From the sequence record MK524178.1: a stretch of DNA of 64,000 bases; one strand, given 5' to 3'. The DNA is from Escherichia phage PHB12. The first letter of the stretch is position 1. Every line of letters begins with the position of its first letter. A program made the position numbers and the translations under genes. The notes under the pieces were generated by a model. The model was not told the DNA's origin. It made no database searches and was given only the letters and a program-made list of their open reading frames with translations. Shown piece after piece: positions 1-64,000 of the stretch.

Positions 1-576
1 ACCTGGCTGGATTTTCATATTAGCCATATTGATTACGAAGTTAAAGTTGTTAGAACCATCATAATCGGTAAGAGTCAAAGAATACTTAGGACGAGTTAGT
101 CCGGAATCTTCAACTTTATTATAGCCATTGATAACAATTTTACCATCTTTATTTGTAATAGCAATTGTATCAATCTGAAGACCACGTGAAACTCGAAGCA
201 ATTGTTGAAGGTCTTCAGCTTTAATTTCAGTAATCACAGAAGCCACTGGGAATTGAATTGGCTTATTAGGAAAAACAATGGTGCTCTTGTCAGCGGCAGG
301 CCAATAAACCGTGGAACGTGTATCTGCAATTTTAATATTGCCATCGGTGTGCATTGAAATTTCAGCATCATCAGACACTAGACTCAAAATGCTTAAGAAG
401 CTATTCAAATCATAAAGTGCTACGTCAAAATCAATTTCATCAGAGATATTTGCTTCCGCATAAGTGGTGCCGTTAACTGCACGAGTCATAATAAATTTAC
501 CTTGACTCAGCAGAATGCCGGAGTTAATAGAGGCAAAGTTTTTCAGAATAGCGATAGTATCTTTAGACAGTTTCAT
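1..576 (-). CDS. 45: DNA polymerase sliding clamp gp45 (partial; C-terminal end lies beyond window edge)
   Basis: Minus-strand reading frame open to position 1 with ATG at 574-576; N-terminus MKLSKDTIAILKNF...TRAVNGTTYAEANISD matches T4 gp45 as recalled; position next to rpbA and gene 46. Confidence 0.85.
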   Translation of the reverse strand, partial: MKLSKDTIAILKNFASINSGILLSQGKFIMTRAVNGTTYAEANISDEIDFDVALYDLNSFLSILSLVSDDAEISMHTDGNIKIADTRSTVYWPAADKSTIVFPNKPIQFPVASVITEIKAEDLQQLLRVSRGLQIDTIAITNKDGKIVINGYNKVEDSGLTRPKYSLTLTDYDGSNNFNFVINMANMKIQPG

Positions 577-618
577 TTTATTTCCTTTCAAGACAATTCA
601 AAGTTTATAACAAATTTA

Positions 619-1035
619 TTATGCAGCAACCATCTGCTTTTTAATAGCTTCAGGCAGTGATTCAATATATTCTGGAATTTTGGAAGCAACAATTTCGCCA
701 GCTGCAATTAGTTGTTCGTCGGCATCAACACAATAGAAATCTTCCAGACGCTCAGAACCGTCTTTATCAAGAACGATTTTTCCGCCGGCTTCAATAGAAT
801 CTTTATAGTGCTTACGCATCAGATGAATCCACATATCAGATACATCGTTATCAATAAAACCATAAATCATAAAACGAGTTTCTTGTGGCAAAGATTGGAG
901 TTTTTTAGCACTTGCGTCATCACAATGCAGGACCCATGCTTTACGAACACGATTATGGTTATGTGGGTTAGCGTCAGTACGGATAGAAGTAACTTTCAGA
1001 TCAGCAGCAGTGAAACCTTTAGCAGTAGTAAACAT
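619..1035 (-). CDS. rpbA: RNA polymerase-binding protein RpbA-like
   Basis: 138 aa ORF between genes 45 and 46, the T4 position of rpbA; size close to T4 RpbA. Call is positional plus size. Confidence 0.5.
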   Translation of the reverse strand: MFTTAKGFTAADLKVTSIRTDANPHNHNRVRKAWVLHCDDASAKKLQSLPQETRFMIYGFIDNDVSDMWIHLMRKHYKDSIEAGGKIVLDKDGSERLEDFYCVDADEQLIAAGEIVASKIPEYIESLPEAIKKQMVAA

Positions 1036-1047
1036 ATTATTTCTCTC

Positions 1048-1248
1048 TTATTCGTAGAAGTCGGTAACTGTCCATGCGGAATTGCGATTAGACATTATTT
1101 TATTATACTCATCTTTAAAAGCAGATTTGAGCATTTGTTCAGTAACAATATGTTCTTCACCTGAAAACGTATTGGTCAAAACATATTTTTTAATTTCAGG
1201 GACAACGAGAAGATGTTGGCCAGTTGAATACTCCATGTTGTTCTCCAT
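1048..1248 (-). CDS. hypothetical protein (T4 45.2 position)
   Basis: 66 aa ORF between rpbA and gene 46; no recognisable motif. Confidence 0.4.
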   Translation of the reverse strand: MENNMEYSTGQHLLVVPEIKKYVLTNTFSGEEHIVTEQMLKSAFKDEYNKIMSNRNSAWTVTDFYE

Positions 1249-1290
1249 TTAATTTGATGTGGTCATTATAACCACATCGTGTTAAAGCGT

Positions 1291-2979
1291 TTATGAAACA
1301 GTCATTACAGTAAATCGTCCAACTTTGCTCATTTGAAGATGTTGTCCATAAGCTTGTGGGTCATGGTCTCTGTGACTAATTATAAACACGTTTGCATCGG
1401 TTAGAGAGTTAAGAATTGTTGAAATAGCTTTAATACCTTCAGAATCAGTCGCGGAATCCATGACTTCGTCCATAATTAATGTATTGATTCTAACACCAGA
1501 GACCTTTTCAGCAATATCTCGCCATGTAAACAACAATGCGATATCGATACGCGCTTTTTCGCCTTGACTAAATGAAGCATAACTGAACTCTTCACGGCCA
1601 CGTGATTTTATAGATTCATTGAATTCTTCGTCAATAGAAAACACGTAATCAGCTTCCATGATTTTAAGATAATGGTTAATCTGCTTGTTGAACAGAGGCA
1701 CATATTTTTTAATGATAGCACCTTTAATACCAGAATCTTTTAACATATCTGTGATAATACCACGATGGTATTTTTCAAGAACGATATCTGATTTTGTTTT
1801 AATGATTTTATCAAGTTCTTTTTGAAGCAAAGCTATCTCATCGGCATGGTCGATAAATTCAGCTGAGGCTTGTTCTATTGCAGCTTTAACTTTCTTAGCT
1901 TTATCAATAGTGGCAATCATTGCTTGTTTCTTGGTACGAATATCAGATGCAAGGTCCTGTTTAGTCTTAACATTAGCTCTATATTCGTCCACTAGGACAC
2001 TCAGATTATCTCTGTGACATGTAAGTTGCTCGAATGAGTGATTACATTCTTGAAGCTTATTGGTAATCTTAGAGACAATAGGATCACCCTGGTGCAACTG
2101 TGATGCACAAGTAGGACATGTACCACCGTCATGATACATCTTAATAACTTTGTTATATGAGTCGATTTTAGATTTAATCAAGAATGCTTCTTGTCCGATC
2201 TTGTTGAATGCCTCAGTAGGGTCTTCGTCAAGAACGATATTAAGTAGTCGCTCATTAGCTTCTTCGATTTCTGCTTTTAATGAACGAGCTTCTTTGGCTA
2301 GGTCGTCATACATATTCTGTAGACGCGCTACATTATCACCAGATAATTTCTTTTGACGTTCGATATTCTCGTTATAAATCTTAATTTGTTGGATAATACC
2401 ATCTTTCTTGGCATCGAGAACTTGTCCTTGGGAATTAAGTTCTCGAACTTGAGACTTATTGATTTTATCCATTTCAGCGAGTGTGCCGACTTCTAAAAGG
2501 TCTTCGACAAGTTTTCTACGAGCAGGGGTGCTAAGAGCCATGAAAGGGGTATACCCTGCCGTCCCAAGCACAACGATTTGTTTAAAAGACGAGTATGACA
2601 TTCCGATGCTACGTTCAAATTCTTCTTGGAAGTCCCGACTGCTGGCAGATTCATCAAGACGAACACCGTCAACGGAGATTTCGAAAATATTGGGCTTTTG
2701 GCCACGTTTAATGAAGTATTTTTTATCATCGAATTCCATCCAAAGCTCAACTAAGAGCTCTTTCTTGTTCGTGCTATTAATGATTTGTCCTTTCTTAACA
2801 TCACGAAATGGTTTACCGAAAAGTCCGAAAGTAATGGCTTCTAACATCGTAGATTTACCACCGCCATTTTTACCAGTGATTAATGTCTTTTGGACTTTAT
2901 CTAATTGGATATCAATAGGATTCCCACCTACTGACATGATGTTTTGATAACGAACACGATTTAATTTAAATGATTTCAT
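1291..2979 (-). CDS. 46: recombination endonuclease subunit gp46 (Rad50/SbcC-like ATPase)
   Basis: 562 aa; N-terminal Walker A GKNGGGKST, long central coiled coil with CxxC hook (CPTC), C-terminal ATPase signature region; same size and position as T4 gp46. Confidence 0.9.
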   Translation of the reverse strand: MKSFKLNRVRYQNIMSVGGNPIDIQLDKVQKTLITGKNGGGKSTMLEAITFGLFGKPFRDVKKGQIINSTNKKELLVELWMEFDDKKYFIKRGQKPNIFEISVDGVRLDESASSRDFQEEFERSIGMSYSSFKQIVVLGTAGYTPFMALSTPARRKLVEDLLEVGTLAEMDKINKSQVRELNSQGQVLDAKKDGIIQQIKIYNENIERQKKLSGDNVARLQNMYDDLAKEARSLKAEIEEANERLLNIVLDEDPTEAFNKIGQEAFLIKSKIDSYNKVIKMYHDGGTCPTCASQLHQGDPIVSKITNKLQECNHSFEQLTCHRDNLSVLVDEYRANVKTKQDLASDIRTKKQAMIATIDKAKKVKAAIEQASAEFIDHADEIALLQKELDKIIKTKSDIVLEKYHRGIITDMLKDSGIKGAIIKKYVPLFNKQINHYLKIMEADYVFSIDEEFNESIKSRGREEFSYASFSQGEKARIDIALLFTWRDIAEKVSGVRINTLIMDEVMDSATDSEGIKAISTILNSLTDANVFIISHRDHDPQAYGQHLQMSKVGRFTVMTVS

Positions 2980-3230
2980 ATGTATTCTCTTCGAATGAAG
3001 TCCTCTACATATTTTAACATGTCATCTCTATCAGCAAAATATTCATCTAGTTCTGCATACATAACAACACCTGGTGCGTACTCACAGGTAACATACATTG
3101 TTCCAAAGAAACGAGGAGTTGATTCCTCGCAATTCTCAGTCCATTCAACGATACCAATATAACCGTCACCAATACTAAATTCATGACGATGGATTTCATA
3201 ATCAGTCTTCGTCATTATACGCATCCTCAA
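2976..3230 (-). CDS. hypothetical protein (T4 46.1 position)
   Basis: 84 aa ORF between genes 46 and 47; overlaps neighbours by a few codons. Confidence 0.4.
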   Translation of the reverse strand: MRMRIMTKTDYEIHRHEFSIGDGYIGIVEWTENCEESTPRFFGTMYVTCEYAPGVVMYAELDEYFADRDDMLKYVEDFIRREYI

Positions 3231-3459
3231 TACACGCTTCAGCCATTTTAAGAATAGAGCCAGGAGTATCGTTGTCCATTATATTAAAGCTAAATTCAAT
3301 AGCCCAGTCGGTACAAACATGAACAGCTTTAACTTCATTGCCTTCAACACGTAATGGTTCAATCCAATACGTGATAGTGTTCTCGAATCCATCATCATCT
3401 TTAACGTCCATTTCAACTTCAAGCCCGAGCCCAGCATTGTTAAATTCATCTAAAGTCAT
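3202..3459 (-). CDS. hypothetical protein (T4 46.2 position)
   Basis: 85 aa acidic ORF between genes 46 and 47. Confidence 0.4.
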   Translation of the reverse strand: MTLDEFNNAGLGLEVEMDVKDDDGFENTITYWIEPLRVEGNEVKAVHVCTDWAIEFSFNIMDNDTPGSILKMAEACIEDAYNDED

Positions 3460-4475
3460 TGTGTTGCCTCAATATAAAGTTCGTTGGAATATTTGACCAG
3501 TGCTTCTCTGTCTTCGTCTGAGATATCTGGAATCGCGTCAATATATTCTTTAATGATATCTTGAAGTGATTTAATCTCGATTTCCTGGTCGTCATCAGAT
3601 TCAACACTGTTATCAACTTTAGAAACCATACGAAGAGAGTGAACTACTTTTTCAAGTTCAGATTCAAACTTAGTCAACTCTGAATCAATTTCTGATACTA
3701 TAACACGTAAGGCTAGATTAGTATAATCAGAATAATTGATTTTGCCTTTAAACGGATAAGTGATTCGTCGATGCCATGTTGTTTCATTAGGAATAAATTC
3801 CATACGTTCAACATCAGTGTCAAATACCCAGAATCCGCGCGGGTCGTTCTCATCACCCGCAGTAAGGGTCCATGGTGTCCCAATATATTTGACGTTAGCA
3901 GCTTCAGAGATTGTGTGGAAGTGGCCGGACCAGACTTGTTTATAGGTCTTTAAGAAATCAGGTTCAAGCCCATGAGACTTCATTCCTTTATAGAAATAAA
4001 AGCCGTTCAGTTCCCAGTGCCCAACACAATACGCTGCAGAAGAAGTCTTGATGTGCTCTAAGATTTCACCTGTATTTTCTTCACACATCCATGGAACGAT
4101 ATCAATCAGACATCCGTCAAAATCTACAGTAGTTGGATGTTCGTAAATAGTAAAGTTTTCAAATTGAGTTAACAATTCAGAAACAGTGTTAGGTGTTATT
4201 GTATTCTTAAACGCCATGTCATGGTTTCCTATCGTGACATGAACGTGAATGCCTGCTTTAGAAATCATATCAACGATTTCACGATTGAATTCCATTGTAC
4301 GATGTGTAATTGCTTTACGGACGTCAAACCAATCACCATACTGAATCCAAGTTTTAATCCCGTGTTTCTTAGAGTATTCAATTGCTTGACGAATACCATC
4401 ACGTTGAATATCTTGGACCCATGGGTCGTCTTGTTTGACTCCGATATGGAAGTCGCCTAAGTGCAAAATTTTCAT
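3456..4475 (-). CDS. 47: recombination endonuclease subunit gp47 (Mre11/SbcD-like)
   Basis: 339 aa; calcineurin-like phosphoesterase motifs (GDFH, GDWFD, GNHD, GHWE, GHFH); same length as T4 gp47; 4-nt overlap with upstream ORF. Confidence 0.9.
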   Translation of the reverse strand: MKILHLGDFHIGVKQDDPWVQDIQRDGIRQAIEYSKKHGIKTWIQYGDWFDVRKAITHRTMEFNREIVDMISKAGIHVHVTIGNHDMAFKNTITPNTVSELLTQFENFTIYEHPTTVDFDGCLIDIVPWMCEENTGEILEHIKTSSAAYCVGHWELNGFYFYKGMKSHGLEPDFLKTYKQVWSGHFHTISEAANVKYIGTPWTLTAGDENDPRGFWVFDTDVERMEFIPNETTWHRRITYPFKGKINYSDYTNLALRVIVSEIDSELTKFESELEKVVHSLRMVSKVDNSVESDDDQEIEIKSLQDIIKEYIDAIPDISDEDREALVKYSNELYIEATQ

Positions 4476-4520
4476 ATTATTTCCTCATTAGTTAATTCAT
4501 TCTATCATCCGTTTATAAAG

Positions 4521-4546
4521 CAAAAAAGGAACTCCGAAGAGTTCCT
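4521..4546 (-). terminator. rho-independent terminator candidate (stem AGGAACTC/GAGTTCCT, UUCG loop, U-run on minus strand)
   Basis: Perfect 8-bp inverted repeat 4527-4546 preceded on plus strand by AAAAAA (4521-4526), giving hairpin plus U6 on the minus-strand transcript. Confidence 0.6.
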
Positions 4547-4718
4547 ATCCACATAGTACACCGTACAGAGGCTCATTTGAACTTTTAAATCGAATGGGCT
4601 TGTACGTAATAGTTCCTTCGGCTTTAGCTTTATCATAAGACTCTTTAAAACGTCTCATTCTTTCTGCTTTGCCTTTACGGATTTTATCGAAATTTTCAGA
4701 AGTCGGGATGTTCGTCAT
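4545..4718 (-). CDS. small hypothetical protein (57 aa, basic)
   Basis: ATG at 4716-4718 preceded by GAGAGG; ORF MTNIPTSENFDKIRKGKAERMRRFKESYDKAKAEG...; below the ORF-track size cutoff; ends inside the terminator hairpin. Confidence 0.3.
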   Translation of the reverse strand: MTNIPTSENFDKIRKGKAERMRRFKESYDKAKAEGTITYKPIRFKSSNEPLYGVLCG

Positions 4719-4757
4719 GCATAAGCACCTCTCAGAAAATGCCTAAATCGATTTCTC

Positions 4758-4979
4758 TCATCGTTTCCACCATTTCTTAACTTGAAATGAATCAACCCAC
4801 ACGAGTTGTTTTGGGTCTGCCTTTACAATAGGCGGACAAATTTCTGTAATAGAACCGTCGTGATATTCCTTTTCGGAAATTTTAACACAAAGAGGACCAC
4901 CCAATTTAACGGTGAACCCTGCGTTCAGCTTCAGACGTTTAAACTTTGTTTGAACTAGCGCCATTAATGATGTCCTCAA
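4758..4979 (-). CDS. hypothetical protein
   Basis: 73 aa ORF in the 47-55 interval (where T4 carries alpha-gt and small ORFs). Confidence 0.35.
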   Translation of the reverse strand: MRTSLMALVQTKFKRLKLNAGFTVKLGGPLCVKISEKEYHDGSITEICPPIVKADPKQLVWVDSFQVKKWWKR

Positions 4980-5262
4980 TAGCCTGACGAGTAGTAACCC
5001 ACTGGATTTTAATTAACTTGTCATTATACGGTTGTCGTAGAATACCCCGAGATTTCTTAATAGCATATTCGTAAGCTTCGAAGTTGTTTTGAATTGCTGC
5101 TTCTTGAGCATGTGCATAAAGACGGTTTAGTTCAAAACGATTCTTTTTAAGAATCTTTTCGGATTTTTTACGTGCTTCAGCTTCATTTTTCTTTTGGATT
5201 TCTTGTAGCATTTTAGCTACTGCATCTTCTGCTTCTTTATTTTCAATAATCTCGGTAGTCAT
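4939..5262 (-). CDS. hypothetical protein (charged, helical)
   Basis: 107 aa ORF; lysine/glutamate-rich. Confidence 0.4.
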   Translation of the reverse strand: MTTEIIENKEAEDAVAKMLQEIQKKNEAEARKKSEKILKKNRFELNRLYAHAQEAAIQNNFEAYEYAIKKSRGILRQPYNDKLIKIQWVTTRQAIEDIINGASSNKV

Positions 5263-5263
5263 A

Positions 5264-5473
5264 TTATCTCATTAAATTAAAATAAAAACGTCCGTCCTCT
5301 TCAATGCAGAACTCGTACTCAACCGGAGTCCCATTTATCGAAAATGACACGTCGTGTGGGTTCAAAGGATCGATGTCAAAATTAATTTTAAATTCTCGAC
5401 CCAACAGTTTTACCAAATAAGGGATTGCTTCGTCAAAAGGTTCTTCTAAGTAGTTAGAGATATCAATTGTCAT
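5264..5473 (-). CDS. hypothetical protein
   Basis: ORF track gives 5264..5557; trimmed to an internal Met ([11 protein letters not shown]...) because the N-terminal part overlaps the gp55 coding end in another frame. Confidence 0.35.
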
Positions 5474-6020
5474 CCTCATATAAAAAATCCAAACTAGGCG
5501 AATCGCTAACAACTTCCTTCTTTTCAGCCCCAGGAGCTTTATAAGCGGATTCTTCATAATGCGTCATTTTATCGTAGATGTCTTGAATAAACGTTTCATC
5601 TACCAACGCTACCATATCATCGTCATGACTGTCGTAGACATTATGAACGAAGTAACTATATTTCTTTGCAACTTCCTTACGTTCTTTTTTGATACGTTGG
5701 ACAAAAGCATTAAAACAAGCTCGAGTTATGTATGCATGTGGGTTATTGTACTTAGTTTCGTCGAAATTATGAAGTCCCTTAATAGAGGCTTCAATCCCAT
5801 CTGCGATCATCTCCTGCTTCCAAGACTGGGTGTATCCTGAAAAGTTGAAACGTTTGGACAGGCCTTCGGCGATAAGCATAATTGCTAAACCGATGGTATC
5901 ATTCTGACGAATAATTTTGTTTGGGTCTTTATTATTTAAGAGCTCCTTTTTCCACTCGATTATAGCGGCGAGAAGCTCTTTATTATTCACATAGTTATTT
6001 TTAGGTTTTTGTTCAGTCAT
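5463..6020 (-). CDS. 55: late-transcription sigma factor gp55
   Basis: 185 aa; near-identical along its length to T4 gp55 as recalled ([17 protein letters not shown]...[31 protein letters not shown]...). Confidence 0.9.
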
Positions 6021-6041
6021 AAGTACCTCTTAGCTCAATTC

Positions 6042-6076
6042 ATAGGTCTATTATATCATAATATTTAGAGACCTAT
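6042..6076 (-). promoter_or_regulatory. stem-loop with TATAAT in loop upstream of gene 55 (promoter-associated hairpin)
   Basis: Inverted repeat ATAGGTCT(6042-6049)/AGACCTAT(6069-6076); minus-strand loop carries TATAAT; TGCTTT (MotA-box-like) just upstream on minus strand. Confidence 0.4.
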
Positions 6077-6175
6077 CTTAAAGCACGAGATACTATCAAA
6101 GATACATAACTTTCATAAAGTTGTTGACTTAAAATTCACCAAACTTTTCTTCAGTTATACTGATTCGAGTTAATT

Positions 6176-6403
6176 TCATTCTAGTTCCTTTGCTGCTTCA
6201 AGAGCAGCATCCAGCGAATCAAATTGGTCAACGAAATCAATATTCAACGCATCGTCAACCGTAGCATATAACCACCATTGTTTGAATTCATATTCTAGGA
6301 TAAATCCAGGCCCTTCAATCTGAGGAAGACCTAGGCTATTTGTACCAACTTCGTAACCAGCTAGACGCAGGTCATTAATCAAAGTTTCTGTTAATACGCT
6401 CAT
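6176..6403 (-). CDS. hypothetical protein
   Basis: 75 aa acidic ORF; 4-nt overlap with the upstream ORF. Confidence 0.4.
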   Translation of the reverse strand: MSVLTETLINDLRLAGYEVGTNSLGLPQIEGPGFILEYEFKQWWLYATVDDALNIDFVDQFDSLDAALEAAKELE

Positions 6404-6762
6404 TTTACCGCCTTAACAATTTTCAGGTCAACGAATTTTTTCTTACGTTGATTTTTCATACGACGGATAGTCTTTTCAGAGATTTCATGTTTCTGATAAG
6501 CTTTAGATTCAACACCAAATGCAGCAACGTCAAATTCAGAAAGAATATATTGTACTAGAATTTCGCGAATAGAATTACGTCCAATTTTCTGGCCATGTTT
6601 TTGCATGATTTCATAAAGACGGAATTCCCACGCGTCAAGAACTTGAGGAGTAACAATATTGCCGGATTCCAGAAGAGCAACAACTTTATCGAAAGCGAAA
6701 GAATTAACTACGTTTTTGATTTTAGTAGACATATTATTTTCCTCGGTTATTTTATTATCCAA
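6400..6762 (-). CDS. hypothetical protein
   Basis: 120 aa ORF with basic C-terminal tail (RRMKNQRKKKF). Confidence 0.45.
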   Translation of the reverse strand: MDNKITEENNMSTKIKNVVNSFAFDKVVALLESGNIVTPQVLDAWEFRLYEIMQKHGQKIGRNSIREILVQYILSEFDVAAFGVESKAYQKHEISEKTIRRMKNQRKKKFVDLKIVKAVK

Positions 6763-6764
6763 CT

Positions 6765-6800
6765 AGAGAATTATACTCATCTCTCAAGAGTTGTATATTA
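6765..6800 (-). promoter_or_regulatory. early-type promoter with embedded hairpin (CTCTTGAGAG...GAGTATAAT cassette)
   Basis: Minus strand reads ACAACTCTTGAGAGATGAGTATAATTCTCTAGTTGG; closely related copy at 37090-37118. Confidence 0.5.
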
Positions 6801-7037
6801 TTTTTTAAGCATGAAAAGTAAGTAATTTGTATCACGTGGAGTGATATCAACACCCATATCAAAGATGCCTTTATAGATTGGGTATTTGTTTTCGGTTGTA
6901 TCGAAGCTGAAACTATTTCCATCACAACTAACAGTAATAGCATCTGTTAAAATGTCATACTCAATCCTAACAATTGAATCCCCAATTTTAACGTCGAGGT
7001 GTTTTTTGAATTTGATAAAATCTAATTCTTGGGCCAT
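6798..7037 (-). CDS. hypothetical protein
   Basis: 79 aa ORF. Confidence 0.4.
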   Translation of the reverse strand: MAQELDFIKFKKHLDVKIGDSIVRIEYDILTDAITVSCDGNSFSFDTTENKYPIYKGIFDMGVDITPRDTNYLLFMLKK

Positions 7038-7100
7038 GATATTTTCCTCATTTTAAGACGATAGGAAGATAATAACATGTCTTCCTATCGTTGTACATTA

Positions 7101-7301
7101 TTAACCGAACTTTTTAGCGCCTTTCCAGCCTTCGTACATAACTGCACAAGTCAGTAGTACAGCGTGCTGGAATTCTTTGTATTTGTAAATCCAGAACCAA
7201 CGTAAGAAGTCTTCATCCTCAACGCCGTTGAGTTTCATATTGGCAAAGAATTCTGCACGTTCTTCACGAAGTTGCCATGACACAATATTTTCAGGATTCA
7301 T
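7101..7301 (-). CDS. hypothetical protein
   Basis: 66 aa ORF, Trp-rich. Confidence 0.4.
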   Translation of the reverse strand: MNPENIVSWQLREERAEFFANMKLNGVEDEDFLRWFWIYKYKEFQHAVLLTCAVMYEGWKGAKKFG

Positions 7302-7433
7302 TTAAATTTTCCAGTTACCGTTTTCATCAATAAATTTAATCCAGTCATTTACTGACCACTTAGTTGTATCGCCTTTTGGAGCAGAATTTAAAGTGTAGAA
7401 CCCTTGCTTAAAAAGCCAGCGTTTGATATTCAT
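7302..7433 (-). CDS. small hypothetical protein
   Basis: ORF track 7302..7526 trimmed to internal Met (MNIKRWLFKQGF...) to avoid overlap with the 7441..7761 ORF. Confidence 0.25.
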   Translation of the reverse strand: MNIKRWLFKQGFYTLNSAPKGDTTKWSVNDWIKFIDENGNWKI

Positions 7434-7440
7434 AATTTCC

Positions 7441-7761
7441 TCAACTGTAACGATAACATTCGTTAGCTTTACGTTTGGCTTCAGTATGAGAAGTATTATA
7501 ATCATAATCTTCTTTACTGTAAACATCTTTTTTCAACTTACGAACTTCTTTGCGGAGTTGTCGATTCATTTCGTTCTTGACTTCAGAATCAACACCTTTC
7601 ATACGTTTCCATTTATCTGAGCGGAAGATGTTTTCAACCATGTCTTTGTGGCTAACACCGTCAGGAGCTTTACGCTTACCAAAATAGTCGTAATCGCGAA
7701 CTTTCAAATCTTTACGACGATATGTTTTACCCATAAGTACCTCAGAGGTTGATTGATACAA
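7441..7761 (-). CDS. hypothetical basic protein (possible nucleic-acid binding)
   Basis: 106 aa, very rich in Lys/Arg with acidic patches. Confidence 0.4.
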   Translation of the reverse strand: MYQSTSEVLMGKTYRRKDLKVRDYDYFGKRKAPDGVSHKDMVENIFRSDKWKRMKGVDSEVKNEMNRQLRKEVRKLKKDVYSKEDYDYNTSHTEAKRKANECYRYS

Positions 7762-7990
7762 TGCGTTTGATAAAATTCACTTCACTTACTGAAAGGTCTT
7801 TAAGACCGATTGATTCTAAACGCTGAGTAAGCGTCAACATTGGGATATAGTCCCAATGAGTTTTATTTGCTTGATAAGTACGAACGCCATTAGCAATTTC
7901 AACATGCAAATCGGAAATGGTAATGAATACCGGATGCTCGTCATTAACTTTAAGGGTTAGAACAACCTTCTTTGAATCTAAACTAATCAT
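7742..7990 (-). CDS. hypothetical protein
   Basis: 82 aa ORF. Confidence 0.4.
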   Translation of the reverse strand: MISLDSKKVVLTLKVNDEHPVFITISDLHVEIANGVRTYQANKTHWDYIPMLTLTQRLESIGLKDLSVSEVNFIKRIVSINL

Positions 7991-8169
7991 GGCTTAATTT
8001 CCTTCGCAATTGAACAGAAGATACTACGGTCACAAAGCATTTCACCAATTTCTGGATATTTGATTGAACGGTACCAAACATCCAGGCTTGAAACTCCGGT
8101 TATCTGTACTGCGTTACCGTTGACAGAATAGTACTGGTCAACCTTAATTTCTTTATCTTCAATTGTCAT
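7987..8169 (-). CDS. hypothetical protein
   Basis: ORF track 7987..8331 trimmed to internal ATG (MTIEDKEIKV...) preceded by GAGGAA; upstream part is low-complexity and overlaps a promoter/terminator region. Confidence 0.35.
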   Translation of the reverse strand: MTIEDKEIKVDQYYSVNGNAVQITGVSSLDVWYRSIKYPEIGEMLCDRSIFCSIAKEIKP

Positions 8170-8201
8170 TTTGTTTTCCTCTATAGCAGTTGGTTTAATC
8201 T

Positions 8202-8226
8202 TAACACATCTATCGAGGATGTAAAC
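8202..8226 (-). promoter_or_regulatory. early-type promoter candidate (GTTTAC -35, weak -10)
   Basis: Minus strand GTTTAC (rc of 8221-8226) with 17-nt spacer to TAAGAT; upstream of the 7987..8169 ORF. Confidence 0.3.
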
Positions 8227-8318
8227 TGTTTTATGAAAAATATTTTTGATTTGAGAGGGGCACAAGGAGATAGTGAAGTGAAGATTCCAATGGATTATAT
8301 TAGAAATGAGATAAAGAA

Positions 8319-8337
8319 GACCAGGCGGCACCTGGTC
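8319..8337 (-). terminator. hairpin terminator candidate after the nrdH-like gene
   Basis: Inverted repeat GACCAGG/CCTGGTC with 5-nt loop, followed on the minus strand by a T-rich run. Confidence 0.45.
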
Positions 8338-8659
8338 AATCTTCTATGATATCAGAGTCGTATCCTAATGAAATCAAGGACTTTTTAAACTCTGCAATAT
8401 TCTTTTGTTTCTTATCATTTAAAAATATGACAGGATAACGAATATTAAGTGAAGTGAATCCTGCACGTTTAGCAAGAGATACAATTAAAGGACGGTCGTA
8501 TTCAATCTTACCATTATTAGTGAGGACTTTATAAAATGTATAAGGAGCATTGAGCTCCTTTAAAAGTTTTGTAACAGTATAACATCCCGGACAACGTCCT
8601 ACTTCTTCAGGGATGCCATAGATTTCAATCTTGTTCTTTAAGTTCGAGTTTTGTTCCAC
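8336..8659 (-). CDS. nrdH: glutaredoxin-like protein (NrdH-like), probable GTG start
   Basis: CPGC redox motif in ...KIEIYGIPEEVGRCPGCYTVTKLL...; sits next to nrdG/nrdD as in T4; N-terminal 44 residues of the track ORF look like out-of-frame sequence of the overlapping 8625..8942 ORF, so start set at GTG 8657-8659 (AAGGA upstream). Confidence 0.55.
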   Translation of the reverse strand: MEQNSNLKNKIEIYGIPEEVGRCPGCYTVTKLLKELNAPYTFYKVLTNNGKIEYDRPLIVSLAKRAGFTSLNIRYPVIFLNDKKQKNIAEFKKSLISLGYDSDIIED

Positions 8660-8942
8660 GAGAAATAATTCCTTGGTAAGCCCAATAAGGAGGATTAACA
8701 GAATCCTCACCCGAGTTTTCTTCAGGAAAATAAACCTGGATAACGAAGCCGGATTCATCAAATGTAAAATAAACTGTAGGCAGTTCACCTAACAATTCGG
8801 CACGAGCATTAATTTCTTCGAGATCTCGTTCACGTCCAGCCCAAAAACTAGGATTTAGATTACATTCGTAAAAATAATAGTCATTACCGAACATATCAAA
8901 CCCATTCCAACTCTCTACCACGTACCGCTCAAAACTAATCAT
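8625..8942 (-). CDS. hypothetical protein
   Basis: 105 aa acidic, aromatic-rich ORF. Confidence 0.4.
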   Translation of the reverse strand: MISFERYVVESWNGFDMFGNDYYFYECNLNPSFWAGRERDLEEINARAELLGELPTVYFTFDESGFVIQVYFPEENSGEDSVNPPYWAYQGIISRGTKLELKEQD

Positions 8943-8944
8943 AA

Positions 8945-9160
8945 TTAAGCCTTTTTATCAAGAACAGAATTCAGTTTGTTAGTAATTTTGTCCAAACGTT
9001 CATTGAATTCGCTGGAGGATAATCCCTTTTCCGGAGAAATTAAACTAATCACGAAAAATACAACAGTAAAAGGAATAAGAAAAATAGCTCCAACTGCCAT
9101 AAACAGAAAGAATGTTACAGTTGTAAGAAAATCAGCTAAACCTTTACGAAATTTATACAT
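8945..9160 (-). CDS. small membrane protein
   Basis: 71 aa; one strongly hydrophobic segment (TVTFFLFMAVGAIFLIPFTVVFFVISLI). Confidence 0.4.
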   Translation of the reverse strand: MYKFRKGLADFLTTVTFFLFMAVGAIFLIPFTVVFFVISLISPEKGLSSSEFNERLDKITNKLNSVLDKKA

Positions 9161-9274
9161 ATTTTACCCTAATTGATTAACCAAGCATTGATAAGCACTA
9201 AACTATACTGCGAATAAAATTCTGGACCAAAATGAAAAATCATATCATTTATAGTATCCATAATATAATTCAAT

Positions 9275-9745
9275 TTAATCATGTTTCCACACCCCATCGG
9301 TATTTGACCAAAGTCGCTGATTATCTGATCCTCGCCACAGTTTTTTGGTCGGAAAATTTTTCTCATACTTCCCATCAATAATAACATCAACATATTTAAG
9401 CATTTCTAGTTGTTTAATATCTTCAAACTTATATCCTGTCCACAACCAAATGCTTTTATTGGGATAAAGATTTTTTACTGTTTGAGCAATGCAATGAACA
9501 ACATCTCTGTTATCAGGATAGAGAGGGTCTCCTCCAGTTATAGTTAATCCTTCTATATAATCATTATTCAAACATTCAATTAATTGTTCTAGCGTTTCAT
9601 CCGTGAATGGAATACCATTTCTAGCATTCCATGTTGATTTATTATAACACCCTTCACATTTATGCAAACAACCTGTAACGAAAAGAACGACCCTGCATCC
9701 AGGGCCATTCACAAAATCGCAGGGATAAAATCTATCATAATTCAT
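9275..9745 (-). CDS. nrdG: anaerobic ribonucleotide reductase activating protein NrdG (radical SAM)
   Basis: 156 aa; CxxxCxxC cluster (CLHKCEGCYN); immediately downstream of nrdD with 4-nt overlap. Confidence 0.85.
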   Translation of the reverse strand: MNYDRFYPCDFVNGPGCRVVLFVTGCLHKCEGCYNKSTWNARNGIPFTDETLEQLIECLNNDYIEGLTITGGDPLYPDNRDVVHCIAQTVKNLYPNKSIWLWTGYKFEDIKQLEMLKYVDVIIDGKYEKNFPTKKLWRGSDNQRLWSNTDGVWKHD

Positions 9746-11559
9746 TGGTGTTTAACCCTATGCATGATTTCTTTATTTTTACCGAGATTAAATCCGCGTT
9801 CGTTCGGATTTCCAAGATAACCGCATGTTCTTCTTATGGTGTTCATCTTTTTAGGATCAGTTTCTCCACAAACTGAACAAACAAATCCGTTTTCAGTAGG
9901 AGTCATTTCATGGGTACTTCCGCATGTAAAACATTTATCTACTGGCATGTTAACACCAAAATAATCTAAATGTTGCGCAGCATAATCCCATACGGCCTCA
10001 AGTCCTTTTAAGTTATTTTTCATATCAGGAAGTTCAACATAAGAAATGTGTCCGCCGGTCGCAATGAAATGATATGGTGCTTCGCGAGAAATCTTTTCAA
10101 ACGGAGTAATATTTTCTTCTACCGAAACGTGGAAACTATTAGTGTACCAGCCTTTATCAGTAACATCTTTTACACTTCCATATTTCTCAGTATCAAGTTT
10201 ACAGAAGCGATAGCACAGGTTTTCAGCGGGTGTAGAATACAAGCTAAAAGCAAAACCAGTTCTTTCGGTCCACTGCTTAAGACGAGCATTCATTTTAGTT
10301 AAAATTTCTTGTCCAATATCACGACCGACAAGAATATTCAATTCGTGAATACCAATGTATCCTAAGGACACCGAACTTCTACCGTTTTTAAATAACTCAA
10401 TTATATCATCGTCAGGTTTCAGACGAACCCCAAATGCACCTTCTTGGTAAAGAATAGGAGCAACTGTTGCTTTAACTCCTTTTAATGAACTAATTCTACA
10501 CATCAATGCTTCAAAACACAGATCCATTCGTTCATTAAATAGCTCAACAAATTTCTGTTCATTGAATTGTGTTCCAATATAAGAATCTAACGCAATACGA
10601 GGAAGATTCAGTGTTACAACACCAAGATTATTACGTCCATCAAGAATTTCATTACCAGTCGAATCTTTCCATACACTCAAGAAACTACGACAACCCATTG
10701 GAGAAACAGGAATAGATGAACCAGTGATAGCTTTATTGTTCTTAACTGAAATAATATCAGGATACATTCTTTTGCTTGCACACTCTAGAGCAAGCTGCTT
10801 AATATCATAGTTCGGGTCGTCTTTATAAAGATTGACACCCTCTTCAACGAACATAACAAGTTTAGGGAAAATAGGAGTTATTCCATCACGACCAAGGCCT
10901 TTAATGCGGTTTTTAAGAATTGCCTTCTGAATCATTCGTTCAGTCCAATCGGTTCCCGTACCAAATGTAATTGTTACAAAAGGCGTTTGTCCGTTTGAAC
11001 TAAAGAGAGTATTTACTTCATATTCATAAGCTTGGAATGCATCGTATACGTCTTTTTCTGTTTTAGATTGGGCATAATTCAACGCATCAGCGATTTGCCA
11101 TTTTTCTGCATCCTCAATATGTTTTGCATAGGTGCGTTTAACATAAGGAGAAAGTACTTTATCTACATTCGCAAAAGTCGTTCCGCCATATTGATGGGAA
11201 GCGACCTGTGCAGTAATTTGTGCCATAATTGCAGTAGCAACACCGATCGATTTAGGCGTTTCAATTTGAGCATTACCTAGCTTAAATCCGTTCTCAAGCA
11301 TTCCTTTTAAATCTACTAAACAGCAATTAGTAAACGGAAGAGCAGGAGAATAATCAATATCATGGAAATGGATAATTCCGCTTTCATGTGCTTTCATAAT
11401 AAAAGACGGGACCATATTTTTGGCAATGTGCTTAGACACAATACCAGCCATAAGGTCCCGTTGAGTTGGAAAAACACGAGAATCTTTATTAGCATTCTCG
11501 TTCAAAAGATCTTTATTAGTTTTATGAATTAATCCTTCAATTTCTTTTTCAATTTTCAT
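9742..11559 (-). CDS. nrdD: anaerobic ribonucleoside-triphosphate reductase NrdD (class III)
   Basis: 605 aa, continuous (no intron); C-terminal glycyl-radical motif RRTCGYLG and Zn-binding CxxC...CxxC; same length as T4 NrdD. Confidence 0.9.
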   Translation of the reverse strand: MKIEKEIEGLIHKTNKDLLNENANKDSRVFPTQRDLMAGIVSKHIAKNMVPSFIMKAHESGIIHFHDIDYSPALPFTNCCLVDLKGMLENGFKLGNAQIETPKSIGVATAIMAQITAQVASHQYGGTTFANVDKVLSPYVKRTYAKHIEDAEKWQIADALNYAQSKTEKDVYDAFQAYEYEVNTLFSSNGQTPFVTITFGTGTDWTERMIQKAILKNRIKGLGRDGITPIFPKLVMFVEEGVNLYKDDPNYDIKQLALECASKRMYPDIISVKNNKAITGSSIPVSPMGCRSFLSVWKDSTGNEILDGRNNLGVVTLNLPRIALDSYIGTQFNEQKFVELFNERMDLCFEALMCRISSLKGVKATVAPILYQEGAFGVRLKPDDDIIELFKNGRSSVSLGYIGIHELNILVGRDIGQEILTKMNARLKQWTERTGFAFSLYSTPAENLCYRFCKLDTEKYGSVKDVTDKGWYTNSFHVSVEENITPFEKISREAPYHFIATGGHISYVELPDMKNNLKGLEAVWDYAAQHLDYFGVNMPVDKCFTCGSTHEMTPTENGFVCSVCGETDPKKMNTIRRTCGYLGNPNERGFNLGKNKEIMHRVKHQ

Positions 11560-12029
11560 TTTAAACTCTTTCTAAGCTGCTTTTTGAATGAAGCTATTAA
11601 TTGTGTTTTGGTATCAGATTCATTATATTCAAATCCTCTTTGAAGCATCTCAGCCATCATTTCCTCTTTACCTAGTCTTGAGAACTCTTTAGTTTTGTCT
11701 GGAACAAAATTAGGATGGATATTATTATCAGAATAATCTTGTTTCAAATAAGCAAGAAGAGCTTCAAGCCATTCTAAGTAGTCAACGTTTTGTCCTTTCA
11801 AACCGGAACGGTTGAACTTATGCTTCATTTGGCCTTCTGCTGCGTTGCACAGATTACAGAGTAACCCACGAACTCTACCTGCTTTTGGCCCGTTTAATTC
11901 GTGGTCGTGGTCAAGATGGTTACCTTGAACATCAGGGTCTAATTCACGGTGGCAAATAGGACACTTACCATTCTGTGCATCATAAAATTTTTGTTTTTCT
12001 TCTTTATATTTTGCGCCTGATAATAACAT
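11556..12029 (-). CDS. 49: endonuclease VII (Holliday junction resolvase) gp49
   Basis: 157 aa; MLLSGAKYKEEKQKFYDAQNGKCPICHRELDPDVQGNHLDHDHELNGPKAG... closely matches T4 gp49 as recalled. Confidence 0.85.
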   Translation of the reverse strand: MLLSGAKYKEEKQKFYDAQNGKCPICHRELDPDVQGNHLDHDHELNGPKAGRVRGLLCNLCNAAEGQMKHKFNRSGLKGQNVDYLEWLEALLAYLKQDYSDNNIHPNFVPDKTKEFSRLGKEEMMAEMLQRGFEYNESDTKTQLIASFKKQLRKSLK

Positions 12030-12036
12030 GATAAAC

Positions 12037-12077
12037 CCTTACCTTAAATAGATAAGGGTATTTATAATTTAGTAAAC
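12037..12077 (-). promoter_or_regulatory. gene 49 leader: late promoter TATAAATA plus upstream GTTTAC, followed by hairpin covering the RBS region
   Basis: Minus strand GTTTAC-TAAAT-TATAAATA (rc of 12059-12077), then imperfect inverted repeat AACCCTTA...TAAGGGT (12037-12062) immediately before the ATG. Confidence 0.5.
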
Positions 12078-12266
12078 GTTATAAAAGTTACGATGAGAAC
12101 GTTTAGCTTTGCGAAGCTGACGTTTAGTAGGACGAACTGTAAATGGTTGTCCAGAGAAAAAATTCGGATCGGTTTTAATAAGCAAATACCAATCATGCTT
12201 GCCATTTTTTAATAAACGGTACAATAATTTAACTTGCATAATAATCTCTTCCCATTTCCATATCAA
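12069..12266 (-). CDS. hypothetical basic protein
   Basis: 65 aa ORF with basic C-terminus. Confidence 0.35.
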   Translation of the reverse strand: MIWKWEEIIMQVKLLYRLLKNGKHDWYLLIKTDPNFFSGQPFTVRPTKRQLRKAKRSHRNFYNVY

Positions 12267-12367
12267 TTAATTCATTTATTGAAGGCTCATCATAACATGT
12301 TTCTTCGTCGTTGTAAACTGTTTCGACGTCTGGCTCAACAGTCTCCCATCGAGCCGAATACCACGGT

Positions 12368-12703
12368 TTAACCGCGGAGCTTATTGAGCTCTTCATAATA
12401 AATCCAGGATTCTAGCCCAGACGGCAAATCAGATTCAACATTCCACAGAAGCTCTTCGATGGCTTGTAGGCGATTATATTCTTCAACAGTAATAGTAACC
12501 ATTGTTTCAGGCTTTTTAACCATCATGTCATTCATCAGAATGTACAGGTCTTCACAAACAGCCGGGTCGTCCCATGTCCATATTTCAGCATCTCGAACCA
12601 ATGAAGTCGGAATCGAATTTAAAACTTCAAGCTTAGTAGGAGCGTCAGGGCCGAGAAGAGTTGCTACAAATTTATATGCTTTGGCGAAATCAATATCGTT
12701 CAT
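12368..12703 (-). CDS. hypothetical protein
   Basis: 111 aa acidic ORF; 4-nt overlap with nrdC. Confidence 0.4.
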   Translation of the reverse strand: MNDIDFAKAYKFVATLLGPDAPTKLEVLNSIPTSLVRDAEIWTWDDPAVCEDLYILMNDMMVKKPETMVTITVEEYNRLQAIEELLWNVESDLPSGLESWIYYEELNKLRG

Positions 12704-12963
12704 TTAAAATATTCTCGCAGTTGGTCGAATCCACCAATATGACTTCCGTCAGGAGCAAACACTTGAGGCATAGTCAATCCGACTTGTGATTCACGTCCAA
12801 GCTTAACCAGAAGCTCAGCAATTTTCTCATCATCAAAAACACCCTTTTCTGGCATAACATTAATGAATTCGAATGGCTGTTTCTTAACAGTCAGCAATCG
12901 TTTCGCATTATCGCAATAAATGCATTTATGAATAGTAGAGTCGTACCCGTACACTTTAAACAT
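12700..12963 (-). CDS. nrdC: glutaredoxin/thioredoxin NrdC
   Basis: MFKVYGYDSTIHKCIYCDNAKRLL... with CxYC motif; 87 aa from internal ATG at 12961-12963, as in T4 NrdC. Confidence 0.8.
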   Translation of the reverse strand: MFKVYGYDSTIHKCIYCDNAKRLLTVKKQPFEFINVMPEKGVFDDEKIAELLVKLGRESQVGLTMPQVFAPDGSHIGGFDQLREYFK

Positions 12964-13369
12964 TATTTTTCCTTTCATCAATTAAATATGCAACGCCAAA
13001 TACAATACATGTAATAAAACCTGTGATACAGATAGAAACCAACAACACTGTACCAAAGAACCAAATCAAGTTATCTTTAGTAGTTTGTTTGATATCCATC
13101 TCACGAATTTCTATAGCTATCGTATCACCTTTATTCAGAAGCGTATAAAACGATGGCGATACACGCCTGTCAAAAACTCGACCTTGTTCATCTTTATAAA
13201 CTGCAATAAATTCCAATTTAGAATATTTTCCTGTAGATTGTCCTGAAATTAATTCCACTACCTCTACAGGAATTACTTTAGTTTCCATGTAAGTATTCTG
13301 GCTGTTCCAAATGAATGGAATGATGGCAAAAACTAAAGCTGCAATAAAACAACGAAGGCTATATCTCAT
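12956..13369 (-). CDS. membrane protein (two predicted transmembrane segments)
   Basis: 137 aa; hydrophobic N-terminal and C-terminal segments. Confidence 0.4.
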   Translation of the reverse strand: MRYSLRCFIAALVFAIIPFIWNSQNTYMETKVIPVEVVELISGQSTGKYSKLEFIAVYKDEQGRVFDRRVSPSFYTLLNKGDTIAIEIREMDIKQTTKDNLIWFFGTVLLVSICITGFITCIVFGVAYLIDERKNNV

Positions 13370-13674
13370 TATAATGTTCTCTCAAATTTGTGGAAGCATT
13401 TACGGCATTTCAATTTCAAGTTATCAGTGGTCCAGTTAACCAGTTGGACTTGGATAGTTCCACATTCCGGGCATGGATGTTTTGCTGCCGATTTGGCAGC
13501 ATTTTCACGTCGTTCAACCATTTTCATTATTTCGTTCCATGCCGGAGGAACGAACTCTTCTTCACCGTGGATTTTATCTCGCTGAACAAATTCAATCTTT
13601 GAACTATCGTCAATAAACTTAACCAAGCCATGATTAGTGCTCATATCAATATCCTCTAAAAGACGTAGTTTCAT
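13369..13674 (-). CDS. zinc-ribbon protein
   Basis: 101 aa; CPECG...CRKC four-cysteine cluster at C-terminus. Confidence 0.4.
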   Translation of the reverse strand: MKLRLLEDIDMSTNHGLVKFIDDSSKIEFVQRDKIHGEEEFVPPAWNEIMKMVERRENAAKSAAKHPCPECGTIQVQLVNWTTDNLKLKCRKCFHKFERTL

Positions 13675-14624
13675 TATAAAACCTCAATAGCATTTCGTAA
13701 ACCATCAGCTTTTGCATTCAGAGCTTTTAATGATTTAGTTTGTTCTGCAATCTGGGCTTCGACTTCTTTCAGACGAGATTTGAGATATTCGCGTTCTTCT
13801 CTTAAATTATCAACTTTTTCTACTTTAGTCTCTTTAATAGGCTTAGGTTTATACTCGTTAGGGTTCTTCAACTTAATTTGAATGCGAGAACTGTATAACA
13901 TTGAACCATTATCTTCAGTTTCATCATACATTTCTACCACGTCCATAGTCTGTAACATCATACGAAGTTTATAAGACAGCGAACGAACGGTTTTGTTGCG
14001 CTTATTAATTTCTTCGGCTTTCATGGTACCGAGATTACGTGAGTAGTAATAAGGAACCTGGATATCAATTGATAACGATGCAGCGCCATTACCGGTTGGT
14101 TTGAATACTGCAGTAACCCAATCTTTAACATGAACTTTATTTGTACGACCATCACCGCCTGTGAATAATTTACGTGAATGTTTAAAAAGCATATTCACTT
14201 GGTTATTGAATTCACAAGCAAATTTATCAGCAAATTTAGTTTCAGGAATGGTAGATAACCAATCAGCCAAATGAGTCTTTTTAACATCGTTAATAATAGT
14301 AAATTCAACCAAATCAGTTTTAGATGTCACAGATTTAATAAAGCTCGGCTTCATAAAGTTTTTAATGTTATCTCGAGCTACAGTAGAAGATAATAAACGA
14401 GAACGTTTGAACCATTGAAGCAGTGTCCCTAATGAATGAGAATACGCATTCTGAGTATCTTTACAGATATGATTTTCTTGGCCTGTGTATGTACCAAAAT
14501 CGCGAAGAATGCCACTTACTACAACTCGGTGTGGAACATCAAATCCTAATAAACCAGAAGCACGTTGGGCATGAACGTTAGCGATAAGACCTGCAAAATA
14601 ATCAACATAATGTGAACGTGTCAT
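13674..14624 (-). CDS. hypothetical protein with C-terminal coiled coil (first of three consecutive similar-architecture genes)
   Basis: 316 aa; C-terminal about 60 aa heptad-like (EEREYLKSRLKEVEAQIAEQTKSLKALNAKADGLRNAIEVL). Confidence 0.5.
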   Translation of the reverse strand: MTRSHYVDYFAGLIANVHAQRASGLLGFDVPHRVVVSGILRDFGTYTGQENHICKDTQNAYSHSLGTLLQWFKRSRLLSSTVARDNIKNFMKPSFIKSVTSKTDLVEFTIINDVKKTHLADWLSTIPETKFADKFACEFNNQVNMLFKHSRKLFTGGDGRTNKVHVKDWVTAVFKPTGNGAASLSIDIQVPYYYSRNLGTMKAEEINKRNKTVRSLSYKLRMMLQTMDVVEMYDETEDNGSMLYSSRIQIKLKNPNEYKPKPIKETKVEKVDNLREEREYLKSRLKEVEAQIAEQTKSLKALNAKADGLRNAIEVL

Positions 14625-14653
14625 AATATTTTCCTCTCGTTAAGATAGAAAGA

Positions 14654-14682
14654 TTATACTCCAACCATCCTTGGTTGTAAAC
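14654..14682 (-). promoter_or_regulatory. early promoter (GTTTAC-17-TATAAT) with hairpin in spacer
   Basis: Minus strand GTTTACAACCAAGGATGGTTGGAGTATAAT; spacer carries inverted repeat CAACCA/TGGTTG; near-identical copy at 15643-15671. Confidence 0.6.
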
Positions 14683-14686
14683 TGAT

Positions 14687-15616
14687 TTATGATTTTAATG
14701 CATTCATTGCATTAAAAAGTTTAGAGTATTGCAACTGGAGTTTGGTAACTACTTGTTGAGCATCACGAAGCTTAGCTTGTGCTTTGTCAAGTTCAACAGA
14801 CAGTTGGTCCACAGTGGCTTTGATTTGATTATAATAGTAATCTTCGGCAGGAAGAAGACCGTTAGAGATTTCCAGTTTAGTCGACGGTGTGCCGTTAAAC
14901 ATAACAGGTTGTGCTGAAGCTGCATTAATCTTACCGATAGTCGGGGCGACAATAATTGACGCTTCGAACGTTGCATTTTCCTTTTTAAGATTTTGATAGT
15001 ATTCAGAGTCTTTGTGCCACCATGGCGCAGGAACCTTTTTACCAATAGATACACGAGCCTGGATAGCGATATGGCCCTTATTCTTGATAACGTCGATAAT
15101 ATTAAGCTCACGAGAATAAATTGCTTTAATCTGGTGGATATTATCACCTAACACTTCCAACGCTTGGTGGAATACACGAGCAACGTTATCATTCTTAGGT
15201 TTATACGTAAGAGTGAACTCGTTCTCACTGATAACCATGATTTCTAACTTATCGTAAGTATATTTCAAATGTTTCATGTTAATTGCTTGAGGACGAATAC
15301 GAGAAGCAATGGCCATCAGATTGTTAAGGTTATTCCGGAACTGCTTAGCGAAATATTGTCCTTCACCGCCAATACAAAAATTACGAAGTTTCTGTTTGGC
15401 TAATAAACGGCTGAACTCACCATTTTTAATGAACTCTTTAACGGGTGTGTTAGTAACGCATTCAAATTGAGTAAACTTACGAGAAGTAATCCCATAATAT
15501 GAACAGATTTCCTCAATCTCTTCAGGAGTCTTTACAGGCATACGGATAGGATTAGGACCTGGGGTATATGCGTTAGAGGTAAATTCTTTGATAAGTTCTC
15601 TACGTGTAATAGCCAT
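14687..15616 (-). CDS. hypothetical protein with C-terminal coiled coil (second of three)
   Basis: 309 aa; C-terminal coiled coil (DQLSVELDKAQAKLRDAQQVVTKLQLQYSKLFNAMNALKS). Confidence 0.5.
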   Translation of the reverse strand: MAITRRELIKEFTSNAYTPGPNPIRMPVKTPEEIEEICSYYGITSRKFTQFECVTNTPVKEFIKNGEFSRLLAKQKLRNFCIGGEGQYFAKQFRNNLNNLMAIASRIRPQAINMKHLKYTYDKLEIMVISENEFTLTYKPKNDNVARVFHQALEVLGDNIHQIKAIYSRELNIIDVIKNKGHIAIQARVSIGKKVPAPWWHKDSEYYQNLKKENATFEASIIVAPTIGKINAASAQPVMFNGTPSTKLEISNGLLPAEDYYYNQIKATVDQLSVELDKAQAKLRDAQQVVTKLQLQYSKLFNAMNALKS

Positions 15617-15642
15617 TTTATATTCCTCATGTTGAAAAATTT

Positions 15643-15671
15643 ATTATACTCCAACCATCCTTGGTTGTACA
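15643..15671 (-). promoter_or_regulatory. early promoter with hairpin in spacer (copy of the 14654-14682 cassette)
   Basis: Shares TTATACTCCAACCATCCTTGGTTGTA with the 14654 copy. Confidence 0.55.
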
Positions 15672-16667
15672 TCATTCCTTAAGAAGTTTTACTACTTGAA
15701 TAAGATTAGCTCGTTCTGTTTTATTTTTACTGTTTAAGCCTGCTAATCGTGAGATTTCATCATCAGTCTGTTGAATAGTTACATTAAGTTCGCTAATCAA
15801 AGCTTCAAAGTATTTGATTTGCTCAGCATGTTTTGATTCAAATTTCTGAACCGGAATAACGTCCTGGTTTAGTTCATCAATAAGGTCTTTAAGAGCATCT
15901 TCTTGATTGATATCATATTCAACTTCTTTTATTTCTTCAACGAGCTCGTCTTTATATCTAACGTCTTTTAGTCCTGGTGATGGTCCTGAAATCTCTTCTT
16001 TAAGAGTACAAACATATCCAATACGGTATCCAATGCCGTCTCGCTTGATATCAACTTCGTCAATAAATCCACAATGTTTAAGACCAGAGCCGATTAGGTC
16101 AAAATATCCTTGACGTCGTCCTTCAAACGTTACACGAACTACTAAGACAGTTTTACCTGCAACCTTTTGAAGCTCACATTTATAAAAGTCTGTTGAACCT
16201 GAATAACGTGGATGAGTTTTAAAGTTCATCTGACGATCTAGGCCCATTTGTAAGCGTGCTGATACGGCCATAAAACGTGTTTGGTTCTCGTTAAGATGAG
16301 CAACAATCCATTTCAAAGGCATTTTACACTGTTCACGACCGAACAAATCAGTACGTCCTAGATTACGCAGGATGTTGTTAGAGTTAATCATCGACAGAAC
16401 GTTAAGTTTATTCAGCGCGCTGAAGATTCCATCGGCCATTGATTTTCCGTAACCTTTACACGCTTTAATAAGCGCTCGCGGTAGATTAGTATAAATTTCA
16501 GACGGCATATGAAAATCAAATTTACTAGTCAGTAATTGATGAACTTGGATAGCAATTTGCTCATAATTAAGTGCTCTGCGATCATTATGGTCTTTAAACC
16601 ACACTTTAATCTGTGAAGCACATAAACCGTTAATTTCATGTTTTACCGCATCAGATGTAATGCTCAT
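15672..16667 (-). CDS. hypothetical protein with C-terminal coiled coil (third of three)
   Basis: 331 aa; acidic linker then coiled coil (AEQIKYFEALISELNVTIQQTDDEISRLAGL...). Confidence 0.5.
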   Translation of the reverse strand: MSITSDAVKHEINGLCASQIKVWFKDHNDRRALNYEQIAIQVHQLLTSKFDFHMPSEIYTNLPRALIKACKGYGKSMADGIFSALNKLNVLSMINSNNILRNLGRTDLFGREQCKMPLKWIVAHLNENQTRFMAVSARLQMGLDRQMNFKTHPRYSGSTDFYKCELQKVAGKTVLVVRVTFEGRRQGYFDLIGSGLKHCGFIDEVDIKRDGIGYRIGYVCTLKEEISGPSPGLKDVRYKDELVEEIKEVEYDINQEDALKDLIDELNQDVIPVQKFESKHAEQIKYFEALISELNVTIQQTDDEISRLAGLNSKNKTERANLIQVVKLLKE

Positions 16668-16702
16668 AACTATTTCCTCAGATTGAATTGGAACTCAAAA
16701 CC

Positions 16703-16726
16703 ATTATAACCCGTCCTTGGGTAAAG
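16703..16726 (-). promoter_or_regulatory. degenerate copy of the CCAAGGA(T/C)GG promoter cassette
   Basis: CCATTATAACCCGTCCTTGGGTAAAG resembles the 14654/15643 cassettes but the spacer is shortened. Confidence 0.25.
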
Positions 16727-16729
16727 CGT

Positions 16730-17257
16730 TTATGCGTGAACCGTCTTTAAACGTTCTTCAAATTTCCGAAGAGTACTAATACGTTCTGCTTTCTGTTTTG
16801 TATAGTTTGCAATACGTTCTGAAGTGAGAGCGTATCGTTCGTTTACTGTTTCTTTCATGAAGTCAGGGATTTCACGAGAAGCTTTAATTTCATCAAACTT
16901 ATCGAGTACTGCCTGGTCTTCAGCGATTAAATTTTCGTACATCTCGATATCTTTCTTGATAAACTCGATATCTTCCTGGGTTACTTTGGATAAACGAGAT
17001 GCTTTATCCTTTTTGTACTGCTCGTTAGTTTCACGAGACCAGAATAATGTACGTTTTTTGTTAGTGTTTTTGTAGACTTCCACAATTCCAACTGAATCGA
17101 TGATAGCAATCCAATTCCAGTGAGATTTGAAAATCTGACCTCCGTCCACGGTAATCTCGTTACCATAAGCAACGTCATTAAAGAACTTGCTTTGTGCTTC
17201 AGATTTAAATTTACCGTCGTTATAATTTACCAGGTTGAAAATATCTTTAGCGTTCAT
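16730..17257 (-). CDS. hypothetical protein
   Basis: 175 aa; charged C-terminal half; GGAGG RBS upstream. Confidence 0.45.
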   Translation of the reverse strand: MNAKDIFNLVNYNDGKFKSEAQSKFFNDVAYGNEITVDGGQIFKSHWNWIAIIDSVGIVEVYKNTNKKRTLFWSRETNEQYKKDKASRLSKVTQEDIEFIKKDIEMYENLIAEDQAVLDKFDEIKASREIPDFMKETVNERYALTSERIANYTKQKAERISTLRKFEERLKTVHA

Positions 17258-17276
17258 GTTTTACCTCCAGTAGTTG

Positions 17277-17313
17277 ATAGGTCTATAATAACATAACCAT
17301 AGACCTTGTAAAC
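17277..17313 (-). promoter_or_regulatory. promoter-early stem-loop cassette (GTTTAC ... TATTAT with hairpin AGGTCTAT/ATAGACCT)
   Basis: Perfect 8-bp inverted repeat flanking the -10 region; GTTTAC at rc of 17308-17313. Confidence 0.55.
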
Positions 17314-17315
17314 AA

Positions 17316-17657
17316 CTAAAAGAAACTTTTTTCGGTATTTTTTCCACTGAACCAAGCGGATTGGGTAGTATTTTTCCGTTGGTGTTCGATACGAATGCGA
17401 TATTCATTCCTGATGGCGCAGAGTTCACCTCGGAAGTCGCCTGCCAACTTTACCTGCTTTCGGTCTAGATTTATTAAGGCCTGAGTCTTCGCGGCCAAGA
17501 GCAGTCTCTTGTAGTCTCCTTCTTCACAATCGGTTTTATAAACTCTATTGGTATATCCGTTGATAACTTCTTTATCATAGTCCTCGACGGATTGTTTCAT
17601 AGCTTTGGAAAAAGTCTGACCTGCGTTATAAAGATTGTAAATAAATTGTTCAAACAT
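17316..17657 (-). CDS. hypothetical protein
   Basis: 113 aa ORF. Confidence 0.4.
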   Translation of the reverse strand: MFEQFIYNLYNAGQTFSKAMKQSVEDYDKEVINGYTNRVYKTDCEEGDYKRLLLAAKTQALINLDRKQVKLAGDFRGELCAIRNEYRIRIEHQRKNTTQSAWFSGKNTEKSFF

Positions 17658-17667
17658 AATTTCACCT

Positions 17668-18669
17668 TTATTTCAGAAGTGTAACTTCAGAGATTTCCTC
17701 CCAACCGTCTTTATCAGTTGAAATAAAATCTGCTACATAAAGAGCCGTACGTAATGATACATTGCGAAGACGAGATACGTTAGCCTTCATCCAGGACAAT
17801 GCTTTATACGTTTCTGCATCTGTCAGACCACGTTTCTGCATCATGTCAGTAGATAATATTACATCTTCAACTCGAACCATAATCTCTTCATTAGAGTGTA
17901 CTCCAAGGTCGAGATACACTGAACGAGATACTAAAGCTTGAAGGTGCGGGGCAAGCTTCGAACCGCGTTCTAACTCTTTATCGATATCAACGTTTGTAAT
18001 GAAAACGATAGTACCTTCAAACACAAATTCTTTATCAATACCCTTATCATCGAGATAAGACGACGCAGTGCTCCAGCAAACTTTGCGTTTATCTCCAGTA
18101 TCTAATGCTGCTTTAAGAAGGTTCAAGATGTCCATATCCGAGAATACGTCAACGTCGTCGATTAAGAGAACGCTGTCTGCATCACGGTTGAGCCAAAGTT
18201 GTTCGTAAAGGCCTATACCAGAGATTTTACCATTAATGCTTTTGTATTTGATGAAACCGTTATCATTAGCATTATTAAGCGCTTTATCCAGAGAATACGT
18301 CTTACCAATACCTGCTGCACCTGAAATAATGAGTGAACGAATTTTGCCATCGATAATGCCATTCGTCATCATGTTCATTACTTTAAAGCGTTTGTTGATA
18401 CGAGTTTTCATATCTTCACTGCTTTCAACAACTGCAACTGGTGATGTCTCAGCTCCTTCCATTACGATGTCTGATTTGAAGACCCATACTCCACGTTCAG
18501 AACCATCAATCATAACGAAAATTTTACCATCACCTAAGTGGGAACATTCAGGATTAAGCTTTGCCGGGAACCATGTCTTTGTGGCAACATAAGAACCAGA
18601 GATTTCGTTATTACGATAGATACCTTTTTTGATTTGAACGTTGAACATTTTATTCTCCAATTTACTCAT
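17668..18669 (-). CDS. P-loop NTPase (Walker A/B) of unknown function
   Basis: 333 aa; Walker A GAAGIGKT and Walker B VLLIDDVD; about 100 aa N-terminal extension. Confidence 0.5.
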   Translation of the reverse strand: MSKLENKMFNVQIKKGIYRNNEISGSYVATKTWFPAKLNPECSHLGDGKIFVMIDGSERGVWVFKSDIVMEGAETSPVAVVESSEDMKTRINKRFKVMNMMTNGIIDGKIRSLIISGAAGIGKTYSLDKALNNANDNGFIKYKSINGKISGIGLYEQLWLNRDADSVLLIDDVDVFSDMDILNLLKAALDTGDKRKVCWSTASSYLDDKGIDKEFVFEGTIVFITNVDIDKELERGSKLAPHLQALVSRSVYLDLGVHSNEEIMVRVEDVILSTDMMQKRGLTDAETYKALSWMKANVSRLRNVSLRTALYVADFISTDKDGWEEISEVTLLK

Positions 18670-18679
18670 TTCGTTTCGA

Positions 18680-18715
18680 TAGGTCTATAATAACATGTTT
18701 AAAGCAAAAGTAAAC
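18680..18715 (-). promoter_or_regulatory. early promoter (GTTTAC-17-TATTAT), half-cassette
   Basis: ATAGGTCTATAATAACAT motif without the second hairpin arm; GTTTAC at rc of 18710-18715. Confidence 0.45.
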
Positions 18716-18717
18716 AA

Positions 18718-18936
18718 TTATTTGCGACGAGATTTTTTGGTAAGAGGTTGAAAGAACACTGCTTTACCTGCAGGAGTCAAAGTAACTCGTAATGCATTAC
18801 CGATTCCCAAGGATGCTTTAACAAGACCTTTAGATTTCAGTTCACCGAATGCTTGACGTTGGTCTGCATCACGAGTGTTAACCATAAGACCTTTATCACC
18901 AGCTTCACGAATCATTTCTAACATTTTGGTTTTCAT
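18718..18936 (-). CDS. small hypothetical protein (possible winged-helix fold)
   Basis: Track ORF 18718..18996 trimmed to the ATG preceded by GAGGAG (MKTKMLEMIREAGDKGLMVNTRD...); 72 aa. Confidence 0.4.
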   Translation of the reverse strand: MKTKMLEMIREAGDKGLMVNTRDADQRQAFGELKSKGLVKASLGIGNALRVTLTPAGKAVFFQPLTKKSRRK

Positions 18937-18964
18937 TTTGTTCTCCTCTTGTTTTGATAGGTCT

Positions 18965-18993
18965 ATAATAACATATCCTAAAAGCATGTACAC
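18965..18993 (-). promoter_or_regulatory. early promoter (TGTACA-17-TATTAT) with ATAGGTCTATAATAACAT motif
   Basis: Same cassette sequence family as 17277 and 18680. Confidence 0.45.
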
Positions 18994-19021
18994 CACTTTT
19001 TAAAAATATTTTGACCCCCTA

Positions 19022-19039
19022 AAGGGCCCGAAGGCCCTT
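19022..19039 (-). terminator. hairpin terminator candidate (GGGCC-UUCG-GGCCC on minus transcript)
   Basis: Inverted repeat 19024-19037 directly after the stop of the nucleotidyltransferase gene; short U-run. Confidence 0.45.
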
Positions 19040-19040
19040 A

Positions 19041-20030
19041 TCATTTATAGTACGAATTGTGGTTTTCTAAGTAGACTTGCTCAAGGAAATCATCCCAGAA
19101 ACTCATATCTACTTTTTGTTGCATACCGTTCTTGGCAGCTTGTTCTGATGCTTGTTCAACTTTGTCAACGATATCTTCTAGGAATTCTTGTACAGTTTTA
19201 AACGTATGTTTACCAAGCTTAACATCTAGAATAAATGGAGCATCCCGAAGTGGGTAAACCAGGTCGCCGGTTTTATAAATTTCTAATAGTTGAAGTCCAC
19301 CACGACATGCATGACTCAATGCTTTCCAGTCAATACCTTCGTTAGCTTCTGCCTTACGAGCACGTTCGCCATAGTTCTCTTCCAGTTTAACCAGGATGGC
19401 ATTGAACTCTTTATTGGTTAATGTGTCTTGGAATTTACGGTCTAACAGATTATAGAACGTTTGCTTACCTGTTTTCTCGTTTTCGGTTTCAACCCACGAA
19501 GCAAATTCACCTACGGGCAGAACATTCTTCATATGTGATAAACGAATTACTGCACCATTATCAAAGTATTGTCCCCATTCGTTAGAACGTTTAAGGGCTT
19601 GTCGAAGAACAGCCAGTCGAGAACCCTTGACACCATATTTAGAAGCTTGCTTACGGACATACCCTAAATAAGATTTCATGTTAGTAGTATAGAAACGAGA
19701 CCTGTTGTCTTGAATATACTTCCACACGTCAGGCAAATCAGATTTAACTACTAGACTTTGCGGAGTGTGAAGCATATCTAATGCGACAGTTTCACCATCC
19801 ATAGCTAGTTTAAAGAAATATTTGAGACTATACAACTCGTGGTCCACGTCGTCTTTTGTGTTCTTAGAAGATGTGTTATTCGTGTTCTTGCTCATGTGTT
19901 CTTTAACGTTACCAGTCAAGATATCACGAGCATGAGGGACATAAATTTCTTTAAAATCGACGTCAGATTCAGGAGTAGACGTTCCATAAAGGTGACTACC
20001 AAAGTAGCCTTTCATAATTGTTTTCATCAT
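19041..20030 (-). CDS. predicted Pol-beta-superfamily nucleotidyltransferase
   Basis: 329 aa; N-terminal motif GYFGSHLYGTSTPESDVDF (hG[GS]-x9-SDxD); 4-nt overlap with the upstream membrane-protein gene. Confidence 0.5.
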   Translation of the reverse strand: MMKTIMKGYFGSHLYGTSTPESDVDFKEIYVPHARDILTGNVKEHMSKNTNNTSSKNTKDDVDHELYSLKYFFKLAMDGETVALDMLHTPQSLVVKSDLPDVWKYIQDNRSRFYTTNMKSYLGYVRKQASKYGVKGSRLAVLRQALKRSNEWGQYFDNGAVIRLSHMKNVLPVGEFASWVETENEKTGKQTFYNLLDRKFQDTLTNKEFNAILVKLEENYGERARKAEANEGIDWKALSHACRGGLQLLEIYKTGDLVYPLRDAPFILDVKLGKHTFKTVQEFLEDIVDKVEQASEQAAKNGMQQKVDMSFWDDFLEQVYLENHNSYYK

Positions 20031-20500
20031 TTAGCCTTATATTCAAGAGTAGGACAGACTTTTTCTTTACGAGCTTTAAGGTATTCACCTATTAATGATT
20101 TCTTACGTTCAATAGGCTCAAGTCCATTTTTAATTCGTTCTTGGTTTTTCGCAATGAGCTCGATTTCTTTATAATATTTTCTGTCGTTATATTTGTCTAA
20201 CAACCAAGACGGACCAATTATCAACCCGGCAGCAATAAAAGCCATGACTGCTACTATTAAAATGCCTACGCCAATTGAGGCTGGAACTAATGTCCATAGA
20301 CTGCTAAAAACAAAGAATTTAGTTAAAATTTCCTGGCCAATGATTACGACTGCTGCTAAAATCGCAAATCCGATAATTGAAACAGACAATACCGGGATTA
20401 ACGTTTTCCAAAAATAAGCACACAACGTTTTCGGGCGATTCCATGTACTATTGAACGCGGCATAAATTTTAAAGTGCCAAGAGTTTTCATTGATAATCAT
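20027..20500 (-). CDS. membrane protein (2-3 transmembrane segments) coupled to nucleotidyltransferase
   Basis: 157 aa; hydrophobic segments LIPVLSVSIIGFAILAAVVIIG and VPASIGVGILIVAVMAFIAAGLIIG; charged C-terminal tail. Confidence 0.45.
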   Translation of the reverse strand: MIINENSWHFKIYAAFNSTWNRPKTLCAYFWKTLIPVLSVSIIGFAILAAVVIIGQEILTKFFVFSSLWTLVPASIGVGILIVAVMAFIAAGLIIGPSWLLDKYNDRKYYKEIELIAKNQERIKNGLEPIERKKSLIGEYLKARKEKVCPTLEYKAK

Positions 20501-20509
20501 AATAATTCC

Positions 20510-21040
20510 TTATTTCAAAGTCGGGATAATAGAATCAAGATAAGCTTTAAGAGCAACTGCTTCATCTTTGTCTAATGTAATGATATGTTGACGAAGGTCA
20601 TCAATTTGACGAATAACTACGACATCACCATCTTCATAAGAAGGATTAACGCCTAAGACCGTTGTAGAGTCAGAGTTGGCCGGATTTGTAATAAAAGCAT
20701 TACGGCATTTAGCCCATTGAAGTTTGGCCTTTTTGGCTGTTTCAGATTCCACGAATTCTTTCACCTTAGTGACGAATGTTTTCCAATTATTAATAGAAAA
20801 ACATTCGTCTTCAGTTTCGATATTAACCCCACTATAAAGTCCATGATAAAAACGAACTTGAAGGTCTTCGTCAATGTTAATTACAGATGCATGGCCCGGT
20901 GGATTGAGTTTCAAAATCTTGTCCAGTTCCATAGGAAGAATAGTAACCGCATCATCTTCTTGTGTCAGAACGTAAGCACAACCACGTTTTTCTATACATA
21001 AATCACCAAACAACTCAGTCGTTTCAATTACCGTTTTCAT
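20510..21040 (-). CDS. hypothetical protein
   Basis: Track ORF begins at a TTG; ATG at 21038-21040 (MKTVIETTELFG...) taken as start; about 176 aa. Confidence 0.45.
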   Translation of the reverse strand: MKTVIETTELFGDLCIEKRGCAYVLTQEDDAVTILPMELDKILKLNPPGHASVINIDEDLQVRFYHGLYSGVNIETEDECFSINNWKTFVTKVKEFVESETAKKAKLQWAKCRNAFITNPANSDSTTVLGVNPSYEDGDVVVIRQIDDLRQHIITLDKDEAVALKAYLDSIIPTLK

Positions 21041-21041
21041 A

Positions 21042-21221
21042 TTATTCACCAATTAAAGTTTCAACAAAATTCACTAAATCATTCTGACAAGCATCAACCT
21101 GATTTTCATAAAAATCTCCGTTATCATTTACCGCGTGATAAGCTACATCATTCAAATCTGAATCGGCTTCACGTAAGTCACGGATAAGGTCCATCAATTT
21201 ATTAGCTTGTTCACGGGTCAT
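21042..21221 (-). CDS. small hypothetical protein (59 aa)
   Basis: ATG at 21219-21221 (MTREQANKLMDLIRDLREADSDLND...); stop abuts the start of the downstream gene; below ORF-track cutoff. Confidence 0.3.
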   Translation of the reverse strand: MTREQANKLMDLIRDLREADSDLNDVAYHAVNDNGDFYENQVDACQNDLVNFVETLIGE

Positions 21222-21347
21222 TTTACCATACTCGTTTCAATAAGATTCACTATGCCGTTTACCATGTTATAAGTAAACATCGGATAATTGTATTGTACTA
21301 CAACATAAGCGATAAGCAAAAGTTTCATTTTGTTCTCCATTTGTTTT

Positions 21348-21386
21348 GGTAGGATTACTATATCATAGTCCTACCAAGACGTAAAC
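21348..21386 (-). promoter_or_regulatory. promoter-early stem-loop cassette
   Basis: GGTAGGATTACTATATCATAGTCCTACC inverted repeat with GTTTAC at rc of 21381-21386. Confidence 0.5.
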
Positions 21387-21619
21387 TACCGATTGTGTTT
21401 TAAATGTTGATAAAGCTCTTCAACTTGTTTAGGGTCCAAAACAATTAAGTCATTTTCTTGGCGAAGATAAATCCATCCCTTATCCCCAGGACCATTTTTA
21501 CAAAACATCACCACCGTATCATCATCTTCAGCGCTTTCAGGTAAAAGTTCAAGTACACCGTCTTCAGATTTTCCAGTATAATCGTAAAGCATAATGACCT
21601 CACATAATCTCGTTAACAT
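21386..21619 (-). CDS. hypothetical protein
   Basis: 77 aa acidic ORF. Confidence 0.4.
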   Translation of the reverse strand: MLTRLCEVIMLYDYTGKSEDGVLELLPESAEDDDTVVMFCKNGPGDKGWIYLRQENDLIVLDPKQVEELYQHLKHNR

Positions 21620-21779
21620 ACATTTGCAATTCGGTGTGGGCAGATGCCATCTTTTTCATTGCCTTATTGATATCGATATCACCGTCTTCACACCCGTGGG
21701 CATTTTCCCAATCGGATACAGCGTTAGCGTACTCTTCAATCAAAAACATTAACTTAGAAATTTTTTCTTTACGTGACAT
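21600..21779 (-). CDS. hypothetical protein
   Basis: Track ORF 21600..21818 trimmed to ATG 21777-21779 (MSRKEKISKLMF...) preceded by GAGGAG. Confidence 0.4.
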   Translation of the reverse strand: MSRKEKISKLMFLIEEYANAVSDWENAHGCEDGDIDINKAMKKMASAHTELQMYVNEIM

Positions 21780-21806
21780 AACGTTCTCCTCTAGTAAGTA
21801 AGGTCT

Positions 21807-21835
21807 ACTATAACACAACCTGAGGAGAAGTAAAC
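21807..21835 (-). promoter_or_regulatory. early promoter GTTTAC-17-TATAGT
   Basis: Minus strand GTTTACTTCTCCTCAGGTTGTGTTATAGT; shares the ACTATAACA core with the other cassettes. Confidence 0.55.
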
Positions 21836-21844
21836 TGCTAAATG

Positions 21845-21874
21845 CAAAAAAAGCCCCAACCTTTCGGAAGGGGC
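21845..21874 (-). terminator. rho-independent terminator (GCCCC...GGGGC stem, GAAA-type loop, U7)
   Basis: GCCCCAACCTTTCGGAAGGGGC at 21853-21874 preceded on plus strand by A7; same stem sequence recurs at 22476 and 37655. Confidence 0.7.
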
Positions 21875-21879
21875 TTTGA

Positions 21880-22437
21880 TTAGTTTTTGTAATATCGTAA
21901 AGGGTTGATATGGAATGAAAGCATTGCGCGTGGAATAGGACGACTCAAAAGACTCTTAAGTTTCCAACCACAATAAACACGCAGATAAAATGTAATACCA
22001 CCAACCTTAAGATAAGGTATAGCAGCGAATAATCCCCATGCAGACTCGTTCCAAACTAAAAGATATCCATGATGTGCCGGATCAGGAGATCCAGATTTAG
22101 TTTCGGCGTTGCCTTTATAGTGCCATTCTGATGAAGCTTCGCGACCTAAAACATGATACGAAAAATTATATGCTTTGTTGCGCCATAGCCAAGCTACGCG
22201 TTGAGCATATTTACCTATAACAGGAATTTTACGTATTTTAGACCAACGTTCAACATGGCCGCGGTCACCATCGATAGGATTATCGTAAGTCATCATCCAG
22301 TCAAAGCCATAAGGTAGTTTACCGGTTTTTTCACTATGGAATGGAACTACAAATGGTGCTAGAATAATTGCTAAAATCGCTGCGATCCAATCTATAGGAA
22401 CAAGAACAACCCAACTTATATATTTTAAAAATTTCAT
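21880..22437 (-). CDS. membrane protein, apparently late-expressed
   Basis: 185 aa; N-terminal hydrophobic region (YISWVVLVPIDWIAAILAIILAPFVVPF); late-promoter match directly upstream. Confidence 0.45.
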   Translation of the reverse strand: MKFLKYISWVVLVPIDWIAAILAIILAPFVVPFHSEKTGKLPYGFDWMMTYDNPIDGDRGHVERWSKIRKIPVIGKYAQRVAWLWRNKAYNFSYHVLGREASSEWHYKGNAETKSGSPDPAHHGYLLVWNESAWGLFAAIPYLKVGGITFYLRVYCGWKLKSLLSRPIPRAMLSFHINPLRYYKN

Positions 22438-22461
22438 ATATCCTCTCTTAGTTTACAAGGA

Positions 22462-22469
22462 TATTTATA
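22462..22469 (-). promoter_or_regulatory. T4-type late promoter TATAAATA (minus strand)
   Basis: Plus-strand TATTTATA at 22462-22469, exact reverse complement of the late consensus, about 25 nt upstream of the 21880..22437 start. Confidence 0.55.
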
Positions 22470-22470
22470 C

Positions 22471-22497
22471 AAAAAGCCCCAACCTTTCGGAAGGGGC
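22471..22497 (-). terminator. rho-independent terminator after rI (same GCCCCAACCTTTCGGAAGGGGC hairpin)
   Basis: Hairpin 22476-22497 preceded by A5 on plus strand (U5 on minus transcript). Confidence 0.65.
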
Positions 22498-22504
22498 AGG
22501 TAAA

Positions 22505-22807
22505 TTAGATAGATGTAGGCTCTAATTTTATTTTCATGAACTCGGCAAATTGTCTGGCAGTTTTTATGCCTTGTTCATGACATTCAAATGCATCATCACA
22601 GGGGCTATTTTTGTAATGCTTTACCATATACTTATAGAATTTTTCAGAATTCTCGACATTTTGAATTTCAAACAAAGTATATACGTTTTTAATCCCTGAT
22701 TCCATAAAGTTATCAAAATATGGGTCGGTATACGCAGTGCCAACGATAGGAGTTGTTGCTGCAAAAAACCCCAGCATCGCCACAATGGCTATCGCTCTTA
22801 AGGCCAT
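22505..22807 (-). CDS. rI: lysis inhibition regulator rI
   Basis: 100 aa; MALRAIAIVAMLGFFAATTPIVG... signal-anchor plus DPYFDNFMESGI and CxxxxxC pattern resembling T4 rI as recalled; lies upstream of tk as in T4. Confidence 0.65.
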   Translation of the reverse strand: MALRAIAIVAMLGFFAATTPIVGTAYTDPYFDNFMESGIKNVYTLFEIQNVENSEKFYKYMVKHYKNSPCDDAFECHEQGIKTARQFAEFMKIKLEPTSI

Positions 22808-22819
22808 ATAGGCCTCCTG

Positions 22820-23032
22820 TTAATTTTGGCCAGTATTTATTTTTCGCCTTTGGACGGCCTTAACATCTGCGAGGTATTTTTCCAGCTTACGCTTACGAGT
22901 ATAATCTGCTTTAGAACCGGTTTGACGGATATCCTCATTTAAATGAGAAATAGAATGTCCTAATTCTCTTCGGATTTCATCCAATTGGGTTACAGTAAGA
23001 TTACGAAGTTGTCTTTCGTTTAATTGCTGCAT
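22820..23032 (-). CDS. hypothetical protein
   Basis: 70 aa charged ORF. Confidence 0.4.
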
Positions 23033-23056
23033 ATATACCTCTTGGTTAGATATTAG

Positions 23057-23064
23057 TATTTATA
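23057..23064 (-). promoter_or_regulatory. T4-type late promoter TATAAATA (minus strand)
   Basis: Plus-strand TATTTATA at 23057-23064, overlapping the 3' end of tk. Confidence 0.4.
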
Positions 23065-23641
23065 ACAACCCTGTCAAATCATTCCAATGCTTCCGGCATA
23101 ATGACACATATCTATCGGTGTCACCAATTTCAATTTGACTGCCATCTGTAATTGGAAGTCCGTCTTCAGTGACTCTAGCTACCATTGTGGCCTTTTTACC
23201 ACAATGACAGACACCTTTAAGTTCAACAAGCTTATCGGCAATAGCCATTAATGCTTGAGAACCTTCAAATAGATTACCTTTAAAATCTGTTCGTAGTCCA
23301 TATGCCATTACCGGCACATTGTATACGTCAACAATACGACTAAGTTGATACACCTTTTCAGTAGTTAAGAACTGAGCTTCGTCAACAAATACACAATGAA
23401 TATCCTTTTGTGCTGCAGCCCATTTATAGAATTCAAAGATATCCATGTCTTTTGTAATTATATTGGCGTCCTGACGAATACCAATACGAGAGACTATTTC
23501 ACCTTTTGAATCGCGAGTATCAATAGCCGGTTTAAGAACTAATACACCCATGCCACGTTCTTTATAGTTATGTGCGGCAGTAAGTAATGAAGCAGACTTA
23601 CCAGCGTTCATAGCGGCATATGTAAAAATTAAACTAGCCAT
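23060..23641 (-). CDS. tk: thymidine kinase
   Basis: 193 aa; P-loop YAAMNAGKS and C-terminal zinc-ribbon cysteines; same length as T4 Tk. Confidence 0.9.
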   Translation of the reverse strand: MASLIFTYAAMNAGKSASLLTAAHNYKERGMGVLVLKPAIDTRDSKGEIVSRIGIRQDANIITKDMDIFEFYKWAAAQKDIHCVFVDEAQFLTTEKVYQLSRIVDVYNVPVMAYGLRTDFKGNLFEGSQALMAIADKLVELKGVCHCGKKATMVARVTEDGLPITDGSQIEIGDTDRYVSLCRKHWNDLTGLL

Positions 23642-23831
23642 AAGAGTCCTTAGTTAAATTTTCTAAATATGTTTCTAAATCATTTTCAGCTTTATCGATA
23701 GATTTTACTAATTCGTAGTATGTTTCAGCATCTCCATAATCCGAAGCCAATTCAAAAGATAAATCTCGTTCTAAACCAATAATTTCGCTGATTAAAAATC
23801 GTATTTCATTCTTTTGTTCGCGAGTAATCAT
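23634..23831 (-). CDS. hypothetical protein
   Basis: 65 aa acidic ORF upstream of tk; overlapping stop/start. Confidence 0.4.
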   Translation of the reverse strand: MITREQKNEIRFLISEIIGLERDLSFELASDYGDAETYYELVKSIDKAENDLETYLENLTKDSYG

Positions 23832-24019
23832 AAGGAATTTATATAATCAATAAGTTCTTGTTCTTTATCGTCGAAATCTTTACACAGTTCTTCATATTCA
23901 TCGGTATTAAAAGGACCGCATTCATCACAAACTTTTTCCAATTCATTGTTTTTATCCATAACTTCATGAATAAGAGAAAACAGTCTGTCTTTTTGTTCTT
24001 TGCTTAAACTCATAACCAT
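23828..24019 (-). CDS. hypothetical protein
   Basis: 63 aa acidic ORF. Confidence 0.4.
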   Translation of the reverse strand: MVMSLSKEQKDRLFSLIHEVMDKNNELEKVCDECGPFNTDEYEELCKDFDDKEQELIDYINSL

Positions 24020-24237
24020 GTCACCTTTAAGCAGTATTCTTCTACATGTTGTTTACGACCTTTCTTATCAATAAAGGTATATTCAACGAATGTTCCAATG
24101 TAGTCTTTATCTACATCATGTGGACTATTAATTGGGCATTTAGTACGACAAATGCGTTCCCATTGACGAATAATTACTGCCTTATTCTTTGGGTCGTATG
24201 GATGTGGATAATGTATATTCATAATAATGGTTCCCAA
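24010..24237 (-). CDS. hypothetical protein
   Basis: 75 aa ORF. Confidence 0.4.
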   Translation of the reverse strand: MGTIIMNIHYPHPYDPKNKAVIIRQWERICRTKCPINSPHDVDKDYIGTFVEYTFIDKKGRKQHVEEYCLKVTWL

Positions 24238-24716
24238 TCAACAATCACAATTTCTAGTTTAGTGGAATACGTATCTAAAATCTCTTCGATGACAACCCAG
24301 TTTCCACCACCGATACCTGCACCAATTCTTGGCATATAAATTACAGGCTTTGTTATCTTATTCTTTCCGAATTCATTTAATTCTATTATACAATTCATTA
24401 AAGCAAAGTACTCAAAATTAGGTCCCGGCTCAAACTGTGTATAAAGATTAAAGCAATAAGCTTTATGGGTCTTAAAATATTTTTCATAAACCGAATAAGT
24501 CCCGAGTTTAGACTCGTCTCCGAATTCGGTTTGAAGTTTATCGGCTTCTAAAATTTTTGGATAAGCCTTTGCTAATTGTCCTGCCACACCAGCGCCCATT
24601 GTATGAAAACAATTACACCCATGAGCAATATTATTACCTTTAGAAAACAGGGCGACAATATCGCCCTTGATATAGTTTTTAATCACTTGCTGCAAGTCCT
24701 CTAGTATAAGAGTCAA
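24219..24716 (-). CDS. macro-domain protein (predicted ADP-ribose binding/hydrolase)
   Basis: 165 aa; glycine-rich loops GAGVAGQLAKAYP and GAGIGGGNW typical of macro domains. Confidence 0.6.
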   Translation of the reverse strand: MTLILEDLQQVIKNYIKGDIVALFSKGNNIAHGCNCFHTMGAGVAGQLAKAYPKILEADKLQTEFGDESKLGTYSVYEKYFKTHKAYCFNLYTQFEPGPNFEYFALMNCIIELNEFGKNKITKPVIYMPRIGAGIGGGNWVVIEEILDTYSTKLEIVIVDWEPLL

Positions 24717-25026
24717 CTAGACGGTCCACCATAGAATTGCATGCTGCCTTATCTTTAGGTTCCGCCACCGAGCATTCTAATATTTGCCATTTTTTATGAT
24801 ATCGTTTAATTAAGGTAGACGCCTTGAACCTACTAGACGCCCCATCTTTTTCTCCGTCTTTATATGCGTATAACAATTTTTGTGAAAAATCTACTTTACA
24901 CTCTTGACTTTTACCACAATAATCAGATGCCGTTCTGTTTGTATACTCCGTTACATCAGTATATGTAGTATTAGCAAGAGCGTTAAATGAAACCAAGCCA
25001 ACTATTAAAGCCAACATTTTGGTCAT
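24679..25026 (-). CDS. secreted/periplasmic protein
   Basis: 115 aa; N-terminal signal peptide MTKMLALIVGLVSFNALA; four cysteines. Confidence 0.4.
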   Translation of the reverse strand: MTKMLALIVGLVSFNALANTTYTDVTEYTNRTASDYCGKSQECKVDFSQKLLYAYKDGEKDGASSRFKASTLIKRYHKKWQILECSVAEPKDKAACNSMVDRLVDSYTRGLAASD

Positions 25027-25565
25027 TCTTTTATTTCCAGTAGTTTATTTGATTTAAGGTAATTAGCCTTTTCTAGGACTTCAGAAGCATATTTACTTCC
25101 AGCACTTGTCTTCCATCCCGCATTATATGAGGATATAGCTTTTCTTATATCCCCGTTATGTATATTTAACCAATAAGAAAATTCGATATAAGCCCATCTG
25201 GCTGAATTAGACCGCTTAGATAGCATTTTCTTAATTTGGGCATCAGTCATATTATAACCAAGCTGGTTAATTCTTGCCCTCATTGTCGGTAGATAATTTT
25301 GGAACATTCCATACGCATGGTGACCTTTCTTATCTTTAAGATTAATACCGGCAGATGATTCCTGCCATAGTATTGCGGCCATTATGTATCCAAGTCCTTT
25401 CTTATGCATATTTTCATGCGTTTTAAATTTTCCATCCTTAGAAAACTGTTCCCCAAACTGATAAGCATAATTCAAGTTATCGAGTTGGACATTACTAAAA
25501 GTATGCTCGGAGCTATGTGCTGATAACGAAAGAGCAAATAGACCAGCGAGTAGTGCTTTTCTCAT
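25023..25565 (-). CDS. soluble lytic transglycosylase-like protein (SLT domain) with signal peptide
   Basis: 180 aa; signal peptide MRKALLAGLFALSLSA; catalytic-region signature ...AAILWQESSAG...GMFQ...; T4 carries a comparable gene between tk and regB. Confidence 0.65.
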   Translation of the reverse strand: MRKALLAGLFALSLSAHSSEHTFSNVQLDNLNYAYQFGEQFSKDGKFKTHENMHKKGLGYIMAAILWQESSAGINLKDKKGHHAYGMFQNYLPTMRARINQLGYNMTDAQIKKMLSKRSNSARWAYIEFSYWLNIHNGDIRKAISSYNAGWKTSAGSKYASEVLEKANYLKSNKLLEIKE

Positions 25566-25573
25566 GTTTACCT

Positions 25574-26032
25574 CTAGATTTTAATCACTGCTTTAGAAGC
25601 TTTTCCTGGTAGTCGTTTATTGTTAATAATAGCCATTCTGCATTGAAGAGTCTTCATTTTGAATGCTGGATTTTCACGACAAACTGTAAGTCCTAACCAA
25701 AGATTTCCATCAGTTATTTCTAAACGGCCTGGGCGATATTCGACACCTTCGACAAAATCTTCATCAACATCTGGACGGGCCGGCATTGATAAAAATTCTG
25801 CAACTTCTTTAACATGATTTTTTACTTTACGAAATAATTCAAAAACGTAGTTCTCATCTATTTCTCTCTGGATGGCACGATCTAAGAGATGTTGAGAATA
25901 CTTGATATGAAAGCCTGGTAGTCCAAGAGACTTTGCAGCATCTTTTATACCGGCATTTATTTTGCGGAACTCCGTTTCAAAGATTCGACGGAGTTTATTA
26001 CGGCGGATAAAAACGTCTGAATTGATAGTCAT
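25574..26032 (-). CDS. regB: RegB site-specific endoribonuclease
   Basis: 152 aa; MTINSDVFIRRNKLRRIFETEFRKIN...KYSQHLLDRAIQREIDE... matches T4 RegB as recalled. Confidence 0.85.
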   Translation of the reverse strand: MTINSDVFIRRNKLRRIFETEFRKINAGIKDAAKSLGLPGFHIKYSQHLLDRAIQREIDENYVFELFRKVKNHVKEVAEFLSMPARPDVDEDFVEGVEYRPGRLEITDGNLWLGLTVCRENPAFKMKTLQCRMAIINNKRLPGKASKAVIKI

Positions 26033-26060
26033 TTTGATTTCTCCTCTAGTTGACAGGTCT

Positions 26061-26089
26061 ATAGTAACACAACTAGAGGAGAAGTAAAC
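26061..26089 (-). promoter_or_regulatory. early promoter GTTTAC-17-TACTAT upstream of regB
   Basis: Minus strand GTTTACTTCTCCTCTAGTTGTGTTACTAT; GAGGAG RBS follows. Confidence 0.55.
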
Positions 26090-26093
26090 TACT

Positions 26094-26309
26094 TTATTGA
26101 TAAAATGGAGTTAAAGCCCAAGATTCTTTAGATACCATGTTGGCGAAATGCCTCATCTCTTCGATTTGGCGACGACGCTGGTCAGCATAGTCTTCTTCGC
26201 CTTCTTCCTTACAATCTTCAAGGTCTTCTTCAAGATACTTTAAGTATTCACTACAAATTTTGTTGACCTTTTCTTGAAAGTCCAATAACCCAGTAATAGT
26301 AGAAGCCAT
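26094..26309 (-). CDS. hypothetical protein
   Basis: 71 aa acidic ORF. Confidence 0.4.
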   Translation of the reverse strand: MASTITGLLDFQEKVNKICSEYLKYLEEDLEDCKEEGEEDYADQRRRQIEEMRHFANMVSKESWALTPFYQ

Positions 26310-26577
26310 TAGTATTTTTCCTCAGGTCGAAATACTGCACGACATGCCCACATGCTGGCTTCTTTTAGATGTTGCTTAGCATACTTAAGAGCCTGCACTG
26401 CATCCATATCTTCTTTGGTTTGTTGCTCTGATTCATTTTCTTTCAAGATATATGCTTCTTCAATCAGAGCATCAAACATCAATCCAAGACGGACTTCTGC
26501 ATCTTTAATAGCGTTCACTTTACTGATTTTATCATCGGTATGCGGCTTGTAGCCTTTGATGTCTTCAATCGACATAA
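26309..26577 (-). CDS. small protein at the T4 vs.4 (Acb2) position, tentative anti-CBASS sponge
   Basis: Track ORF trimmed to internal ATG (MSIEDIKGYKPHTDDKISKVNAIKDAEVRLGL...), 88 aa; call rests on position between regB and the GrcA-like gene and on size only. Confidence 0.35.
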
Positions 26578-26789
26578 GGAATTTCCTCATCGGTGGCAAG
26601 GTCATATTCGACCAATTGGATAGGCTCGTTAATACCATATCCACGTACAGTGATATCGGTTGTCGGATATTTTCCAGTAATATCACCCATTCTAAATGCT
26701 TCAGTGAATGATTGCTCGCCTGAGCAACTAAACCAGGCGGCAAAACATTTTAAAACATCTTCAGACCCTTCTATAATCAATTTAGCCAT
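26565..26789 (-). CDS. hypothetical protein
   Basis: 74 aa ORF. Confidence 0.4.
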   Translation of the reverse strand: MAKLIIEGSEDVLKCFAAWFSCSGEQSFTEAFRMGDITGKYPTTDITVRGYGINEPIQLVEYDLATDEEIPYVD

Positions 26790-27151
26790 TATAGACTCTC
26801 AGTAAAGGTACGAGCGATAACGTCGCGTTGCTGTTCTGGAGTCAGAGAGTTAAAGCGAACTGCATAACCGGATACACGGATGGTCAGCTGTGGATATTTT
26901 TCCGGATGCTTAACTGCATCTTCCAGAGTTTCACGACGCAGAACGTTAACGTTCAGATGTTGACCACCTTCAATTTTAACTTTAGGTTGATGTTCAATTT
27001 CAATTTCACGGGCATTCAAACCGTAGAAAATTTCCGGGTCTACAATAGCGTCTTCTTTAAAAGTCTTAGAGACGATAATCCGGGCTTGAGTACCGTCTTC
27101 AAAATAAATAGTGCCTTTATGTGCACCTTCAAGAATTTGATATGCTTTCAT
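26789..27151 (-). CDS. autonomous glycyl-radical cofactor (GrcA/YfiD-like)
   Basis: 120 aa; C-terminal glycyl radical motif [25 protein letters not shown], as in pyruvate formate-lyase C-terminus. Confidence 0.8.
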
Positions 27152-27157
27152 ATAACC

Positions 27158-27466
27158 TCAATTAGAAAATAAATTTATCCAAGATTTTTCTTTAATCAAA
27201 AATGGGTCGGAATTAAACGCCATTAAACTTTGAGTGATTAATCCCTTAAATGGCCCATCAATAAATTCCATTTTGAAATGTGGAATACTAGTCATCAACC
27301 GTGCATTAGGAGCAGTACAAAGAACGTGCTGCCCTGCGAACGGACCTTTAGTCAAACGATATCGTTTAGGTTTAAAATGGTAAATCTCGTAATTTTCTAC
27401 AAGAGCCCTTTTATTGCATACTGGGCTGTTATAACAATACTCAAAAACTTCAATAGTGGTCATCAT
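27158..27466 (-). CDS. hypothetical protein
   Basis: Track ORF trimmed to internal ATG (MMTTIEVFEY...) giving ATGA overlap with the upstream gene. Confidence 0.4.
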   Translation of the reverse strand: MMTTIEVFEYCYNSPVCNKRALVENYEIYHFKPKRYRLTKGPFAGQHVLCTAPNARLMTSIPHFKMEFIDGPFKGLITQSLMAFNSDPFLIKEKSWINLFSN

Positions 27467-28002
27467 TGCATTCCAATCACAAAAAATTGAGGACGAGCAA
27501 TACCGCCGATGCAATATTTGCTTTTGCAGCAGTGCTGTACTGATTTAATATGGACATTGTAAATCTTATCCATATCAGGAGCTTTAATAGGCTCGTCAAT
27601 TATATACAGAATACGAGAAAGCGTTAATCCACGGAATTTAGAACCTTCATTGCCAATAAAACTACGGACAGAATCAGTAAATAAACGGAATCGAATATCA
27701 TCGCTAGAATAACGAGAAAATTCTTTTTTAATGTTGCCAACAGAAATTTTAGCATAAGCTGAAGTATTAGAAAGAACAATAACTGTTCCACCGTCGTACA
27801 GCCAATTAACAGCAAAATTAGTTACTGCGGTCGATTTACCTGATTGTCTGCCGCCGTCTAAACGAAGTGTACAGTACTGCTTGAGTACGTCTTCAAATGG
27901 CGGGATATAACCATTCTTACAAATTTCTTCTACTCTAGCATCAGAATGGTGTGTAAAAGCATTCATCAGGGATAGATAAGGTCCGGTTAAAAATGTTCTC
28001 AT
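27463..28002 (-). CDS. hypothetical protein with P-loop-like motif
   Basis: 179 aa; GGRQSGKSTA resembles Walker A. Confidence 0.4.
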   Translation of the reverse strand: MRTFLTGPYLSLMNAFTHHSDARVEEICKNGYIPPFEDVLKQYCTLRLDGGRQSGKSTAVTNFAVNWLYDGGTVIVLSNTSAYAKISVGNIKKEFSRYSSDDIRFRLFTDSVRSFIGNEGSKFRGLTLSRILYIIDEPIKAPDMDKIYNVHIKSVQHCCKSKYCIGGIARPQFFVIGMQ

Positions 28003-28243
28003 TTAGTTTCTCTTTTAGGTTGGGCTGTTCCGTGGCACATGAATTGTCCATTTCTGTATTTACCCATTACCGCACTTGGGCTCGACCTTATTACAGGTTG
28101 GCGGGAATCCCTCATAGAATCATGAGGTCCAGGTTGTTCCCATGTTATTTGAATGTAAATATTTTTGCCTTAATACTTATACCAGTGTGGCTTCATTAAA
28201 ATTTTTTCATCGAGTCATTTTACCTCTCCAAGTAATTATGAAT

Positions 28244-28273
28244 ATACTATCACAATTTTAGGAGAAAGTAAAC
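28244..28273 (-). promoter_or_regulatory. early promoter GTTTAC-18-TAGTAT with long structured leader
   Basis: GTTTAC at rc of 28268-28273; the nearest downstream minus-strand gene start is at 28002, implying a leader of about 230 nt. Confidence 0.45.
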
Positions 28274-28275
28274 TG

Positions 28276-28578
28276 TTATTTACCTTTAATTACTTTAGCT
28301 GCTTCGATAGCCGCTTGCTGAAGGTCGTCCATAGACATACCGAATTTAGAAGCAAAGTTATCAATTTTCTTTTCGACAGCATTCAAAGGCTTGGCCTGTT
28401 TACCTTCATTAGCGCCAGGAAGAGCGAGAATACGCTCTTTGTCAATATAAAGGCTTACAAGTTTCTTACGGTCTTTATCGGATAAATCATGAAATGAATG
28501 GGCCTTTTTATTTATAGCGGCTTCTAATTTACCTGCACTCACTCGCGCTTCAGTAATAAATTCTTGATATGTTTTCAT
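28276..28578 (-). CDS. ipI: internal protein I (IPI) precursor
   Basis: 100 aa; N-terminal capsid-targeting leader MKTYQEFITEA and body (KLEAAINKKAHSFHDLSDKDRKKLVSLYIDKERILALPGANEGKQAKPLNAVEKKIDNFASKFGMSMDDLQQAAIEAAK) closely match T4 IPI as recalled. Confidence 0.8.
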   Translation of the reverse strand: MKTYQEFITEARVSAGKLEAAINKKAHSFHDLSDKDRKKLVSLYIDKERILALPGANEGKQAKPLNAVEKKIDNFASKFGMSMDDLQQAAIEAAKVIKGK

Positions 28579-28599
28579 ATGTTTCCTTTAAATGTAAAT

Positions 28600-28617
28600 A
28601 GGCCTAAGTATCGGCCT
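28600..28617 (-). other. intergenic hairpin (AGGCC/GGCCT stem) between two internal-protein genes
   Basis: Inverted repeat AGGCCTAAGTATCGGCCT; no U-run, so more likely a processing/attenuation structure than an intrinsic terminator. Confidence 0.35.
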
Positions 28618-28619
28618 TA

Positions 28620-29198
28620 TTAATTACCACGGGCTGCATTAGCAACGGCATAAGCGTACTGAACATTAGCGTCTTTAAACGTACCTTTAGAGGTGTCTAT
28701 TTCTGCCTTAAAGCCGCCTTTAGCCATAACATCGGCAAATTCTTTACGGAAGGCCATTGCATCAAGACCCTTCCATGATGATTTATGCTTGGCAAATTCA
28801 AGACCTGCGAAGTTGACAGCTTTAGCCAATTTATTATCAATGACCCATTTACCGGCTTTAGGCACAAACTTCGGGCCTTTTTGTTTAGAGAACAGTTTTA
28901 AATTCCAGCGACGAAGATCACTGTCGGCTTTAACAAAAGCTGCGTCTAAGTTACTAGCAACAACATCTTCAATATGAGCAAATTTAAGTCCGTCAACTTC
29001 AATATTTAGATCGTTACGCCAGCGAAGTCCTTCCCAAGCGAAGGCTTTAAAATCAGAAGCTTTTGTGGCTAGATATCGTTCAAGTGGAGCAGTTTTAGGG
29101 TCGAAGCCGTTTCCACCACGATAAGTCCACTCGTCCTTATTAATGCCTTGAGCTTTTCCTGCAAAGGCCTCGGCGATAAATTCTTTATATGTTTTCAT
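28620..29198 (-). CDS. internal-protein-like protein with capsid-targeting leader (IPIII-sized)
   Basis: 192 aa; begins MKTYKEFIAEA (T4 internal-protein leader), then a basic Lys/Ala-rich body. Confidence 0.6.
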   Translation of the reverse strand: MKTYKEFIAEAFAGKAQGINKDEWTYRGGNGFDPKTAPLERYLATKASDFKAFAWEGLRWRNDLNIEVDGLKFAHIEDVVASNLDAAFVKADSDLRRWNLKLFSKQKGPKFVPKAGKWVIDNKLAKAVNFAGLEFAKHKSSWKGLDAMAFRKEFADVMAKGGFKAEIDTSKGTFKDANVQYAYAVANAARGN

Positions 29199-29228
29199 TT
29201 TTGTTTCCTTGTTTGTTTTGATAGAGTA

Positions 29229-29258
29229 ATTATACCATATTAATACTTAAGCGTAAAC
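29229..29258 (-). promoter_or_regulatory. early promoter GTTTAC-18-TATAAT
   Basis: Minus strand GTTTACGCTTAAGTATTAATATGGTATAAT upstream of the 28620..29198 gene. Confidence 0.55.
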
Positions 29259-29261
29259 TGT

Positions 29262-29522
29262 TTAAGCTTTACCGCCGGAAATAATTCCGAAGTTGTTAAA
29301 ATCGTATCCAATATCGTCGACATCTACTTTAGGGCTTGCTACAACATAAGCAATTTCACTACGTTTTGCATAGGTGTTGATTTCTTTACCATCGCCACCT
29401 AAGAAAGAATACCCATTACGTTTTAATGAGCCAAAGTCTTCCGCATCACCAATGAAAGCTTTAACTTTAAATTTGGGGTCTTTGGCATCTGCTTCAATGA
29501 TAAATTCTTGATACATTTTCAT
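29262..29522 (-). CDS. internal-protein-like protein with capsid-targeting leader
   Basis: 86 aa; begins MKMYQEFIIEA. Confidence 0.55.
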   Translation of the reverse strand: MKMYQEFIIEADAKDPKFKVKAFIGDAEDFGSLKRNGYSFLGGDGKEINTYAKRSEIAYVVASPKVDVDDIGYDFNNFGIISGGKA

Positions 29523-29530
29523 TTTTTTCC

Positions 29531-29944
29531 TTAGTAAATTGATTTACCATAGTATTTGTACCAAGTCGGACGTTGAGCAATTTTTTCATCTAAGCGTGCT
29601 TGACTTATCGCAATGGACGCTTCGGACGGGACGTAATTATTACGAAATTCTACAGGAATGTCGGAAATATCCTGGACTGTCGTGTCCTTGATTTTGAAAC
29701 CACGTTTCAAACATTCGGTGATTAGCTCGATTTGACGTAAACGTAAAAATTCGAGTTTGTCGTAAAAGAATGTTACGTGACCTGTGCCTAAGATAAATGT
29801 TGGAGAGATTTTAAAATCTTTTACACGTTTACCGTTTTGAACATGTTTACGGACTGCACCAAATACGCGTGGTAATTCACGATACTCAGCCATAAGATGT
29901 TGGTCGGTCAGTTCGGAAACGAGTGTTAAATTGATACGAGTCAT
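29531..29944 (-). CDS. denV: endonuclease V (pyrimidine dimer DNA glycosylase) DenV
   Basis: From ATG 29942-29944: [34 protein letters not shown]... near-identical to T4 DenV as recalled; 137 aa. Confidence 0.85.
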
Positions 29945-29971
29945 AATTTCCTCCAAGTAGTTGATGAATGT

Positions 29972-30001
29972 ATAGTATCAAAGTCCTTGGAGGAAGTAAA
30001 C
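29972..30001 (-). promoter_or_regulatory. early promoter GTTTAC-18-TACTAT upstream of denV
   Basis: GTTTAC at rc of 29996-30001; GGAGG RBS before denV ATG. Confidence 0.5.
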
Positions 30002-30002
30002 A

Positions 30003-30284
30003 CTATTTTTCTGAAGCGCCCGAAATATATTTTTCAAGACGTTGTTTCATCAGCGAGCCGTTCTTAGCGATTTCTTCCGGTTTATCGCACATACGCAACA
30101 AGGCTTCAAGCTTAACGATATCACTGGTACGTTCAAATTTGCGAGTATCTATCTTACTAGCAAGTTCAGAAATACGTGCTAATAGACTTTCAGCTTCAAC
30201 CAAAGCTGCACCTAGCTTAGTTGCAAATGTGTCAGTAGCTTCGTTAAGAATAGATTCTGATAAAAATTCACTATATGTTTTCAT
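30003..30284 (-). CDS. internal-protein-like protein with capsid-targeting leader
   Basis: Start at ATG 30282-30284 ([11 protein letters not shown]...), ATGA overlap with the stop of e; 93 aa. Confidence 0.5.
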
Positions 30285-30769
30285 ATATACGCTTTCCAAG
30301 TTCCTGTTTTAAATGTTGAGATTACGCGTTTCGCGCGATTAGGTGTCTGACGATACCATTTAGATTGGGCTAGATTTACTGCCGCTTCGTCCCAACGTTT
30401 CTGTTGAAGCATACGAAGAGAATTAGTAAAACCAGCGACGCCTGCTACACCCATTTGGAAGACCATATTGACCAATGCACATCGACGAACTGCATCTAAA
30501 GAATCATATACCGGTTTAAGTTTAGCATTACCCAAGATTCCGCGAACGGCTTTATCAACGTCTTCATTAAATAGCTTTTCAGCCTCATCAAGGGTAATTG
30601 TACCGTTGCATTTACGTCCGATCATTCTGTCAAGTTCAGCTTTAGCTACGGCTAAAGACGGGTTCTTTGTTACTAAATGGCCTATGCCAATCGTCCAAAA
30701 GCCTTCAGTGTCTTTGTATAAAGACAGTCTAAGACCTTCGTCATTACGAAGCATTTCAAATATATTCAT
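30281..30769 (-). CDS. e: lysozyme (endolysin) e
   Basis: From ATG 30767-30769: [32 protein letters not shown]... matches T4 lysozyme as recalled; about 162 aa. Confidence 0.9.
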
Positions 30770-30771
30770 AA

Positions 30772-30795
30772 TACCTCCCACGTTTATAGGAGGTA
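30772..30795 (-). promoter_or_regulatory. gene e leader hairpin sequestering the Shine-Dalgarno, with late-promoter-like TATAAACG inside
   Basis: Inverted repeat TACCTCC/GGAGGTA (30772-30795); minus strand reads TACCTCC-TATAAACG-TGGGAGGTA-TT-ATG. Confidence 0.55.
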
Positions 30796-30803
30796 TTTAT
30801 TAC

Positions 30804-31262
30804 TTATAAGAGGGTAGTGAGCACCTTATATAATGATTTGCCCATTACATATTCCCATTGAGAAGGTTTAATTAAAGCGAATGCATCAAATTCAGGAATC
30901 TGTCGTCCATCCGGGAACGTATGATAGGAATTACAAACACTGTTTCTGAATTGCTCGTGCTCTACAGGGATGGTATATAAGAACAGATGAATATTCTTAT
31001 TGTCTGAGTAATGATGTTCACCTAGGTCTTTCAGGAAGGCAGGGTCATATTGTGTAAACCCAGTTTCTTCTTCGCATTCACGAATAGCGGCTTCGATAGG
31101 AGATTCACCGGGCTCGACACGACCTTTAGGAATATCCCACCGATGAGCTAATGCACCTTTAGGACGAGAACCAGTTACACGGCCCATGAATAACTCTTTA
31201 TCTTCGGTAAGGAAAATAATACCGGCTGATAGTTCTTTCACTTTATTTTTCTTACTCATCAT
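30804..31262 (-). CDS. nudE: Nudix hydrolase NudE
   Basis: 152 aa; Nudix box GRVEPGESPIEAAIRECEEETG; adjacent to e as in T4 (e.1). Confidence 0.8.
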   Translation of the reverse strand: MMSKKNKVKELSAGIIFLTEDKELFMGRVTGSRPKGALAHRWDIPKGRVEPGESPIEAAIRECEEETGFTQYDPAFLKDLGEHHYSDNKNIHLFLYTIPVEHEQFRNSVCNSYHTFPDGRQIPEFDAFALIKPSQWEYVMGKSLYKVLTTLL

Positions 31263-31503
31263 CTCGGTCCCATGATTTGGCCATTAATTCGGACATAAAT
31301 TCTTCAATGCGCGTTTCTTTAGATGGACTTTCACTATTAGAGACCGCAAGTTTGTAATCTGCAATAGGACAGAACATATCAAGGTCCATATTAAGGTCGT
31401 CTTTGATTTTTTCTTCTGACACATCTTTATCGTATGTGTACAGATAACTATCACATGATTCTGATTTAATGTAAATTGCTATACTCATCTCAAATTCCTG
31501 CAT
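31252..31503 (-). CDS. hypothetical protein
   Basis: 83 aa acidic ORF. Confidence 0.4.
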   Translation of the reverse strand: MQEFEMSIAIYIKSESCDSYLYTYDKDVSEEKIKDDLNMDLDMFCPIADYKLAVSNSESPSKETRIEEFMSELMAKSWDRDDE

Positions 31504-31964
31504 TCGGTAATAAAACGTTCAACTTCATTATTCTTGGCTTTTATCTTGTCTTTATGTTCTTGTAAACTACTTTTAATAAGATTAATAATGATGGCGGCGG
31601 TACCGCCGCCAATGATGCCACCAACAACGCTTATGATACTAGATGCTAATAAGATAGCAATAATATCAACAAAACCGAAAGAACTCACCTTAGTACTGAA
31701 AAACCATATAGATGGTACAAATATAATCCATCCTGTTATCCATTGGCACTTATTGAAAAACTTTTCAAGCTCAGCTTGAGTTGTTCGTATTACTTCATCG
31801 ATAGGTTGATATCCATTAATGTATCTGTTCACGATAATACCTGCTGGCTGGTCGATTTTAAATTCTTGGCAAATATGTTTCACTAAGTAGGATGGACATC
31901 CTGTCCAATCTACTGAATAGTATGAAATACCTTCATTGCCATCGTCTATATTATTGTTAATCAT
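31485..31964 (-). CDS. membrane protein
   Basis: 159 aa; two hydrophobic segments including a glycine-zipper-like IISVVGGIIGGGTAAIIINLI. Confidence 0.4.
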   Translation of the reverse strand: MINNNIDDGNEGISYYSVDWTGCPSYLVKHICQEFKIDQPAGIIVNRYINGYQPIDEVIRTTQAELEKFFNKCQWITGWIIFVPSIWFFSTKVSSFGFVDIIAILLASSIISVVGGIIGGGTAAIIINLIKSSLQEHKDKIKAKNNEVERFITECRNLR

Positions 31965-32650
31965 TACCAGCCTTCCATAGGGAATTCCAGATAAACTTGA
32001 GCATTGACACGAATTTCATTGGTAATCTTTTTAACTCGGTCTGTATTACGAGATACACGTCCGAACCAACGCCATCCATTACTAATTGCACGAGAACCAG
32101 TGTGCCATGTTTGCCAATCAAACTGAAGAAGAGTACGATCTGGAGCTTCCCATTTCTCTAGTTCACCTTTTTCAATTTTTTCGAGGACTTCTTTGTGCCA
32201 CTGACGATAGATAAGTTCGCCATCAGGAATCTGACTGAACTCTGCAGTTCCTGTTGCAAAATGAGTAGGACACACGTCAGCGTTAACAAGACCAAGAATA
32301 TGTTCAGACAAATAGCGAGGATTGTCATAATCAGGTTGTCCTGCAGTAATAAAATGTTGTCCTGTTGGAATATCTGGGCGTGGTACGTCATCATGGTGAT
32401 ATCCAGGAATAGCAGGGTACCAACCAGGCATCAGCATGTGGACTCGTGAATCAAATACTACATCCGAGTCTTTCCAATCGTCAGGAAGATTTTGGATAAA
32501 GCTACGAGTAATTGGGCCGCCATTATCAAAAGCAAAATTCAAATCGCAGTTAAAGAACATAGGCTCGTTTTTAATCTGGTCGTTTTTAATCGCATGAGCA
32601 AAACCGCCTACTGCACGAGCTTGACTATTAAACACTTTAGAACTATTCAT
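31964..32650 (-). CDS. hypothetical protein
   Basis: 228 aa; His/Asp/Trp-rich, no motif recognised. Confidence 0.45.
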   Translation of the reverse strand: MNSSKVFNSQARAVGGFAHAIKNDQIKNEPMFFNCDLNFAFDNGGPITRSFIQNLPDDWKDSDVVFDSRVHMLMPGWYPAIPGYHHDDVPRPDIPTGQHFITAGQPDYDNPRYLSEHILGLVNADVCPTHFATGTAEFSQIPDGELIYRQWHKEVLEKIEKGELEKWEAPDRTLLQFDWQTWHTGSRAISNGWRWFGRVSRNTDRVKKITNEIRVNAQVYLEFPMEGW

Positions 32651-32651
32651 A

Positions 32652-32957
32652 TTATTTTCCTCGACATTCTTTAATGAAATTTTCTAGATTGGTAGATTCA
32701 ATAGCTTTTTTACGAGCTTCTGCGTGTTCTTCTTCGGACAATTTACATTTATAATTGACCCAGACATTATGGTCGAAACTAGTCGTAGCATATAATAACA
32801 ATGCTCCAACGAATAGCAAAAACGGCGATAAGAATACAAAACCAGGAACACCATCCATATCGTAAGCCTTTTGTAATACTGCAACAGAAAGGGCTGCGTA
32901 AAAAGGTGATGCAAATATTGTTAAAAGACCAATTCGGTTGGTTTCGCCTAATTTCAT
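32652..32957 (-). CDS. membrane protein
   Basis: 101 aa with two hydrophobic segments. Confidence 0.4.
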   Translation of the reverse strand: MKLGETNRIGLLTIFASPFYAALSVAVLQKAYDMDGVPGFVFLSPFLLFVGALLLYATTSFDHNVWVNYKCKLSEEEHAEARKKAIESTNLENFIKECRGK

Positions 32958-32974
32958 AATATTCTCCTCATGTT

Positions 32975-33016
32975 TTAATAGGACTACTATAACATAGTCC
33001 CTATAATTGTGTAAAC
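32975..33016 (-). promoter_or_regulatory. promoter-early stem-loop cassette (ATAGGACTACTATAACATAGTCCCTAT + GTTTAC)
   Basis: Inverted repeat around the -10 region; GTTTAC at rc of 33011-33016. Confidence 0.5.
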
Positions 33017-33028
33017 AGTTTTGTGAAG

Positions 33029-33985
33029 TTATTTGAAAGGTTTTACCATATGGAAATTTTGTTTGAAACGTTTGACGTAATCATCATGTCCTAAGCTTTG
33101 GTACATACTTACTACTTTGCTGTAGTTTTCCCAGGCGTATTCACGGAACCAACCGGAGGTGATGCTTGTACAGACTTTTTCCAATGCCATCATGAAACTG
33201 GCTTCAGGGTTAATTTTAAAGTCATTAGGAATCTGAGAACGTTCTAATGCTAGTACACATGATTCTTCGTATACACCGGCCAACTTGACCATTTCTGGTA
33301 ATGATTCGAACTTCTCGCGTGAGGTCATGACTTCAGAACCATCTTTCATATAAAATGTATACGCTGGACGGTCTGTTAGCGCAATGGCTTCATGAATAGT
33401 ATCATGGTCATATGTATAGATGCCATCTTTAAAGAACGCACTTTTAGAAGTGTCAAGAACTGGGTGAACATAGTTCAAGGTTTCTTTCTGGCGTTTCAGC
33501 ATAATTTCAGTAAGTTCATCGTTCAGTGTAACACCTTTACCACGAAGATACTGAATATGGTTCATAGTCTTTAAAAAGAACGGATTATTTTTCTTGAAAC
33601 GATGAGACATCTTAATTGCAAGACATATCTCAGGAGTCGCCCAGTAAAACCCGTTCAAACGGTCTTTAGTCAAATTTTTCTTGGCGTATTTTAAAAGGTC
33701 ATAAGAAGACGTGAAATCTTCAGGAGTGAGTTCACCGACTAATTCACGGGCATTAGTGATTGCCGGAACAATATATGCTTCAAAATGAGTTTCGCGTCCA
33801 TTATGGAAGCATTTGAAAACTTGGACATCAGGGTTATCTTGATGAACATATACACCCATCATTTGATTTTTGAACGCATTCCAAGAACATTGGTCTGCAA
33901 TAAAGTCCCAATCACTATTTTTGATAGCGCTAGAATCAATAAGACCGTGATAGTGAAGTGCACGAGAACCAATAACTAACATCAT
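33029..33985 (-). CDS. hypothetical protein
   Basis: 318 aa; N-terminal VIGSRALHYHGLIDSSAIKNSDWDF loosely resembles a nucleotidyltransferase motif but spacing is atypical. Confidence 0.45.
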   Translation of the reverse strand: MMLVIGSRALHYHGLIDSSAIKNSDWDFIADQCSWNAFKNQMMGVYVHQDNPDVQVFKCFHNGRETHFEAYIVPAITNARELVGELTPEDFTSSYDLLKYAKKNLTKDRLNGFYWATPEICLAIKMSHRFKKNNPFFLKTMNHIQYLRGKGVTLNDELTEIMLKRQKETLNYVHPVLDTSKSAFFKDGIYTYDHDTIHEAIALTDRPAYTFYMKDGSEVMTSREKFESLPEMVKLAGVYEESCVLALERSQIPNDFKINPEASFMMALEKVCTSITSGWFREYAWENYSKVVSMYQSLGHDDYVKRFKQNFHMVKPFK

Positions 33986-34013
33986 AATATTTTCCTCGGA
34001 TTAATTCATTAAC

Positions 34014-34253
34014 TTAAATTTCACGACATGCGATATCATATTCATCCCAGAGGTCATCGTGTGAAGCCTCTACTAATGGAACGATTGTACCATTTATGTC
34101 TTCATTATAAGGGCAAATTGTACAGTGCGCATCTTCGAATCGGATGCCTTTGTGTTCAGATTTTTTATAACGCATATCGAATATCTTTGCAAACTTTTCA
34201 CGAGTAATGGTTTTAGCAACCACTTTGGTTCCAATACTTTCATAATAAATCAT
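34014..34253 (-). CDS. hypothetical protein (possible Zn-binding, CxxC...H...C)
   Basis: 79 aa ORF. Confidence 0.4.
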   Translation of the reverse strand: MIYYESIGTKVVAKTITREKFAKIFDMRYKKSEHKGIRFEDAHCTICPYNEDINGTIVPLVEASHDDLWDEYDIACREI

Positions 34254-34271
34254 TGTGGACTCCGTTTAATT

Positions 34272-34310
34272 TGATAGGACTACTATAACATAGCCCTATC
34301 TTGTTGTAAA
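34272..34310 (-). promoter_or_regulatory. promoter-early stem-loop cassette
   Basis: TGATAGGACTACTATAACATAGCCCTATC with GTTTAC at rc of 34305-34310. Confidence 0.5.
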
Positions 34311-34315
34311 CTGTT

Positions 34316-34513
34316 TTAGCAAGAATAACTAGATGATACCCAGCCTTGAACAGTGATACTATTGTGGGATAATGAGATCGCGTCCTGGAGATTCAGACCT
34401 GCGTTATCTTCAATCCATAACGTAACTTCTTCGCTTTCTTCTGTTGCAATTTGGAACAGGTTTTCCAGAGCAGCTACTGCCGTACGTACAGCACAATCTA
34501 ATTCACGAGACAT
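34316..34513 (-). CDS. small protein, member 1 of tandem family ending GW(I/V)xSSxxC
   Basis: 65 aa; C-terminus ...VQGWVSSSYSC. Confidence 0.45.
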   Translation of the reverse strand: MSRELDCAVRTAVAALENLFQIATEESEEVTLWIEDNAGLNLQDAISLSHNSITVQGWVSSSYSC

Positions 34514-34522
34514 ATGGTTTCC

Positions 34523-34795
34523 TTAGCAAGTGTGAGAAGATGCGATCCAACCACCAGTTTCGAGGCTTAGGTTGTAGTCGTATTGGTAAACGTCGGCCCA
34601 TTCAGCATAGCCGTTTTTTGTACAACGTTCAAGGTCGGCTTTAAGCTGTCCGGGTGAATGATATGTTCCACCCATACCATAAGCTGGATACAAGTCGAAT
34701 GTTGTGTTTTGTTTATCAGCAATTTCTTTGGCAGCCTCAATAGCTGCATAGATTTTTGCTACAGCTTCAGCCAGTTCGGTTTGTTCTTTAGACAT
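34523..34795 (-). CDS. small protein, member 2 of tandem family ending GW(I/V)xSSxxC
   Basis: 90 aa; C-terminus ...ETGGWIASSHTC. Confidence 0.45.
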   Translation of the reverse strand: MSKEQTELAEAVAKIYAAIEAAKEIADKQNTTFDLYPAYGMGGTYHSPGQLKADLERCTKNGYAEWADVYQYDYNLSLETGGWIASSHTC

Positions 34796-34804
34796 AATGA
34801 TTCC

Positions 34805-35110
34805 TTAGCACAACGCAGAAGACGAAACCCAAGCACCTTCAGTAATAACGTAACCATTACCTTCACGCTTAACATCGCCACCATTATTTTCAATTTCATC
34901 TTTCATCCACTGGGATACGATTTCACCCTTAGGATAATAAGTACGACCGCTACCATAATCACCTACAGAAAATGATACGGCATATTGGTCTGCGATCTTT
35001 GTTGCTTCTTCTTCGATACGTTCAGCTTGGTTCAGAAGTTTATAAATTGCATCTGAAGCGGATTTGGCATCATTAAACTCTGGTACTTTAATTTCAATAA
35101 TCTTACTCAT
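34805..35110 (-). CDS. small protein, member 3 of tandem family ending GW(I/V)xSSxxC
   Basis: 101 aa; C-terminus ...TEGAWVSSSALC. Confidence 0.45.
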   Translation of the reverse strand: MSKIIEIKVPEFNDAKSASDAIYKLLNQAERIEEEATKIADQYAVSFSVGDYGSGRTYYPKGEIVSQWMKDEIENNGGDVKREGNGYVITEGAWVSSSALC

Positions 35111-35466
35111 TTTCTACATTCCTTAATAAAGTTTTCTATTGTTTCATTTTCACGTCTAGCTAGGAGTTCATTATAACTAATCATTTGAGAAGCGTAAACT
35201 TTTTTATTTTTCTTGTTATGGTTTATAAAATCGTAGTAAAAATAGACTACAGTACAAAAGGATGCGATGGATGCAAAGGCTTGGGTATACCGTAAGTCCT
35301 GCCATTGGTCTGTGAATCCACCAGAGTTCCCTATAAATCCTAACACAACGCCGTCAATAAGAAATCCAACTAATCCAAAGGCAAATCCCATGCCAATACT
35401 CATAATAAAAATTAGAATGTTCTCACCAAGAGAAGGCCATACGGTTAAGAGTTGAGGCTTTTGCAT
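35107..35466 (-). CDS. membrane protein
   Basis: 119 aa; three hydrophobic segments. Confidence 0.4.
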   Translation of the reverse strand: MQKPQLLTVWPSLGENILIFIMSIGMGFAFGLVGFLIDGVVLGFIGNSGGFTDQWQDLRYTQAFASIASFCTVVYFYYDFINHNKKNKKVYASQMISYNELLARRENETIENFIKECRK

Positions 35467-35870
35467 CTTATTTCCTTAACGAATTCCATAGCTTCTTCAT
35501 ATTCATACTTTTTAACAGCTTCATCATACTGAGCTTGGGCTTTTGCGCACTGAACTTTCCACTCACGAACTCGAGCTCTGTGATGACGGCCTTGGTGCCA
35601 ATATCCTACCCAGTTAATAGGCATTAATAAAAATGGTACAATAAGTGGTGCGACGAACATTAATGAAAATGCTGCATCAGACGATATAACTTCACTAGAA
35701 TCTAAAACAGCTCCTATAATCATAAAGATTAAAAATGCTAAAGCTAAAATAGGGCCAAATAGTACTTCGTTTGGGATTAATTTACGTTTGTATTCATACG
35801 CCCAAGGCTTAATTGGCATGTATAGGGTTGGCTTTGACATATTCTCTACATTCCATAATAAATTGCTCAA
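35445..35870 (-). CDS. membrane protein
   Basis: 141 aa; two hydrophobic segments; true start may be an internal Met because the N-terminus overlaps the upstream ORF. Confidence 0.4.
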   Translation of the reverse strand: MSNLLWNVENMSKPTLYMPIKPWAYEYKRKLIPNEVLFGPILALAFLIFMIIGAVLDSSEVISSDAAFSLMFVAPLIVPFLLMPINWVGYWHQGRHHRARVREWKVQCAKAQAQYDEAVKKYEYEEAMEFVKEIRCKSLNS

Positions 35871-36426
35871 GGATTAAATTGTTAGTGAAATTAGGACTAA
35901 CAACCATAGTTTCATAAAGCGCATCAATAGCACTTAAAGCATCAACTCTTTTAAGCAAAGGCTTGCCTTCATACATAGTTTCAGAATCGACGATTAACGT
36001 AAAGTAGTATTTTTTATTATCGACTAGAACTTCTGTATCGATATAAAACATATTAGACCTCAGAAGCTTATCTCTAAAACCATAATAATCTTCAGAGCGT
36101 TCGCTGATATATTCCAATTCAGTGTTTAAACAACAAACAGACCACGTAGGAGCAACGAAATCAGTGAATCTAATATCATGGTCTGCAACTAGTTTAGCAA
36201 TAGCTCCGATATCATTAATCATGATACCTGGGGCTAATAAAGATTTTCGGTTATTTGCATATTCAGTTGTCTCATAAGAAGCTGACCAGTACCATTTACG
36301 TCCGGTTGCAACATATCGTAATGAATCGACTAAAGACGTAGGTGGATTTACCTTATCTCGGAACTCTTCGAACATTGAGTCAATATCATTATTTTGGTTT
36401 CGCATGTTAACTCCTTTATTATCCAA
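35809..36426 (-). CDS. hypothetical protein
   Basis: 205 aa ORF. Confidence 0.45.
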   Translation of the reverse strand: MDNKGVNMRNQNNDIDSMFEEFRDKVNPPTSLVDSLRYVATGRKWYWSASYETTEYANNRKSLLAPGIMINDIGAIAKLVADHDIRFTDFVAPTWSVCCLNTELEYISERSEDYYGFRDKLLRSNMFYIDTEVLVDNKKYYFTLIVDSETMYEGKPLLKRVDALSAIDALYETMVVSPNFTNNLILEQFIMECREYVKANPIHAN

Positions 36427-36428
36427 AA

Positions 36429-36446
36429 GGAGGACCGGAGTCCTCC
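36429..36446 (-). terminator. hairpin terminator (GGAGGAC-CGGA-GTCCTCC), possibly bidirectional
   Basis: Perfect 7-bp stem; followed by T-rich sequence on both strands (TTTTGG on minus). Confidence 0.55.
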
Positions 36447-36454
36447 GTATTATT

Positions 36455-37048
36455 TTATTTCAAAGAGTTAATATATTCTTGTACATCAGCAGAAGTGGTT
36501 TCGACACCGGCTGGAGTGCCGTTGAACGTTTCAACACGAGTCAGAGTGTCTTCGATATCAACCTTAGTCAGTGCAGCAATTTCAATCACATCATCAGCCG
36601 TAGAGATACCAAGAGCATTGGCTGCTCGAGTTTCACGAATGTATTCGAGTTTGATTGCCAGATTCTGACGAGCGTCATCAAGTTCAACCACCTTACGAGC
36701 AATTTCAATTCGCATAGCGGCGTACCCGTCAGCTTTTGTATTAAGTTGTTCGGCAGTTCGACGATACAGAAGACCAAGCTTAGCATGCATGGTAACATCT
36801 TGTCCTTCAGCCAAGAGCTTACGAATTTCACGTTCCTTAGAAGCGGCTTGCTTGTTCTTTTCATTAACAAGTTCGCGAATACGTTTTTCTTCATTAATAG
36901 ATTTAATAGAAGCCGTTTTTAGTTCTTTGATTTGGGTAATCAACTTATCTGCAGCTGCGTTATACTGTTCTTCGACAGTCAGATTTTTAGCCATAGCAGT
37001 ACCCAGTTTAGTGCGGATGAATTCAACAAGTTTCTTCAGTGTGTTCAT
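36455..37048 (-). CDS. coiled-coil protein
   Basis: Start set at ATG 37046-37048 ([10 protein letters not shown]...); about 197 aa predicted helical/coiled coil throughout. Confidence 0.45.
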
Positions 37049-37089
37049 ATTATTACCTTTCAATTGGTGGTTTATTATCCAATGAGAGC

Positions 37090-37118
37090 ATTATACTCTG
37101 CTCTCAAGAGTTTGTAAA
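37090..37118 (-). promoter_or_regulatory. early promoter TTTACA-17-TATAAT with -10 inside hairpin loop (copy of the 6765-6800 cassette)
   Basis: Minus strand TTTACAAACTCTTGAGAGCAGAGTATAATGCTCTCATTGG; inverted repeat TGAGAGCA/TGCTCTCA. Confidence 0.6.
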
Positions 37119-37346
37119 TTATTTTTTAATCAAATTGACATAAAATTCTGCATCTTCAGGGTGCATGCCTTCGCAGTATTCTTCAACCATGAACTTCTTA
37201 ACAGCTTCATAAGGGCCACTCAGATTAAGCTTGGTTGTCCAGAACTTGGAATCTTGGGCTGAATCGATACGAACTTCAGGGTGACGGTTGCGAATAACTT
37301 CTTCAGTGTATTCATAATCAACGACATCAATACTAACTGTAGCCAT
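37119..37346 (-). CDS. hypothetical protein
   Basis: 75 aa acidic ORF. Confidence 0.4.
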   Translation of the reverse strand: MATVSIDVVDYEYTEEVIRNRHPEVRIDSAQDSKFWTTKLNLSGPYEAVKKFMVEEYCEGMHPEDAEFYVNLIKK

Positions 37347-37392
37347 TTTGTTTTCCTCTTGATTTGATGTGATTACTATAACATAAACTTAC

Positions 37393-37557
37393 TTAGATGT
37401 AAATTATTTCAACGTCACCTTTAGCTGCTTTATAACCTTCAGCCCAAGATACAACAGAGTTTTTATCCGAGGATTCAAATTCAGGCATTGGACTTTCACC
37501 GATATTCACACAGTATGTTTCTTCATTTTCATCGAACCAAATAATTAAAGTAGTCAT
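37393..37557 (-). CDS. small hypothetical protein (54 aa)
   Basis: ATG at 37555-37557 preceded by GAGGAG; below the ORF-track cutoff. Confidence 0.35.
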   Translation of the reverse strand: MTTLIIWFDENEETYCVNIGESPMPEFESSDKNSVVSWAEGYKAAKGDVEIIYI

Positions 37558-37587
37558 TTTGTTTACTCCTCTGTAGTTGATAAGTCT

Positions 37588-37616
37588 ATAGTATCATGTC
37601 CTTAGAAGAAGTAAAC
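37588..37616 (-). promoter_or_regulatory. early promoter GTTTAC-17-TACTAT
   Basis: GTTTAC at rc of 37611-37616; ATAAGTCTATAGTATCA motif of the cassette family. Confidence 0.5.
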
Positions 37617-37647
37617 ATCTTTATGAAATATTTTTATGCCCTAGATA

Positions 37648-37676
37648 CCAAAAGGCCCCAACCATAAGGAAGGGGC
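37648..37676 (-). terminator. rho-independent terminator closing the tRNA/stable-RNA transcription unit (third copy of GCCCCAACC...GGAAGGGGC)
   Basis: Hairpin 37655-37676 followed on minus transcript by CUUUUGG. Confidence 0.6.
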
Positions 37677-37728
37677 TAAGCCTTGCGGCAACCTTGTCGG
37701 GGTTCCACCTGCTAAGGCAAGTGTTTGT

Positions 37729-37820
37729 ACGAAACGCCGGGATTCGAACCCGGTTATTAAGCAGTTGACGCTACTCAATATTTTTAAAAGGCCATATCTC
37801 GACCATATCCGAACGTTCCG
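37729..37820 (-). ncRNA. tRNA-like element (canonical T-arm and acceptor stem, non-canonical core); possible stable small RNA or degenerate long-arm tRNA
   Basis: Minus strand has CCGGG-TTCGAAT-CCCGG T-arm followed by CGTTTCG, which pairs with CGGAACG about 85 nt upstream; D and anticodon regions are AT-rich and do not fold canonically. Confidence 0.3.
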
Positions 37821-37988
37821 TCAAAAACGCTACTCGGCTTATAGCAAAGATATTTCCTCGAATCGATAATTCGGTGCGCCGTTTCTGCTGTGATGTAAGG
37901 GGATATTAACGAATCATAAAGATTTATTAAGACCAGTCCTTACACAGGGAACATCAGTCCGACGACTTGCCGGTAGCGACCCGGCTTC

Positions 37989-38333
37989 TTATTTTGGCAT
38001 ATTATCAATTTGCTCTCGACGCCGACGCCATAGATTAATCGCTTCATTAACACATTCGGCGTTTAGTATATGACGGCAATAATATAATGATTCGCGTTTC
38101 TGAAACCGATGTTGCAATGGGATTTCGTTTAAAAGGTCTTTGCGATCAAAGTATTCAAAACTAGTTAACCCGGAACGGTTTTTAATGAACTTCCAATGAC
38201 CAAATTCATTTTGGAAATAAACGTAATCAGCGTGTTGATATAACGAATTAATCAACCGGTCGGAAATAACTGTATCCTGTTCGTTAAAATAAAACGTTAA
38301 ATCATGAACTACCAGATAAACATTGCCTTTCAT
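37989..38333 (-). CDS. hypothetical protein within the tRNA region
   Basis: Track ORF 37989..38381 trimmed to ATG 38331-38333 (MKGNVYLVVHD...) because the upstream part overlaps tRNA-Arg. Confidence 0.4.
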   Translation of the reverse strand: MKGNVYLVVHDLTFYFNEQDTVISDRLINSLYQHADYVYFQNEFGHWKFIKNRSGLTSFEYFDRKDLLNEIPLQHRFQKRESLYYCRHILNAECVNEAINLWRRRREQIDNMPK

Positions 38334-38349
38334 ATTTTCCTCACTTAAA

Positions 38350-38426
<77 letters not shown>

Positions 38427-38432
38427 CGAATA

Positions 38433-38506
38433 TATGACCCAGACCAGATTCGAACTGGTAACCTTTCCCTTATGAGGGGACTGCTGCTAACCGTTGAGCT
38501 ACAGGG
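38433..38506 (-). tRNA. tRNA with CAT anticodon (Met or lysidine-type Ile)
   Basis: Hand-folded: acceptor GGCCCTG/CTGGGTC (one mismatch), anticodon loop CTCATAA, T-arm ACCAG-TTCGAAT-CTGGT; D-stem has one C-C mismatch. Confidence 0.6.
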
Positions 38507-38587
38507 CCTAAATAACTTTCTATTATGAAAGGCACTTTAGAGCACCTTTGGTAATAGAGGGTATGAATTAATAATAACACATAATTC

Positions 38588-39103
38588 TTAAAGCAAATCA
38601 ACCATTTTAACGGTTGGCAAAACAATTTCTTTTTCAATATAAGCAAATTCGACACGTTCAACTACACGCAAGAAATCGTAATCATAGTATTCAGAAGCAT
38701 AGCCAAGAATATCAATAAGTCCTTGAGATATCTCATCGCCTTTCACAAAGAACAGGTCGAATACGCGGGCTTCGTCTTCTTCAGATTTATCACCAAGGTC
38801 GACTTCAATATCAAAGACCTTTTTAATAAATTCCGGTTGGAGTTGGTCTGAGAACAGTCCTTCAACCAGATATTCGTAGATAATAAGCGAGCAACGTCCG
38901 AATGGTGTATTACCGCAATAACGTTCGGCTTTAGTGCTAGAATGACGGCTCTTAAATTTCTTAAAGAGATATTTAAACTGTTGGAGCTCATGCTCTTCCA
39001 CTTCAAACAATGTTTTGGTTTTATAGTTGTCACCATCACTTTCATATGTAGTGACATCAATTACGTAGCCCTTAGGAATTGTACTGCCTAAACGAATATT
39101 CAT
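38588..39103 (-). CDS. hypothetical protein
   Basis: 171 aa acidic ORF. Confidence 0.45.
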   Translation of the reverse strand: MNIRLGSTIPKGYVIDVTTYESDGDNYKTKTLFEVEEHELQQFKYLFKKFKSRHSSTKAERYCGNTPFGRCSLIIYEYLVEGLFSDQLQPEFIKKVFDIEVDLGDKSEEDEARVFDLFFVKGDEISQGLIDILGYASEYYDYDFLRVVERVEFAYIEKEIVLPTVKMVDLL

Positions 39104-39107
39104 TTAA

Positions 39108-39398
39108 TCACCATACCATATTAATGTAAGTATACTCAATACATTCAAGATTTAAAGGATTCTTGAAAATATCATATTCAAGAGGGCCTTTTTCTGTTTC
39201 AATAAAGAAATCAAAGTTAACTGTGTTAAATTTATCGTCTTCGCAGAGTAATTTAACCTGTGAAGACGAACGGTCGATATAAACCTTTTCAACCTCAAAG
39301 TTAGTCAGAATACCGTAGTCATCGACTAGTGCTTTAGCTGCACGTTGGTCGCTTTCATATCCATTCTCAACGGATTTTACCTTAGCATAAAGAATCAT
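39108..39398 (-). CDS. hypothetical protein
   Basis: 96 aa ORF. Confidence 0.4.
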   Translation of the reverse strand: MILYAKVKSVENGYESDQRAAKALVDDYGILTNFEVEKVYIDRSSSQVKLLCEDDKFNTVNFDFFIETEKGPLEYDIFKNPLNLECIEYTYINMVW

Positions 39399-39757
39399 GA
39401 ATGTTCCACCACTTCAAAGGTATGAGCATCAACAATATGGTACCAGTCAAAATTTTCTTCTGCGTTTTTATAAATTTCGCGAAGAGCTTCAACAGTTTTT
39501 CCTGTAGCAACAAGATCATCAATACCACCAAGAGGATAACAGTCATAACCAGCAAACAGAAGGAAATTAATAGTTTCTGTAGGTTCTGGATGCAGAACAC
39601 CGTTATCATCTACCACTTCAAAGAAAGTGTAAGAAGGAGTACAAGTTTTAATCCAAGCCCATGCTTGAGCCGCTGAATCAAATGGTCTGCGTATCAAACG
39701 ACAATCCGGGTCTTTAGAAGGATTTGCTTCAAAATCCGCATATACGTGATATTTCAT
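39395..39757 (-). CDS. hypothetical protein
   Basis: Start set at internal ATG (MKYHVYADFEANPSKD...); about 120 aa. Confidence 0.4.
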   Translation of the reverse strand: MKYHVYADFEANPSKDPDCRLIRRPFDSAAQAWAWIKTCTPSYTFFEVVDDNGVLHPEPTETINFLLFAGYDCYPLGGIDDLVATGKTVEALREIYKNAEENFDWYHIVDAHTFEVVEHS

Positions 39758-39758
39758 T

Positions 39759-39944
39759 TTACTCACCTTTTGCAATTTTATCCATAACGATAGCGATTAA
39801 GCCGATTAGAAATGCTACTACCAATGAGATAGAGTTTTCGGTTGTTGTCAGTAGTCCACAAATGAATCCTACAAACATCGAAAAACTAAAAGCCATTGAA
39901 GCAATTACTACAGCAACATTACGAATCAGTTCAGCGCGTTTCAT
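39759..39944 (-). CDS. small membrane protein
   Basis: Start at ATG after GGAGA (MKRAELIRNVAVVIASMAF...); two hydrophobic segments; about 61 aa. Confidence 0.35.
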   Translation of the reverse strand: MKRAELIRNVAVVIASMAFSFSMFVGFICGLLTTTENSISLVVAFLIGLIAIVMDKIAKGE

Positions 39945-39971
39945 TTTATTCTCCATTTACTCATTTGTTTT

Positions 39972-40010
39972 GATAGGACTACTATAACATAGTCCTATAG
40001 GCTTGTATAC
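39972..40010 (-). promoter_or_regulatory. promoter-early stem-loop cassette (ATAGGACTACTATAACATAGTCCTAT)
   Basis: 9-bp inverted repeat ATAGGACTA/TAGTCCTAT enclosing the -10 region; -35-like GTATAC. Confidence 0.55.
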
Positions 40011-40012
40011 CT

Positions 40013-40276
40013 TTATTTCAAATATATTGCGTATTTTTTATAGCCACCAGGCTCGTGTCGAAGACCTTTATCATTCGCAAAACGTTGAATGTTATTGAAC
40101 TGGTTTTCATCAAGTTCGGATGTGTCAAATACGAAAAAGTTTCGTTTGTTACCAAGCGTGATATGCGGAGTTAAGTCAATGTTATACAAATTAAGAATAT
40201 CAGCAATAACCTGATTAACCGCTTTGTTAATTTTCACACCAGATGATTCTGAGATGAATTCGTTGAAAGTTTTCAT
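40013..40276 (-). CDS. internal-protein-like protein with capsid-targeting leader
   Basis: Start at ATG 40274-40276 (MKTFNEFISES...); 87 aa. Confidence 0.5.
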   Translation of the reverse strand: MKTFNEFISESSGVKINKAVNQVIADILNLYNIDLTPHITLGNKRNFFVFDTSELDENQFNNIQRFANDKGLRHEPGGYKKYAIYLK

Positions 40277-40300
40277 TTTAGGTTCCATTTGGTTGTTTTG

Positions 40301-40337
40301 ATAGGACTACTATAACATAGTCCTATCATGTTGTAAA
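40301..40337 (-). promoter_or_regulatory. promoter-early stem-loop cassette (same 26-nt hairpin as 39972)
   Basis: ATAGGACTACTATAACATAGTCCTATC followed by TTTACA at rc of 40332-40337 (17-nt spacer to TATAGT). Confidence 0.55.
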
Positions 40338-40649
40338 TTATTTTATGCCTTTAGAAGAAATGGTATTTTGGCGTTTGACCCCTGTTTGTGAAAAATCGTG
40401 GTTATCGATTTGGTCAACTCGCATAACACCAAATGCGGATTTAATTTTGGCTTTTGAACCTTTTTTGATACTAATTACCATATAAGTATCATTTTTCTTA
40501 TATTCGAAATTTGTTACTTCAACGCCTTGATTAGAAATTGACTTAATAATAGCATTAGCGTATTCATCATCTAACGGACCGTTAGTGTTAATAATAAAAT
40601 TTTTATCCGCTTTAGTAGCTTCCGCGATGAATTCTTGATAGGTTTTCAT
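40338..40649 (-). CDS. internal-protein-like protein with capsid-targeting leader
   Basis: 103 aa; begins MKTYQEFIAEA. Confidence 0.55.
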   Translation of the reverse strand: MKTYQEFIAEATKADKNFIINTNGPLDDEYANAIIKSISNQGVEVTNFEYKKNDTYMVISIKKGSKAKIKSAFGVMRVDQIDNHDFSQTGVKRQNTISSKGIK

Positions 40650-40676
40650 TTTATTTCCTTGAGGTTGTTTATTTGA

Positions 40677-40713
40677 TAGGATGATAGTAACACACCATCA
40701 TCCTTATGTAAAC
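40677..40713 (-). promoter_or_regulatory. promoter-early stem-loop cassette variant (AGGATGAT/ATCATCCT stem)
   Basis: 8-bp inverted repeat around TAGTAACAC; GTTTAC at rc of 40708-40713. Confidence 0.5.
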
Positions 40714-40726
40714 TGTTTTGTGAAAA

Positions 40727-41412
<686 letters not shown>

Positions 41413-41416
41413 TTTA

Positions 41417-42151
41417 TCACCTTAAGATTTTTTCAATTTTAGAATAAAGCTCTTCTAACGAGCCGTCGTTTGTAATAACTAAGTCGCCTTCTTCAATAGG
41501 CAACCCAGCTTCTGTAATATGTTTATCAGTGGATTCCGTACCAGAACGAACCACATGAATAACTGTAGCACCCATCGCTCTAGCGGTTTCCATTTCATGG
41601 ACTTGGCGTGTATCGGTCACAACGTAGTAATCGAAATCACTTCCAATATAATCCATATAGTTTAATGCAAAAAGCTTAACCCAATACATACGGTCAAATA
41701 AATTAACGACAACATCCGTACCGAGGGCTTGCATAAGACGGCGGATTGACCATGTGTCGTTGATATTATTTATAGCTTCACGCAGGGCTTCATATGGTTT
41801 AATATCTAGATACGAATATCCACCTTCTAACGATGATAACACTTTAACATTATTAATCGGTAAATATTGACTTTGCAAATAAATTAGCGCTTCTTCCATT
41901 AATTCAATAACATCCAATTTATTGAGATTTAATGGTGTTTCACGGTCGTATCCAATGCCTTCAAAGTATTCATATTTCAACTTGGTGAATACATCCGGGT
42001 TTTCGGCGTGTTTACGCTCCCAAGCTATTGCTAGAGCGTCTTTAATTGGATATGCTAATTGATATTTTATGGATTTAAAGTTTGAATTGATGTAATCAGC
42101 AGTAGTGTCTTTACCACTACGTTTGATGCCGCTTAAAAAGATTAGCTCCAT
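41417..42151 (-). CDS. 1: deoxynucleoside monophosphate kinase gp1
   Basis: 244 aa; P-loop LSGIKRSGKDT; conserved ...SIRRLMQALGTDVVVNLFDRMYWVKLFALNY... as in T4 gp1. Confidence 0.9.
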   Translation of the reverse strand: MELIFLSGIKRSGKDTTADYINSNFKSIKYQLAYPIKDALAIAWERKHAENPDVFTKLKYEYFEGIGYDRETPLNLNKLDVIELMEEALIYLQSQYLPINNVKVLSSLEGGYSYLDIKPYEALREAINNINDTWSIRRLMQALGTDVVVNLFDRMYWVKLFALNYMDYIGSDFDYYVVTDTRQVHEMETARAMGATVIHVVRSGTESTDKHITEAGLPIEEGDLVITNDGSLEELYSKIEKILR

Positions 42152-42205
42152 AGGTTTTTCCTCATATAATTTATGAACGATTATAACATATGGAGCTAGA
42201 AGCGA

Positions 42206-42796
42206 TTAGCGCAAGGAAGGGTGTCTAGAAATGGATTTAGATTCGGCAGCCTGACGTGGTTGTTGAGATACAATGACTTCGCCATCCTTTTCTATCGTCA
42301 TATACGCGTAATGAATAGTTGCTACGCAAGTAACGGCAGGGTCAGAGTCTTCAGTGTAACTAAATTCAATTTCGCTCAAATCGGAAATCCATGGTTTATA
42401 GAAATTTGCCGTCAAAACCACTTCAGTCTTATTGTTGTTTAAAATGTGCAAAGTAACAAACTCAGGACCATCGGAGTGGGCCGTATTATGTCCGGTTATA
42501 TAGTTATTAGTGCTGAGCATCCATTTATACATGTTCATCCAGGACGTCATGTCTTCATCAACTATAAATCGTACAATAAAGGGGTCATATTCAAATGTAG
42601 TGCCTGCACGCATTGCACGCCCTAACCCCATTGTGCCTGTCACAGTTTCAACAACAGGAATTCTCACACCTGGCAACGGCGCTGTTTGGGCATTGAGCAC
42701 AAAACCTGAAGTTCGTGTACTATCCGGGATATCCACAACAAAGTTTGTTATATTTGTTTGATTAAAAATCTGTCTCGCTGGACGAGTCATAAGCAC
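42206..42796 (-). CDS. 3: tail completion / sheath stabiliser gp3
   Basis: FVLNAQTAPLPGVRIPVVETVTGTMGLGRAMRAGTTFEYDP... matches T4 gp3 as recalled; between genes 1 and 2; exact start uncertain. Confidence 0.8.
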   Translation of the reverse strand: MLMTRPARQIFNQTNITNFVVDIPDSTRTSGFVLNAQTAPLPGVRIPVVETVTGTMGLGRAMRAGTTFEYDPFIVRFIVDEDMTSWMNMYKWMLSTNNYITGHNTAHSDGPEFVTLHILNNNKTEVVLTANFYKPWISDLSEIEFSYTEDSDPAVTCVATIHYAYMTIEKDGEVIVSQQPRQAAESKSISRHPSLR

Positions 42797-42892
42797 CTCA
42801 AAAACGCTTTAATAAAAATGCAGTATAATGGTTTTAGGTCTCTTCCATTAATCCGGTTCAACAGAATATCAGAAGAACGGAAGAGAATAGAA

Positions 42893-43714
42893 TTAAGATT
42901 TCCAAACAGTATTCGCAGAGAAACGTTTTCCTTTTGACATAAATTGCTGAGTAGGTAACATGATTATGTTAGCCCAGTCTTTAGGAGCTATTTCTGTTAT
43001 TGTTCCTATAATGTGGCCTGGCAGGTATGCTTTAATCATTTTGTCAGCACCTTGAAATCCTTTCACCTTGCTCCAGTCTATCTTCAACTTTGTGTTATTA
43101 GTAATAGTAGTTGTGCTAGCATATTGCTTCAGCAATTCTTCAAGAAACTGTTGACGTGCTTTAGGTGGGATATAGTGCAAGTTTAGCCCATACATCAAAT
43201 TATGTTTACCTAATCCCAAATAAATAATCAAAGGATATCGGTCCCAATACGGCAGAGTATCTTTATGTTTAGCATCATACACGTAAGTATAAATTTTGCC
43301 TGGCGTAGGCTTGACTACTTTATGACCTTTTACACTTTTCTTAATTGTTTCAACAAACCACTTAGATGATTTGTTGTTTACTGCTGCGCCTTCATTTCTA
43401 ATCTTTTCTCGTATTGAACTGCGAAACGAGTTTATCATCAGAAGTTGACGTTCTTGCTTATTGAGTTTATTTTTAGGTTTAGATTCAAGCGTTTCAATTT
43501 TCTGTGCAGTCTTAATAGATGATGCATATCTAGACATTGCAGATGTAAACGACGAGTATTTTATTCCTTTTGATTCTGCAAATGCTTTTGCAGTGATTCC
43601 TTTCTCTTTAGCTTTCTTGTATTCTAATCCTATCTCAATCCATTTTCTTTCATTCATAGACTGAGCAATCTTAGGGGCTTGTACGCCTTCAGATATAATT
43701 TGGAATATGCTCAT
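42893..43714 (-). CDS. 2: DNA end protector protein gp2
   Basis: 273 aa basic protein; T4 gene order 1-3-2-4 and size match gp2. Confidence 0.8.
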
Positions 43715-43716
43715 AA

Positions 43717-44166
43717 TTACCCCTTGTATCCGAGTTTTCTAAGACCATCTTCGGTTAGAACTCGAAATTTTATATTTCTCTTTTCAGCAACAGCTGACGC
43801 CGCTTTCCATTTATCACAGTTCACAGACCAGGTATATATTTCATTCATATAACGTTTCTTTGCTGCAGTAGTAAGATTTGCAGGCTTAATAGGTGGTTGA
43901 GTTTCTTTCTTTGGTTTTATTTCTACAAAGAACTCTTGACCTGATGCATCTTTCATCCATATGTCCATATAGTATCGACGTTTCTTACCTTCAGCATTAC
44001 AAAAATATGGAATTACTGCCGTTTCGCTGCCCCACGCAATAATTTCTGGATTTTTATCCAACCATTCGAAAAAGAATTTTTCCCAGTTTGAACGATACGT
44101 TATTTTGGTATGGTCTCCACGGTATTTTTTTAAATTTTTTGGGACCCATTTACCAGAGTAGGCCAT
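43717..44166 (-). CDS. 4: head completion protein gp4
   Basis: From ATG 44164-44166: [55 protein letters not shown]... matches T4 gp4; 149 aa. Confidence 0.85.
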
Positions 44167-44177
44167 GTTGTCCTCCT

Positions 44178-44200
44178 TATAAATAGTATTATTATTTATA
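44178..44200. promoter_or_regulatory. divergent T4-type late promoters (TATAAATA on each strand)
   Basis: Plus-strand TATAAATA at 44178-44185 (toward gene 53) and TATTTATA at 44193-44200 (rc, toward gene 4). Confidence 0.65.
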
Positions 44201-44227
44201 CCAATTTCATATTGGAAGGAGACTATC

Positions 44228-44803
44228 TTGTTATTTACATTCTTCGACCCAATAGGATATAGTGCTAAAACAGTTAATAAGAACGCACCTACTATTCCTA
44301 TGACAGACATATTTCGTAACTATAAAGAGTACTTTAAGCGTGTTGCTGCCAATTATAGATTACGTTCTTATTATATTAAAGGCTCTCCACGTCCTGAAGA
44401 ACTAGCAAACATAATTTATGGCAACCCTCAATTATACTGGGTCCTTTTGATGTGTAATGACAACTATGATCCGTATTATGGTTGGATTACATCTCAGGAA
44501 GCAGCGTATCAAGCTTCTATTCAGAAATATGCTAATGCTGGCGGCGACCAAATTCTTTATCATATTAACGAAAAACGCGAGAAATTTTATAACTTAGTTT
44601 CATATCCAGATGAGCCATTAGTATGGTATGATAAAGGCGATAAAGCTCGTAAGTATCCACAATATAAAGGACCTTTAGCTGCAGTAGATACTTATGAAGC
44701 GGCAGTATTAGATAATGAAAAACTTCGTAAAATAAAAATTGTTGCAAAAGAAGATATAAACTCGTTTATCACAGATTTGATTCGTGAGATGGAGATTGCA
44801 TAA
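44228..44803 (+). CDS. 53: baseplate wedge protein gp53 (TTG start)
   Basis: 191 aa; MLFTFFDPIGYSAKTVNKNAPTIPMTDIFRNYKEYFKR... matches T4 gp53; first codon is TTG with AAGGAG 7 nt upstream. Confidence 0.85.
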   Translation: MLFTFFDPIGYSAKTVNKNAPTIPMTDIFRNYKEYFKRVAANYRLRSYYIKGSPRPEELANIIYGNPQLYWVLLMCNDNYDPYYGWITSQEAAYQASIQKYANAGGDQILYHINEKREKFYNLVSYPDEPLVWYDKGDKARKYPQYKGPLAAVDTYEAAVLDNEKLRKIKIVAKEDINSFITDLIREMEIA

Positions 44804-46536
44804 TGGAAATGATTAGCAGTAGCCTTAATTGGTTCGTGGGTGTTGTCGAGGACAGAATGGACCCATTAAAACAAGGGCGAGTTCGAGTTCGAGTCGTTGG
44901 TCTTCATCCGGCGCAGAGAACACAAGGTGATGTACAAGGTATTCCTACAGAAAAACTTCCATGGATGACTGTTATTCAGCCTATTACGTCTGCATCAATG
45001 TCAGGTATTGGTGGTTCTGTTACAGGTCCTGTTGAAGGAACTCGAGTATATGGTCATTTCTTAGACAAATGGAAAACAAACGGGATTGTACTTGGTACAT
45101 ATGGCGGAATAGTACGTGAAAAGCCTAATAGACTTGAAGGTTTTTCAGACCCGACAGGCCAGTATCCGCGACGTTTAGGTAATGATACGAACGTATTAAA
45201 CCAAGGTGGTGAAGCTGGTTATTATTCGAACTCTAACGTAATTCAAGATAACAACTTGGATTACGGTATAAACCCAGACGATACAGATTTAGCAAATATC
45301 CCAGAAGATGATGACCCTAATTTTACAATAACAGAAATGTTACGTCGTGATGAAGGTCTTCGTGATAAAGTGTATTGGGACCATCTCGGATATCCTACAG
45401 TAGGTATTGGACACCTTATCGTAATGGAAAAGACCCGAGATATGTCTCGAATTAATAAATTGTTATCTGATCAAGTAGGGCGTGAAGTAACAGGAAATCC
45501 CGGGACTATTACATTAGAAGAAGCAACAGCTCTATTTGAGAAGGACCTTGCTAAGATGCAGAAAGACATTCGTTCTAATTCTAAAGTAGGTCCTGTTTAT
45601 GCTAAAATGAACAGATCTCGCCAAATGGCATTAGAAAACATGTGCTTCCAGATGGGCGTTGGTGGTGTAGCAAAATTCAATACTATGCTTAAAGCAATGG
45701 CCACAGGCGATTGGAAAACCGCATACAAATCCGGACGCGATTCGTTATGGTTCCAACAGACTAAAGGGCGTGCTTCACGTGTAACAACAATTATTTTAAC
45801 CGGTAACATGGAATCATACGGTGTTCCTGTTAAAACACCGCCTTCGCCTGGTGTTGGTGCCGATTTAGTTACTAGAAATACCGATCCAGAAGACCCGGCT
45901 GGTCCTCCTGTTCCGTTAGATTCACGTATCCTTTTTAAAGAACCAGAATCAAGTTATCGTGGTGAGTATCCATACGTTCATGCTATGGAAACAGAAAGCG
46001 GTCATATCCAAGAATTTGACGATACTCCAGGTAATGAACGTTATCGCTTAGTTCATCCAACAGGGTCATATGAGGAAGTTTCTCCGTCTGGGCGTCGTAC
46101 TCGTAAAACTGTAGAAGACCTTTTTGACATCACTAACGGCGATGGGAATTTCCTGGTTTCTGGTGATAAACTTGTTAACGTTGGTGCTAACGAAATATAT
46201 TATAACATGGCAGACCGCCTCCATCAAATAGACGGCAACGACACAATCTTTATTCGTGGCAACCAAGTTAAAACTGTTGAAGGTGATGGAACTCTTTACG
46301 TTAAGGGCAATATCAAAATAGTCGTTGACGGGAATGCAGATATTCTTGTTAAAGGTGATGCTAAAACTCAGGTCGAAGGGAATCATGATTACACCGTCAA
46401 CGGAAACGTTAAATGGACTGTTAATGGTAATGTTGATATGACTGTTGCCGGGGATTGGGCAGAAACAATGTCTACAATGAGCTCGGTAGCTTCAGGACAA
46501 TACACTGTTGACGGATCTCGTATTGATATTGGGTAA
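44803..46536 (+). CDS. 5: baseplate hub subunit and tail lysozyme gp5
   Basis: 577 aa; N-terminal OB domain, central lysozyme domain (ITEMLRRDEGLRDKVYWDHLGYPTVGIGHL), C-terminal beta-helix repeats (VxG repeats). Confidence 0.9.
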   Translation: MEMISSSLNWFVGVVEDRMDPLKQGRVRVRVVGLHPAQRTQGDVQGIPTEKLPWMTVIQPITSASMSGIGGSVTGPVEGTRVYGHFLDKWKTNGIVLGTYGGIVREKPNRLEGFSDPTGQYPRRLGNDTNVLNQGGEAGYYSNSNVIQDNNLDYGINPDDTDLANIPEDDDPNFTITEMLRRDEGLRDKVYWDHLGYPTVGIGHLIVMEKTRDMSRINKLLSDQVGREVTGNPGTITLEEATALFEKDLAKMQKDIRSNSKVGPVYAKMNRSRQMALENMCFQMGVGGVAKFNTMLKAMATGDWKTAYKSGRDSLWFQQTKGRASRVTTIILTGNMESYGVPVKTPPSPGVGADLVTRNTDPEDPAGPPVPLDSRILFKEPESSYRGEYPYVHAMETESGHIQEFDDTPGNERYRLVHPTGSYEEVSPSGRRTRKTVEDLFDITNGDGNFLVSGDKLVNVGANEIYYNMADRLHQIDGNDTIFIRGNQVKTVEGDGTLYVKGNIKIVVDGNADILVKGDAKTQVEGNHDYTVNGNVKWTVNGNVDMTVAGDWAETMSTMSSVASGQYTVDGSRIDIG

Positions 46537-46539
46537 TAT

Positions 46540-47055
46540 ATGGCACAAATACTTCCTTTAAATACCGACTTAGGAGAAGACATGGAAGGGGCGTCTATTG
46601 ACGTCCTTTTTACTCCACAGTTAGAAACAACCGAAACTTTAGTGTCAATAAATATAACAGATTATGAACCAACACAAGGCATTACAGTTGACGGTAATCA
46701 CTTATATGGAATATACGAAAGCGTATTTAGCTTTTCTTCAGATGCATTGAAATACCGATTAAATGATGATTTTGAAACCGCATCTTCATGGGATGATTTA
46801 CCGAAAGATGAATCCACACAGTTATATTTGTGGAGAGCTCCTCAGAATCTTCGTAAAGTGTTTAGTTATACGGTTGAAATGATTTATAACCACCAAGAAG
46901 AAAGTTCATCAGGCGGTTCTAGAAGTGACTCTGCTACAGAACCTCCACCGGCTCCAGTACAAAAAACTCTTACTAAGGTTTATACAAAAACTATAGTAGG
47001 AAATTGGAGCAAATGGGCTCAACAATTACGAAACTATGTTTATGCGAGGCCATAA
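46540..47055 (+). CDS. 5.1: gp5.1-like protein
   Basis: 171 aa ORF directly after gene 5; positional call. Confidence 0.55.
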
Positions 47056-47057
47056 AA

Positions 47058-47351
47058 ATGTCTGGATTAAGTTACGACCAGTGCGTTACAACAGGTCATG
47101 AAGCATGGCCTCCTACAGTAATTAATGCTTCTCAATCTAAAGTATTCACTGGCGGTATTCCTGTTCTTGTGGCAGGAGACCAAATAACACCTCATACAGA
47201 AATTAAAAAACCGTACGAGACTCATGGTGGTGTTACTGAACCTCGTACATCTAAAGTATATGTCACCGGTAAAAAGGCCGTTCAAATGGCTGACCCAATT
47301 TCATGCGGGGATACTGTTTCTCAGGCCTCGTCAAAAGTCTTTATAAAATAG
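47058..47351 (+). CDS. 5.4: PAAR-repeat spike tip protein gp5.4
   Basis: Start at ATG 47058 ([19 protein letters not shown]...); 97 aa; small Cys/His-bearing protein at the T4 gp5.4 position. Confidence 0.7.
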
Positions 47352-47359
47352 GAATTAAA

Positions 47360-49330
47360 ATGGCAAACACTCCTGTAAATTATCAGTTAGTCAGAACGGC
47401 GAATGCTATTCCCGAAATTTTTATCGGGGGCACATTTGCCGAAATCAAACAGAACATTATCGAATGGCTCAATGGGCAGAATGAATTTCTTGATTATGAT
47501 TTTGAAGGTTCGCGTTTAAACGTATTGTGTGACCTTTTAGCATATAACACTCTTTACATCCAACAGTTCAGTAATAGTGCAGTGTATGAAAGTTTTATGC
47601 GTACTGCAAACTTGCGTAGTTCTGTTGTACAAGCGGCTCAAGATAACGGATATCTGCCTTCATCTAAATCAGCAGCACAAACAGAAATTATGCTCACATG
47701 CACGGATGCATTAAATAGAAACTATATCACCATTCCACGTGGCACTCGTTTCTTAGCATACGCTAAAGATACTTCTGTTAACCCGTATAACTTTGTTTCT
47801 ACTGAAGATGTCATTGTAGTTAAAGATAAAAATAATCAATATTTCCCACGTCTTAGGTTAGCTCAGGGACGTATTGTTCGCACTGAATTAACATTTGATA
47901 AATTAAAACCTATCATTATTCGCGATAAGAACATCGATCGTAATTTGGTTAAATTGTATGTTGACGGAGCAGAATGGATTAACTGGACTCGCAAATCGAT
48001 GGTTCATGCTGGTTCTACTTCAACCATTTATTATATGCGAGAAACTGTTGACGGGAACACTGAATTTTATTTTGGTGAAGGTGAAATCTCTATTAACACA
48101 TCAGAAGGTGCTTTAACATCCAACTACATTGGTGGCCTTAAACCTGTCCAGGGTTCTAAAATCGTAATTGAATATATTTCTACTAATGGTGCTGAAGCAA
48201 ATGGTGCAGTAGGATTCTCTTATGCTGATACATTAGCTAATATCACAGTTATTGGAATTAATGAAAACCCGAGTAATAACCCTGACTTCGTTGGTGCGGA
48301 TGGCGGTGGCGACCCTGAAGATATTGAACGTATCCGTGAATTAGGTACAATTAAACGCGAAACTCAACAACGATGTGTGACCGCGACTGATTACGACACA
48401 TTCGTCTCTGAGCGATTTGGTTCTATTATTCAAGCGGTTCAGACATTTACGGATTCATCTAAGCCTGGGTACGCATTTATTGCTGCTAAACCTAAGTCTG
48501 GGTTATATTTGACTTCCGTCCAACGAGACGATATTAAAAATTATCTTAATGAGTATAACTTAGGGACGATAACTCCTGTTGTTATTTCTCCTGATTATTT
48601 GTTTATTAAAATGAATATTCGTGTTACGTATGCATTGAACAAATTACAGGAATCTGAACAATGGTTAGAAGGCCAAATTATTAATAAAATCGACCGTTAT
48701 TATATTGAAGACGTGGAAATTTTTAACTCGTCATTCGCAAAATCTAAAATGTTAACGTATGTCGATGACGCAGATATTTCTATCATTGGTTCGTCTGCGA
48801 CTATTCAAATGGTTCGCGAGGTACAGAACTTCTACAAAACACCTGAAACAGGTATTAAATACAATAACCAGATTAAAGATAGAACATTAGAATCTAACGT
48901 GTTTTCATTTGATAGTTTACGCGTTGACCCTGAAACGGAAGTTACTATTAAATACGACGTTCGCATTGTAGGTTCAGATAGAAATGACCGAGGCATTGGA
49001 CAAGTTATTATTGGCCCGTTTGCGGATGGCGACGTTATAGAAAACGCTTATATTCAACCATATACTGGTGACGATTTTAATAAACTTAATGTTAAGGACG
49101 GAAGAAACAAATATTACTCTATAGGTGAAGTAAATTATCCGGCTGATTCAATTTATTGGAATATAGCTAAAATTGATTTAACTTCTGATAGGTTTGAAGT
49201 TCAAACTATTGAACTCTATTCGGACCCAGCTGATGATGTTATCTTTACTAAAGACGGGTCGTTAATTGTATTTGAAAATGACTTACGTCCGCAATATTTA
49301 ACCATAGATTTGGAGCCTATTTCACAATGA
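47360..49330 (+). CDS. 6: baseplate wedge protein gp6
   Basis: Start at ATG 47360 (MANTPVNYQLVRTANAIPEIFIGGTFAEIKQNIIEWLNGQNEF...), matching the T4 gp6 N-terminus; 656 aa. Confidence 0.9.
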   Translation: MANTPVNYQLVRTANAIPEIFIGGTFAEIKQNIIEWLNGQNEFLDYDFEGSRLNVLCDLLAYNTLYIQQFSNSAVYESFMRTANLRSSVVQAAQDNGYLPSSKSAAQTEIMLTCTDALNRNYITIPRGTRFLAYAKDTSVNPYNFVSTEDVIVVKDKNNQYFPRLRLAQGRIVRTELTFDKLKPIIIRDKNIDRNLVKLYVDGAEWINWTRKSMVHAGSTSTIYYMRETVDGNTEFYFGEGEISINTSEGALTSNYIGGLKPVQGSKIVIEYISTNGAEANGAVGFSYADTLANITVIGINENPSNNPDFVGADGGGDPEDIERIRELGTIKRETQQRCVTATDYDTFVSERFGSIIQAVQTFTDSSKPGYAFIAAKPKSGLYLTSVQRDDIKNYLNEYNLGTITPVVISPDYLFIKMNIRVTYALNKLQESEQWLEGQIINKIDRYYIEDVEIFNSSFAKSKMLTYVDDADISIIGSSATIQMVREVQNFYKTPETGIKYNNQIKDRTLESNVFSFDSLRVDPETEVTIKYDVRIVGSDRNDRGIGQVIIGPFADGDVIENAYIQPYTGDDFNKLNVKDGRNKYYSIGEVNYPADSIYWNIAKIDLTSDRFEVQTIELYSDPADDVIFTKDGSLIVFENDLRPQYLTIDLEPISQ

Positions 49331-52300
49331 CAGTAAAAGCGCCAGCAGTCACGAGTCTCAGATTATCTAAATTGTCCGCAAACCAAGTTCAAATTCGCTG
49401 GGATGAGGTTGGCGCTAATTTCTACTATTTTGTGGAAATAGCTGAGACCAAAACAGCTAATGGGGAAGCAATTCCCCGTAATAGCTATAGATGGACTAAT
49501 TTAGGATATACCGCTGATAACAATTTCTTTGAGTCTGGTTTAAATTCATTAACAACATATATGATGCGTGTGGCTACAGCAGCGGAGGGATTTGAGCAGT
49601 CTGATTGGAGATACACCGAAGAGTTTGAAACATTTGAAATAAACGCTTATACATTCCAACATATGATTGAAATGCAATTAGCTAATGAGTTTATTTCTGA
49701 AAAATTTACAAAAAATAATACCAACTACGTTGATTTTAATAATGACACGATCATGGCAGCACTGATGAGCGAGTCGTTCCAATTTAGTCCTGCATACACC
49801 GATGTGTCATCGATTAGAAATTTTATAATTGGCGAAAATCAGTATCATGAAATCCAGGGGCATATCCAGGACGTATGTAAAGATATAAATCGAGTATATC
49901 TAATGGAATCTGAAGGAATTCTTTACCTTTTTGAAAGATTCCAACCTATTGTAAAAGTGTCTAATGATAAAGGCCAAACATGGAAAGCGGTTAAATTGCT
50001 TAATGACCGTGTAGGATATCCACTTTCACGAACCGTATATTACCAATCAGAATATACGACGTATTTGCTCGGCTATGATAAGATTTTTTACGGGCGTAAA
50101 TCATCCGATATTCGTTGGTCTGCTGATGATGTTCGTTTCAGTTCACAAGATGTAACATTTGCTAAAATCGGGGACCGATTAAATTTAGGTTTTGATGTAG
50201 AGATTTTCGGTACATACGCGTCATTACCAGGAAACGTATCACGTATTGCAGAAGCTATTACTTGTAATGATGACTATGTTTATATTGCGGCCAGAGATAA
50301 AGTTCGCTTCGTTAAAACCAGTAACGCTCCTATTGATTCAGATCCATTATCTCCGACCTATTCCGAACGATTGTTTGAACCTGAGACGTTTACAATAACA
50401 GGCAACCCTAAAGCAGTTTGTTATAAAATGGATTCTGTTGGTGGAAGAATATTCGCTCTTATTATTGGTGAAGTCGAAAACGTTAATGACGACCCAAGAA
50501 CAAAGCCTATTTTGGATTCCGTTGATAAAGGTGTATACGTTTTAGACCATGACGCTGGAACATTTAAAAGGATATTTGGTAATACCGAAGAAGAACGCCG
50601 TCGTATAGAACCGGCTTTCACCAATATGTCTACTGATGGTGTTGAGCTTTATATCTCTTCTAGTAATTTTAAATTTTTAGAATCTGATATTGTTGACGAC
50701 CCAGAAACGCAATCTAAGTATGGACTTTTAGGAGCAGTTAAGTATGAATATCCTAGAGAATGGCTCGCAGATAAACATTACCATATGATGATTTTCGCAT
50801 CAAACGAAGAAAGTAATTGGGAAACTTTTTCACCAACTCCTATGCAGTATTATGCAGAACCTTTCTTTAGTTATTCTAGAAAATCAGGCACACGTTCTTG
50901 GATTAATAACTCTGATAGAGCGGTAGTGATTTATTCTGATTTGCTTTACACAAAGGTAGTGGAAGGCCACCCTAGCACTTCACCTGATCGTAAAGTTCAT
51001 GAATACTGGAACGATGGTGATTGTAAGATTGTTATGCCGAATATAGAATTCACTGGATTTAAAAAATACGCATCTGGTATGTTGTTTTATAAATCATCAG
51101 GTGAAATAATTTCATATTACGATTTTAGTTATCGTGTTAGAGATAACGTTTCTATAATTTGGAAGCCCACTAACGTATTTTTGACCTCCTCATTACAAAA
51201 CCAAGAAAAAGAAACTTCTTGGGTTCCTGTTGAAGAGACAGGTCTAGCTGACCCGGATTTACGCCCATTACTCACTACAATGATGCCAGAGTCTTATCTG
51301 TTGGATAATACAAACTTTGAAGCATTTTGTGAAGCGTATATTCAATATCTTTCTGATGGATACGGGACTCATTATAATAACTTATTGAATTTGATTAAAA
51401 ATAAATACCCACGAGAAGAACACGCATGGGAATATCTTTGGTCTGAAATTTATAAACGGAACATTTATTTGAATGCTGAGAAACGTGATCTAGTTTCTAG
51501 GTTCTTTGAGTCCAGAAGTTACGATTTTTATTCTACTAAAGGAACTGAAGCGTCGTATAAGTTTTTGTTTAAAGTTCTTTATAACGAAGACGTTGAAGTG
51601 GAAATTGAGTCATCTGCTGGAACAGAGTACGATATCATAATTCAATCTGATTCTATAAGTGAAGATTTGGTTGGACAAACTATATACACCGCTACAGGTA
51701 GATGTAATGTTACATATTTAGAAAGAAGCTATTCTAAAGGTAAATTACAATGGACTGTGACTATTCATAACCTTTTAGGTAGGCTTTTAGTCGGTCAAGA
51801 AGTAAAAGCCGAAAGACTAGCAGATTTTGAAGGTGAAATAGTTCGCGGTATTAAAGGTAAAGAACTTGCCCAAAACACTATTGATTATTTTAATCGTGGT
51901 AGAGCTTATTACGTCATGAAAATAAAGTCAAATCTTCCATCCTCTCGTTGGAAATCTGACGTACTACGTTTTGTACATCCGGTAGGATTTGGATTTATTG
52001 CAATAACCTTATTAACAATGTTTATTAATACAGGATTAACGCTTAAACATGTTGAAACTATTATTAATAAATATAAAAATTATAAGTGGGATTCCGGACT
52101 GCCTACGGAATATGCAGACCGCGTCGCTCGTTTAGACCCTCAAGGTAATGTAGAATTCAATCCTGTTACAGGTGAAGTAATTTATGATGCCGGTCCTTAT
52201 GCCGGTATCGAATACCCTTTACCTGCAAATTATAACGAAGAAAATGATAACTCTATTTTCCAAGGACAATTACCGTCCGAACGACGCAAGCCAATGAGCC

Positions 52301-52425
52301 CATTATTTGATGCATCAGGTACAACGTTCTCTAGATTTAGAGAGCTTGTTAATGAAAGATTGTTAGATAACGTGGGAAATCCTAGAGACCCGATTAATCC
52401 ACCACAGGTTAAATTAGATGAATGA
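49327..52425 (+). CDS. 7: baseplate wedge initiator gp7
   Basis: 1032 aa, identical length to T4 gp7; ATGA overlap with gene 6. Confidence 0.9.
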   Translation: MTVKAPAVTSLRLSKLSANQVQIRWDEVGANFYYFVEIAETKTANGEAIPRNSYRWTNLGYTADNNFFESGLNSLTTYMMRVATAAEGFEQSDWRYTEEFETFEINAYTFQHMIEMQLANEFISEKFTKNNTNYVDFNNDTIMAALMSESFQFSPAYTDVSSIRNFIIGENQYHEIQGHIQDVCKDINRVYLMESEGILYLFERFQPIVKVSNDKGQTWKAVKLLNDRVGYPLSRTVYYQSEYTTYLLGYDKIFYGRKSSDIRWSADDVRFSSQDVTFAKIGDRLNLGFDVEIFGTYASLPGNVSRIAEAITCNDDYVYIAARDKVRFVKTSNAPIDSDPLSPTYSERLFEPETFTITGNPKAVCYKMDSVGGRIFALIIGEVENVNDDPRTKPILDSVDKGVYVLDHDAGTFKRIFGNTEEERRRIEPAFTNMSTDGVELYISSSNFKFLESDIVDDPETQSKYGLLGAVKYEYPREWLADKHYHMMIFASNEESNWETFSPTPMQYYAEPFFSYSRKSGTRSWINNSDRAVVIYSDLLYTKVVEGHPSTSPDRKVHEYWNDGDCKIVMPNIEFTGFKKYASGMLFYKSSGEIISYYDFSYRVRDNVSIIWKPTNVFLTSSLQNQEKETSWVPVEETGLADPDLRPLLTTMMPESYLLDNTNFEAFCEAYIQYLSDGYGTHYNNLLNLIKNKYPREEHAWEYLWSEIYKRNIYLNAEKRDLVSRFFESRSYDFYSTKGTEASYKFLFKVLYNEDVEVEIESSAGTEYDIIIQSDSISEDLVGQTIYTATGRCNVTYLERSYSKGKLQWTVTIHNLLGRLLVGQEVKAERLADFEGEIVRGIKGKELAQNTIDYFNRGRAYYVMKIKSNLPSSRWKSDVLRFVHPVGFGFIAITLLTMFINTGLTLKHVETIINKYKNYKWDSGLPTEYADRVARLDPQGNVEFNPVTGEVIYDAGPYAGIEYPLPANYNEENDNSIFQGQLPSERRKPMSPLFDASGTTFSRFRELVNERLLDNVGNPRDPINPPQVKLDE

Positions 52426-53422
52426 TTCAAGTGTTGTCTATCGTGCGATAGTTACTTCAAAATTTAGAACTGAAAAAATGTTGAATTTCTACAATTCAAT
52501 AGGTGATGGTGATAATAAAAACACCATCTTTATAACGTTTGGTCGGTCTGAACCATGGGCTGCTAATGAAAATGAGGTGGGCTTCGCCCCACCATATCCA
52601 ACAGACTCTGTTTTAGGTGTAACAGATATGTGGACTAACATGATGGGTTTAGTTAAAGTTATCCCATCTATGTTAGACTCGGTTATTCCTAGACGTGACT
52701 GGGGAGATATTCGTTATCCAGACCCTTATACATTCAAAATAAATGATATAGTCGTATGTAATACAGCCCCATATAATGCCACTGAAGTCGGGGCCGGATG
52801 GTTAGTATATCGTTGCGTAGATGTTCCTGATGTTGGGATGTGTTCTATTGAGTCTCTCGACAACAAAGAAGAATGTCTTAAATTAGGTGGTAAATGGACT
52901 CCGTCTGTTAGGTCTTTAACCCCTCCTGAAGGCCGTGGAGATGCTGAAGGGATTATCGAAGTTGGTGATGGATATATATGGGAGTATCTTTATGAGATTC
53001 CGCCTGATGTGTCTATAAACCGATGTACTAATGAATATATAGTCGTTCCATGGCCGGAAGAAGTTAAAGAAGACCCTGCTCGTTGGGGATATGAAAACAA
53101 TCTAACCTGGCAGCAAGATGATTTTGGCCTTGTTTATAGAGTTAAAGCAAACATAATTCGTTTTAAAGCCTATTTAGACTCAGTTTATTTCCCTAATGCA
53201 GCACTGCCAGGTAATAAAGGATTTAGACAAATTTCTATTATCACAAACCCCTTGGAAGCTAAACTCCGTCCTAATGACCCTAATATAAAGGCTGAAAAGG
53301 ATTATTATGACCCCAGAGATTTACAGCGTCATTCTGGTGAAATGATTTATATGGAAAACCGTCCACCTATTATTATGGCAATGGATCAAACCGAAGAGAT
53401 CAATATTTTGTTTATGTTCTAA
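52418..53422 (+). CDS. 8: baseplate wedge protein gp8
   Basis: 334 aa, identical length to T4 gp8; follows gene 7 with 8-nt overlap. Confidence 0.9.
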   Translation: MNDSSVVYRAIVTSKFRTEKMLNFYNSIGDGDNKNTIFITFGRSEPWAANENEVGFAPPYPTDSVLGVTDMWTNMMGLVKVIPSMLDSVIPRRDWGDIRYPDPYTFKINDIVVCNTAPYNATEVGAGWLVYRCVDVPDVGMCSIESLDNKEECLKLGGKWTPSVRSLTPPEGRGDAEGIIEVGDGYIWEYLYEIPPDVSINRCTNEYIVVPWPEEVKEDPARWGYENNLTWQQDDFGLVYRVKANIIRFKAYLDSVYFPNAALPGNKGFRQISIITNPLEAKLRPNDPNIKAEKDYYDPRDLQRHSGEMIYMENRPPIIMAMDQTEEINILFMF

Positions 53423-53426
53423 TTTA

Positions 53427-53450
53427 GGGAGACTTCGGTCTCCCTTTCGT
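53427..53450 (+). terminator. rho-independent terminator after gene 8 (GGGAGAC-UUCG-GUCUCCC + U-rich)
   Basis: Perfect 7-bp stem with UUCG loop at 53427-53444 followed by TTTCGTG. Confidence 0.65.
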
Positions 53451-53452
53451 GT

Positions 53453-53460
53453 ATAAATAG
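53453..53460 (+). promoter_or_regulatory. T4-type late promoter TATAAATA for gene 9
   Basis: Exact TATAAATA at 53453-53460, 25 nt upstream of the gene 9 ATG. Confidence 0.7.
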
Positions 53461-53484
53461 TATAAACTATTAAGGATTAGCCAC

Positions 53485-54348
53485 ATGTATATTCAAACTC
53501 CAAAACAATTGATTGACGTTGGCGAAATTGGTAACGCTTCTACAGGCGATATCCTTTTTGACGGCGGTGTTAAAATAAACAATGATATAAATGCTATTTA
53601 CAATGCGTTTGGTGACCAACGAAAAATGGCAACTGCTAATGGGACAGGACCAAATGGACAAATAATCCATGCCACTGGATACTACCAAAAAGGAGGCCCT
53701 ACTGATTATTTCACCCCTGTTCCAGTAGGAAGTAGACACGACATAGATGCTTCTACCGGTGGTGTTATTGTTACTGTTGCTAGAGGTGAACTCGGCGATT
53801 CCGTGGAATTTATAAATTCAAACGGGTCAATTTCTGTAAACAACCCATTAAGTATCCAAGCATTAGATTCTATTAAAGGTGTTGCAGGTAATTTAGTTAT
53901 AACTACACCTTATACTAAAGTTACTCTTCGTTGTATTTCTTCTGGTGCAGGCGGTTCAATATGGGATTATTCTACAGAAAGTATGTTTAGTCATACCGAA
54001 ATTCCTGTAGACGGGACATGGAATATTATTTCAGACTATGTCAATATTCCTCTATTTTATAAAACTGAATATAATGCTGCTAAACTTTTGGTTACATGCC
54101 AATCTGCCAACGGCAGAAAAATTAAATCATGCGAAATAAATATTCTAATAGATACAATTAATTCAAGAGTTATTTCAACCGAATACGCAGTGATGCGCGT
54201 TGGTAATGATAACGAAGAAGATGAAATTGCGAATATTAGTTTTTCGATAATTAACAATTTTGCCACTATGACAGTTTCTTCACATATAAATGGTCTTCGA
54301 GTGGCAGCTAAAGTTATTTCAACTCAGAAAATTAGGGTCGCTCAATAA
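53485..54348 (+). CDS. 9: baseplate wedge / long tail fibre socket protein gp9
   Basis: 287 aa; position and size match T4 gp9. Confidence 0.85.
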   Translation: MYIQTPKQLIDVGEIGNASTGDILFDGGVKINNDINAIYNAFGDQRKMATANGTGPNGQIIHATGYYQKGGPTDYFTPVPVGSRHDIDASTGGVIVTVARGELGDSVEFINSNGSISVNNPLSIQALDSIKGVAGNLVITTPYTKVTLRCISSGAGGSIWDYSTESMFSHTEIPVDGTWNIISDYVNIPLFYKTEYNAAKLLVTCQSANGRKIKSCEINILIDTINSRVISTEYAVMRVGNDNEEDEIANISFSIINNFATMTVSSHINGLRVAAKVISTQKIRVAQ

Positions 54349-56162
54349 TGAAACAAAATATTAAAATTGGGAACGTCGTTGATGACGGACAAGGCGATTA
54401 CCTTCGTCGTGGTGGTGCAAAAATTAATGAAAACTTTGATGAGTTGTATTATGAATTAGGCGATGGCGAAGTTCCGTATTCCGCTGGTGCCTGGAAAACA
54501 TACCATTCTTCAGATGGACTTAATTTAGCTGCTGAATGGGGTAAATCATACGCAATTGATACTTCAACAGGGCGTGTTTCTATAAATTTACCTAAAGGAA
54601 CAGTGGAAGATTATAATAAAGTAATTAGAGCCCGTGATGTATTCGCCACATGGAATATTAACCCTGTAACATTAATTGCTGCCAGTGGTGATACTATTAA
54701 AGGTTCTTCTAGCCCAGTAGAAATCAATGTGCAGTTTTCAGACTTAGAATTAGTTTACTGCTCTCCTGGGCGCTGGGAATACGTTAAAAATAAACAAATA
54801 GACAAAATTACTAGTTCTGATATTAGTAGTGTAGCTCGTAAAGAATTTTTAGTCGAAGTTCAAGGTCAAACTGATTTTCTTGATGTATTTGGGTCTGTTT
54901 CTTATAATGTGAATAATATCCGTGTAAAACATCGTGGTAACGAATTATACTACGGTGATGCGTTCAGTGACAATAGTGACTTTGGTTCTCCAGGAGCTAA
55001 TCCTGGAGAAATCGTTGCATTAGATGGTAAAAACATCCGTTTAAGACAACCATGTAATATTGGCGACACCGTACAAATTGAAACCTTTTTGGATGGGATT
55101 ACACAATTACGCAGTTCTTATTCTCGCCGCCAAATACGTATTTTAGATTCGAAATTAACAACCCGTCCTTCCTTAGAAGGAAGTGTATATGTCGCTGATT
55201 TGTCAACTTTGAAATCTATTCCTTTTTCGGCATTTGGAGTTAATCCTTCAGAACCGGTCAATACCAATTCTTTAGAAGTTCGTTTTAATGGTATTCTTCA
55301 AGAATTAGCTGGTACTGTTGGTTTACCTATGTTCAGATGTGAAGGTGCTGATGCAGAAACTTCTACCGAGTGTTCAGCTTTAGGTGGGACTTGGGTTACA
55401 TCTAACACCGATTATTCTATTGAATATGATGATAACGATGCAACTATTGCACGTGCTTTAGTCTTTGACCGTAAGTTTGAAGACCAAGACATTATTGATA
55501 TTACATGGTTTAATAACGATTTAGGCACTTTATTAAGTATCGATGACATTTTAGATACAACTGATGAAAAGTATGTCGCACAAGGTGCAACCGTAAATGT
55601 GACCGGCGATGTGGCTTTGACCGATTTCAATAATATCGGATGGCCTAATGTAGAATCTGTTCCGGCATATAGCAGGGAATTCTCATCTATTGCAAATATT
55701 TTTAACACTATTTACCCTGTCGGTACTATTTACGAAAATGCAGTGAACCCTAATAACCCAGCCACGTATTTAGGATTTGGTTCTTGGAAATTATGGGGAC
55801 AAGGAAAAGTATTAGTTGGATGGAACGACGATATTAGCGATCCTAATTTTGCATTAAATAATAACGACCTTGATTCTAGCGGGAATCCTACACATACCGC
55901 CGGTGGAACAGTCGGAACAACGTCTAACACACTAACTAATTCTGATTTACCTCCTACTCAAACTGACGAGAAAGTTCTTATTTCCGATGAGAACGGTACA
56001 ATTATTATTGGTGGATGTCAATACGACCCTGATGCAGAAGGTCCTATATACACCAAATACCGTGAAGGCCACGCCACAACGAATAGTACACACATACCGC
56101 CTCAAGCCGTAAATAATATTCAACCGTCAATTACCGTATACCGTTGGGTAAGGATTGCATAA
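54348..56162 (+). CDS. 10: baseplate wedge and tail pin protein gp10
   Basis: 604 aa; position and size match T4 gp10. Confidence 0.85.
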
Positions 56163-56821
56163 TGACAATACTTAATACTAAAGCGGGAGTAATATCCCGC
56201 GAAGCAGATTTTTTAGGATTTAGAAAAAATCCTACTCAAATTGATATTTTAAACAACCAAGGCGTAGGTTCTGTAACCATTTCTCAATTGGCAAAAGGAT
56301 TCTACGATGATAACGTAGAATCTGCAATAAACGATGTTCATAATATTGCTAGAGCAGATGTAGGAACAGTTACAATTAACACCTCAGGTGTATCTCCTGA
56401 AGGAACTTCACAGGTAGATTATTGGTCCTTTAGTGGAAGTGTAACTGACCCTAGTTTGCCCGATGGAAGCCCTGTTATTGTAAAAGTTTACGGGCTTCCT
56501 GTTAATGCTACTGTAGGTATGACAGCCGACGAATTTGTTGTACAATTACGTACTACTCTCCAGAATGCGATTTCCGACCAATTGGCTATTGCAGAGTATA
56601 AAGATGACCCTACTGTTGGGACTAAATTACAAATAACATATTTAGATAACCAAAGACACGTACTCCCAACGTATTCCGCTTATGGTATCACGGTTTCTCA
56701 AGAAATAGTGTCTCAGGCTAAGTCCGGGTACGGCACTTGGAATTTACTAGGTGCGCAAACCCTTACTCTTGACAACCATAATTCACCTACAACCTTTTAT
56801 TATTTTGTGAGAACCGCATGA
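56162..56821 (+). CDS. 11: baseplate wedge and tail pin protein gp11
   Basis: Start at ATG 56162 overlapping gp10 stop (TAATG); [20 protein letters not shown]... matches T4 gp11; 219 aa. Confidence 0.85.
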
Positions 56822-58368
56822 GTAACAATACATATCAACACGTTTCAAACGAATCTGTATATGTTGAATTTGACCCTACCGGGTCAAATTTTGATAGTTC
56901 AATAACCAATGTCCAGGCAGCCTTAGCCTCAATTAGCGCATACGGTGTTAAAGGTGTTCCGGACGCAAGCGAAGCAGAAAAAGGTGTAATTCAATTAGCG
57001 TCAGAACAAGAAGTTCTTGATGGATTTAATAGTACTAAAGCCGTTACACCAGCCACATTAAATGCAAGACTTCAGTATCCGAACGCGTCAGAAACACAGT
57101 ACGGCGTAACTAAATATGCAACACAAGAGGAGGCCATTGCTGGCACTTTAGACACTGTTTCTATTACTCCGCTTAAATTAAACCAAACTATTGATAACAC
57201 TTTCTCTACTCGTTATTCAACAGAAACAACTAACGGTGTTATTAAAATTGCAACTCAAACCGCTGCACTTGCTGGGTCTGATGACACCACAGCAATGACT
57301 CCGCTTAAAACGCAACAATTAACAATAAAATTAATTTCTCAAATAGCTCCTAATAACGACCCGGCTTCAGAATCTATTACCGGTGTTGTGCGTTTAGCTA
57401 CGGTGGCTCAAACACGTCAAGGAACTCTTCGCGAAGGATATGCAATTTCCCCGTATACCTTTATGAATTCTGTTGCAACACAAGAATATAAAGGTGTTAT
57501 ACGTCTAGGAACACAAGCGGAAATTAATAGCAATTTGGGAGATGTTGCTGTAACAGGTGAAACGCTAAATGGTAGAGGAGCTACCGGTTCTATGCGTGGA
57601 GTCGTAAAATTAACGACGCAGGCTGGTATTGCCCCTGAAGGCGATAGCTCTGGAGCATTAGCATGGAACGCAGATGTAATTAATACACGCGGTGGGCAAA
57701 CTATTAATGGTTCTTTAAATTTAGATCACCTCACAGCAAATGGAATTTGGTCGCGTGGCGGAATGTGGAAAAACGGTGACCAGCCAGTTGCAACAGAGAG
57801 ATATGCATCTGAACGTGTTCCTGTTGGAACAATTCAAATGTTCGCAGGTGATAGCGCTCCTCCAGGTTGGGTTTTATGTCATGGTGGGACCATTTCTGGA
57901 GACCAATTTCCGGACTATCGAAATGTGGTTGGAACAAGATTTGGCGGTGATTGGAATAATCCTGGAATTCCGGATATGCGCGGTCTTTTTGTTAGAGGAG
58001 CTGGTACTGGCAGTCATATTTTAAATAATCGGGGCCAAGACGGCTATGGAAAGGATAGATTAGGTGTAGGATGTGACGGCATGCATGTTGGTGGTGTCCA
58101 AGCACAACAAATGTCATATCATAAACATGCCGGTGGATGGGGCGAATATCAACGTCATGAGGCACCGTTCGGAGCATCCGTATATCAAGGTTATTTGGGT
58201 ACTAGAAAATACTCTGATTGGGATAACGCATCATATTTCACAAATGACGGCTTCGAATTAGGTGGTCACCGCGACGCAACAGGCACTCTTAACCGTGAAG
58301 GACTTATCGGATATGAGACTCGTCCATGGAATATATCTTTAAATTATATTATTAAAGTCCATTACTAA
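56818..58368 (+). CDS. 12: short tail fibre protein gp12
   Basis: 516 aa; repetitive N-terminal region ([16 protein letters not shown] repeats) typical of gp12; position after gene 11. Confidence 0.85.
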
Positions 58369-58377
58369 GGGTAAAAA

Positions 58378-59820
58378 ATGATCGAATTAAAAAGTCTACC
58401 ATATGTTGATGGCCCTCCTGATGAGGGTCAAAAACGTTTAAACTGGATTAAAAATTCAGAAGAAATAACTGGCGCTGATACGTTATACGGTTCTGAAGGA
58501 GTAATGAACCGTCCAATAACAGAAGTTCAACGAAATGTAGAAACAATTAACGATAACGTTAAGACTATCGCAGAATCTTTAGATACCGCTAATGCTGATA
58601 TTGTCACAATTAAAAGTATCTTGGATGTTTCTGGTGACGTAGATGCTTTAGCACAAATTGGACATAACACTGATGATATTGAAGTATTAAAACACACTGT
58701 AAATTCACACGGTGTTGATATTTTAAACACTGAAGAAAAACTAGATGATACTATTGCTAATATCGGAGTAGTTAATCCAGAAACAGATTCGGTGTATCGT
58801 ACGGTGCGTAACGACCTTCTTTGGATTAAAACCGAATTAGGGCAATATACTGGACAAGATATTAATGGTGTCCCAACCGAAGGTAATGAAAGCACCGGGA
58901 TGAAACGACGTATTATTACTAACAGTTCAGTGTTGGTTGACCAAGGCGTTCGTTTAACCGAGTTAGAAAATAAATTTGCCGATTCTGATGTTGGGGCTCT
59001 GACAACTGAAGTTGAAAACCTCCGTCAAGAAATAGGTCCTAGACCATCGTTAACAGTACCGGTTTACACTCGTTTATCTGGTATTGATTCATCCATTTCT
59101 ATCCAAACCAGAGATATTGCGGCATTAAAAGATTTTGTTGGATATCCTAATTCAACCGCTATTAAAACTCAAGTCGAGGCCAATCGTCTTTCTATATCAG
59201 CAATAAATTCAGACATTAACTCGCCTGGTGGTATTAAACCACGTTTGACAACGTTAGAAACTACTGTAGGCTCTCCAGATTTACCGACTACTCTTCAGGG
59301 TAAGATCAAATTAAATACCGATTCCATTTCAGGTATTAACACAGTTTTAGGTGTTGATTCTTCTAGTGGTTTACGTTTTAACGTAGCATGGCTTAATCAG
59401 GTGGTTGGCGTTGATTCAAATGGTGGACAACCTGAACCGGCTGGTTCACTTTTATATAGGACTCGTATTCTTGAAACGGGTGTTACTGACCTAGGCAATA
59501 ACATTCAAAACGTTCAAACCGAATTGGGAACTAATTCGTCCGGTATTAAAGGACAAGTGACTAGTTTAAATAAACTTATAAGCGGCACTAACCCAAACGG
59601 TCAAACCATAGAAGAACGTGGTATATTGCCAACAGTTAAAAACCATGACACGACAATTATGGCTTTAACTACGCGTGTTACCACTTTAGAAACAGACCTT
59701 GCTGCAGCAGAAGCAGAAATTCAGGCCCTTAAAGAGGCTGGATATATCGAAGATGCTCCTTCAGACGGTAAATTCTATGTTCGTAAAGATGGTGCTTGGG
59801 TTGAACTTCCTACAGCTTAA
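58378..59820 (+). CDS. wac: fibritin (whisker antigen control) Wac
   Basis: 480 aa; long coiled coil with C-terminal foldon-like ...GYIEDAPSDGKFYVRKDGAWVELPTA. Confidence 0.9.
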   Translation: MIELKSLPYVDGPPDEGQKRLNWIKNSEEITGADTLYGSEGVMNRPITEVQRNVETINDNVKTIAESLDTANADIVTIKSILDVSGDVDALAQIGHNTDDIEVLKHTVNSHGVDILNTEEKLDDTIANIGVVNPETDSVYRTVRNDLLWIKTELGQYTGQDINGVPTEGNESTGMKRRIITNSSVLVDQGVRLTELENKFADSDVGALTTEVENLRQEIGPRPSLTVPVYTRLSGIDSSISIQTRDIAALKDFVGYPNSTAIKTQVEANRLSISAINSDINSPGGIKPRLTTLETTVGSPDLPTTLQGKIKLNTDSISGINTVLGVDSSSGLRFNVAWLNQVVGVDSNGGQPEPAGSLLYRTRILETGVTDLGNNIQNVQTELGTNSSGIKGQVTSLNKLISGTNPNGQTIEERGILPTVKNHDTTIMALTTRVTTLETDLAAAEAEIQALKEAGYIEDAPSDGKFYVRKDGAWVELPTA

Positions 59821-59826
59821 TGAAAA

Positions 59827-59840
59827 GGGCCTTCGGGCCC
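59827..59840 (+). other. stable hairpin after wac (GGGCC-UUCG-GGCCC), terminator candidate without U-run
   Basis: Perfect 5-bp GC stem with UUCG tetraloop directly after the wac stop. Confidence 0.4.
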
Positions 59841-59852
59841 TAAAGGATTTAT

Positions 59853-60779
59853 ATGTCAGGTTATAATGCACAAAACCCTAAAGAATTAAAGGATGTAATA
59901 TTACGTCGTTTAGGCGCTCCTATTGTAAATGTTGAATTAACTACAGATCAAATTTATGATTGTATTTCACGAGCGTTAGAACTTTATGGTGAATACCATT
60001 TTGACGGGTTGAATAAAGGTTTCCATGTATTTTTTGTTGATGACGAAGAAAAATACCGTCACGGCGTATTTGATATGCGTGGTTCTAACGTATTTGCTGT
60101 AACAAGAATTATAAGAACAAACATTGGCTCTATTACTTCAATGGATGGTAATGCAACTTATCCTTGGTTCACTGATTTCCTTTTAGGAATGGCCGGTGTT
60201 TCAGGTGGTATGGGTAGTAATTGTGGTAAATTCTATGGACCGAACGCTTTTGGCGCTGACCTTGGGTATTATTCTCAATTAGTATCTTATATGGGTATGC
60301 TTCAAGATATGATTGCTCCTCTTCCAGATTTTTGGTTTAACTCTGCAAACGAGCAATTAAAAGTAATGGGTAACTTTAGACAGAAAGATGTCATTATTGT
60401 TGAATCGTATGTTCGTTCTTATATTGAGACCCATAAGATGGTAGGAAATACAGTAGGTTATGGGCAGGTCGGTCCTCGTGATTCATGGTCTATTTCTGAA
60501 CGTTATGATAATCCAGACCATAATTTGGTCGGACGACGAGTTGGTGAAGATCCTGCAACTAAACAAGGCGCATATAACAACCGCTGGGTTAAAGATTATG
60601 CAACTGCATTAGCTAAAGAGCTTAATGGGCAAATTCTTGCTAAACATCAAGGTATGATGTTACCGGGTGGCGTCACTGTTGATGGGGTTCGATTAATTGA
60701 AGAAGCTCGTTTAGAGAAAGAAGCTTTACGAGAAGAGTTATATTTACTGGACCCTCCTGCTGGTATTTTGGTAGGTTAA
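59853..60779 (+). CDS. 13: neck protein gp13
   Basis: 308 aa; position and size match T4 gp13. Confidence 0.85.
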
Positions 60780-60780
60780 T

Positions 60781-61545
60781 ATGGCAACTTATGATAAAAA
60801 TCTTTTCGCCAAACTAGAAAATCGCGGTGGGTATTCTCAGACAAATGAGACCGAAATCCTCAATCCATTTGTCAATTTTAATAACTACGAGAATAGTCAG
60901 ACATTAGCCGATGTTCTAGTGGCAGAAAGCATACAGATGCGCGGTATTGAATGTTTTTATGTTCCACGTGAATATGTTGCTGTGGACCTTATCTTTGGTG
61001 AGGACCTTAAAAATAAATTTACTAAAGCATGGAAATTTGCTGCATATCTGAACTCATTTGAAGGTTATGAAGGAGCGAAATCGTTCTTCAGCAACTTCGG
61101 AATGCAAGTTCAAGACGAAGTTACATTATCTATTAACCCAGGTCTTTTCAAACACCAGGTCAACAATCAGGAGCCCAAGGAAGGTGATTTAATATACTTC
61201 CCAATGGACAACAGTTTGTTTGAGATTAACTGGGTTGAACCATATGACCCATTCTATCAAGTAGGTAAAAATGCGATTCGTAAAATTACTGCAGGCAAGT
61301 TTATTTACTCTGGTGAAGAAATCAATCCGGTGCTTCAGAAAAATGAAGGTATCAATATACCTGAATTTAGTGACTTGGAACTTAACCCTGTTAGAAATCT
61401 TGACGGTATCCATGACATTAATATCGATGAATATTCTGAAGTTGAGCAAATCAATTCAGAGGCAAGTGAATACGTTGAGCCGTATGTAGTAGTTAACAAC
61501 CGTGGTAGACAAAATTCACCCTTTGATGACGGATTTATGAATTAA
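60781..61545 (+). CDS. 14: neck protein gp14
   Basis: 254 aa; position and size match T4 gp14. Confidence 0.85.
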
Positions 61546-61567
61546 TAAATAGATAAGATAAAGCAAA

Positions 61568-61585
61568 CACCGGTCGAAAGGCCGG
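61568..61585 (+). other. hairpin with GAAA tetraloop between genes 14 and 15
   Basis: Stem ACCGGTC/GGCCGGT (one G-U pair) with GAAA loop, ending 4 nt before the gene 15 RBS. Confidence 0.4.
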
Positions 61586-61594
61586 TTAGGAGAA

Positions 61595-62419
61595 ATGATG
61601 TTTGGCTATTTTTACAACTCGTCGTTCAGGCGATATATCACAATGATGGGCGATTTGTTTTCAAATATCCAAGTTAACCGTCAATTGTCTACAGGCAATA
61701 AATTAATTAGGGTTCCTATTACGTATGCATCTAAAGAGCACTTTATGATGAAACTTAATAAATGGACCTCTATAAACTCACAAGAAGATGTGGCTAAAGT
61801 CGAAACTATTCTACCACGTATAAATCTCCAAATGGTAGATTTCGTTTATAACCCAACGTTTAAAACGAATATATTGAATAACTCTCTTTTGAGTAAATCG
61901 ACTAAGGATATTGTAGACCAATACAACCCATCACCAATTAAAATGATTTTTGAACTGAGCATCTTTACTCGTTATGAAGATGATATGTTCCAAATCGTTG
62001 AGCAAATTATTCCATATTTTCAGCCGCATTTTAATACGACTATGATTGAGCAATATGGGCAGGATATTCCATTTGAAAGGGATATTAAAGTCGTATGGAT
62101 GTCAGCAGCAATGGATGAACAAATAGACGGTGATAATTTATCCCGTCGACGTTTAGAGTGGTCATTAACATTTGAAGTAAATGGATGGATGTATCCTCCG
62201 GTAGGCGCAGCAGAAGGCCTTATTAAAACGACTTATCTTGATTTTCATGCTAATGAACGAGACCTTCAAACAGCCGCCAGCGTTTTTGAATCAGTTGATA
62301 CAGAAATTAAACCGAGAGACGTTGAAGCACAAGATTGGAATGGCGAAGTTGAACAAACTTATACTCATGATATTCCAATCCCGACTCCACCAACCCCTCC
62401 TGGTCCTAGAAAACAATAA
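61595..62419 (+). CDS. 15: tail sheath stabiliser / tail terminator gp15
   Basis: 274 aa; MFGYFYNSSFRRYITMMGDLFSNIQ... matches T4 gp15 as recalled. Confidence 0.9.
   Translation: MMFGYFYNSSFRRYITMMGDLFSNIQVNRQLSTGNKLIRVPITYASKEHFMMKLNKWTSINSQEDVAKVETILPRINLQMVDFVYNPTFKTNILNNSLLSKSTKDIVDQYNPSPIKMIFELSIFTRYEDDMFQIVEQIIPYFQPHFNTTMIEQYGQDIPFERDIKVVWMSAAMDEQIDGDNLSRRRLEWSLTFEVNGWMYPPVGAAEGLIKTTYLDFHANERDLQTAASVFESVDTEIKPRDVEAQDWNGEVEQTYTHDIPIPTPPTPPGPRKQ

Positions 62420-64000
<1,581 letters not shown>

Follow-up and report, generated by a model that had tools for sequence, protein, structure and literature searches.

The closest precedents for the pairing of small proteins with a nucleotidyltransferase described here are MenA1-MenT1, MntA-HepT and GlnD-PII. 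In the MenAT1 pair of M. tuberculosis, MenA1 is a 68-aa helical antitoxin whose gene lies upstream of that of MenT1 and which blocks the electropositive active site of the enzyme, its own C-terminus being dispensable (PMC10435456). In MntA-HepT (Type VII TA) and in GlnD-PII, a Pol-beta-fold enzyme is paired with a small protein in which a conserved hydroxyl residue, a Tyr in a folded loop, serves as the acceptor. A further comparison is offered by RlaP (PF10127), an RNA-ligase-associated Pol-beta nucleotidyltransferase of RNA repair for which no association with Cys-tailed small proteins is described (PMC12776372, PMC7824862).

The locus we describe lies in a 64-kb stretch of DNA from Escherichia phage PHB12, an RB69-like phage; this stretch is referred to as the window, where an array of three small genes (34316-35110) is found upstream of an enzyme gene (33029-33985), both on the minus strand. 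The proteins of the array end in W-x-S-S-x-x-Cys, and what is new here is their genomic context, namely that arrays of such tail genes stand upstream of one conserved enzyme gene. There is no sequence similarity between this module and MenAT1. MenA1 has no conserved tail and is encoded by a single-copy gene on a bacterial chromosome, whereas the phage-only module has an invariant W-x-S-S-x-x-C-COOH and occurs in arrays of 1-5; the enzyme, in addition, has a helical domain (DUF7275) that is much larger and highly conserved, and no Pfam AbiEii/DUF1814 match. The likeness to MntA-HepT and GlnD-PII is one of functional analogy only, as their partners are unrelated to the tail proteins in sequence and fold, and in place of a loop Tyr the tail would offer a C-terminal Ser-Ser...Cys whose modification is purely hypothetical. 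With RlaP the module shares a phage-borne enzyme of predicted Pol-beta type, some relatives of which adjoin RNA ligase genes.

The class A gene (34805..35110, minus strand) encodes 101 aa, including GDYGSGRTYYP and ending in EGAWVSSSALC; class B (34523..34795, minus strand) encodes 90 aa, including PAYGMGGTYH and ending in GGWIASSHTC; and class C (34316..34513, minus strand) encodes 65 aa, with MSRELDCAVRTA preceding the ending QGWVSSSYSC. The ORF listing and the sequence confirm to the nucleotide the three adjacent ORFs and the endings first reported for them, with the Cys codon immediately before TAA in each. In the ORF translations, the tail codons occupy 34808..34831 (W-V-S-S-S-A-L-C), 34526..34549 (W-I-A-S-S-H-T-C) and 34319..34342 (W-V-S-S-S-Y-S-C), all on the minus strand. 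Only 3 of the 573 stop-delimited segments of at least 40 aa in the window end in the tail motif, and these are classes A, B and C. The genes are 9 nt apart, with junctions that read TGC-TAA-GGA-N6-ATG: in GGAATCATT between A and B (34796..34804, minus strand) and GGAAACCAT between B and C (34514..34522, minus strand), TAAGGA, formed with the preceding stop codon (TAA), is the Shine-Dalgarno sequence. Because it overlaps the stop codon of the preceding gene, translation is likely to be coupled from A to B and from B to C. The start of the class A gene itself overlaps the stop of e.3 (ATGA).

The original prediction had described the proteins as an acidic, paralogous array with divergent N-terminal regions. 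Acidic they are, with pI values of 4.60, 4.66 and 4.05 for the 101-, 90- and 65-aa proteins, and paralogous as well; the proteins do diverge in sequence but are still homologous. The 90-aa protein matched the 101-aa one by BLASTP with an E value of 4e-6, and hhalign of the class C profile against the family profile gave a probability of 92.9% and an E value of 3.8e-7 with the full length aligned. In classes A and B an N-terminal amphipathic helix leads into an F-x-F...Y-G-x-G-G/R-T-Y-Y-P hairpin, while class C keeps the helix and is missing the YGMGG hairpin. The three ORFs are real, paralogous genes. By HMM score, classes A and B belong to phrog_899 (E 1.3e-22 and 1.9e-18) and class C to phrog_4882 (E 6.7e-36), two unannotated clusters ('unknown function') that carry no link to each other; the literature and databases searched hold no record of the tail motif or of a nucleotidyltransferase association for either. 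The sequence comparisons indicate that PHROG 899 and PHROG 4882 are one family with paralogous members.

This family comprises 533 clusters at 50% identity. Tail ORFs were defined by W-x-[S/A/P/G]-S-[S/T]-x(0-3)-C at the very end of the protein or, in rare cases, one residue short of it, a pattern shown by all three window ORFs. An exact C-terminal Cys is present in 137 of the 149 best matches, and among these 137 the residues W(-8), S(-5) and S(-4) are kept in 136, 137 and 136, respectively; the YGMGG motif, present in class B, is found in 122 of the 149 representatives. Members are acidic alpha/beta proteins of ~60-150 aa, in which an N-terminal amphipathic helix is followed usually by a (F-x-F)...Y-G-M-G-G-T-Y-Y-P hairpin, then by a variable acidic insert and by a final beta-strand and turn that end in G-W-x-[S/A/P]-S-S-x(0-3)-Cys-COOH. 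The spacing from Ser-Ser to Cys thus ranges from 0 to 3 residues, and some members have two W-x-S-S-S-C units. The original prediction was to stand or fall with the conservation of all three proteins and of their ending. Classes A, B and C are each kept in relatives (Mosigvirus, Dhakavirus and Slopekvirus, among other phages, have class A orthologues, for example), and the motif persists far beyond enterobacterial phages, in Myxococcus, Pseudomonas, Aeromonas, Acinetobacter, Ralstonia and jumbo phages.

That no known family could be assigned to the proteins was likewise borne out, as the tail family is in none of Pfam, NCBIfam and PADLOC, searches of which returned sub-threshold noise only. 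Matches to MscS C-terminal, XkdF and PDC-S49 were all sub-threshold, and one to DegT-type aminotransferases (E 4e-4) did not reach the cut-off of 650 bits. The 'sulfurtransferase' label in phage vB_Eco_F27 belongs to the e.4 homologue and not to the tail genes. We found no solved structural relative of the small proteins, and no literature on the tail motif, DUF7275/DUF7277, RB69ORF134c-139c or phrog_899; broader literature searches likewise turned up nothing relevant. In an AF2 model of the 101-aa protein (pLDDT 89.6), a long helix forms part of a compact fold, with the tail modelled as a strand (93-96) and a turn (97-100). The shared C-terminal feature is conserved, but the model places its Trp within the last beta-strand of the fold and not in a floppy tail, and the conservation of this Trp may stem simply from a position in the hydrophobic core.

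An early-like promoter, TTTACA-17-TATAAT (37090..37118, minus strand; 11 of 12 matches), lies ahead of e.6 and is the probable start of an e.6-e.5-e.4-e.3-A-B-C transcription unit. A second candidate, a Sigma-70/T4-early-like TTTACA-17-TATAGT with a TG (34282..34310, minus strand; a consensus match only), lies directly after the array, ahead of a 79-aa ORF and the enzyme gene. A scan for the late-promoter TATAAATA found none from 28509 to 41767. Judged by these predicted promoters, the class A, B and C genes appear to be expressed early, and, since the promoter is of the early type and no late promoter is nearby, nothing indicates a role in the virion. The 79-aa ORF (RB69ORF135c, phrog_3723; 34014..34253, minus strand) lies between the array and the enzyme gene and does not carry the tail motif; its position is kept in other T4-like versions of the module.

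The linkage between the array and the enzyme gene is observed from both sides. Starting from the small proteins, a DUF7275 gene is found 0-1.4 kb downstream on the same strand in 27 of 29 loci, and tail genes without a nearby enzyme gene occur in just 1 of 28 complete loci. Starting from the enzyme in IMG/VR, 72 of 80 loci have 1-5 tail ORFs, 188 in all; every one of them lies upstream of the enzyme gene in the same orientation, and the counts downstream and on the opposite strand are both 0. In GenBank, 7 phages have a full-length enzyme homologue of at least 40% identity, and each of them carries tail ORFs on the strand of the enzyme gene and no more than about 3 kb away; these lie upstream of it in 6 phages and downstream in Mendera. 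Among 185,579 prokaryotic genomes there were 5 matches, 4 of them MAG contigs with the same gene arrangement, and on the evidence of these searches the tail family is restricted to phages and the module does not occur in cellular genomes. T4 has e.2 directly next to e.3 in the orthologous locus and lacks the enzyme gene along with the tail genes. The same polarity is seen in T4-like, jumbo, roughly 100-kb Pseudomonas, Ackermannviridae-like and Myxococcus phages, and the linkage loci share no other conserved gene. In T4-like phages at least one unrelated ORF intervenes between array and enzyme gene, and the 120 enzyme and 149 tail-family representatives listed include no tail-enzyme fusion protein. 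The T4-like phages with the module infect Escherichia, Klebsiella, Enterobacter, Citrobacter, Serratia, Yersinia, Aeromonas and Acinetobacter, and the module is also present in Phapecoctavirus, Otagovirus, jumbo phages and Myxococcus Mx1.

Copy number, which the original prediction had proposed to compare among genomes, varies from 1 to 5 tail genes per array and is 0 in some enzyme clades. No tail ORFs accompany the enzyme in one closely related clade (L090/L093/L116), nor the distant short forms of KVP40, Vibrio K412, Streptomyces Faust, Gordonia ClubL and DSS3_VP1. Since these clades lack tail ORFs, the core activity of the enzyme would be independent of the tail proteins.

The enzyme gene, RB69ORF134c (33029..33985, minus strand; phrog_2141), encodes 318 aa with the Pfam domains DUF7277 and DUF7275. 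The closest solved structures to its AlphaFold model (AF2, pLDDT 91) are MenT1, ANT(2''), TglT and LnuA, and on the basis of this model we take the product to be a Pol-beta-type nucleotidyltransferase with a MenT/AbiEii/ANT-like fold. GS, DxD and E69 are invariant among the homologues together with about 60 further residues, and the enzyme is predicted to be catalytically intact. Searching PDB sequences with the enzyme, as a single sequence or as a profile, gave no match. AbiEii (PF08843) matched none of 31 enzyme homologues even at E<=10, and a scan of distant homologues gave an AbiEii E value of 0.051 for the Streptomyces phage Faust protein only, which fails the cut-off. Identity with RlaP was rejected, as PF10127 matched 0 of the 31 members even at E<=10. 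The identified neighbours of the enzyme gene in the window include no RNA ligase gene, and such adjacency is confined to some distant relatives. A 228-aa ORF (31964-32650) considered as a relative of the 218-aa neighbour of the DSS3_VP1 enzyme gene was dropped (BLASTP E 0.07). Several tail-associated enzymes have Tyr in place of C243, every tail-associated enzyme keeps C272, as do some tail-less ones, and W279 is R in the closely related tail-less clade; this pattern of residues against tail-gene presence is suggestive only.

With this in mind, we tentatively favour, at somewhat less than even confidence, a model in which the small proteins are dedicated partners of the enzyme, as regulators, pseudo-substrates or acceptors, with the tail as the determinant. 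According to this model, the variable-copy (1-5) upstream component, the small proteins, would bind the fixed downstream component, the Pol-beta-superfamily nucleotidyltransferase, and present to its active-site cleft an invariant C-terminal turn that carries two Ser hydroxyls, the terminal Cys thiol and the carboxylate. Their part would then be that of regulators or pseudo-substrates, and O-nucleotidylylation on Ser is a possibility. We infer the physical interaction, what the tail does and any covalent chemistry. The earlier suggestion that the tail is a determinant of processing, modification or binding is better motivated now because of the strict linkage to a nucleotidyltransferase gene. 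Counting against a partnership are the candidate promoter at 34282..34310 and, in T4-like phages, the unrelated ORFs that come before the enzyme gene, as well as the clades in which the enzyme has no tail ORFs beside it. The dispensable C-terminus of MenA1 is unlike the invariant tail of the phage proteins, the Trp may owe its conservation simply to the hydrophobic core, and 1-5 divergent copies per phage are atypical for an antitoxin.

It is less probable, though it deserves serious weight, that the small proteins act independently of the enzyme as host-directed early proteins, for example as acidic decoys for, or inhibitors of, a conserved target or defence protein of the bacterium. Their W-x-S-S-x-x-C end would then cap the structure or form a small site for a metal or ligand, and the synteny would come from no more than a common pathway or from joint inheritance within an accessory island, such as one of RNA-end/tRNA conflict functions. 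The placement of the Trp in the modelled fold speaks for this reading. Early, acidic, small and accessory genes are typical of takeover and anti-defence. Copy number that falls to 0 in places fits such a role, as do the broken copies in some isolates, namely the class A gene of the RB69 reference genome, which is frameshift-split (ORF138c/139c), and the 75-aa P0012; the occurrence of the enzyme without tail genes in some clades points the same way. RNA ligase or tRNA genes adjoin the enzyme gene in DSS3_VP1, Faust, RSP15 and ClubL (specifically an RNA ligase gene in DSS3_VP1, Faust and RSP15), which suggests a pathway-level context. The rule of polarity and proximity (188 versus 0), however, is far tighter than co-residence in an island would give, and both the absence of any other co-conserved gene and the rarity of tail genes away from the enzyme gene argue against independent action.

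Unlikely, in our judgement, is a protein-conjugation system in which acceptor proteins with a Trp-x-Ser-Ser-x-x-Cys-COOH end are covalently nucleotidylylated or derivatised in some other way there by a dedicated MenT-like nucleotidyltransferase, the 1-5 divergent acceptors standing for several outputs. In ThiS/MoaD (-GG), LysW (-EDWGE) and the scaffold peptide TglA, which are small and often acidic, a neighbouring enzyme carries out its chemistry at the invariant extreme C-terminus. To our knowledge none of them ends in Ser-Ser-x-x-Cys, and their folds and motifs differ from those of the tail family; their partner enzymes are E1-like, ATP-grasp or PEARL enzymes and not Pol-beta nucleotidyltransferases.

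Somewhat more doubtful still is a carrier or scaffold role, in which the Ser-Ser hydroxyls or the C-terminal Cys covalently receive a nucleotide-derived group from the nucleotidyltransferase and the conjugate, rather than the free protein, is the active species. Small acidic proteins with an invariant Ser-Ser and a terminal thiol would suit this role, and the fold class to which the adjoining enzyme is assigned (ANT(2''), LnuA, MenT) transfers NMP-type groups to hydroxyl acceptors. Such a role would resemble that of the small acidic acyl carrier protein on whose Ser CitX/MdcG place a prosthetic group, or that of LysW, ThiS and TglA, which carry intermediates on a conserved C-terminus. The variable Ser-Ser/Cys spacing and the doubled W-x-S-S-S-C units suggest an accessible arm rather than a rigid site. 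Yet the loci share no additional biosynthetic genes, it is not obvious why a phage would need several divergent carriers, and the enzyme is also present where tail genes are not.

Very improbable is a RiPP-like precursor, in which a tail Ser is converted to dehydroalanine and captured by the C-terminal Cys in a lanthionine- or AviCys-type ring, after which a small peptide is set free. S-x-x-C or S-x-x-x-C at a C-terminus is the classical lanthionine/AviCys arrangement, and the Ser-Ser and terminal Cys, both invariant, do match it, but neither the neighbours in the window nor the co-conserved families include LanB/C/M/KC/L, LanD, radical-SAM, protease or exporter genes, the AF2 model shows the 'leader' as a well-folded domain, the distance from Ser to Cys is not constant (0-3), and the setting is one of intracellular early genes in lytic phages of Gram-negative hosts. 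That the ORFs are not genes or that their shared ending is coincidental has nothing but their small size in its favour and is already refuted by the 0 motif matches in 200 shuffles against 3 observed, the PHROG matches (E 1e-18 to 1e-36), the hundreds of homologous clusters with the same ending and the coupled Shine-Dalgarno/start architecture.

Large lytic phages that infect Gram-negative bacteria carry the module widely, and it has so far been completely uncharacterised. Gene order links a conserved C-terminal signature of eight residues to a single enzyme, which makes for a sharply testable hypothesis, and the least that follows is that two Pfam DUFs and two PHROGs can be annotated together as one module. 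Were the enzyme to act, as MenT does, on tRNA 3' ends, the module would bear on the tRNA conflict between phage and host; if the tail is modified, it may represent a new protein-nucleotide or thiol chemistry; and, should the conjugation reading be true, one enzyme would have several outputs during host takeover or counter-defence.

The three adjacent ORFs map to the minus strand at precisely the positions of the original prediction: 34805-35110 (101 aa, ending AWVSSSALC; RB69ORF138c/139c), 34523-34795 (90 aa, ending GWIASSHTC; RB69ORF137c) and 34316-34513 (65 aa, ending GWVSSSYSC; RB69ORF136c). ORF and sequence checks agreed with the predicted lengths and endings, with cysteine as the last codon in all three, and the proteins are indeed acidic (pI 4.05-4.66). 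The phage carrying the array is an RB69-like Mosigvirus (T4-like, Straboviridae), sharing 97% identity with RB69 over this region. Chance was excluded as the origin of the shared ending, since 3 of the window's 573 ORF segments carry the tail pattern and 200 shuffles gave none. Here and in the majority of relatives the gene of the 101-aa protein (class A) is intact; in the RB69 reference a frameshift divides it between ORF138c (33 aa) and ORF139c (71 aa) (L001 5806-6112, AY303349 69734-70040), and class A or B (90 aa) is truncated or chimeric in other isolates (P0012, 75 aa; P0033; P0034). Single copies are therefore dispensable or error-prone.

Paralogy, proposed from the endings, extends to the whole proteins. 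BLASTP aligns the 90-aa protein with the 101-aa one from end to end (E 4e-6), and both match phrog_899. The 65-aa protein, which matches phrog_4882, shows homology to the larger family along its full length (hhalign, 92.9% probability; E 3.8e-7). For none of the three was there a match in Pfam, NCBIfam or PADLOC. Word-indexed searching turned up relatives in many Tevenvirinae as well as in Myxococcus phage Mx1, and when 1.84 billion representatives were searched exhaustively by HMM, the family came to 533 clusters at 50% identity. The C-terminal motif is preserved in these homologues: among the best 149 of the 533 clusters (median 87 aa, median net charge -7), Cys is the very last residue in 137, and most of the remaining 12 carry a variant S-S-T-x-x-C plus one residue. 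The Cys-enders have Trp at -8 (136/137), Ser at -5 (137/137) and at -4 (136/137), and S, A or P at -6. Y-G-M-G-G is present in 122 of the 149, and an acidic segment of 8 to ~60 residues, often with extra W-x-S-S pseudo-repeats, separates this hairpin from the tail. The sequences show extreme constraint on the tail in hundreds of lineages. Other endings in the arrays (WxSSSC, WxGSSC, WYSSSMQNC, WVQSSC, WQSSNQSC) lead to the consensus W-x-[S/A/P/G]-S-[S/T]-x(0-3)-Cys-COOH. One class combines an internal W-x-S-S-C-Y-G-E unit with a terminal W-x-P-S-S-C, so the Cys is not necessarily C-terminal in every unit; its fuller patterns are W-x-[S/N]-S-[S/A]-C-Y-G-E and, without spacer, W-x-[P/S]-S-S-C (L038 3241-3459, L040 2913-3131, L053 4105-4329), and it has no member in the window. 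A confident AlphaFold2 model of the 101-aa protein (20-sequence alignment; pLDDT 89.6, pTM 0.75) predicts a long helix (15-43), a hairpin with YGSGRTYY, a short helix and a second hairpin, A-W-V-S forming the last beta-strand (93-96) and S-S-A-L a terminal turn.

The tail genes are real and translationally coupled. They are separated by 9 nt, with junctions of the form TGC-TAA-GGA-N6-ATG in which the stop codon overlaps the next Shine-Dalgarno sequence, and the e.3 stop overlaps the first tail-gene start (ATGA); they are therefore the final three cistrons of the e.6-e.5-e.4-e.3 unit. A near-consensus early-type promoter precedes this unit (37118-37090, minus strand), another promoter-like site lies beyond the array (34310-34282, minus strand), and scanning found no late-promoter box within 5 kb. 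Early expression is thus probable from these predicted signals. The e.4 homologue (35445-35870, minus strand) is a predicted membrane protein; the 'sulfurtransferase' label on its counterpart in phage vB_Eco_F27 (L135 2446-2841) was backed by no search here.

The array is tied by a strict gene-order rule to one nucleotidyltransferase gene. When all ORFs from 28 diverse tail-retrieved loci and the window were clustered, the sole other family common to nearly all was a 300-340-aa protein, found in 27 of 29 loci (one exception being truncated), always downstream on the same strand and 0-1.4 kb away. Its window member is the 318-aa RB69ORF134c (33029-33985, minus strand; DUF7277 and DUF7275; phrog_2141). 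In the reverse direction, starting from this enzyme, GenBank holds 733 phage records that encode it. Among full-length homologues with at least 40% identity, all seven sampled phages (Aeromonas 44RR2.8t, Pseudomonas VCM, Klebsiella ZCKP1, Acinetobacter AC4, Stenotrophomonas Mendera, Myxococcus Mx1, Ralstonia RSP15) carry one to three tail ORFs (within ~3 kb, same strand), upstream in six and downstream in Mendera; none accompanied five distant, shorter homologues (DSS3_VP1, Vibrio K412, Streptomyces Faust, Gordonia ClubL, KVP40). Of 80 enzyme-anchored IMG/VR loci (5 kb each side), 72 held at least one strict tail ORF, and at least two more held variant tails. Copy number proved variable (none in 8 loci, one in 20, two in 23, three in 9, four in 5, five in 15), T4-like relatives having up to five classes (A-E) and the window A, B and C. 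All 188 tail ORFs of the IMG/VR loci lay upstream on the enzyme strand, with none downstream or on the opposite strand. The tail proteins could instead be independent, host-directed early proteins, in which case the tail would be a structural or a metal- or ligand-binding cap and the synteny would reflect no more than a common pathway. Such a reading is plausible, if on the unlikely side, but sits uneasily with the 188:0:0 polarity seen in unrelated phage lineages.

In T4, e.2 and e.3 adjoin directly at the orthologous site, and both the tail genes and the enzyme gene are absent (L136 2153-2820, T4 NC_000866 67652-68319, versus window 31485-35466). Relative to T4, the RB69-type genome carries here a 3.1-kb insertion of seven genes: ORF132c, ORF133c, the nucleotidyltransferase gene, ORF135c and the three tail genes. 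ORF135c (34014-34253, minus strand; phrog_3723), a 79-aa basic ORF between array and enzyme gene, has its own promoter-like site; its homologues occupy the equivalent position in other T4-like phages (L053, L063), but not outside them. The tail family is phage-restricted: scans of 185,579 prokaryotic species genomes gave no verified tail protein, and the enzyme had five matches there, all on MAG contigs, four with tail ORFs upstream. Jumbo-phage loci (L014 5711-5983, L019 5172-5432, L036 5739-5972) have, directly upstream of the array, a gene of a third family of small acidic proteins (77-90 aa; ...ESxDxY... and an acidic tail after SW, for example SWDRDDE or SWNREDNEDEDY). In the window this family is found ~1.5 kb beyond the enzyme gene (31252-31503, minus strand); it may be a further module member.

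Thirty-one enzyme homologues share ~60 invariant residues, including G6-S7, D25-x-D27 and E69, the hG[GS]/DxD/third-carboxylate set of Pol-beta nucleotidyltransferases, and a strongly conserved C-terminal domain (KMSHRYKKN, YDHDxIH, GVYEExCVLALERS, KVCTSITSGWFREYAWENY). Besides the two DUFs, sequence methods gave no match for the enzyme; one distant family member had a marginal Pfam AbiEii match (E 0.05). Compared with solved structures, the AlphaFold model of the window enzyme scored 7.8 against the MenT1 toxin (143 residues aligned), 6.9 against ANT(2''), 6.8 against TglT/MenT3, 6.3 against LnuA, 6.1 against both JHP933 and MenT4, 5.5 against TM1012 and about 5 against Poly(A)/CCA enzymes. 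RNA ligase genes adjoin tail-less distant relatives of the enzyme gene in DSS3_VP1 and Streptomyces Faust, a tRNA gene cluster adjoins that of Gordonia ClubL, and in tail-bearing RSP15 an RNA ligase gene lies directly downstream (L044 1330-2310, L046 2357-3004, L049 4506-5528, L047 5347-7484); NAMPT or Sir2 genes occur nearby in several other phages. These neighbours point tentatively to a function of the enzyme family in RNA-end or tRNA biology.

One may propose that the small acidic proteins bind the nucleotidyltransferase and expose their Ser-Ser...Cys-COOH turn to the positively charged cleft of its active site. MenA1 offers the nearest precedent: this helical protein of 68 aa, whose gene lies upstream of menT1, obstructs the active site of MenT1 (PMC10435456); unlike the tail proteins, it lacks a conserved tail and is single-copy. 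A role as regulators, pseudo-substrates or adaptors is more likely than one as the enzyme's only substrate, because the enzyme exists without tail genes, both in the distant short forms and in an IMG/VR clade (L090, L093, L116). The enzymes of this clade are very similar and full-length, with Arg for Trp in KVCTSITSG-W-FRE, possibly a co-variation clue to a putative tail-binding site. Covalent modification seems unlikely; Ser O-nucleotidylylation would be the simplest option for this fold class. That the tail proteins are carriers or scaffolds loaded by the enzyme overlaps with the preferred binding model and is, taken by itself, quite improbable. RiPP-like lanthionine or AviCys formation is very improbable: no tailoring enzymes were seen among the window neighbours or the co-conserved families, the 'leader' is predicted to be folded, and the Ser-to-Cys spacing varies.

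In the searchable literature neither the motif nor the DUFs, PHROGs or RB69 ORFs are mentioned, and databases list the tail proteins only as 'hypothetical'. We rate them and the enzyme as a variant of small-protein/nucleotidyltransferase modules; that they form a new kind of protein-conjugation system is unlikely, yet a real prospect. A direct functional partnership between the two is probable, and the fuller statement, in which the tail would also be the enzyme-directed determinant, comes close to an even chance.

What the first reader, a model, noticed from the sequence alone, without database searches (positions are those of the whole stretch)
40013..40649. Second pair of leader-bearing internal-protein-like genes between the tRNA region and Acb1
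ORFs beginning MKTFNEFISES and MKTYQEFIAEA sit immediately upstream (in coordinates) of the Acb1 gene. Each has its own stem-loop promoter cassette (40301-40337 and 40677-40713). Their bodies differ from the 28-30 kb set, extending the repertoire of putative injected proteins.
Basis: partly seen in the sequence, partly recalled or inferred. Interest (0 to 1): 0.5.

Follow-up and report, generated by a model that had tools for sequence, protein, structure and literature searches.

The report
Known T-even internal proteins Ip7 and Ip9
These two small genes are members of the Ip7 and Ip9 families of T4-type phage "internal proteins", which are packed into the phage head and injected with the DNA; they sit in the classic hypervariable ipI slot next to Acb1 and were named in 1994, so the finding is correct but ordinary.

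Summary
On the minus strand, a 103-aa ORF (40649..40338, MKTYQEFIAEA…) and an 87-aa ORF (40276..40013, MKTFNEFISES…) lie between Acb1/57B and tRNA.4. Each follows a sigma-70-like promoter overlapping a strong hairpin.

The window is a Mosigvirus (RB69-like T-even phage). The genes belong to the Ip7 and Ip9 internal-head-protein families, first deposited in 1994 from phage RB15 from this same 57B→tRNA.4 slot. T4 carries ipI there.

The leaders match the T4 capsid-targeting sequence, including the residues needed for targeting (4, 7) and for gp21 cleavage (I8, E10). The promoter/hairpin cassettes are PeSL elements (Arbiol 2010; Comeau 2014), and their stems show compensatory changes.

In 39 Acb1-anchored loci plus the window, the slot holds 0–5 leader-bearing genes from about 18 unrelated body families. 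Breakpoints fall in the PeSLs and leader. Within each family dN/dS is low (0.03–0.17).

The most likely function is packaging, cleavage, injection and inhibition of a host first-line defence, by analogy with T4 Ip1–3, which inhibit GmrSD enzymes. Packaging and targets are untested for Ip7 and Ip9.

One modestly new point: the Ip9 body has leaderless homologues in siphoviruses and forms a C-terminal domain of a Kuttervirus protein.

The parts
40338..40649 (-). Ip7-family internal head protein gene. 103-aa precursor with leader MKTYQEFIAE|A. Predicted mature form 93 aa, pI 9.5.
   Evidence: phrog_2667, 1.8e-38. Homologues named Ip7. Leader identical to T4 IPII/IPIII. dN/dS 0.03-0.16. AF2 gives a ferredoxin-like core, pLDDT about 90 over residues 13-80.
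40013..40276 (-). Ip9-family internal head protein gene. 87-aa precursor with leader MKTFNEFISE|S. Predicted mature form 77 aa, pI 9.0. An in-frame upstream ATG at 40288 probably belongs to the ribosome-binding site.
   Evidence: phrog_7673, 4.8e-49. Homologue UniProt Q38376, 'Ip9' of RB15. Also. dN/dS 0.10-0.17. AF2 pLDDT 82.
40670..40715 (-). PeSL cassette 1, ahead of Ip7: TTTACA-17-TACTAT with TG extension, and a 12-bp hairpin overlapping the -10 element.
   Evidence: dG -15.4, z -3.4.
40292..40340 (-). PeSL cassette 2, ahead of Ip9: TTTACA-17-TATAGT, with hairpin TGATAGGACTAT/GTAGTCCTATCA.
   Evidence: dG -17.5, z -6.8. Stem covariation.
39964..40012 (-). PeSL cassette 3, ahead of tRNA.4: TATACA-17-TATAGT, with the same hairpin family. 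It forms the right boundary of the variable slot.
   Evidence: Junction alignments.
40727..41182 (-). Acb1 / gene 57B, the conserved left anchor of the slot.
   Evidence: Pfam PF23474 Acb1, 6.7e-59.
39759..39944 (-). tRNA.4, a 61-aa membrane protein and the conserved right anchor of the slot.
   Evidence: phrog_1692, 1.4e-32. RB69 and T4 annotation.

Best explanation
The two genes are Ip7-family and Ip9-family internal head proteins of a Mosigvirus (RB69-like T-even phage). They occupy the 57B(Acb1)→tRNA.4 slot, which is the ipI locus of T4.

Proposed mechanism:
1. Each gene is an autonomous cassette with its own sigma-70-type promoter and overlapping hairpin (a PeSL element), a ribosome-binding site, a ten-residue capsid-targeting leader and an unrelated small alpha/beta body.
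2. The leader binds the precursor to the gp22 scaffolding core of the prohead.
3. The gp21 prohead protease cuts after Glu10 at the I-x-E motif. This releases basic mature proteins of 93 and 77 residues, which stay in the head with the DNA.
4. The mature proteins are injected at the next infection, before any phage gene is expressed.
5. There they most probably act as stoichiometric inhibitors of a host first-line defence. T4 Ip1, Ip2 and Ip3 each block one variant of the GmrSD type IV restriction family.

The conserved PeSLs and the leader-coding sequence provide short homology patches. Recombination at these patches inserts, deletes and swaps whole cassettes, which makes the slot hypervariable.

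Shown here: gene identity and family, leader determinants, cassette structure, purifying selection, and slot variability with breakpoints in the PeSLs and leader. Inferred: packaging, cleavage, injection, and the anti-defence role and its target.
For: Family and locus:
- PHROG internal head protein families.
- Named homologues Ip7 and Ip9.
- T4 has ipI in the same slot with the same PeSL architecture.
- Sister phages annotate these genes as internal head proteins.

Leader:
- Gene A's first 11 residues equal the T4 IPII/IPIII leader plus the first mature residue (MKTYQEFIAE|A).
- Gene B keeps an aromatic residue at position 4, F7, I8 and E10. In T4 IPIII, residues 4 and 7 determine targeting and residues 8 and 10 determine processing. 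gp21 cuts after L/I-x-E (PMC9026906).
- Across 61 slot ORFs selected because residues 1-7 match the leader pattern, E10 is present in 57 and I/L at position 8 in 51. Neither position was part of the selection.

Real genes: dN/dS 0.03-0.17. Confident compact folds.

Cassettes:
- Promoter and hairpin.
- Across 24 distinct PeSLs, 87.9% of cells are paired against 37-58% for slid controls, and 7 of 11 pairs show compensatory changes.
- They match the published T4/PST PeSL promoter consensus TTTACW-N17-TAYWAT (PMC4122927). PeSL promoter and terminator function was shown experimentally in RB49/phi1 (PMC2839356).

Variability:
- 0-5 leader-bearing ORFs and about 18 body families in 39 loci plus the window.
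- Near-identical phages carry an empty slot with one hybrid PeSL, Ip7 only, or Ip7 plus an IPI homologue.

Function precedent: Ip1, Ip2 and Ip3 each inhibit a distinct GmrSD (PMC12373910). IPIII works in the cytoplasm without its leader (PMC9391042).
Against: - I found no direct evidence that Ip7 or Ip9 is packaged, cleaved or injected. One literature search returned no virion proteomics for them.
- The only recognisable promoters directly upstream are early-type. There is no TATAAATA late promoter next to the genes; the nearest on this strand is at 41774..41767, inside gene 1. Supply of protein at the time of prohead assembly is therefore assumed, not shown.
- RB69-type DNA carries arabosylated 5-hydroxycytosine rather than glucosyl-hmC (PMC13326640), so a GmrSD-type target cannot simply be transferred from T4.
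- Leaderless Ip9-body homologues occur in Kagunavirus and Seuratvirus siphoviruses. This suggests a target not tied to T-even DNA modification.
Confidence: 0.85

Rival explanations
1. The proteins are packaged, but their role is structural. As basic internal proteins they would neutralise DNA charge or aid DNA condensation, packaging or ejection, with no specific host target.
For: The predicted mature forms are basic (pI 9.5 and 9.0). In T4, internal-protein lysines contact DNA phosphates, and about 1000 internal-protein molecules lie among the DNA (PMC3012670). T4 IPIII and triple-IP mutants show head-assembly aberrations (PMC9026906).
Against: A generic counter-ion role does not explain about 18 unrelated, individually well-conserved body families that are swapped between near-identical phages, nor slots that are empty. 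All three T4 internal proteins now have specific defence targets (PMC12373910). Leaderless Ip9 homologues in siphoviruses cannot serve such a role.
Confidence: 0.1
2. The genes encode ordinary early cytoplasmic accessory proteins that are not packaged in meaningful amounts. The leader would be a conserved recombination or translation-initiation patch, and the proteins would act only after de novo synthesis.
For: Each gene has an early-type sigma-70 promoter and no adjacent late promoter. The Ip9 body functions without a leader in other phage families. T4 IPIII complements from a plasmid without its leader (PMC9391042). The leader-coding DNA does act as a homology patch at swap junctions.
Against: The leader is conserved at the protein level at positions 8 and 10, the residues mapped for processing, in 51 and 57 of 61 slot ORFs that were selected on residues 1-7 only (PMC9026906). 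Gene A's leader is identical to the one experimentally sufficient to package GFP and other cargo in T4. Such a leader attached to any protein in a T4-type infection is expected to load it into proheads.
Confidence: 0.05

Closest known systems
[not shown]
   Same: Same two protein families: 68% identity for the Ip7 body to RB15 itself and 70-80% for the Ip9 body to Tequatrovirus members. Same leader. Same genomic slot between 57B and tRNA.4.
   Different: The host phage here is a Mosigvirus, not a Tequatrovirus. Gene order is Ip7 then Ip9, whereas RB15 has Ip5-Ip9-Ip7-Ip8. The Mosigvirus Ip9 lacks three residues just after the leader.
T4 internal proteins IPI, IPII and IPIII (Ip1-3)
   Same: Ten-residue capsid-targeting leader ending in I-x-E; gene A's leader is identical to that of IPII/IPIII. 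Small non-essential proteins. T4 ipI occupies the same slot with the same flanking promoter/hairpin cassettes.
   Different: The bodies are unrelated in sequence, and T4 IPI is not among the top 60 PDB matches of either model. Packaging, copy number and GmrSD targets are demonstrated for T4 Ip1-3 but not for Ip7 or Ip9.
PeSL (promoter-early stem-loop) cassettes of T4-type phages (Arbiol et al. 2010, PMC2839356; Comeau et al. 2014, PMC4122927)
   Same: A sigma-70-like promoter with a stem-loop between or overlapping the -35 and -10 elements, followed by the Shine-Dalgarno sequence and the start codon of a small accessory gene. The elements lie in hyperplastic regions and flank indels and replacements. 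They match the T4/PST promoter consensus TTTACW-N17-TAYWAT.
   Different: The stem sequence here (TAGGACTAT…ATAGTCCTA and variants) is lineage-specific. Promoter and terminator activity and mini-circle formation were tested in RB49/phi1, not in this phage.

Membership tests
T-even internal head proteins (Ip family in the functional sense) | N-terminal capsid-targeting sequence of about 10 residues (MKTYQEFIAE-like) with the targeting determinants at positions 4 and 7 | tested here: met
   Gene A has MKTYQEFIAE, identical to T4 IPII/IPIII. Gene B has MKTFNEFISE, with F4 and F7. Determinants are from PMC9026906.
T-even internal head proteins (Ip family in the functional sense) | gp21 prohead-protease site L/I-x-E at the end of the leader | tested here: met
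   I8-A9-E10 in gene A and I8-S9-E10 in gene B. This is a motif match only; cleavage itself was not tested.
T-even internal head proteins (Ip family in the functional sense) | Physical presence of the processed protein in the mature head, and injection with the DNA | not testable with these tools
   Needs virion mass spectrometry or injection assays. My literature search found no proteomic report for Ip7 or Ip9.
T-even internal head proteins (Ip family in the functional sense) | Location in one of the two Ip loci of T-even genomes (57B-tRNA.4, or next to e) | tested here: met
   The genes lie between Acb1/57B and tRNA.4. T4 ipI and RB15 Ip5/9/7/8 are in the same slot.
Ip7 sequence family (phrog_2667) | Full-length sequence homology to named Ip7 proteins | tested here: met
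   phrog_2667, E 1.8e-38, covering residues 1-103. Full-length identity of 63-71% to Ip7 homologues, for example in WG01, AS6, Moon and KM16, and 68% body identity to RB15 Ip7. BFVD structural hit to Ip7 of MX01, E 1.3e-14.
Ip9 sequence family (phrog_7673) | Full-length sequence homology to named Ip9 proteins | tested here: met
   phrog_7673, E 4.8e-49. 71% identity to Ip9 of RB15, Q38376. Hit to VR7 ip9.
PeSL regulatory cassettes | Sigma-70-like early promoter with a stable stem-loop between or overlapping the -35 and -10 boxes, directly upstream of the SD and ATG of a small gene | tested here: met
   Three cassettes. Hairpin z-scores from -3.4 to -6.8. Stem covariation across 24 elements.
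PeSL regulatory cassettes | Association with insertion, deletion and replacement breakpoints between closely related phages | tested here: met
   Empty-slot phages L004 and L006 carry one hybrid PeSL. p000v lost Ip9 between PeSL2 and PeSL3. The RB69 swap is bounded by PeSL plus leader on one side and by a PeSL on the other.
PeSL regulatory cassettes | Measured promoter and terminator activity | not testable with these tools
   Reporter assays exist only for RB49/phi1 elements (PMC2839356).
Type IV restriction (GmrSD) inhibitors, like T4 Ip1-3 | Specific inhibition of, or binding to, a GmrSD-family nuclease | not testable with these tools
   There is no sequence or fold similarity to IPI, IPII or IPIII bodies. 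The assignment rests on analogy alone (PMC12373910).
2H phosphoesterase / Acb1-like (considered because gene B contains TPHITLG, like Acb1's TPHITLS) | Two conserved H-x-T/S motifs and an Acb1/2H fold | tested here: not met
   The similarity is a single 9-residue patch. The His is replaced by Tyr in most Ip9 homologues. There is only one motif and no Pfam hit.

The most novel reading that the evidence does not exclude
The Ip9 body may be a portable anti-defence domain used in three delivery formats. In T-even phages it would be a leader-tagged, capsid-packaged and injected protein. In Kagunavirus and Seuratvirus siphoviruses it would be a leaderless early gene. In Kuttervirus (Ackermannviridae) it would be the C-terminal domain of a 755-aa protein encoded next to structural genes. 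Its target would then be a widespread host defence not tied to T-even cytosine hypermodification. The T-even leader would be a recently added 'delivery tag' that converts an ordinary early anti-defence gene into a pre-loaded one.
Probability: 0.3. Interest if true: 0.5.

Novelty: already known. Interest (0 to 1): 0.2.

Why it matters
Internal proteins are the earliest-acting phage counter-defences, because they arrive with the DNA. Only T4 Ip1-3 have known targets, all of them GmrSD type IV restriction enzymes. Ip7 and Ip9 are widespread: about 160 and 180 phage records carry their bodies. Neither has been characterised. In RB69-like phages, whose DNA is arabinosylated rather than glucosylated, their targets could reveal which host nucleases recognise that modification. 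This locus adds no new kind of element. Its value is as a clean natural example of PeSL- and leader-bounded cassette exchange, and as a pointer to two untested candidate anti-defence proteins.

Tried and rejected
1. Acb1 fragment or duplication. Gene B's 'TPHITLG' resembles the catalytic HxT motif of the neighbouring Acb1. I rejected this: only 9 residues align, the His is Tyr in most homologues, and there is no Pfam hit.

2. Sequence searches. The PDB sequence search gave nothing significant for either protein. NCBIfam gave nothing. Pfam gave only a sub-threshold Fn3 hit for gene A.

4. Late promoter. There is no TATAAATA match immediately upstream of either gene.

5. Apparent leader loss in locus L010. 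This was resolved as a GTG start codon (VKSYKEFLTEA…), not a loss.

7. My recollection that T4 ipII and ipIII occupy this slot was wrong. The T4 annotation shows ipI there, with ipII and ipIII next to gene e.

Full report
**What is there**

On the minus strand the gene order is gene 1 (dNMP kinase), 57A, 57B/Acb1 (41182..40727; Pfam Acb1, E 6.7e-59), a 103-aa ORF (40649..40338), an 87-aa ORF (40276..40013), tRNA.4 (39944..39759), tRNA.3, tRNA.2, RB69ORF151c-like, and then tRNA-Met and tRNA-Arg.

The second ORF can be read mechanically from an ATG at 40288 (MEPKMKTF…). That ATG overlaps the GGA of the ribosome-binding site, and sister genomes annotate the 87-aa form. The pattern MK[TS][YFW].[ED][FLIY] occurs five times in the six-frame translation of the window, each time at an ORF start, against a mean of 0.01 in 200 shuffles. 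The other three lie at 28-30 kb and are IPII-like, IPIII-like and a 93-aa protein. The five bodies are mutually unrelated.

**Which phage, and which genes**

The region is 96-98% identical in DNA to Mosigvirus genomes such as PTE-Eco05, SF, mogra and phiE142, and 84% of it aligns to RB69.

- The 103-aa protein matches PHROG 2667, 'internal head protein' (E 1.8e-38). Its homologues are called Ip7.
- The 87-aa protein matches PHROG 7673, 'internal head protein' (E 4.8e-49). Its homologues are called Ip9, including UniProt Q38376 from RB15.
- In T4 the slot holds ipI alone, and ipII and ipIII lie next to gene e.

RefSeq already annotates the two genes as internal head proteins in phages SF and phiE142.

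**Leader**

Gene A's first eleven residues, MKTYQEFIAE|A, are identical to those of T4 IPII and IPIII. Gene B has MKTFNEFISE|S.

Published mutational work on IPIII maps capsid targeting mainly to residues 4 and 7 and processing to residues 8 and 10. gp21 cuts after L/I-x-E (PMC9026906). Ten residues suffice to load foreign proteins into T4 heads (PMC3012670). Both proteins keep an aromatic residue at position 4, F7, I8 and E10.

I examined 61 ORFs from this slot in related phages, chosen because residues 1-7 match the leader pattern. E10 is present in 57 and I/L at position 8 in 51; neither position was part of the selection. Cleavage after E10 would give mature proteins of 93 aa (pI 9.5) and 77 aa (pI 9.0).

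**Real, constrained genes**

Pairwise dN/dS against close and distant homologues is 0.03-0.17.

- AlphaFold2 gives Ip7 a confident beta-alpha-beta-beta-alpha-beta core (residues 13-80, pLDDT about 90) and a disordered basic tail.
- Ip9 is predicted as a compact alpha/beta domain with mean pLDDT 82.
- BFVD returns only Ip7 of phage MX01.
- The PDB sequence search, NCBIfam and Pfam give nothing useful.

**Promoter and stem-loop cassettes**

Three minus-strand cassettes precede Ip7, Ip9 and tRNA.4:
- 40712..40684, TTTACA-17-TACTAT
- 40337..40309, TTTACA-17-TATAGT
- 40009..39981, TATACA-17-TATAGT

Each has a TG-extended -10 element and a 10-12 bp hairpin that overlaps it. As RNA the hairpins fold at -15.4, -17.5 and -15.9 kcal/mol, with z-scores of -3.4, -6.8 and -5.3. 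The same hairpin family recurs at 34310 and 33015, with variants at 37118 and 17312, always 20-41 nt upstream of an ORF.

These are PeSL elements, composite early-promoter/terminator cassettes (Arbiol et al. 2010, PMC2839356; Comeau et al. 2014, PMC4122927). The promoter part matches the published T4/PST consensus TTTACW-N17-TAYWAT.

I aligned 24 distinct PeSLs from this slot in different phages. The stem is paired in 87.9% of cells, against 37-58% when the 3' arm is slid. Seven of 11 pairs show changes on both sides, and there are 34 compensatory cells (0 of 500 shuffles reach this). The stem is therefore selected as a structure. T4 ipI is flanked by the same architecture.

I anchored on Acb1 and collected 36 viral contigs plus mogra, RB69 and p000v. 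Together with the window, the Acb1→tRNA.4 slot contains 0 to 5 leader-bearing ORFs. In total there are 71 such ORFs in about 18 body families: Ip9 in 14 loci, Ip7 in 11, and the order is sometimes reversed.

Among near-identical Mosigviruses (Acb1 97-99%, tRNA.4 100%):
- L004 and L006 have an empty slot of 82-83 nt.
- p000v has Ip7 only.
- RB69 has Ip7 plus a true T4-IPI homologue.
- The window, mogra and phiE142 have Ip7 plus Ip9.

Junction alignments show the following:
- The empty slots carry one hybrid PeSL, with the left flank of PeSL1 and the right flank of PeSL3.
- p000v joins PeSL2 to PeSL3.
- The window and RB69 are identical through PeSL2, the RBS and the first 25 nt or so of leader-coding sequence. 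They are unalignable through the body and identical again from the -35 element of PeSL3.

The variability is thus cassette gain, loss and replacement, with breakpoints in the PeSLs and the leader. It is not rapid divergence within families.

**Function**

Nothing here tests packaging or function directly.

The best-supported inference runs as follows. The leader loads the proteins into the prohead core, gp21 trims them, and they are injected with the DNA. T4 heads carry about 360 copies of each internal protein (PMC9958956). After injection they would inhibit a first-line host defence.

The precedent is strong. Ip1, Ip2 and Ip3 each specifically inhibit a different GmrSD-type type IV restriction enzyme, and the authors propose that the other proteins of the two Ip loci target further variants (PMC12373910). 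IPIII acts in the cytoplasm even without its leader (PMC9391042).

Caveats:
- RB69-type DNA carries di-arabinosylated 5-hydroxycytosine, not glucosyl-hmC (PMC13326640), so the relevant nucleases may differ.
- Only early-type promoters lie next to the genes. The nearest late-promoter consensus on this strand is inside gene 1, at 41774..41767.
- Ip9-body homologues exist without a leader outside the T-even group (see below).

**A modest new observation**

A tblastn search with the Ip9 body, leader removed, finds 181 phage records. Most are T-even-like, but they also include:
- Kagunavirus vB_EcoS_UTEC10: a 72-aa ORF, 57% identical, within a block of small hypothetical genes divergent from the replication genes.
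- Seuratvirus KS_A3: 74 aa, 44% identical.
- Kuttervirus pertopsoe: the C-terminal 73 residues or so of a 755-aa protein encoded next to structural genes.

An exhaustive HMMER scan of 1.8 billion cluster representatives found only nine representatives of this family, about half of them leaderless. By contrast, the Ip7 body appears restricted to T4-like phages. This suggests that the Ip9 body is a self-sufficient domain and that T-even phages added the capsid-targeting tag to it.

**Verdict**

The genes (Ip7, Ip9), the leader (capsid-targeting sequence), the cassettes (PeSL) and the hypervariability of this locus are all established, and the genes are already annotated as internal head proteins in sister genomes. 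Novelty is low. The open question is the target of Ip7 and Ip9, and it needs experiments.

Noticed in passing
window 40013-40246 (Ip9 body); L041:2504-2722, L042:2492-2716, L044:1501-1734: The Ip9 body has leaderless homologues in siphoviruses: Kagunavirus UTEC10 (72 aa, 57% identity) and Seuratvirus KS_A3 (74 aa, 44%). It also forms the C-terminal domain of a 755-aa Kuttervirus (Ackermannviridae) protein encoded next to structural genes. Only 9 representatives at 50% identity exist among 1.8 billion proteins, about half of them without a leader.
   Followed up: partly
protein P0025 (Escherichia phage OLB35, 'ip7 protein', 77 aa): This is a natural chimera. The middle of Ip7 (…AILRSLAKNGVEVSASDFKKGSSEMFISITKGSKAKI) is fused to the C-terminal 30 residues or so of Ip9 (DENQFNNIQRFANDKGLRHEPGGYKKYAIYLK), and there is no leader. 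It is probably a deletion joining the two adjacent genes, or a miscalled fragment.
   Followed up: no
window 30003-30284 (minus strand) versus L007:3529-3786: The third leader-bearing gene of the 28-30 kb cluster (93 aa) is 48% identical (E 1e-24) to an Ip that occupies the Acb1→tRNA.4 slot in another T-even-like contig. Ip cassettes therefore move between the two Ip loci.
   Followed up: partly
window 34310, 33015, 37118, 17312 (minus strand, positions of the -35 element): Further PeSL-type promoter/hairpin cassettes lie 20-41 nt upstream of small ORFs. Two of them carry the same GATAGGRCTAT-GTTATA-GTAGTCCTATC hairpin as the Ip9 and tRNA.4 cassettes. The leader-bearing genes at 28-30 kb did not show such a cassette with the filter I used.
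   Followed up: no
L002 (RB69) 3463-3762 versus window 40013-40276: RB69 carries a true homologue of T4 IPI, the GmrSD inhibitor, exactly where this window carries Ip9. This phage therefore lacks IPI at this locus. I could not check whether it has one elsewhere in its genome from the window alone.
   Followed up: partly
L003 (p000v) 1-41 and 5027-5695; window 38588-39103: p000v has homing-endonuclease genes flanking the same region: one upstream of gene 2 and one after tRNA-Met. These are absent from the window. The window has a 171-aa RB69ORF151c-like ORF between tRNA.2 and the tRNA genes, and mogra lacks it.
   Followed up: no
window 41767-41774 (minus strand): The only exact T4 late-promoter consensus (TATAAATA) near the locus lies inside gene 1, upstream of 57A. 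It could drive late read-through transcription of 57A, Acb1, Ip7 and Ip9 if the PeSL hairpins do not terminate fully.
   Followed up: no
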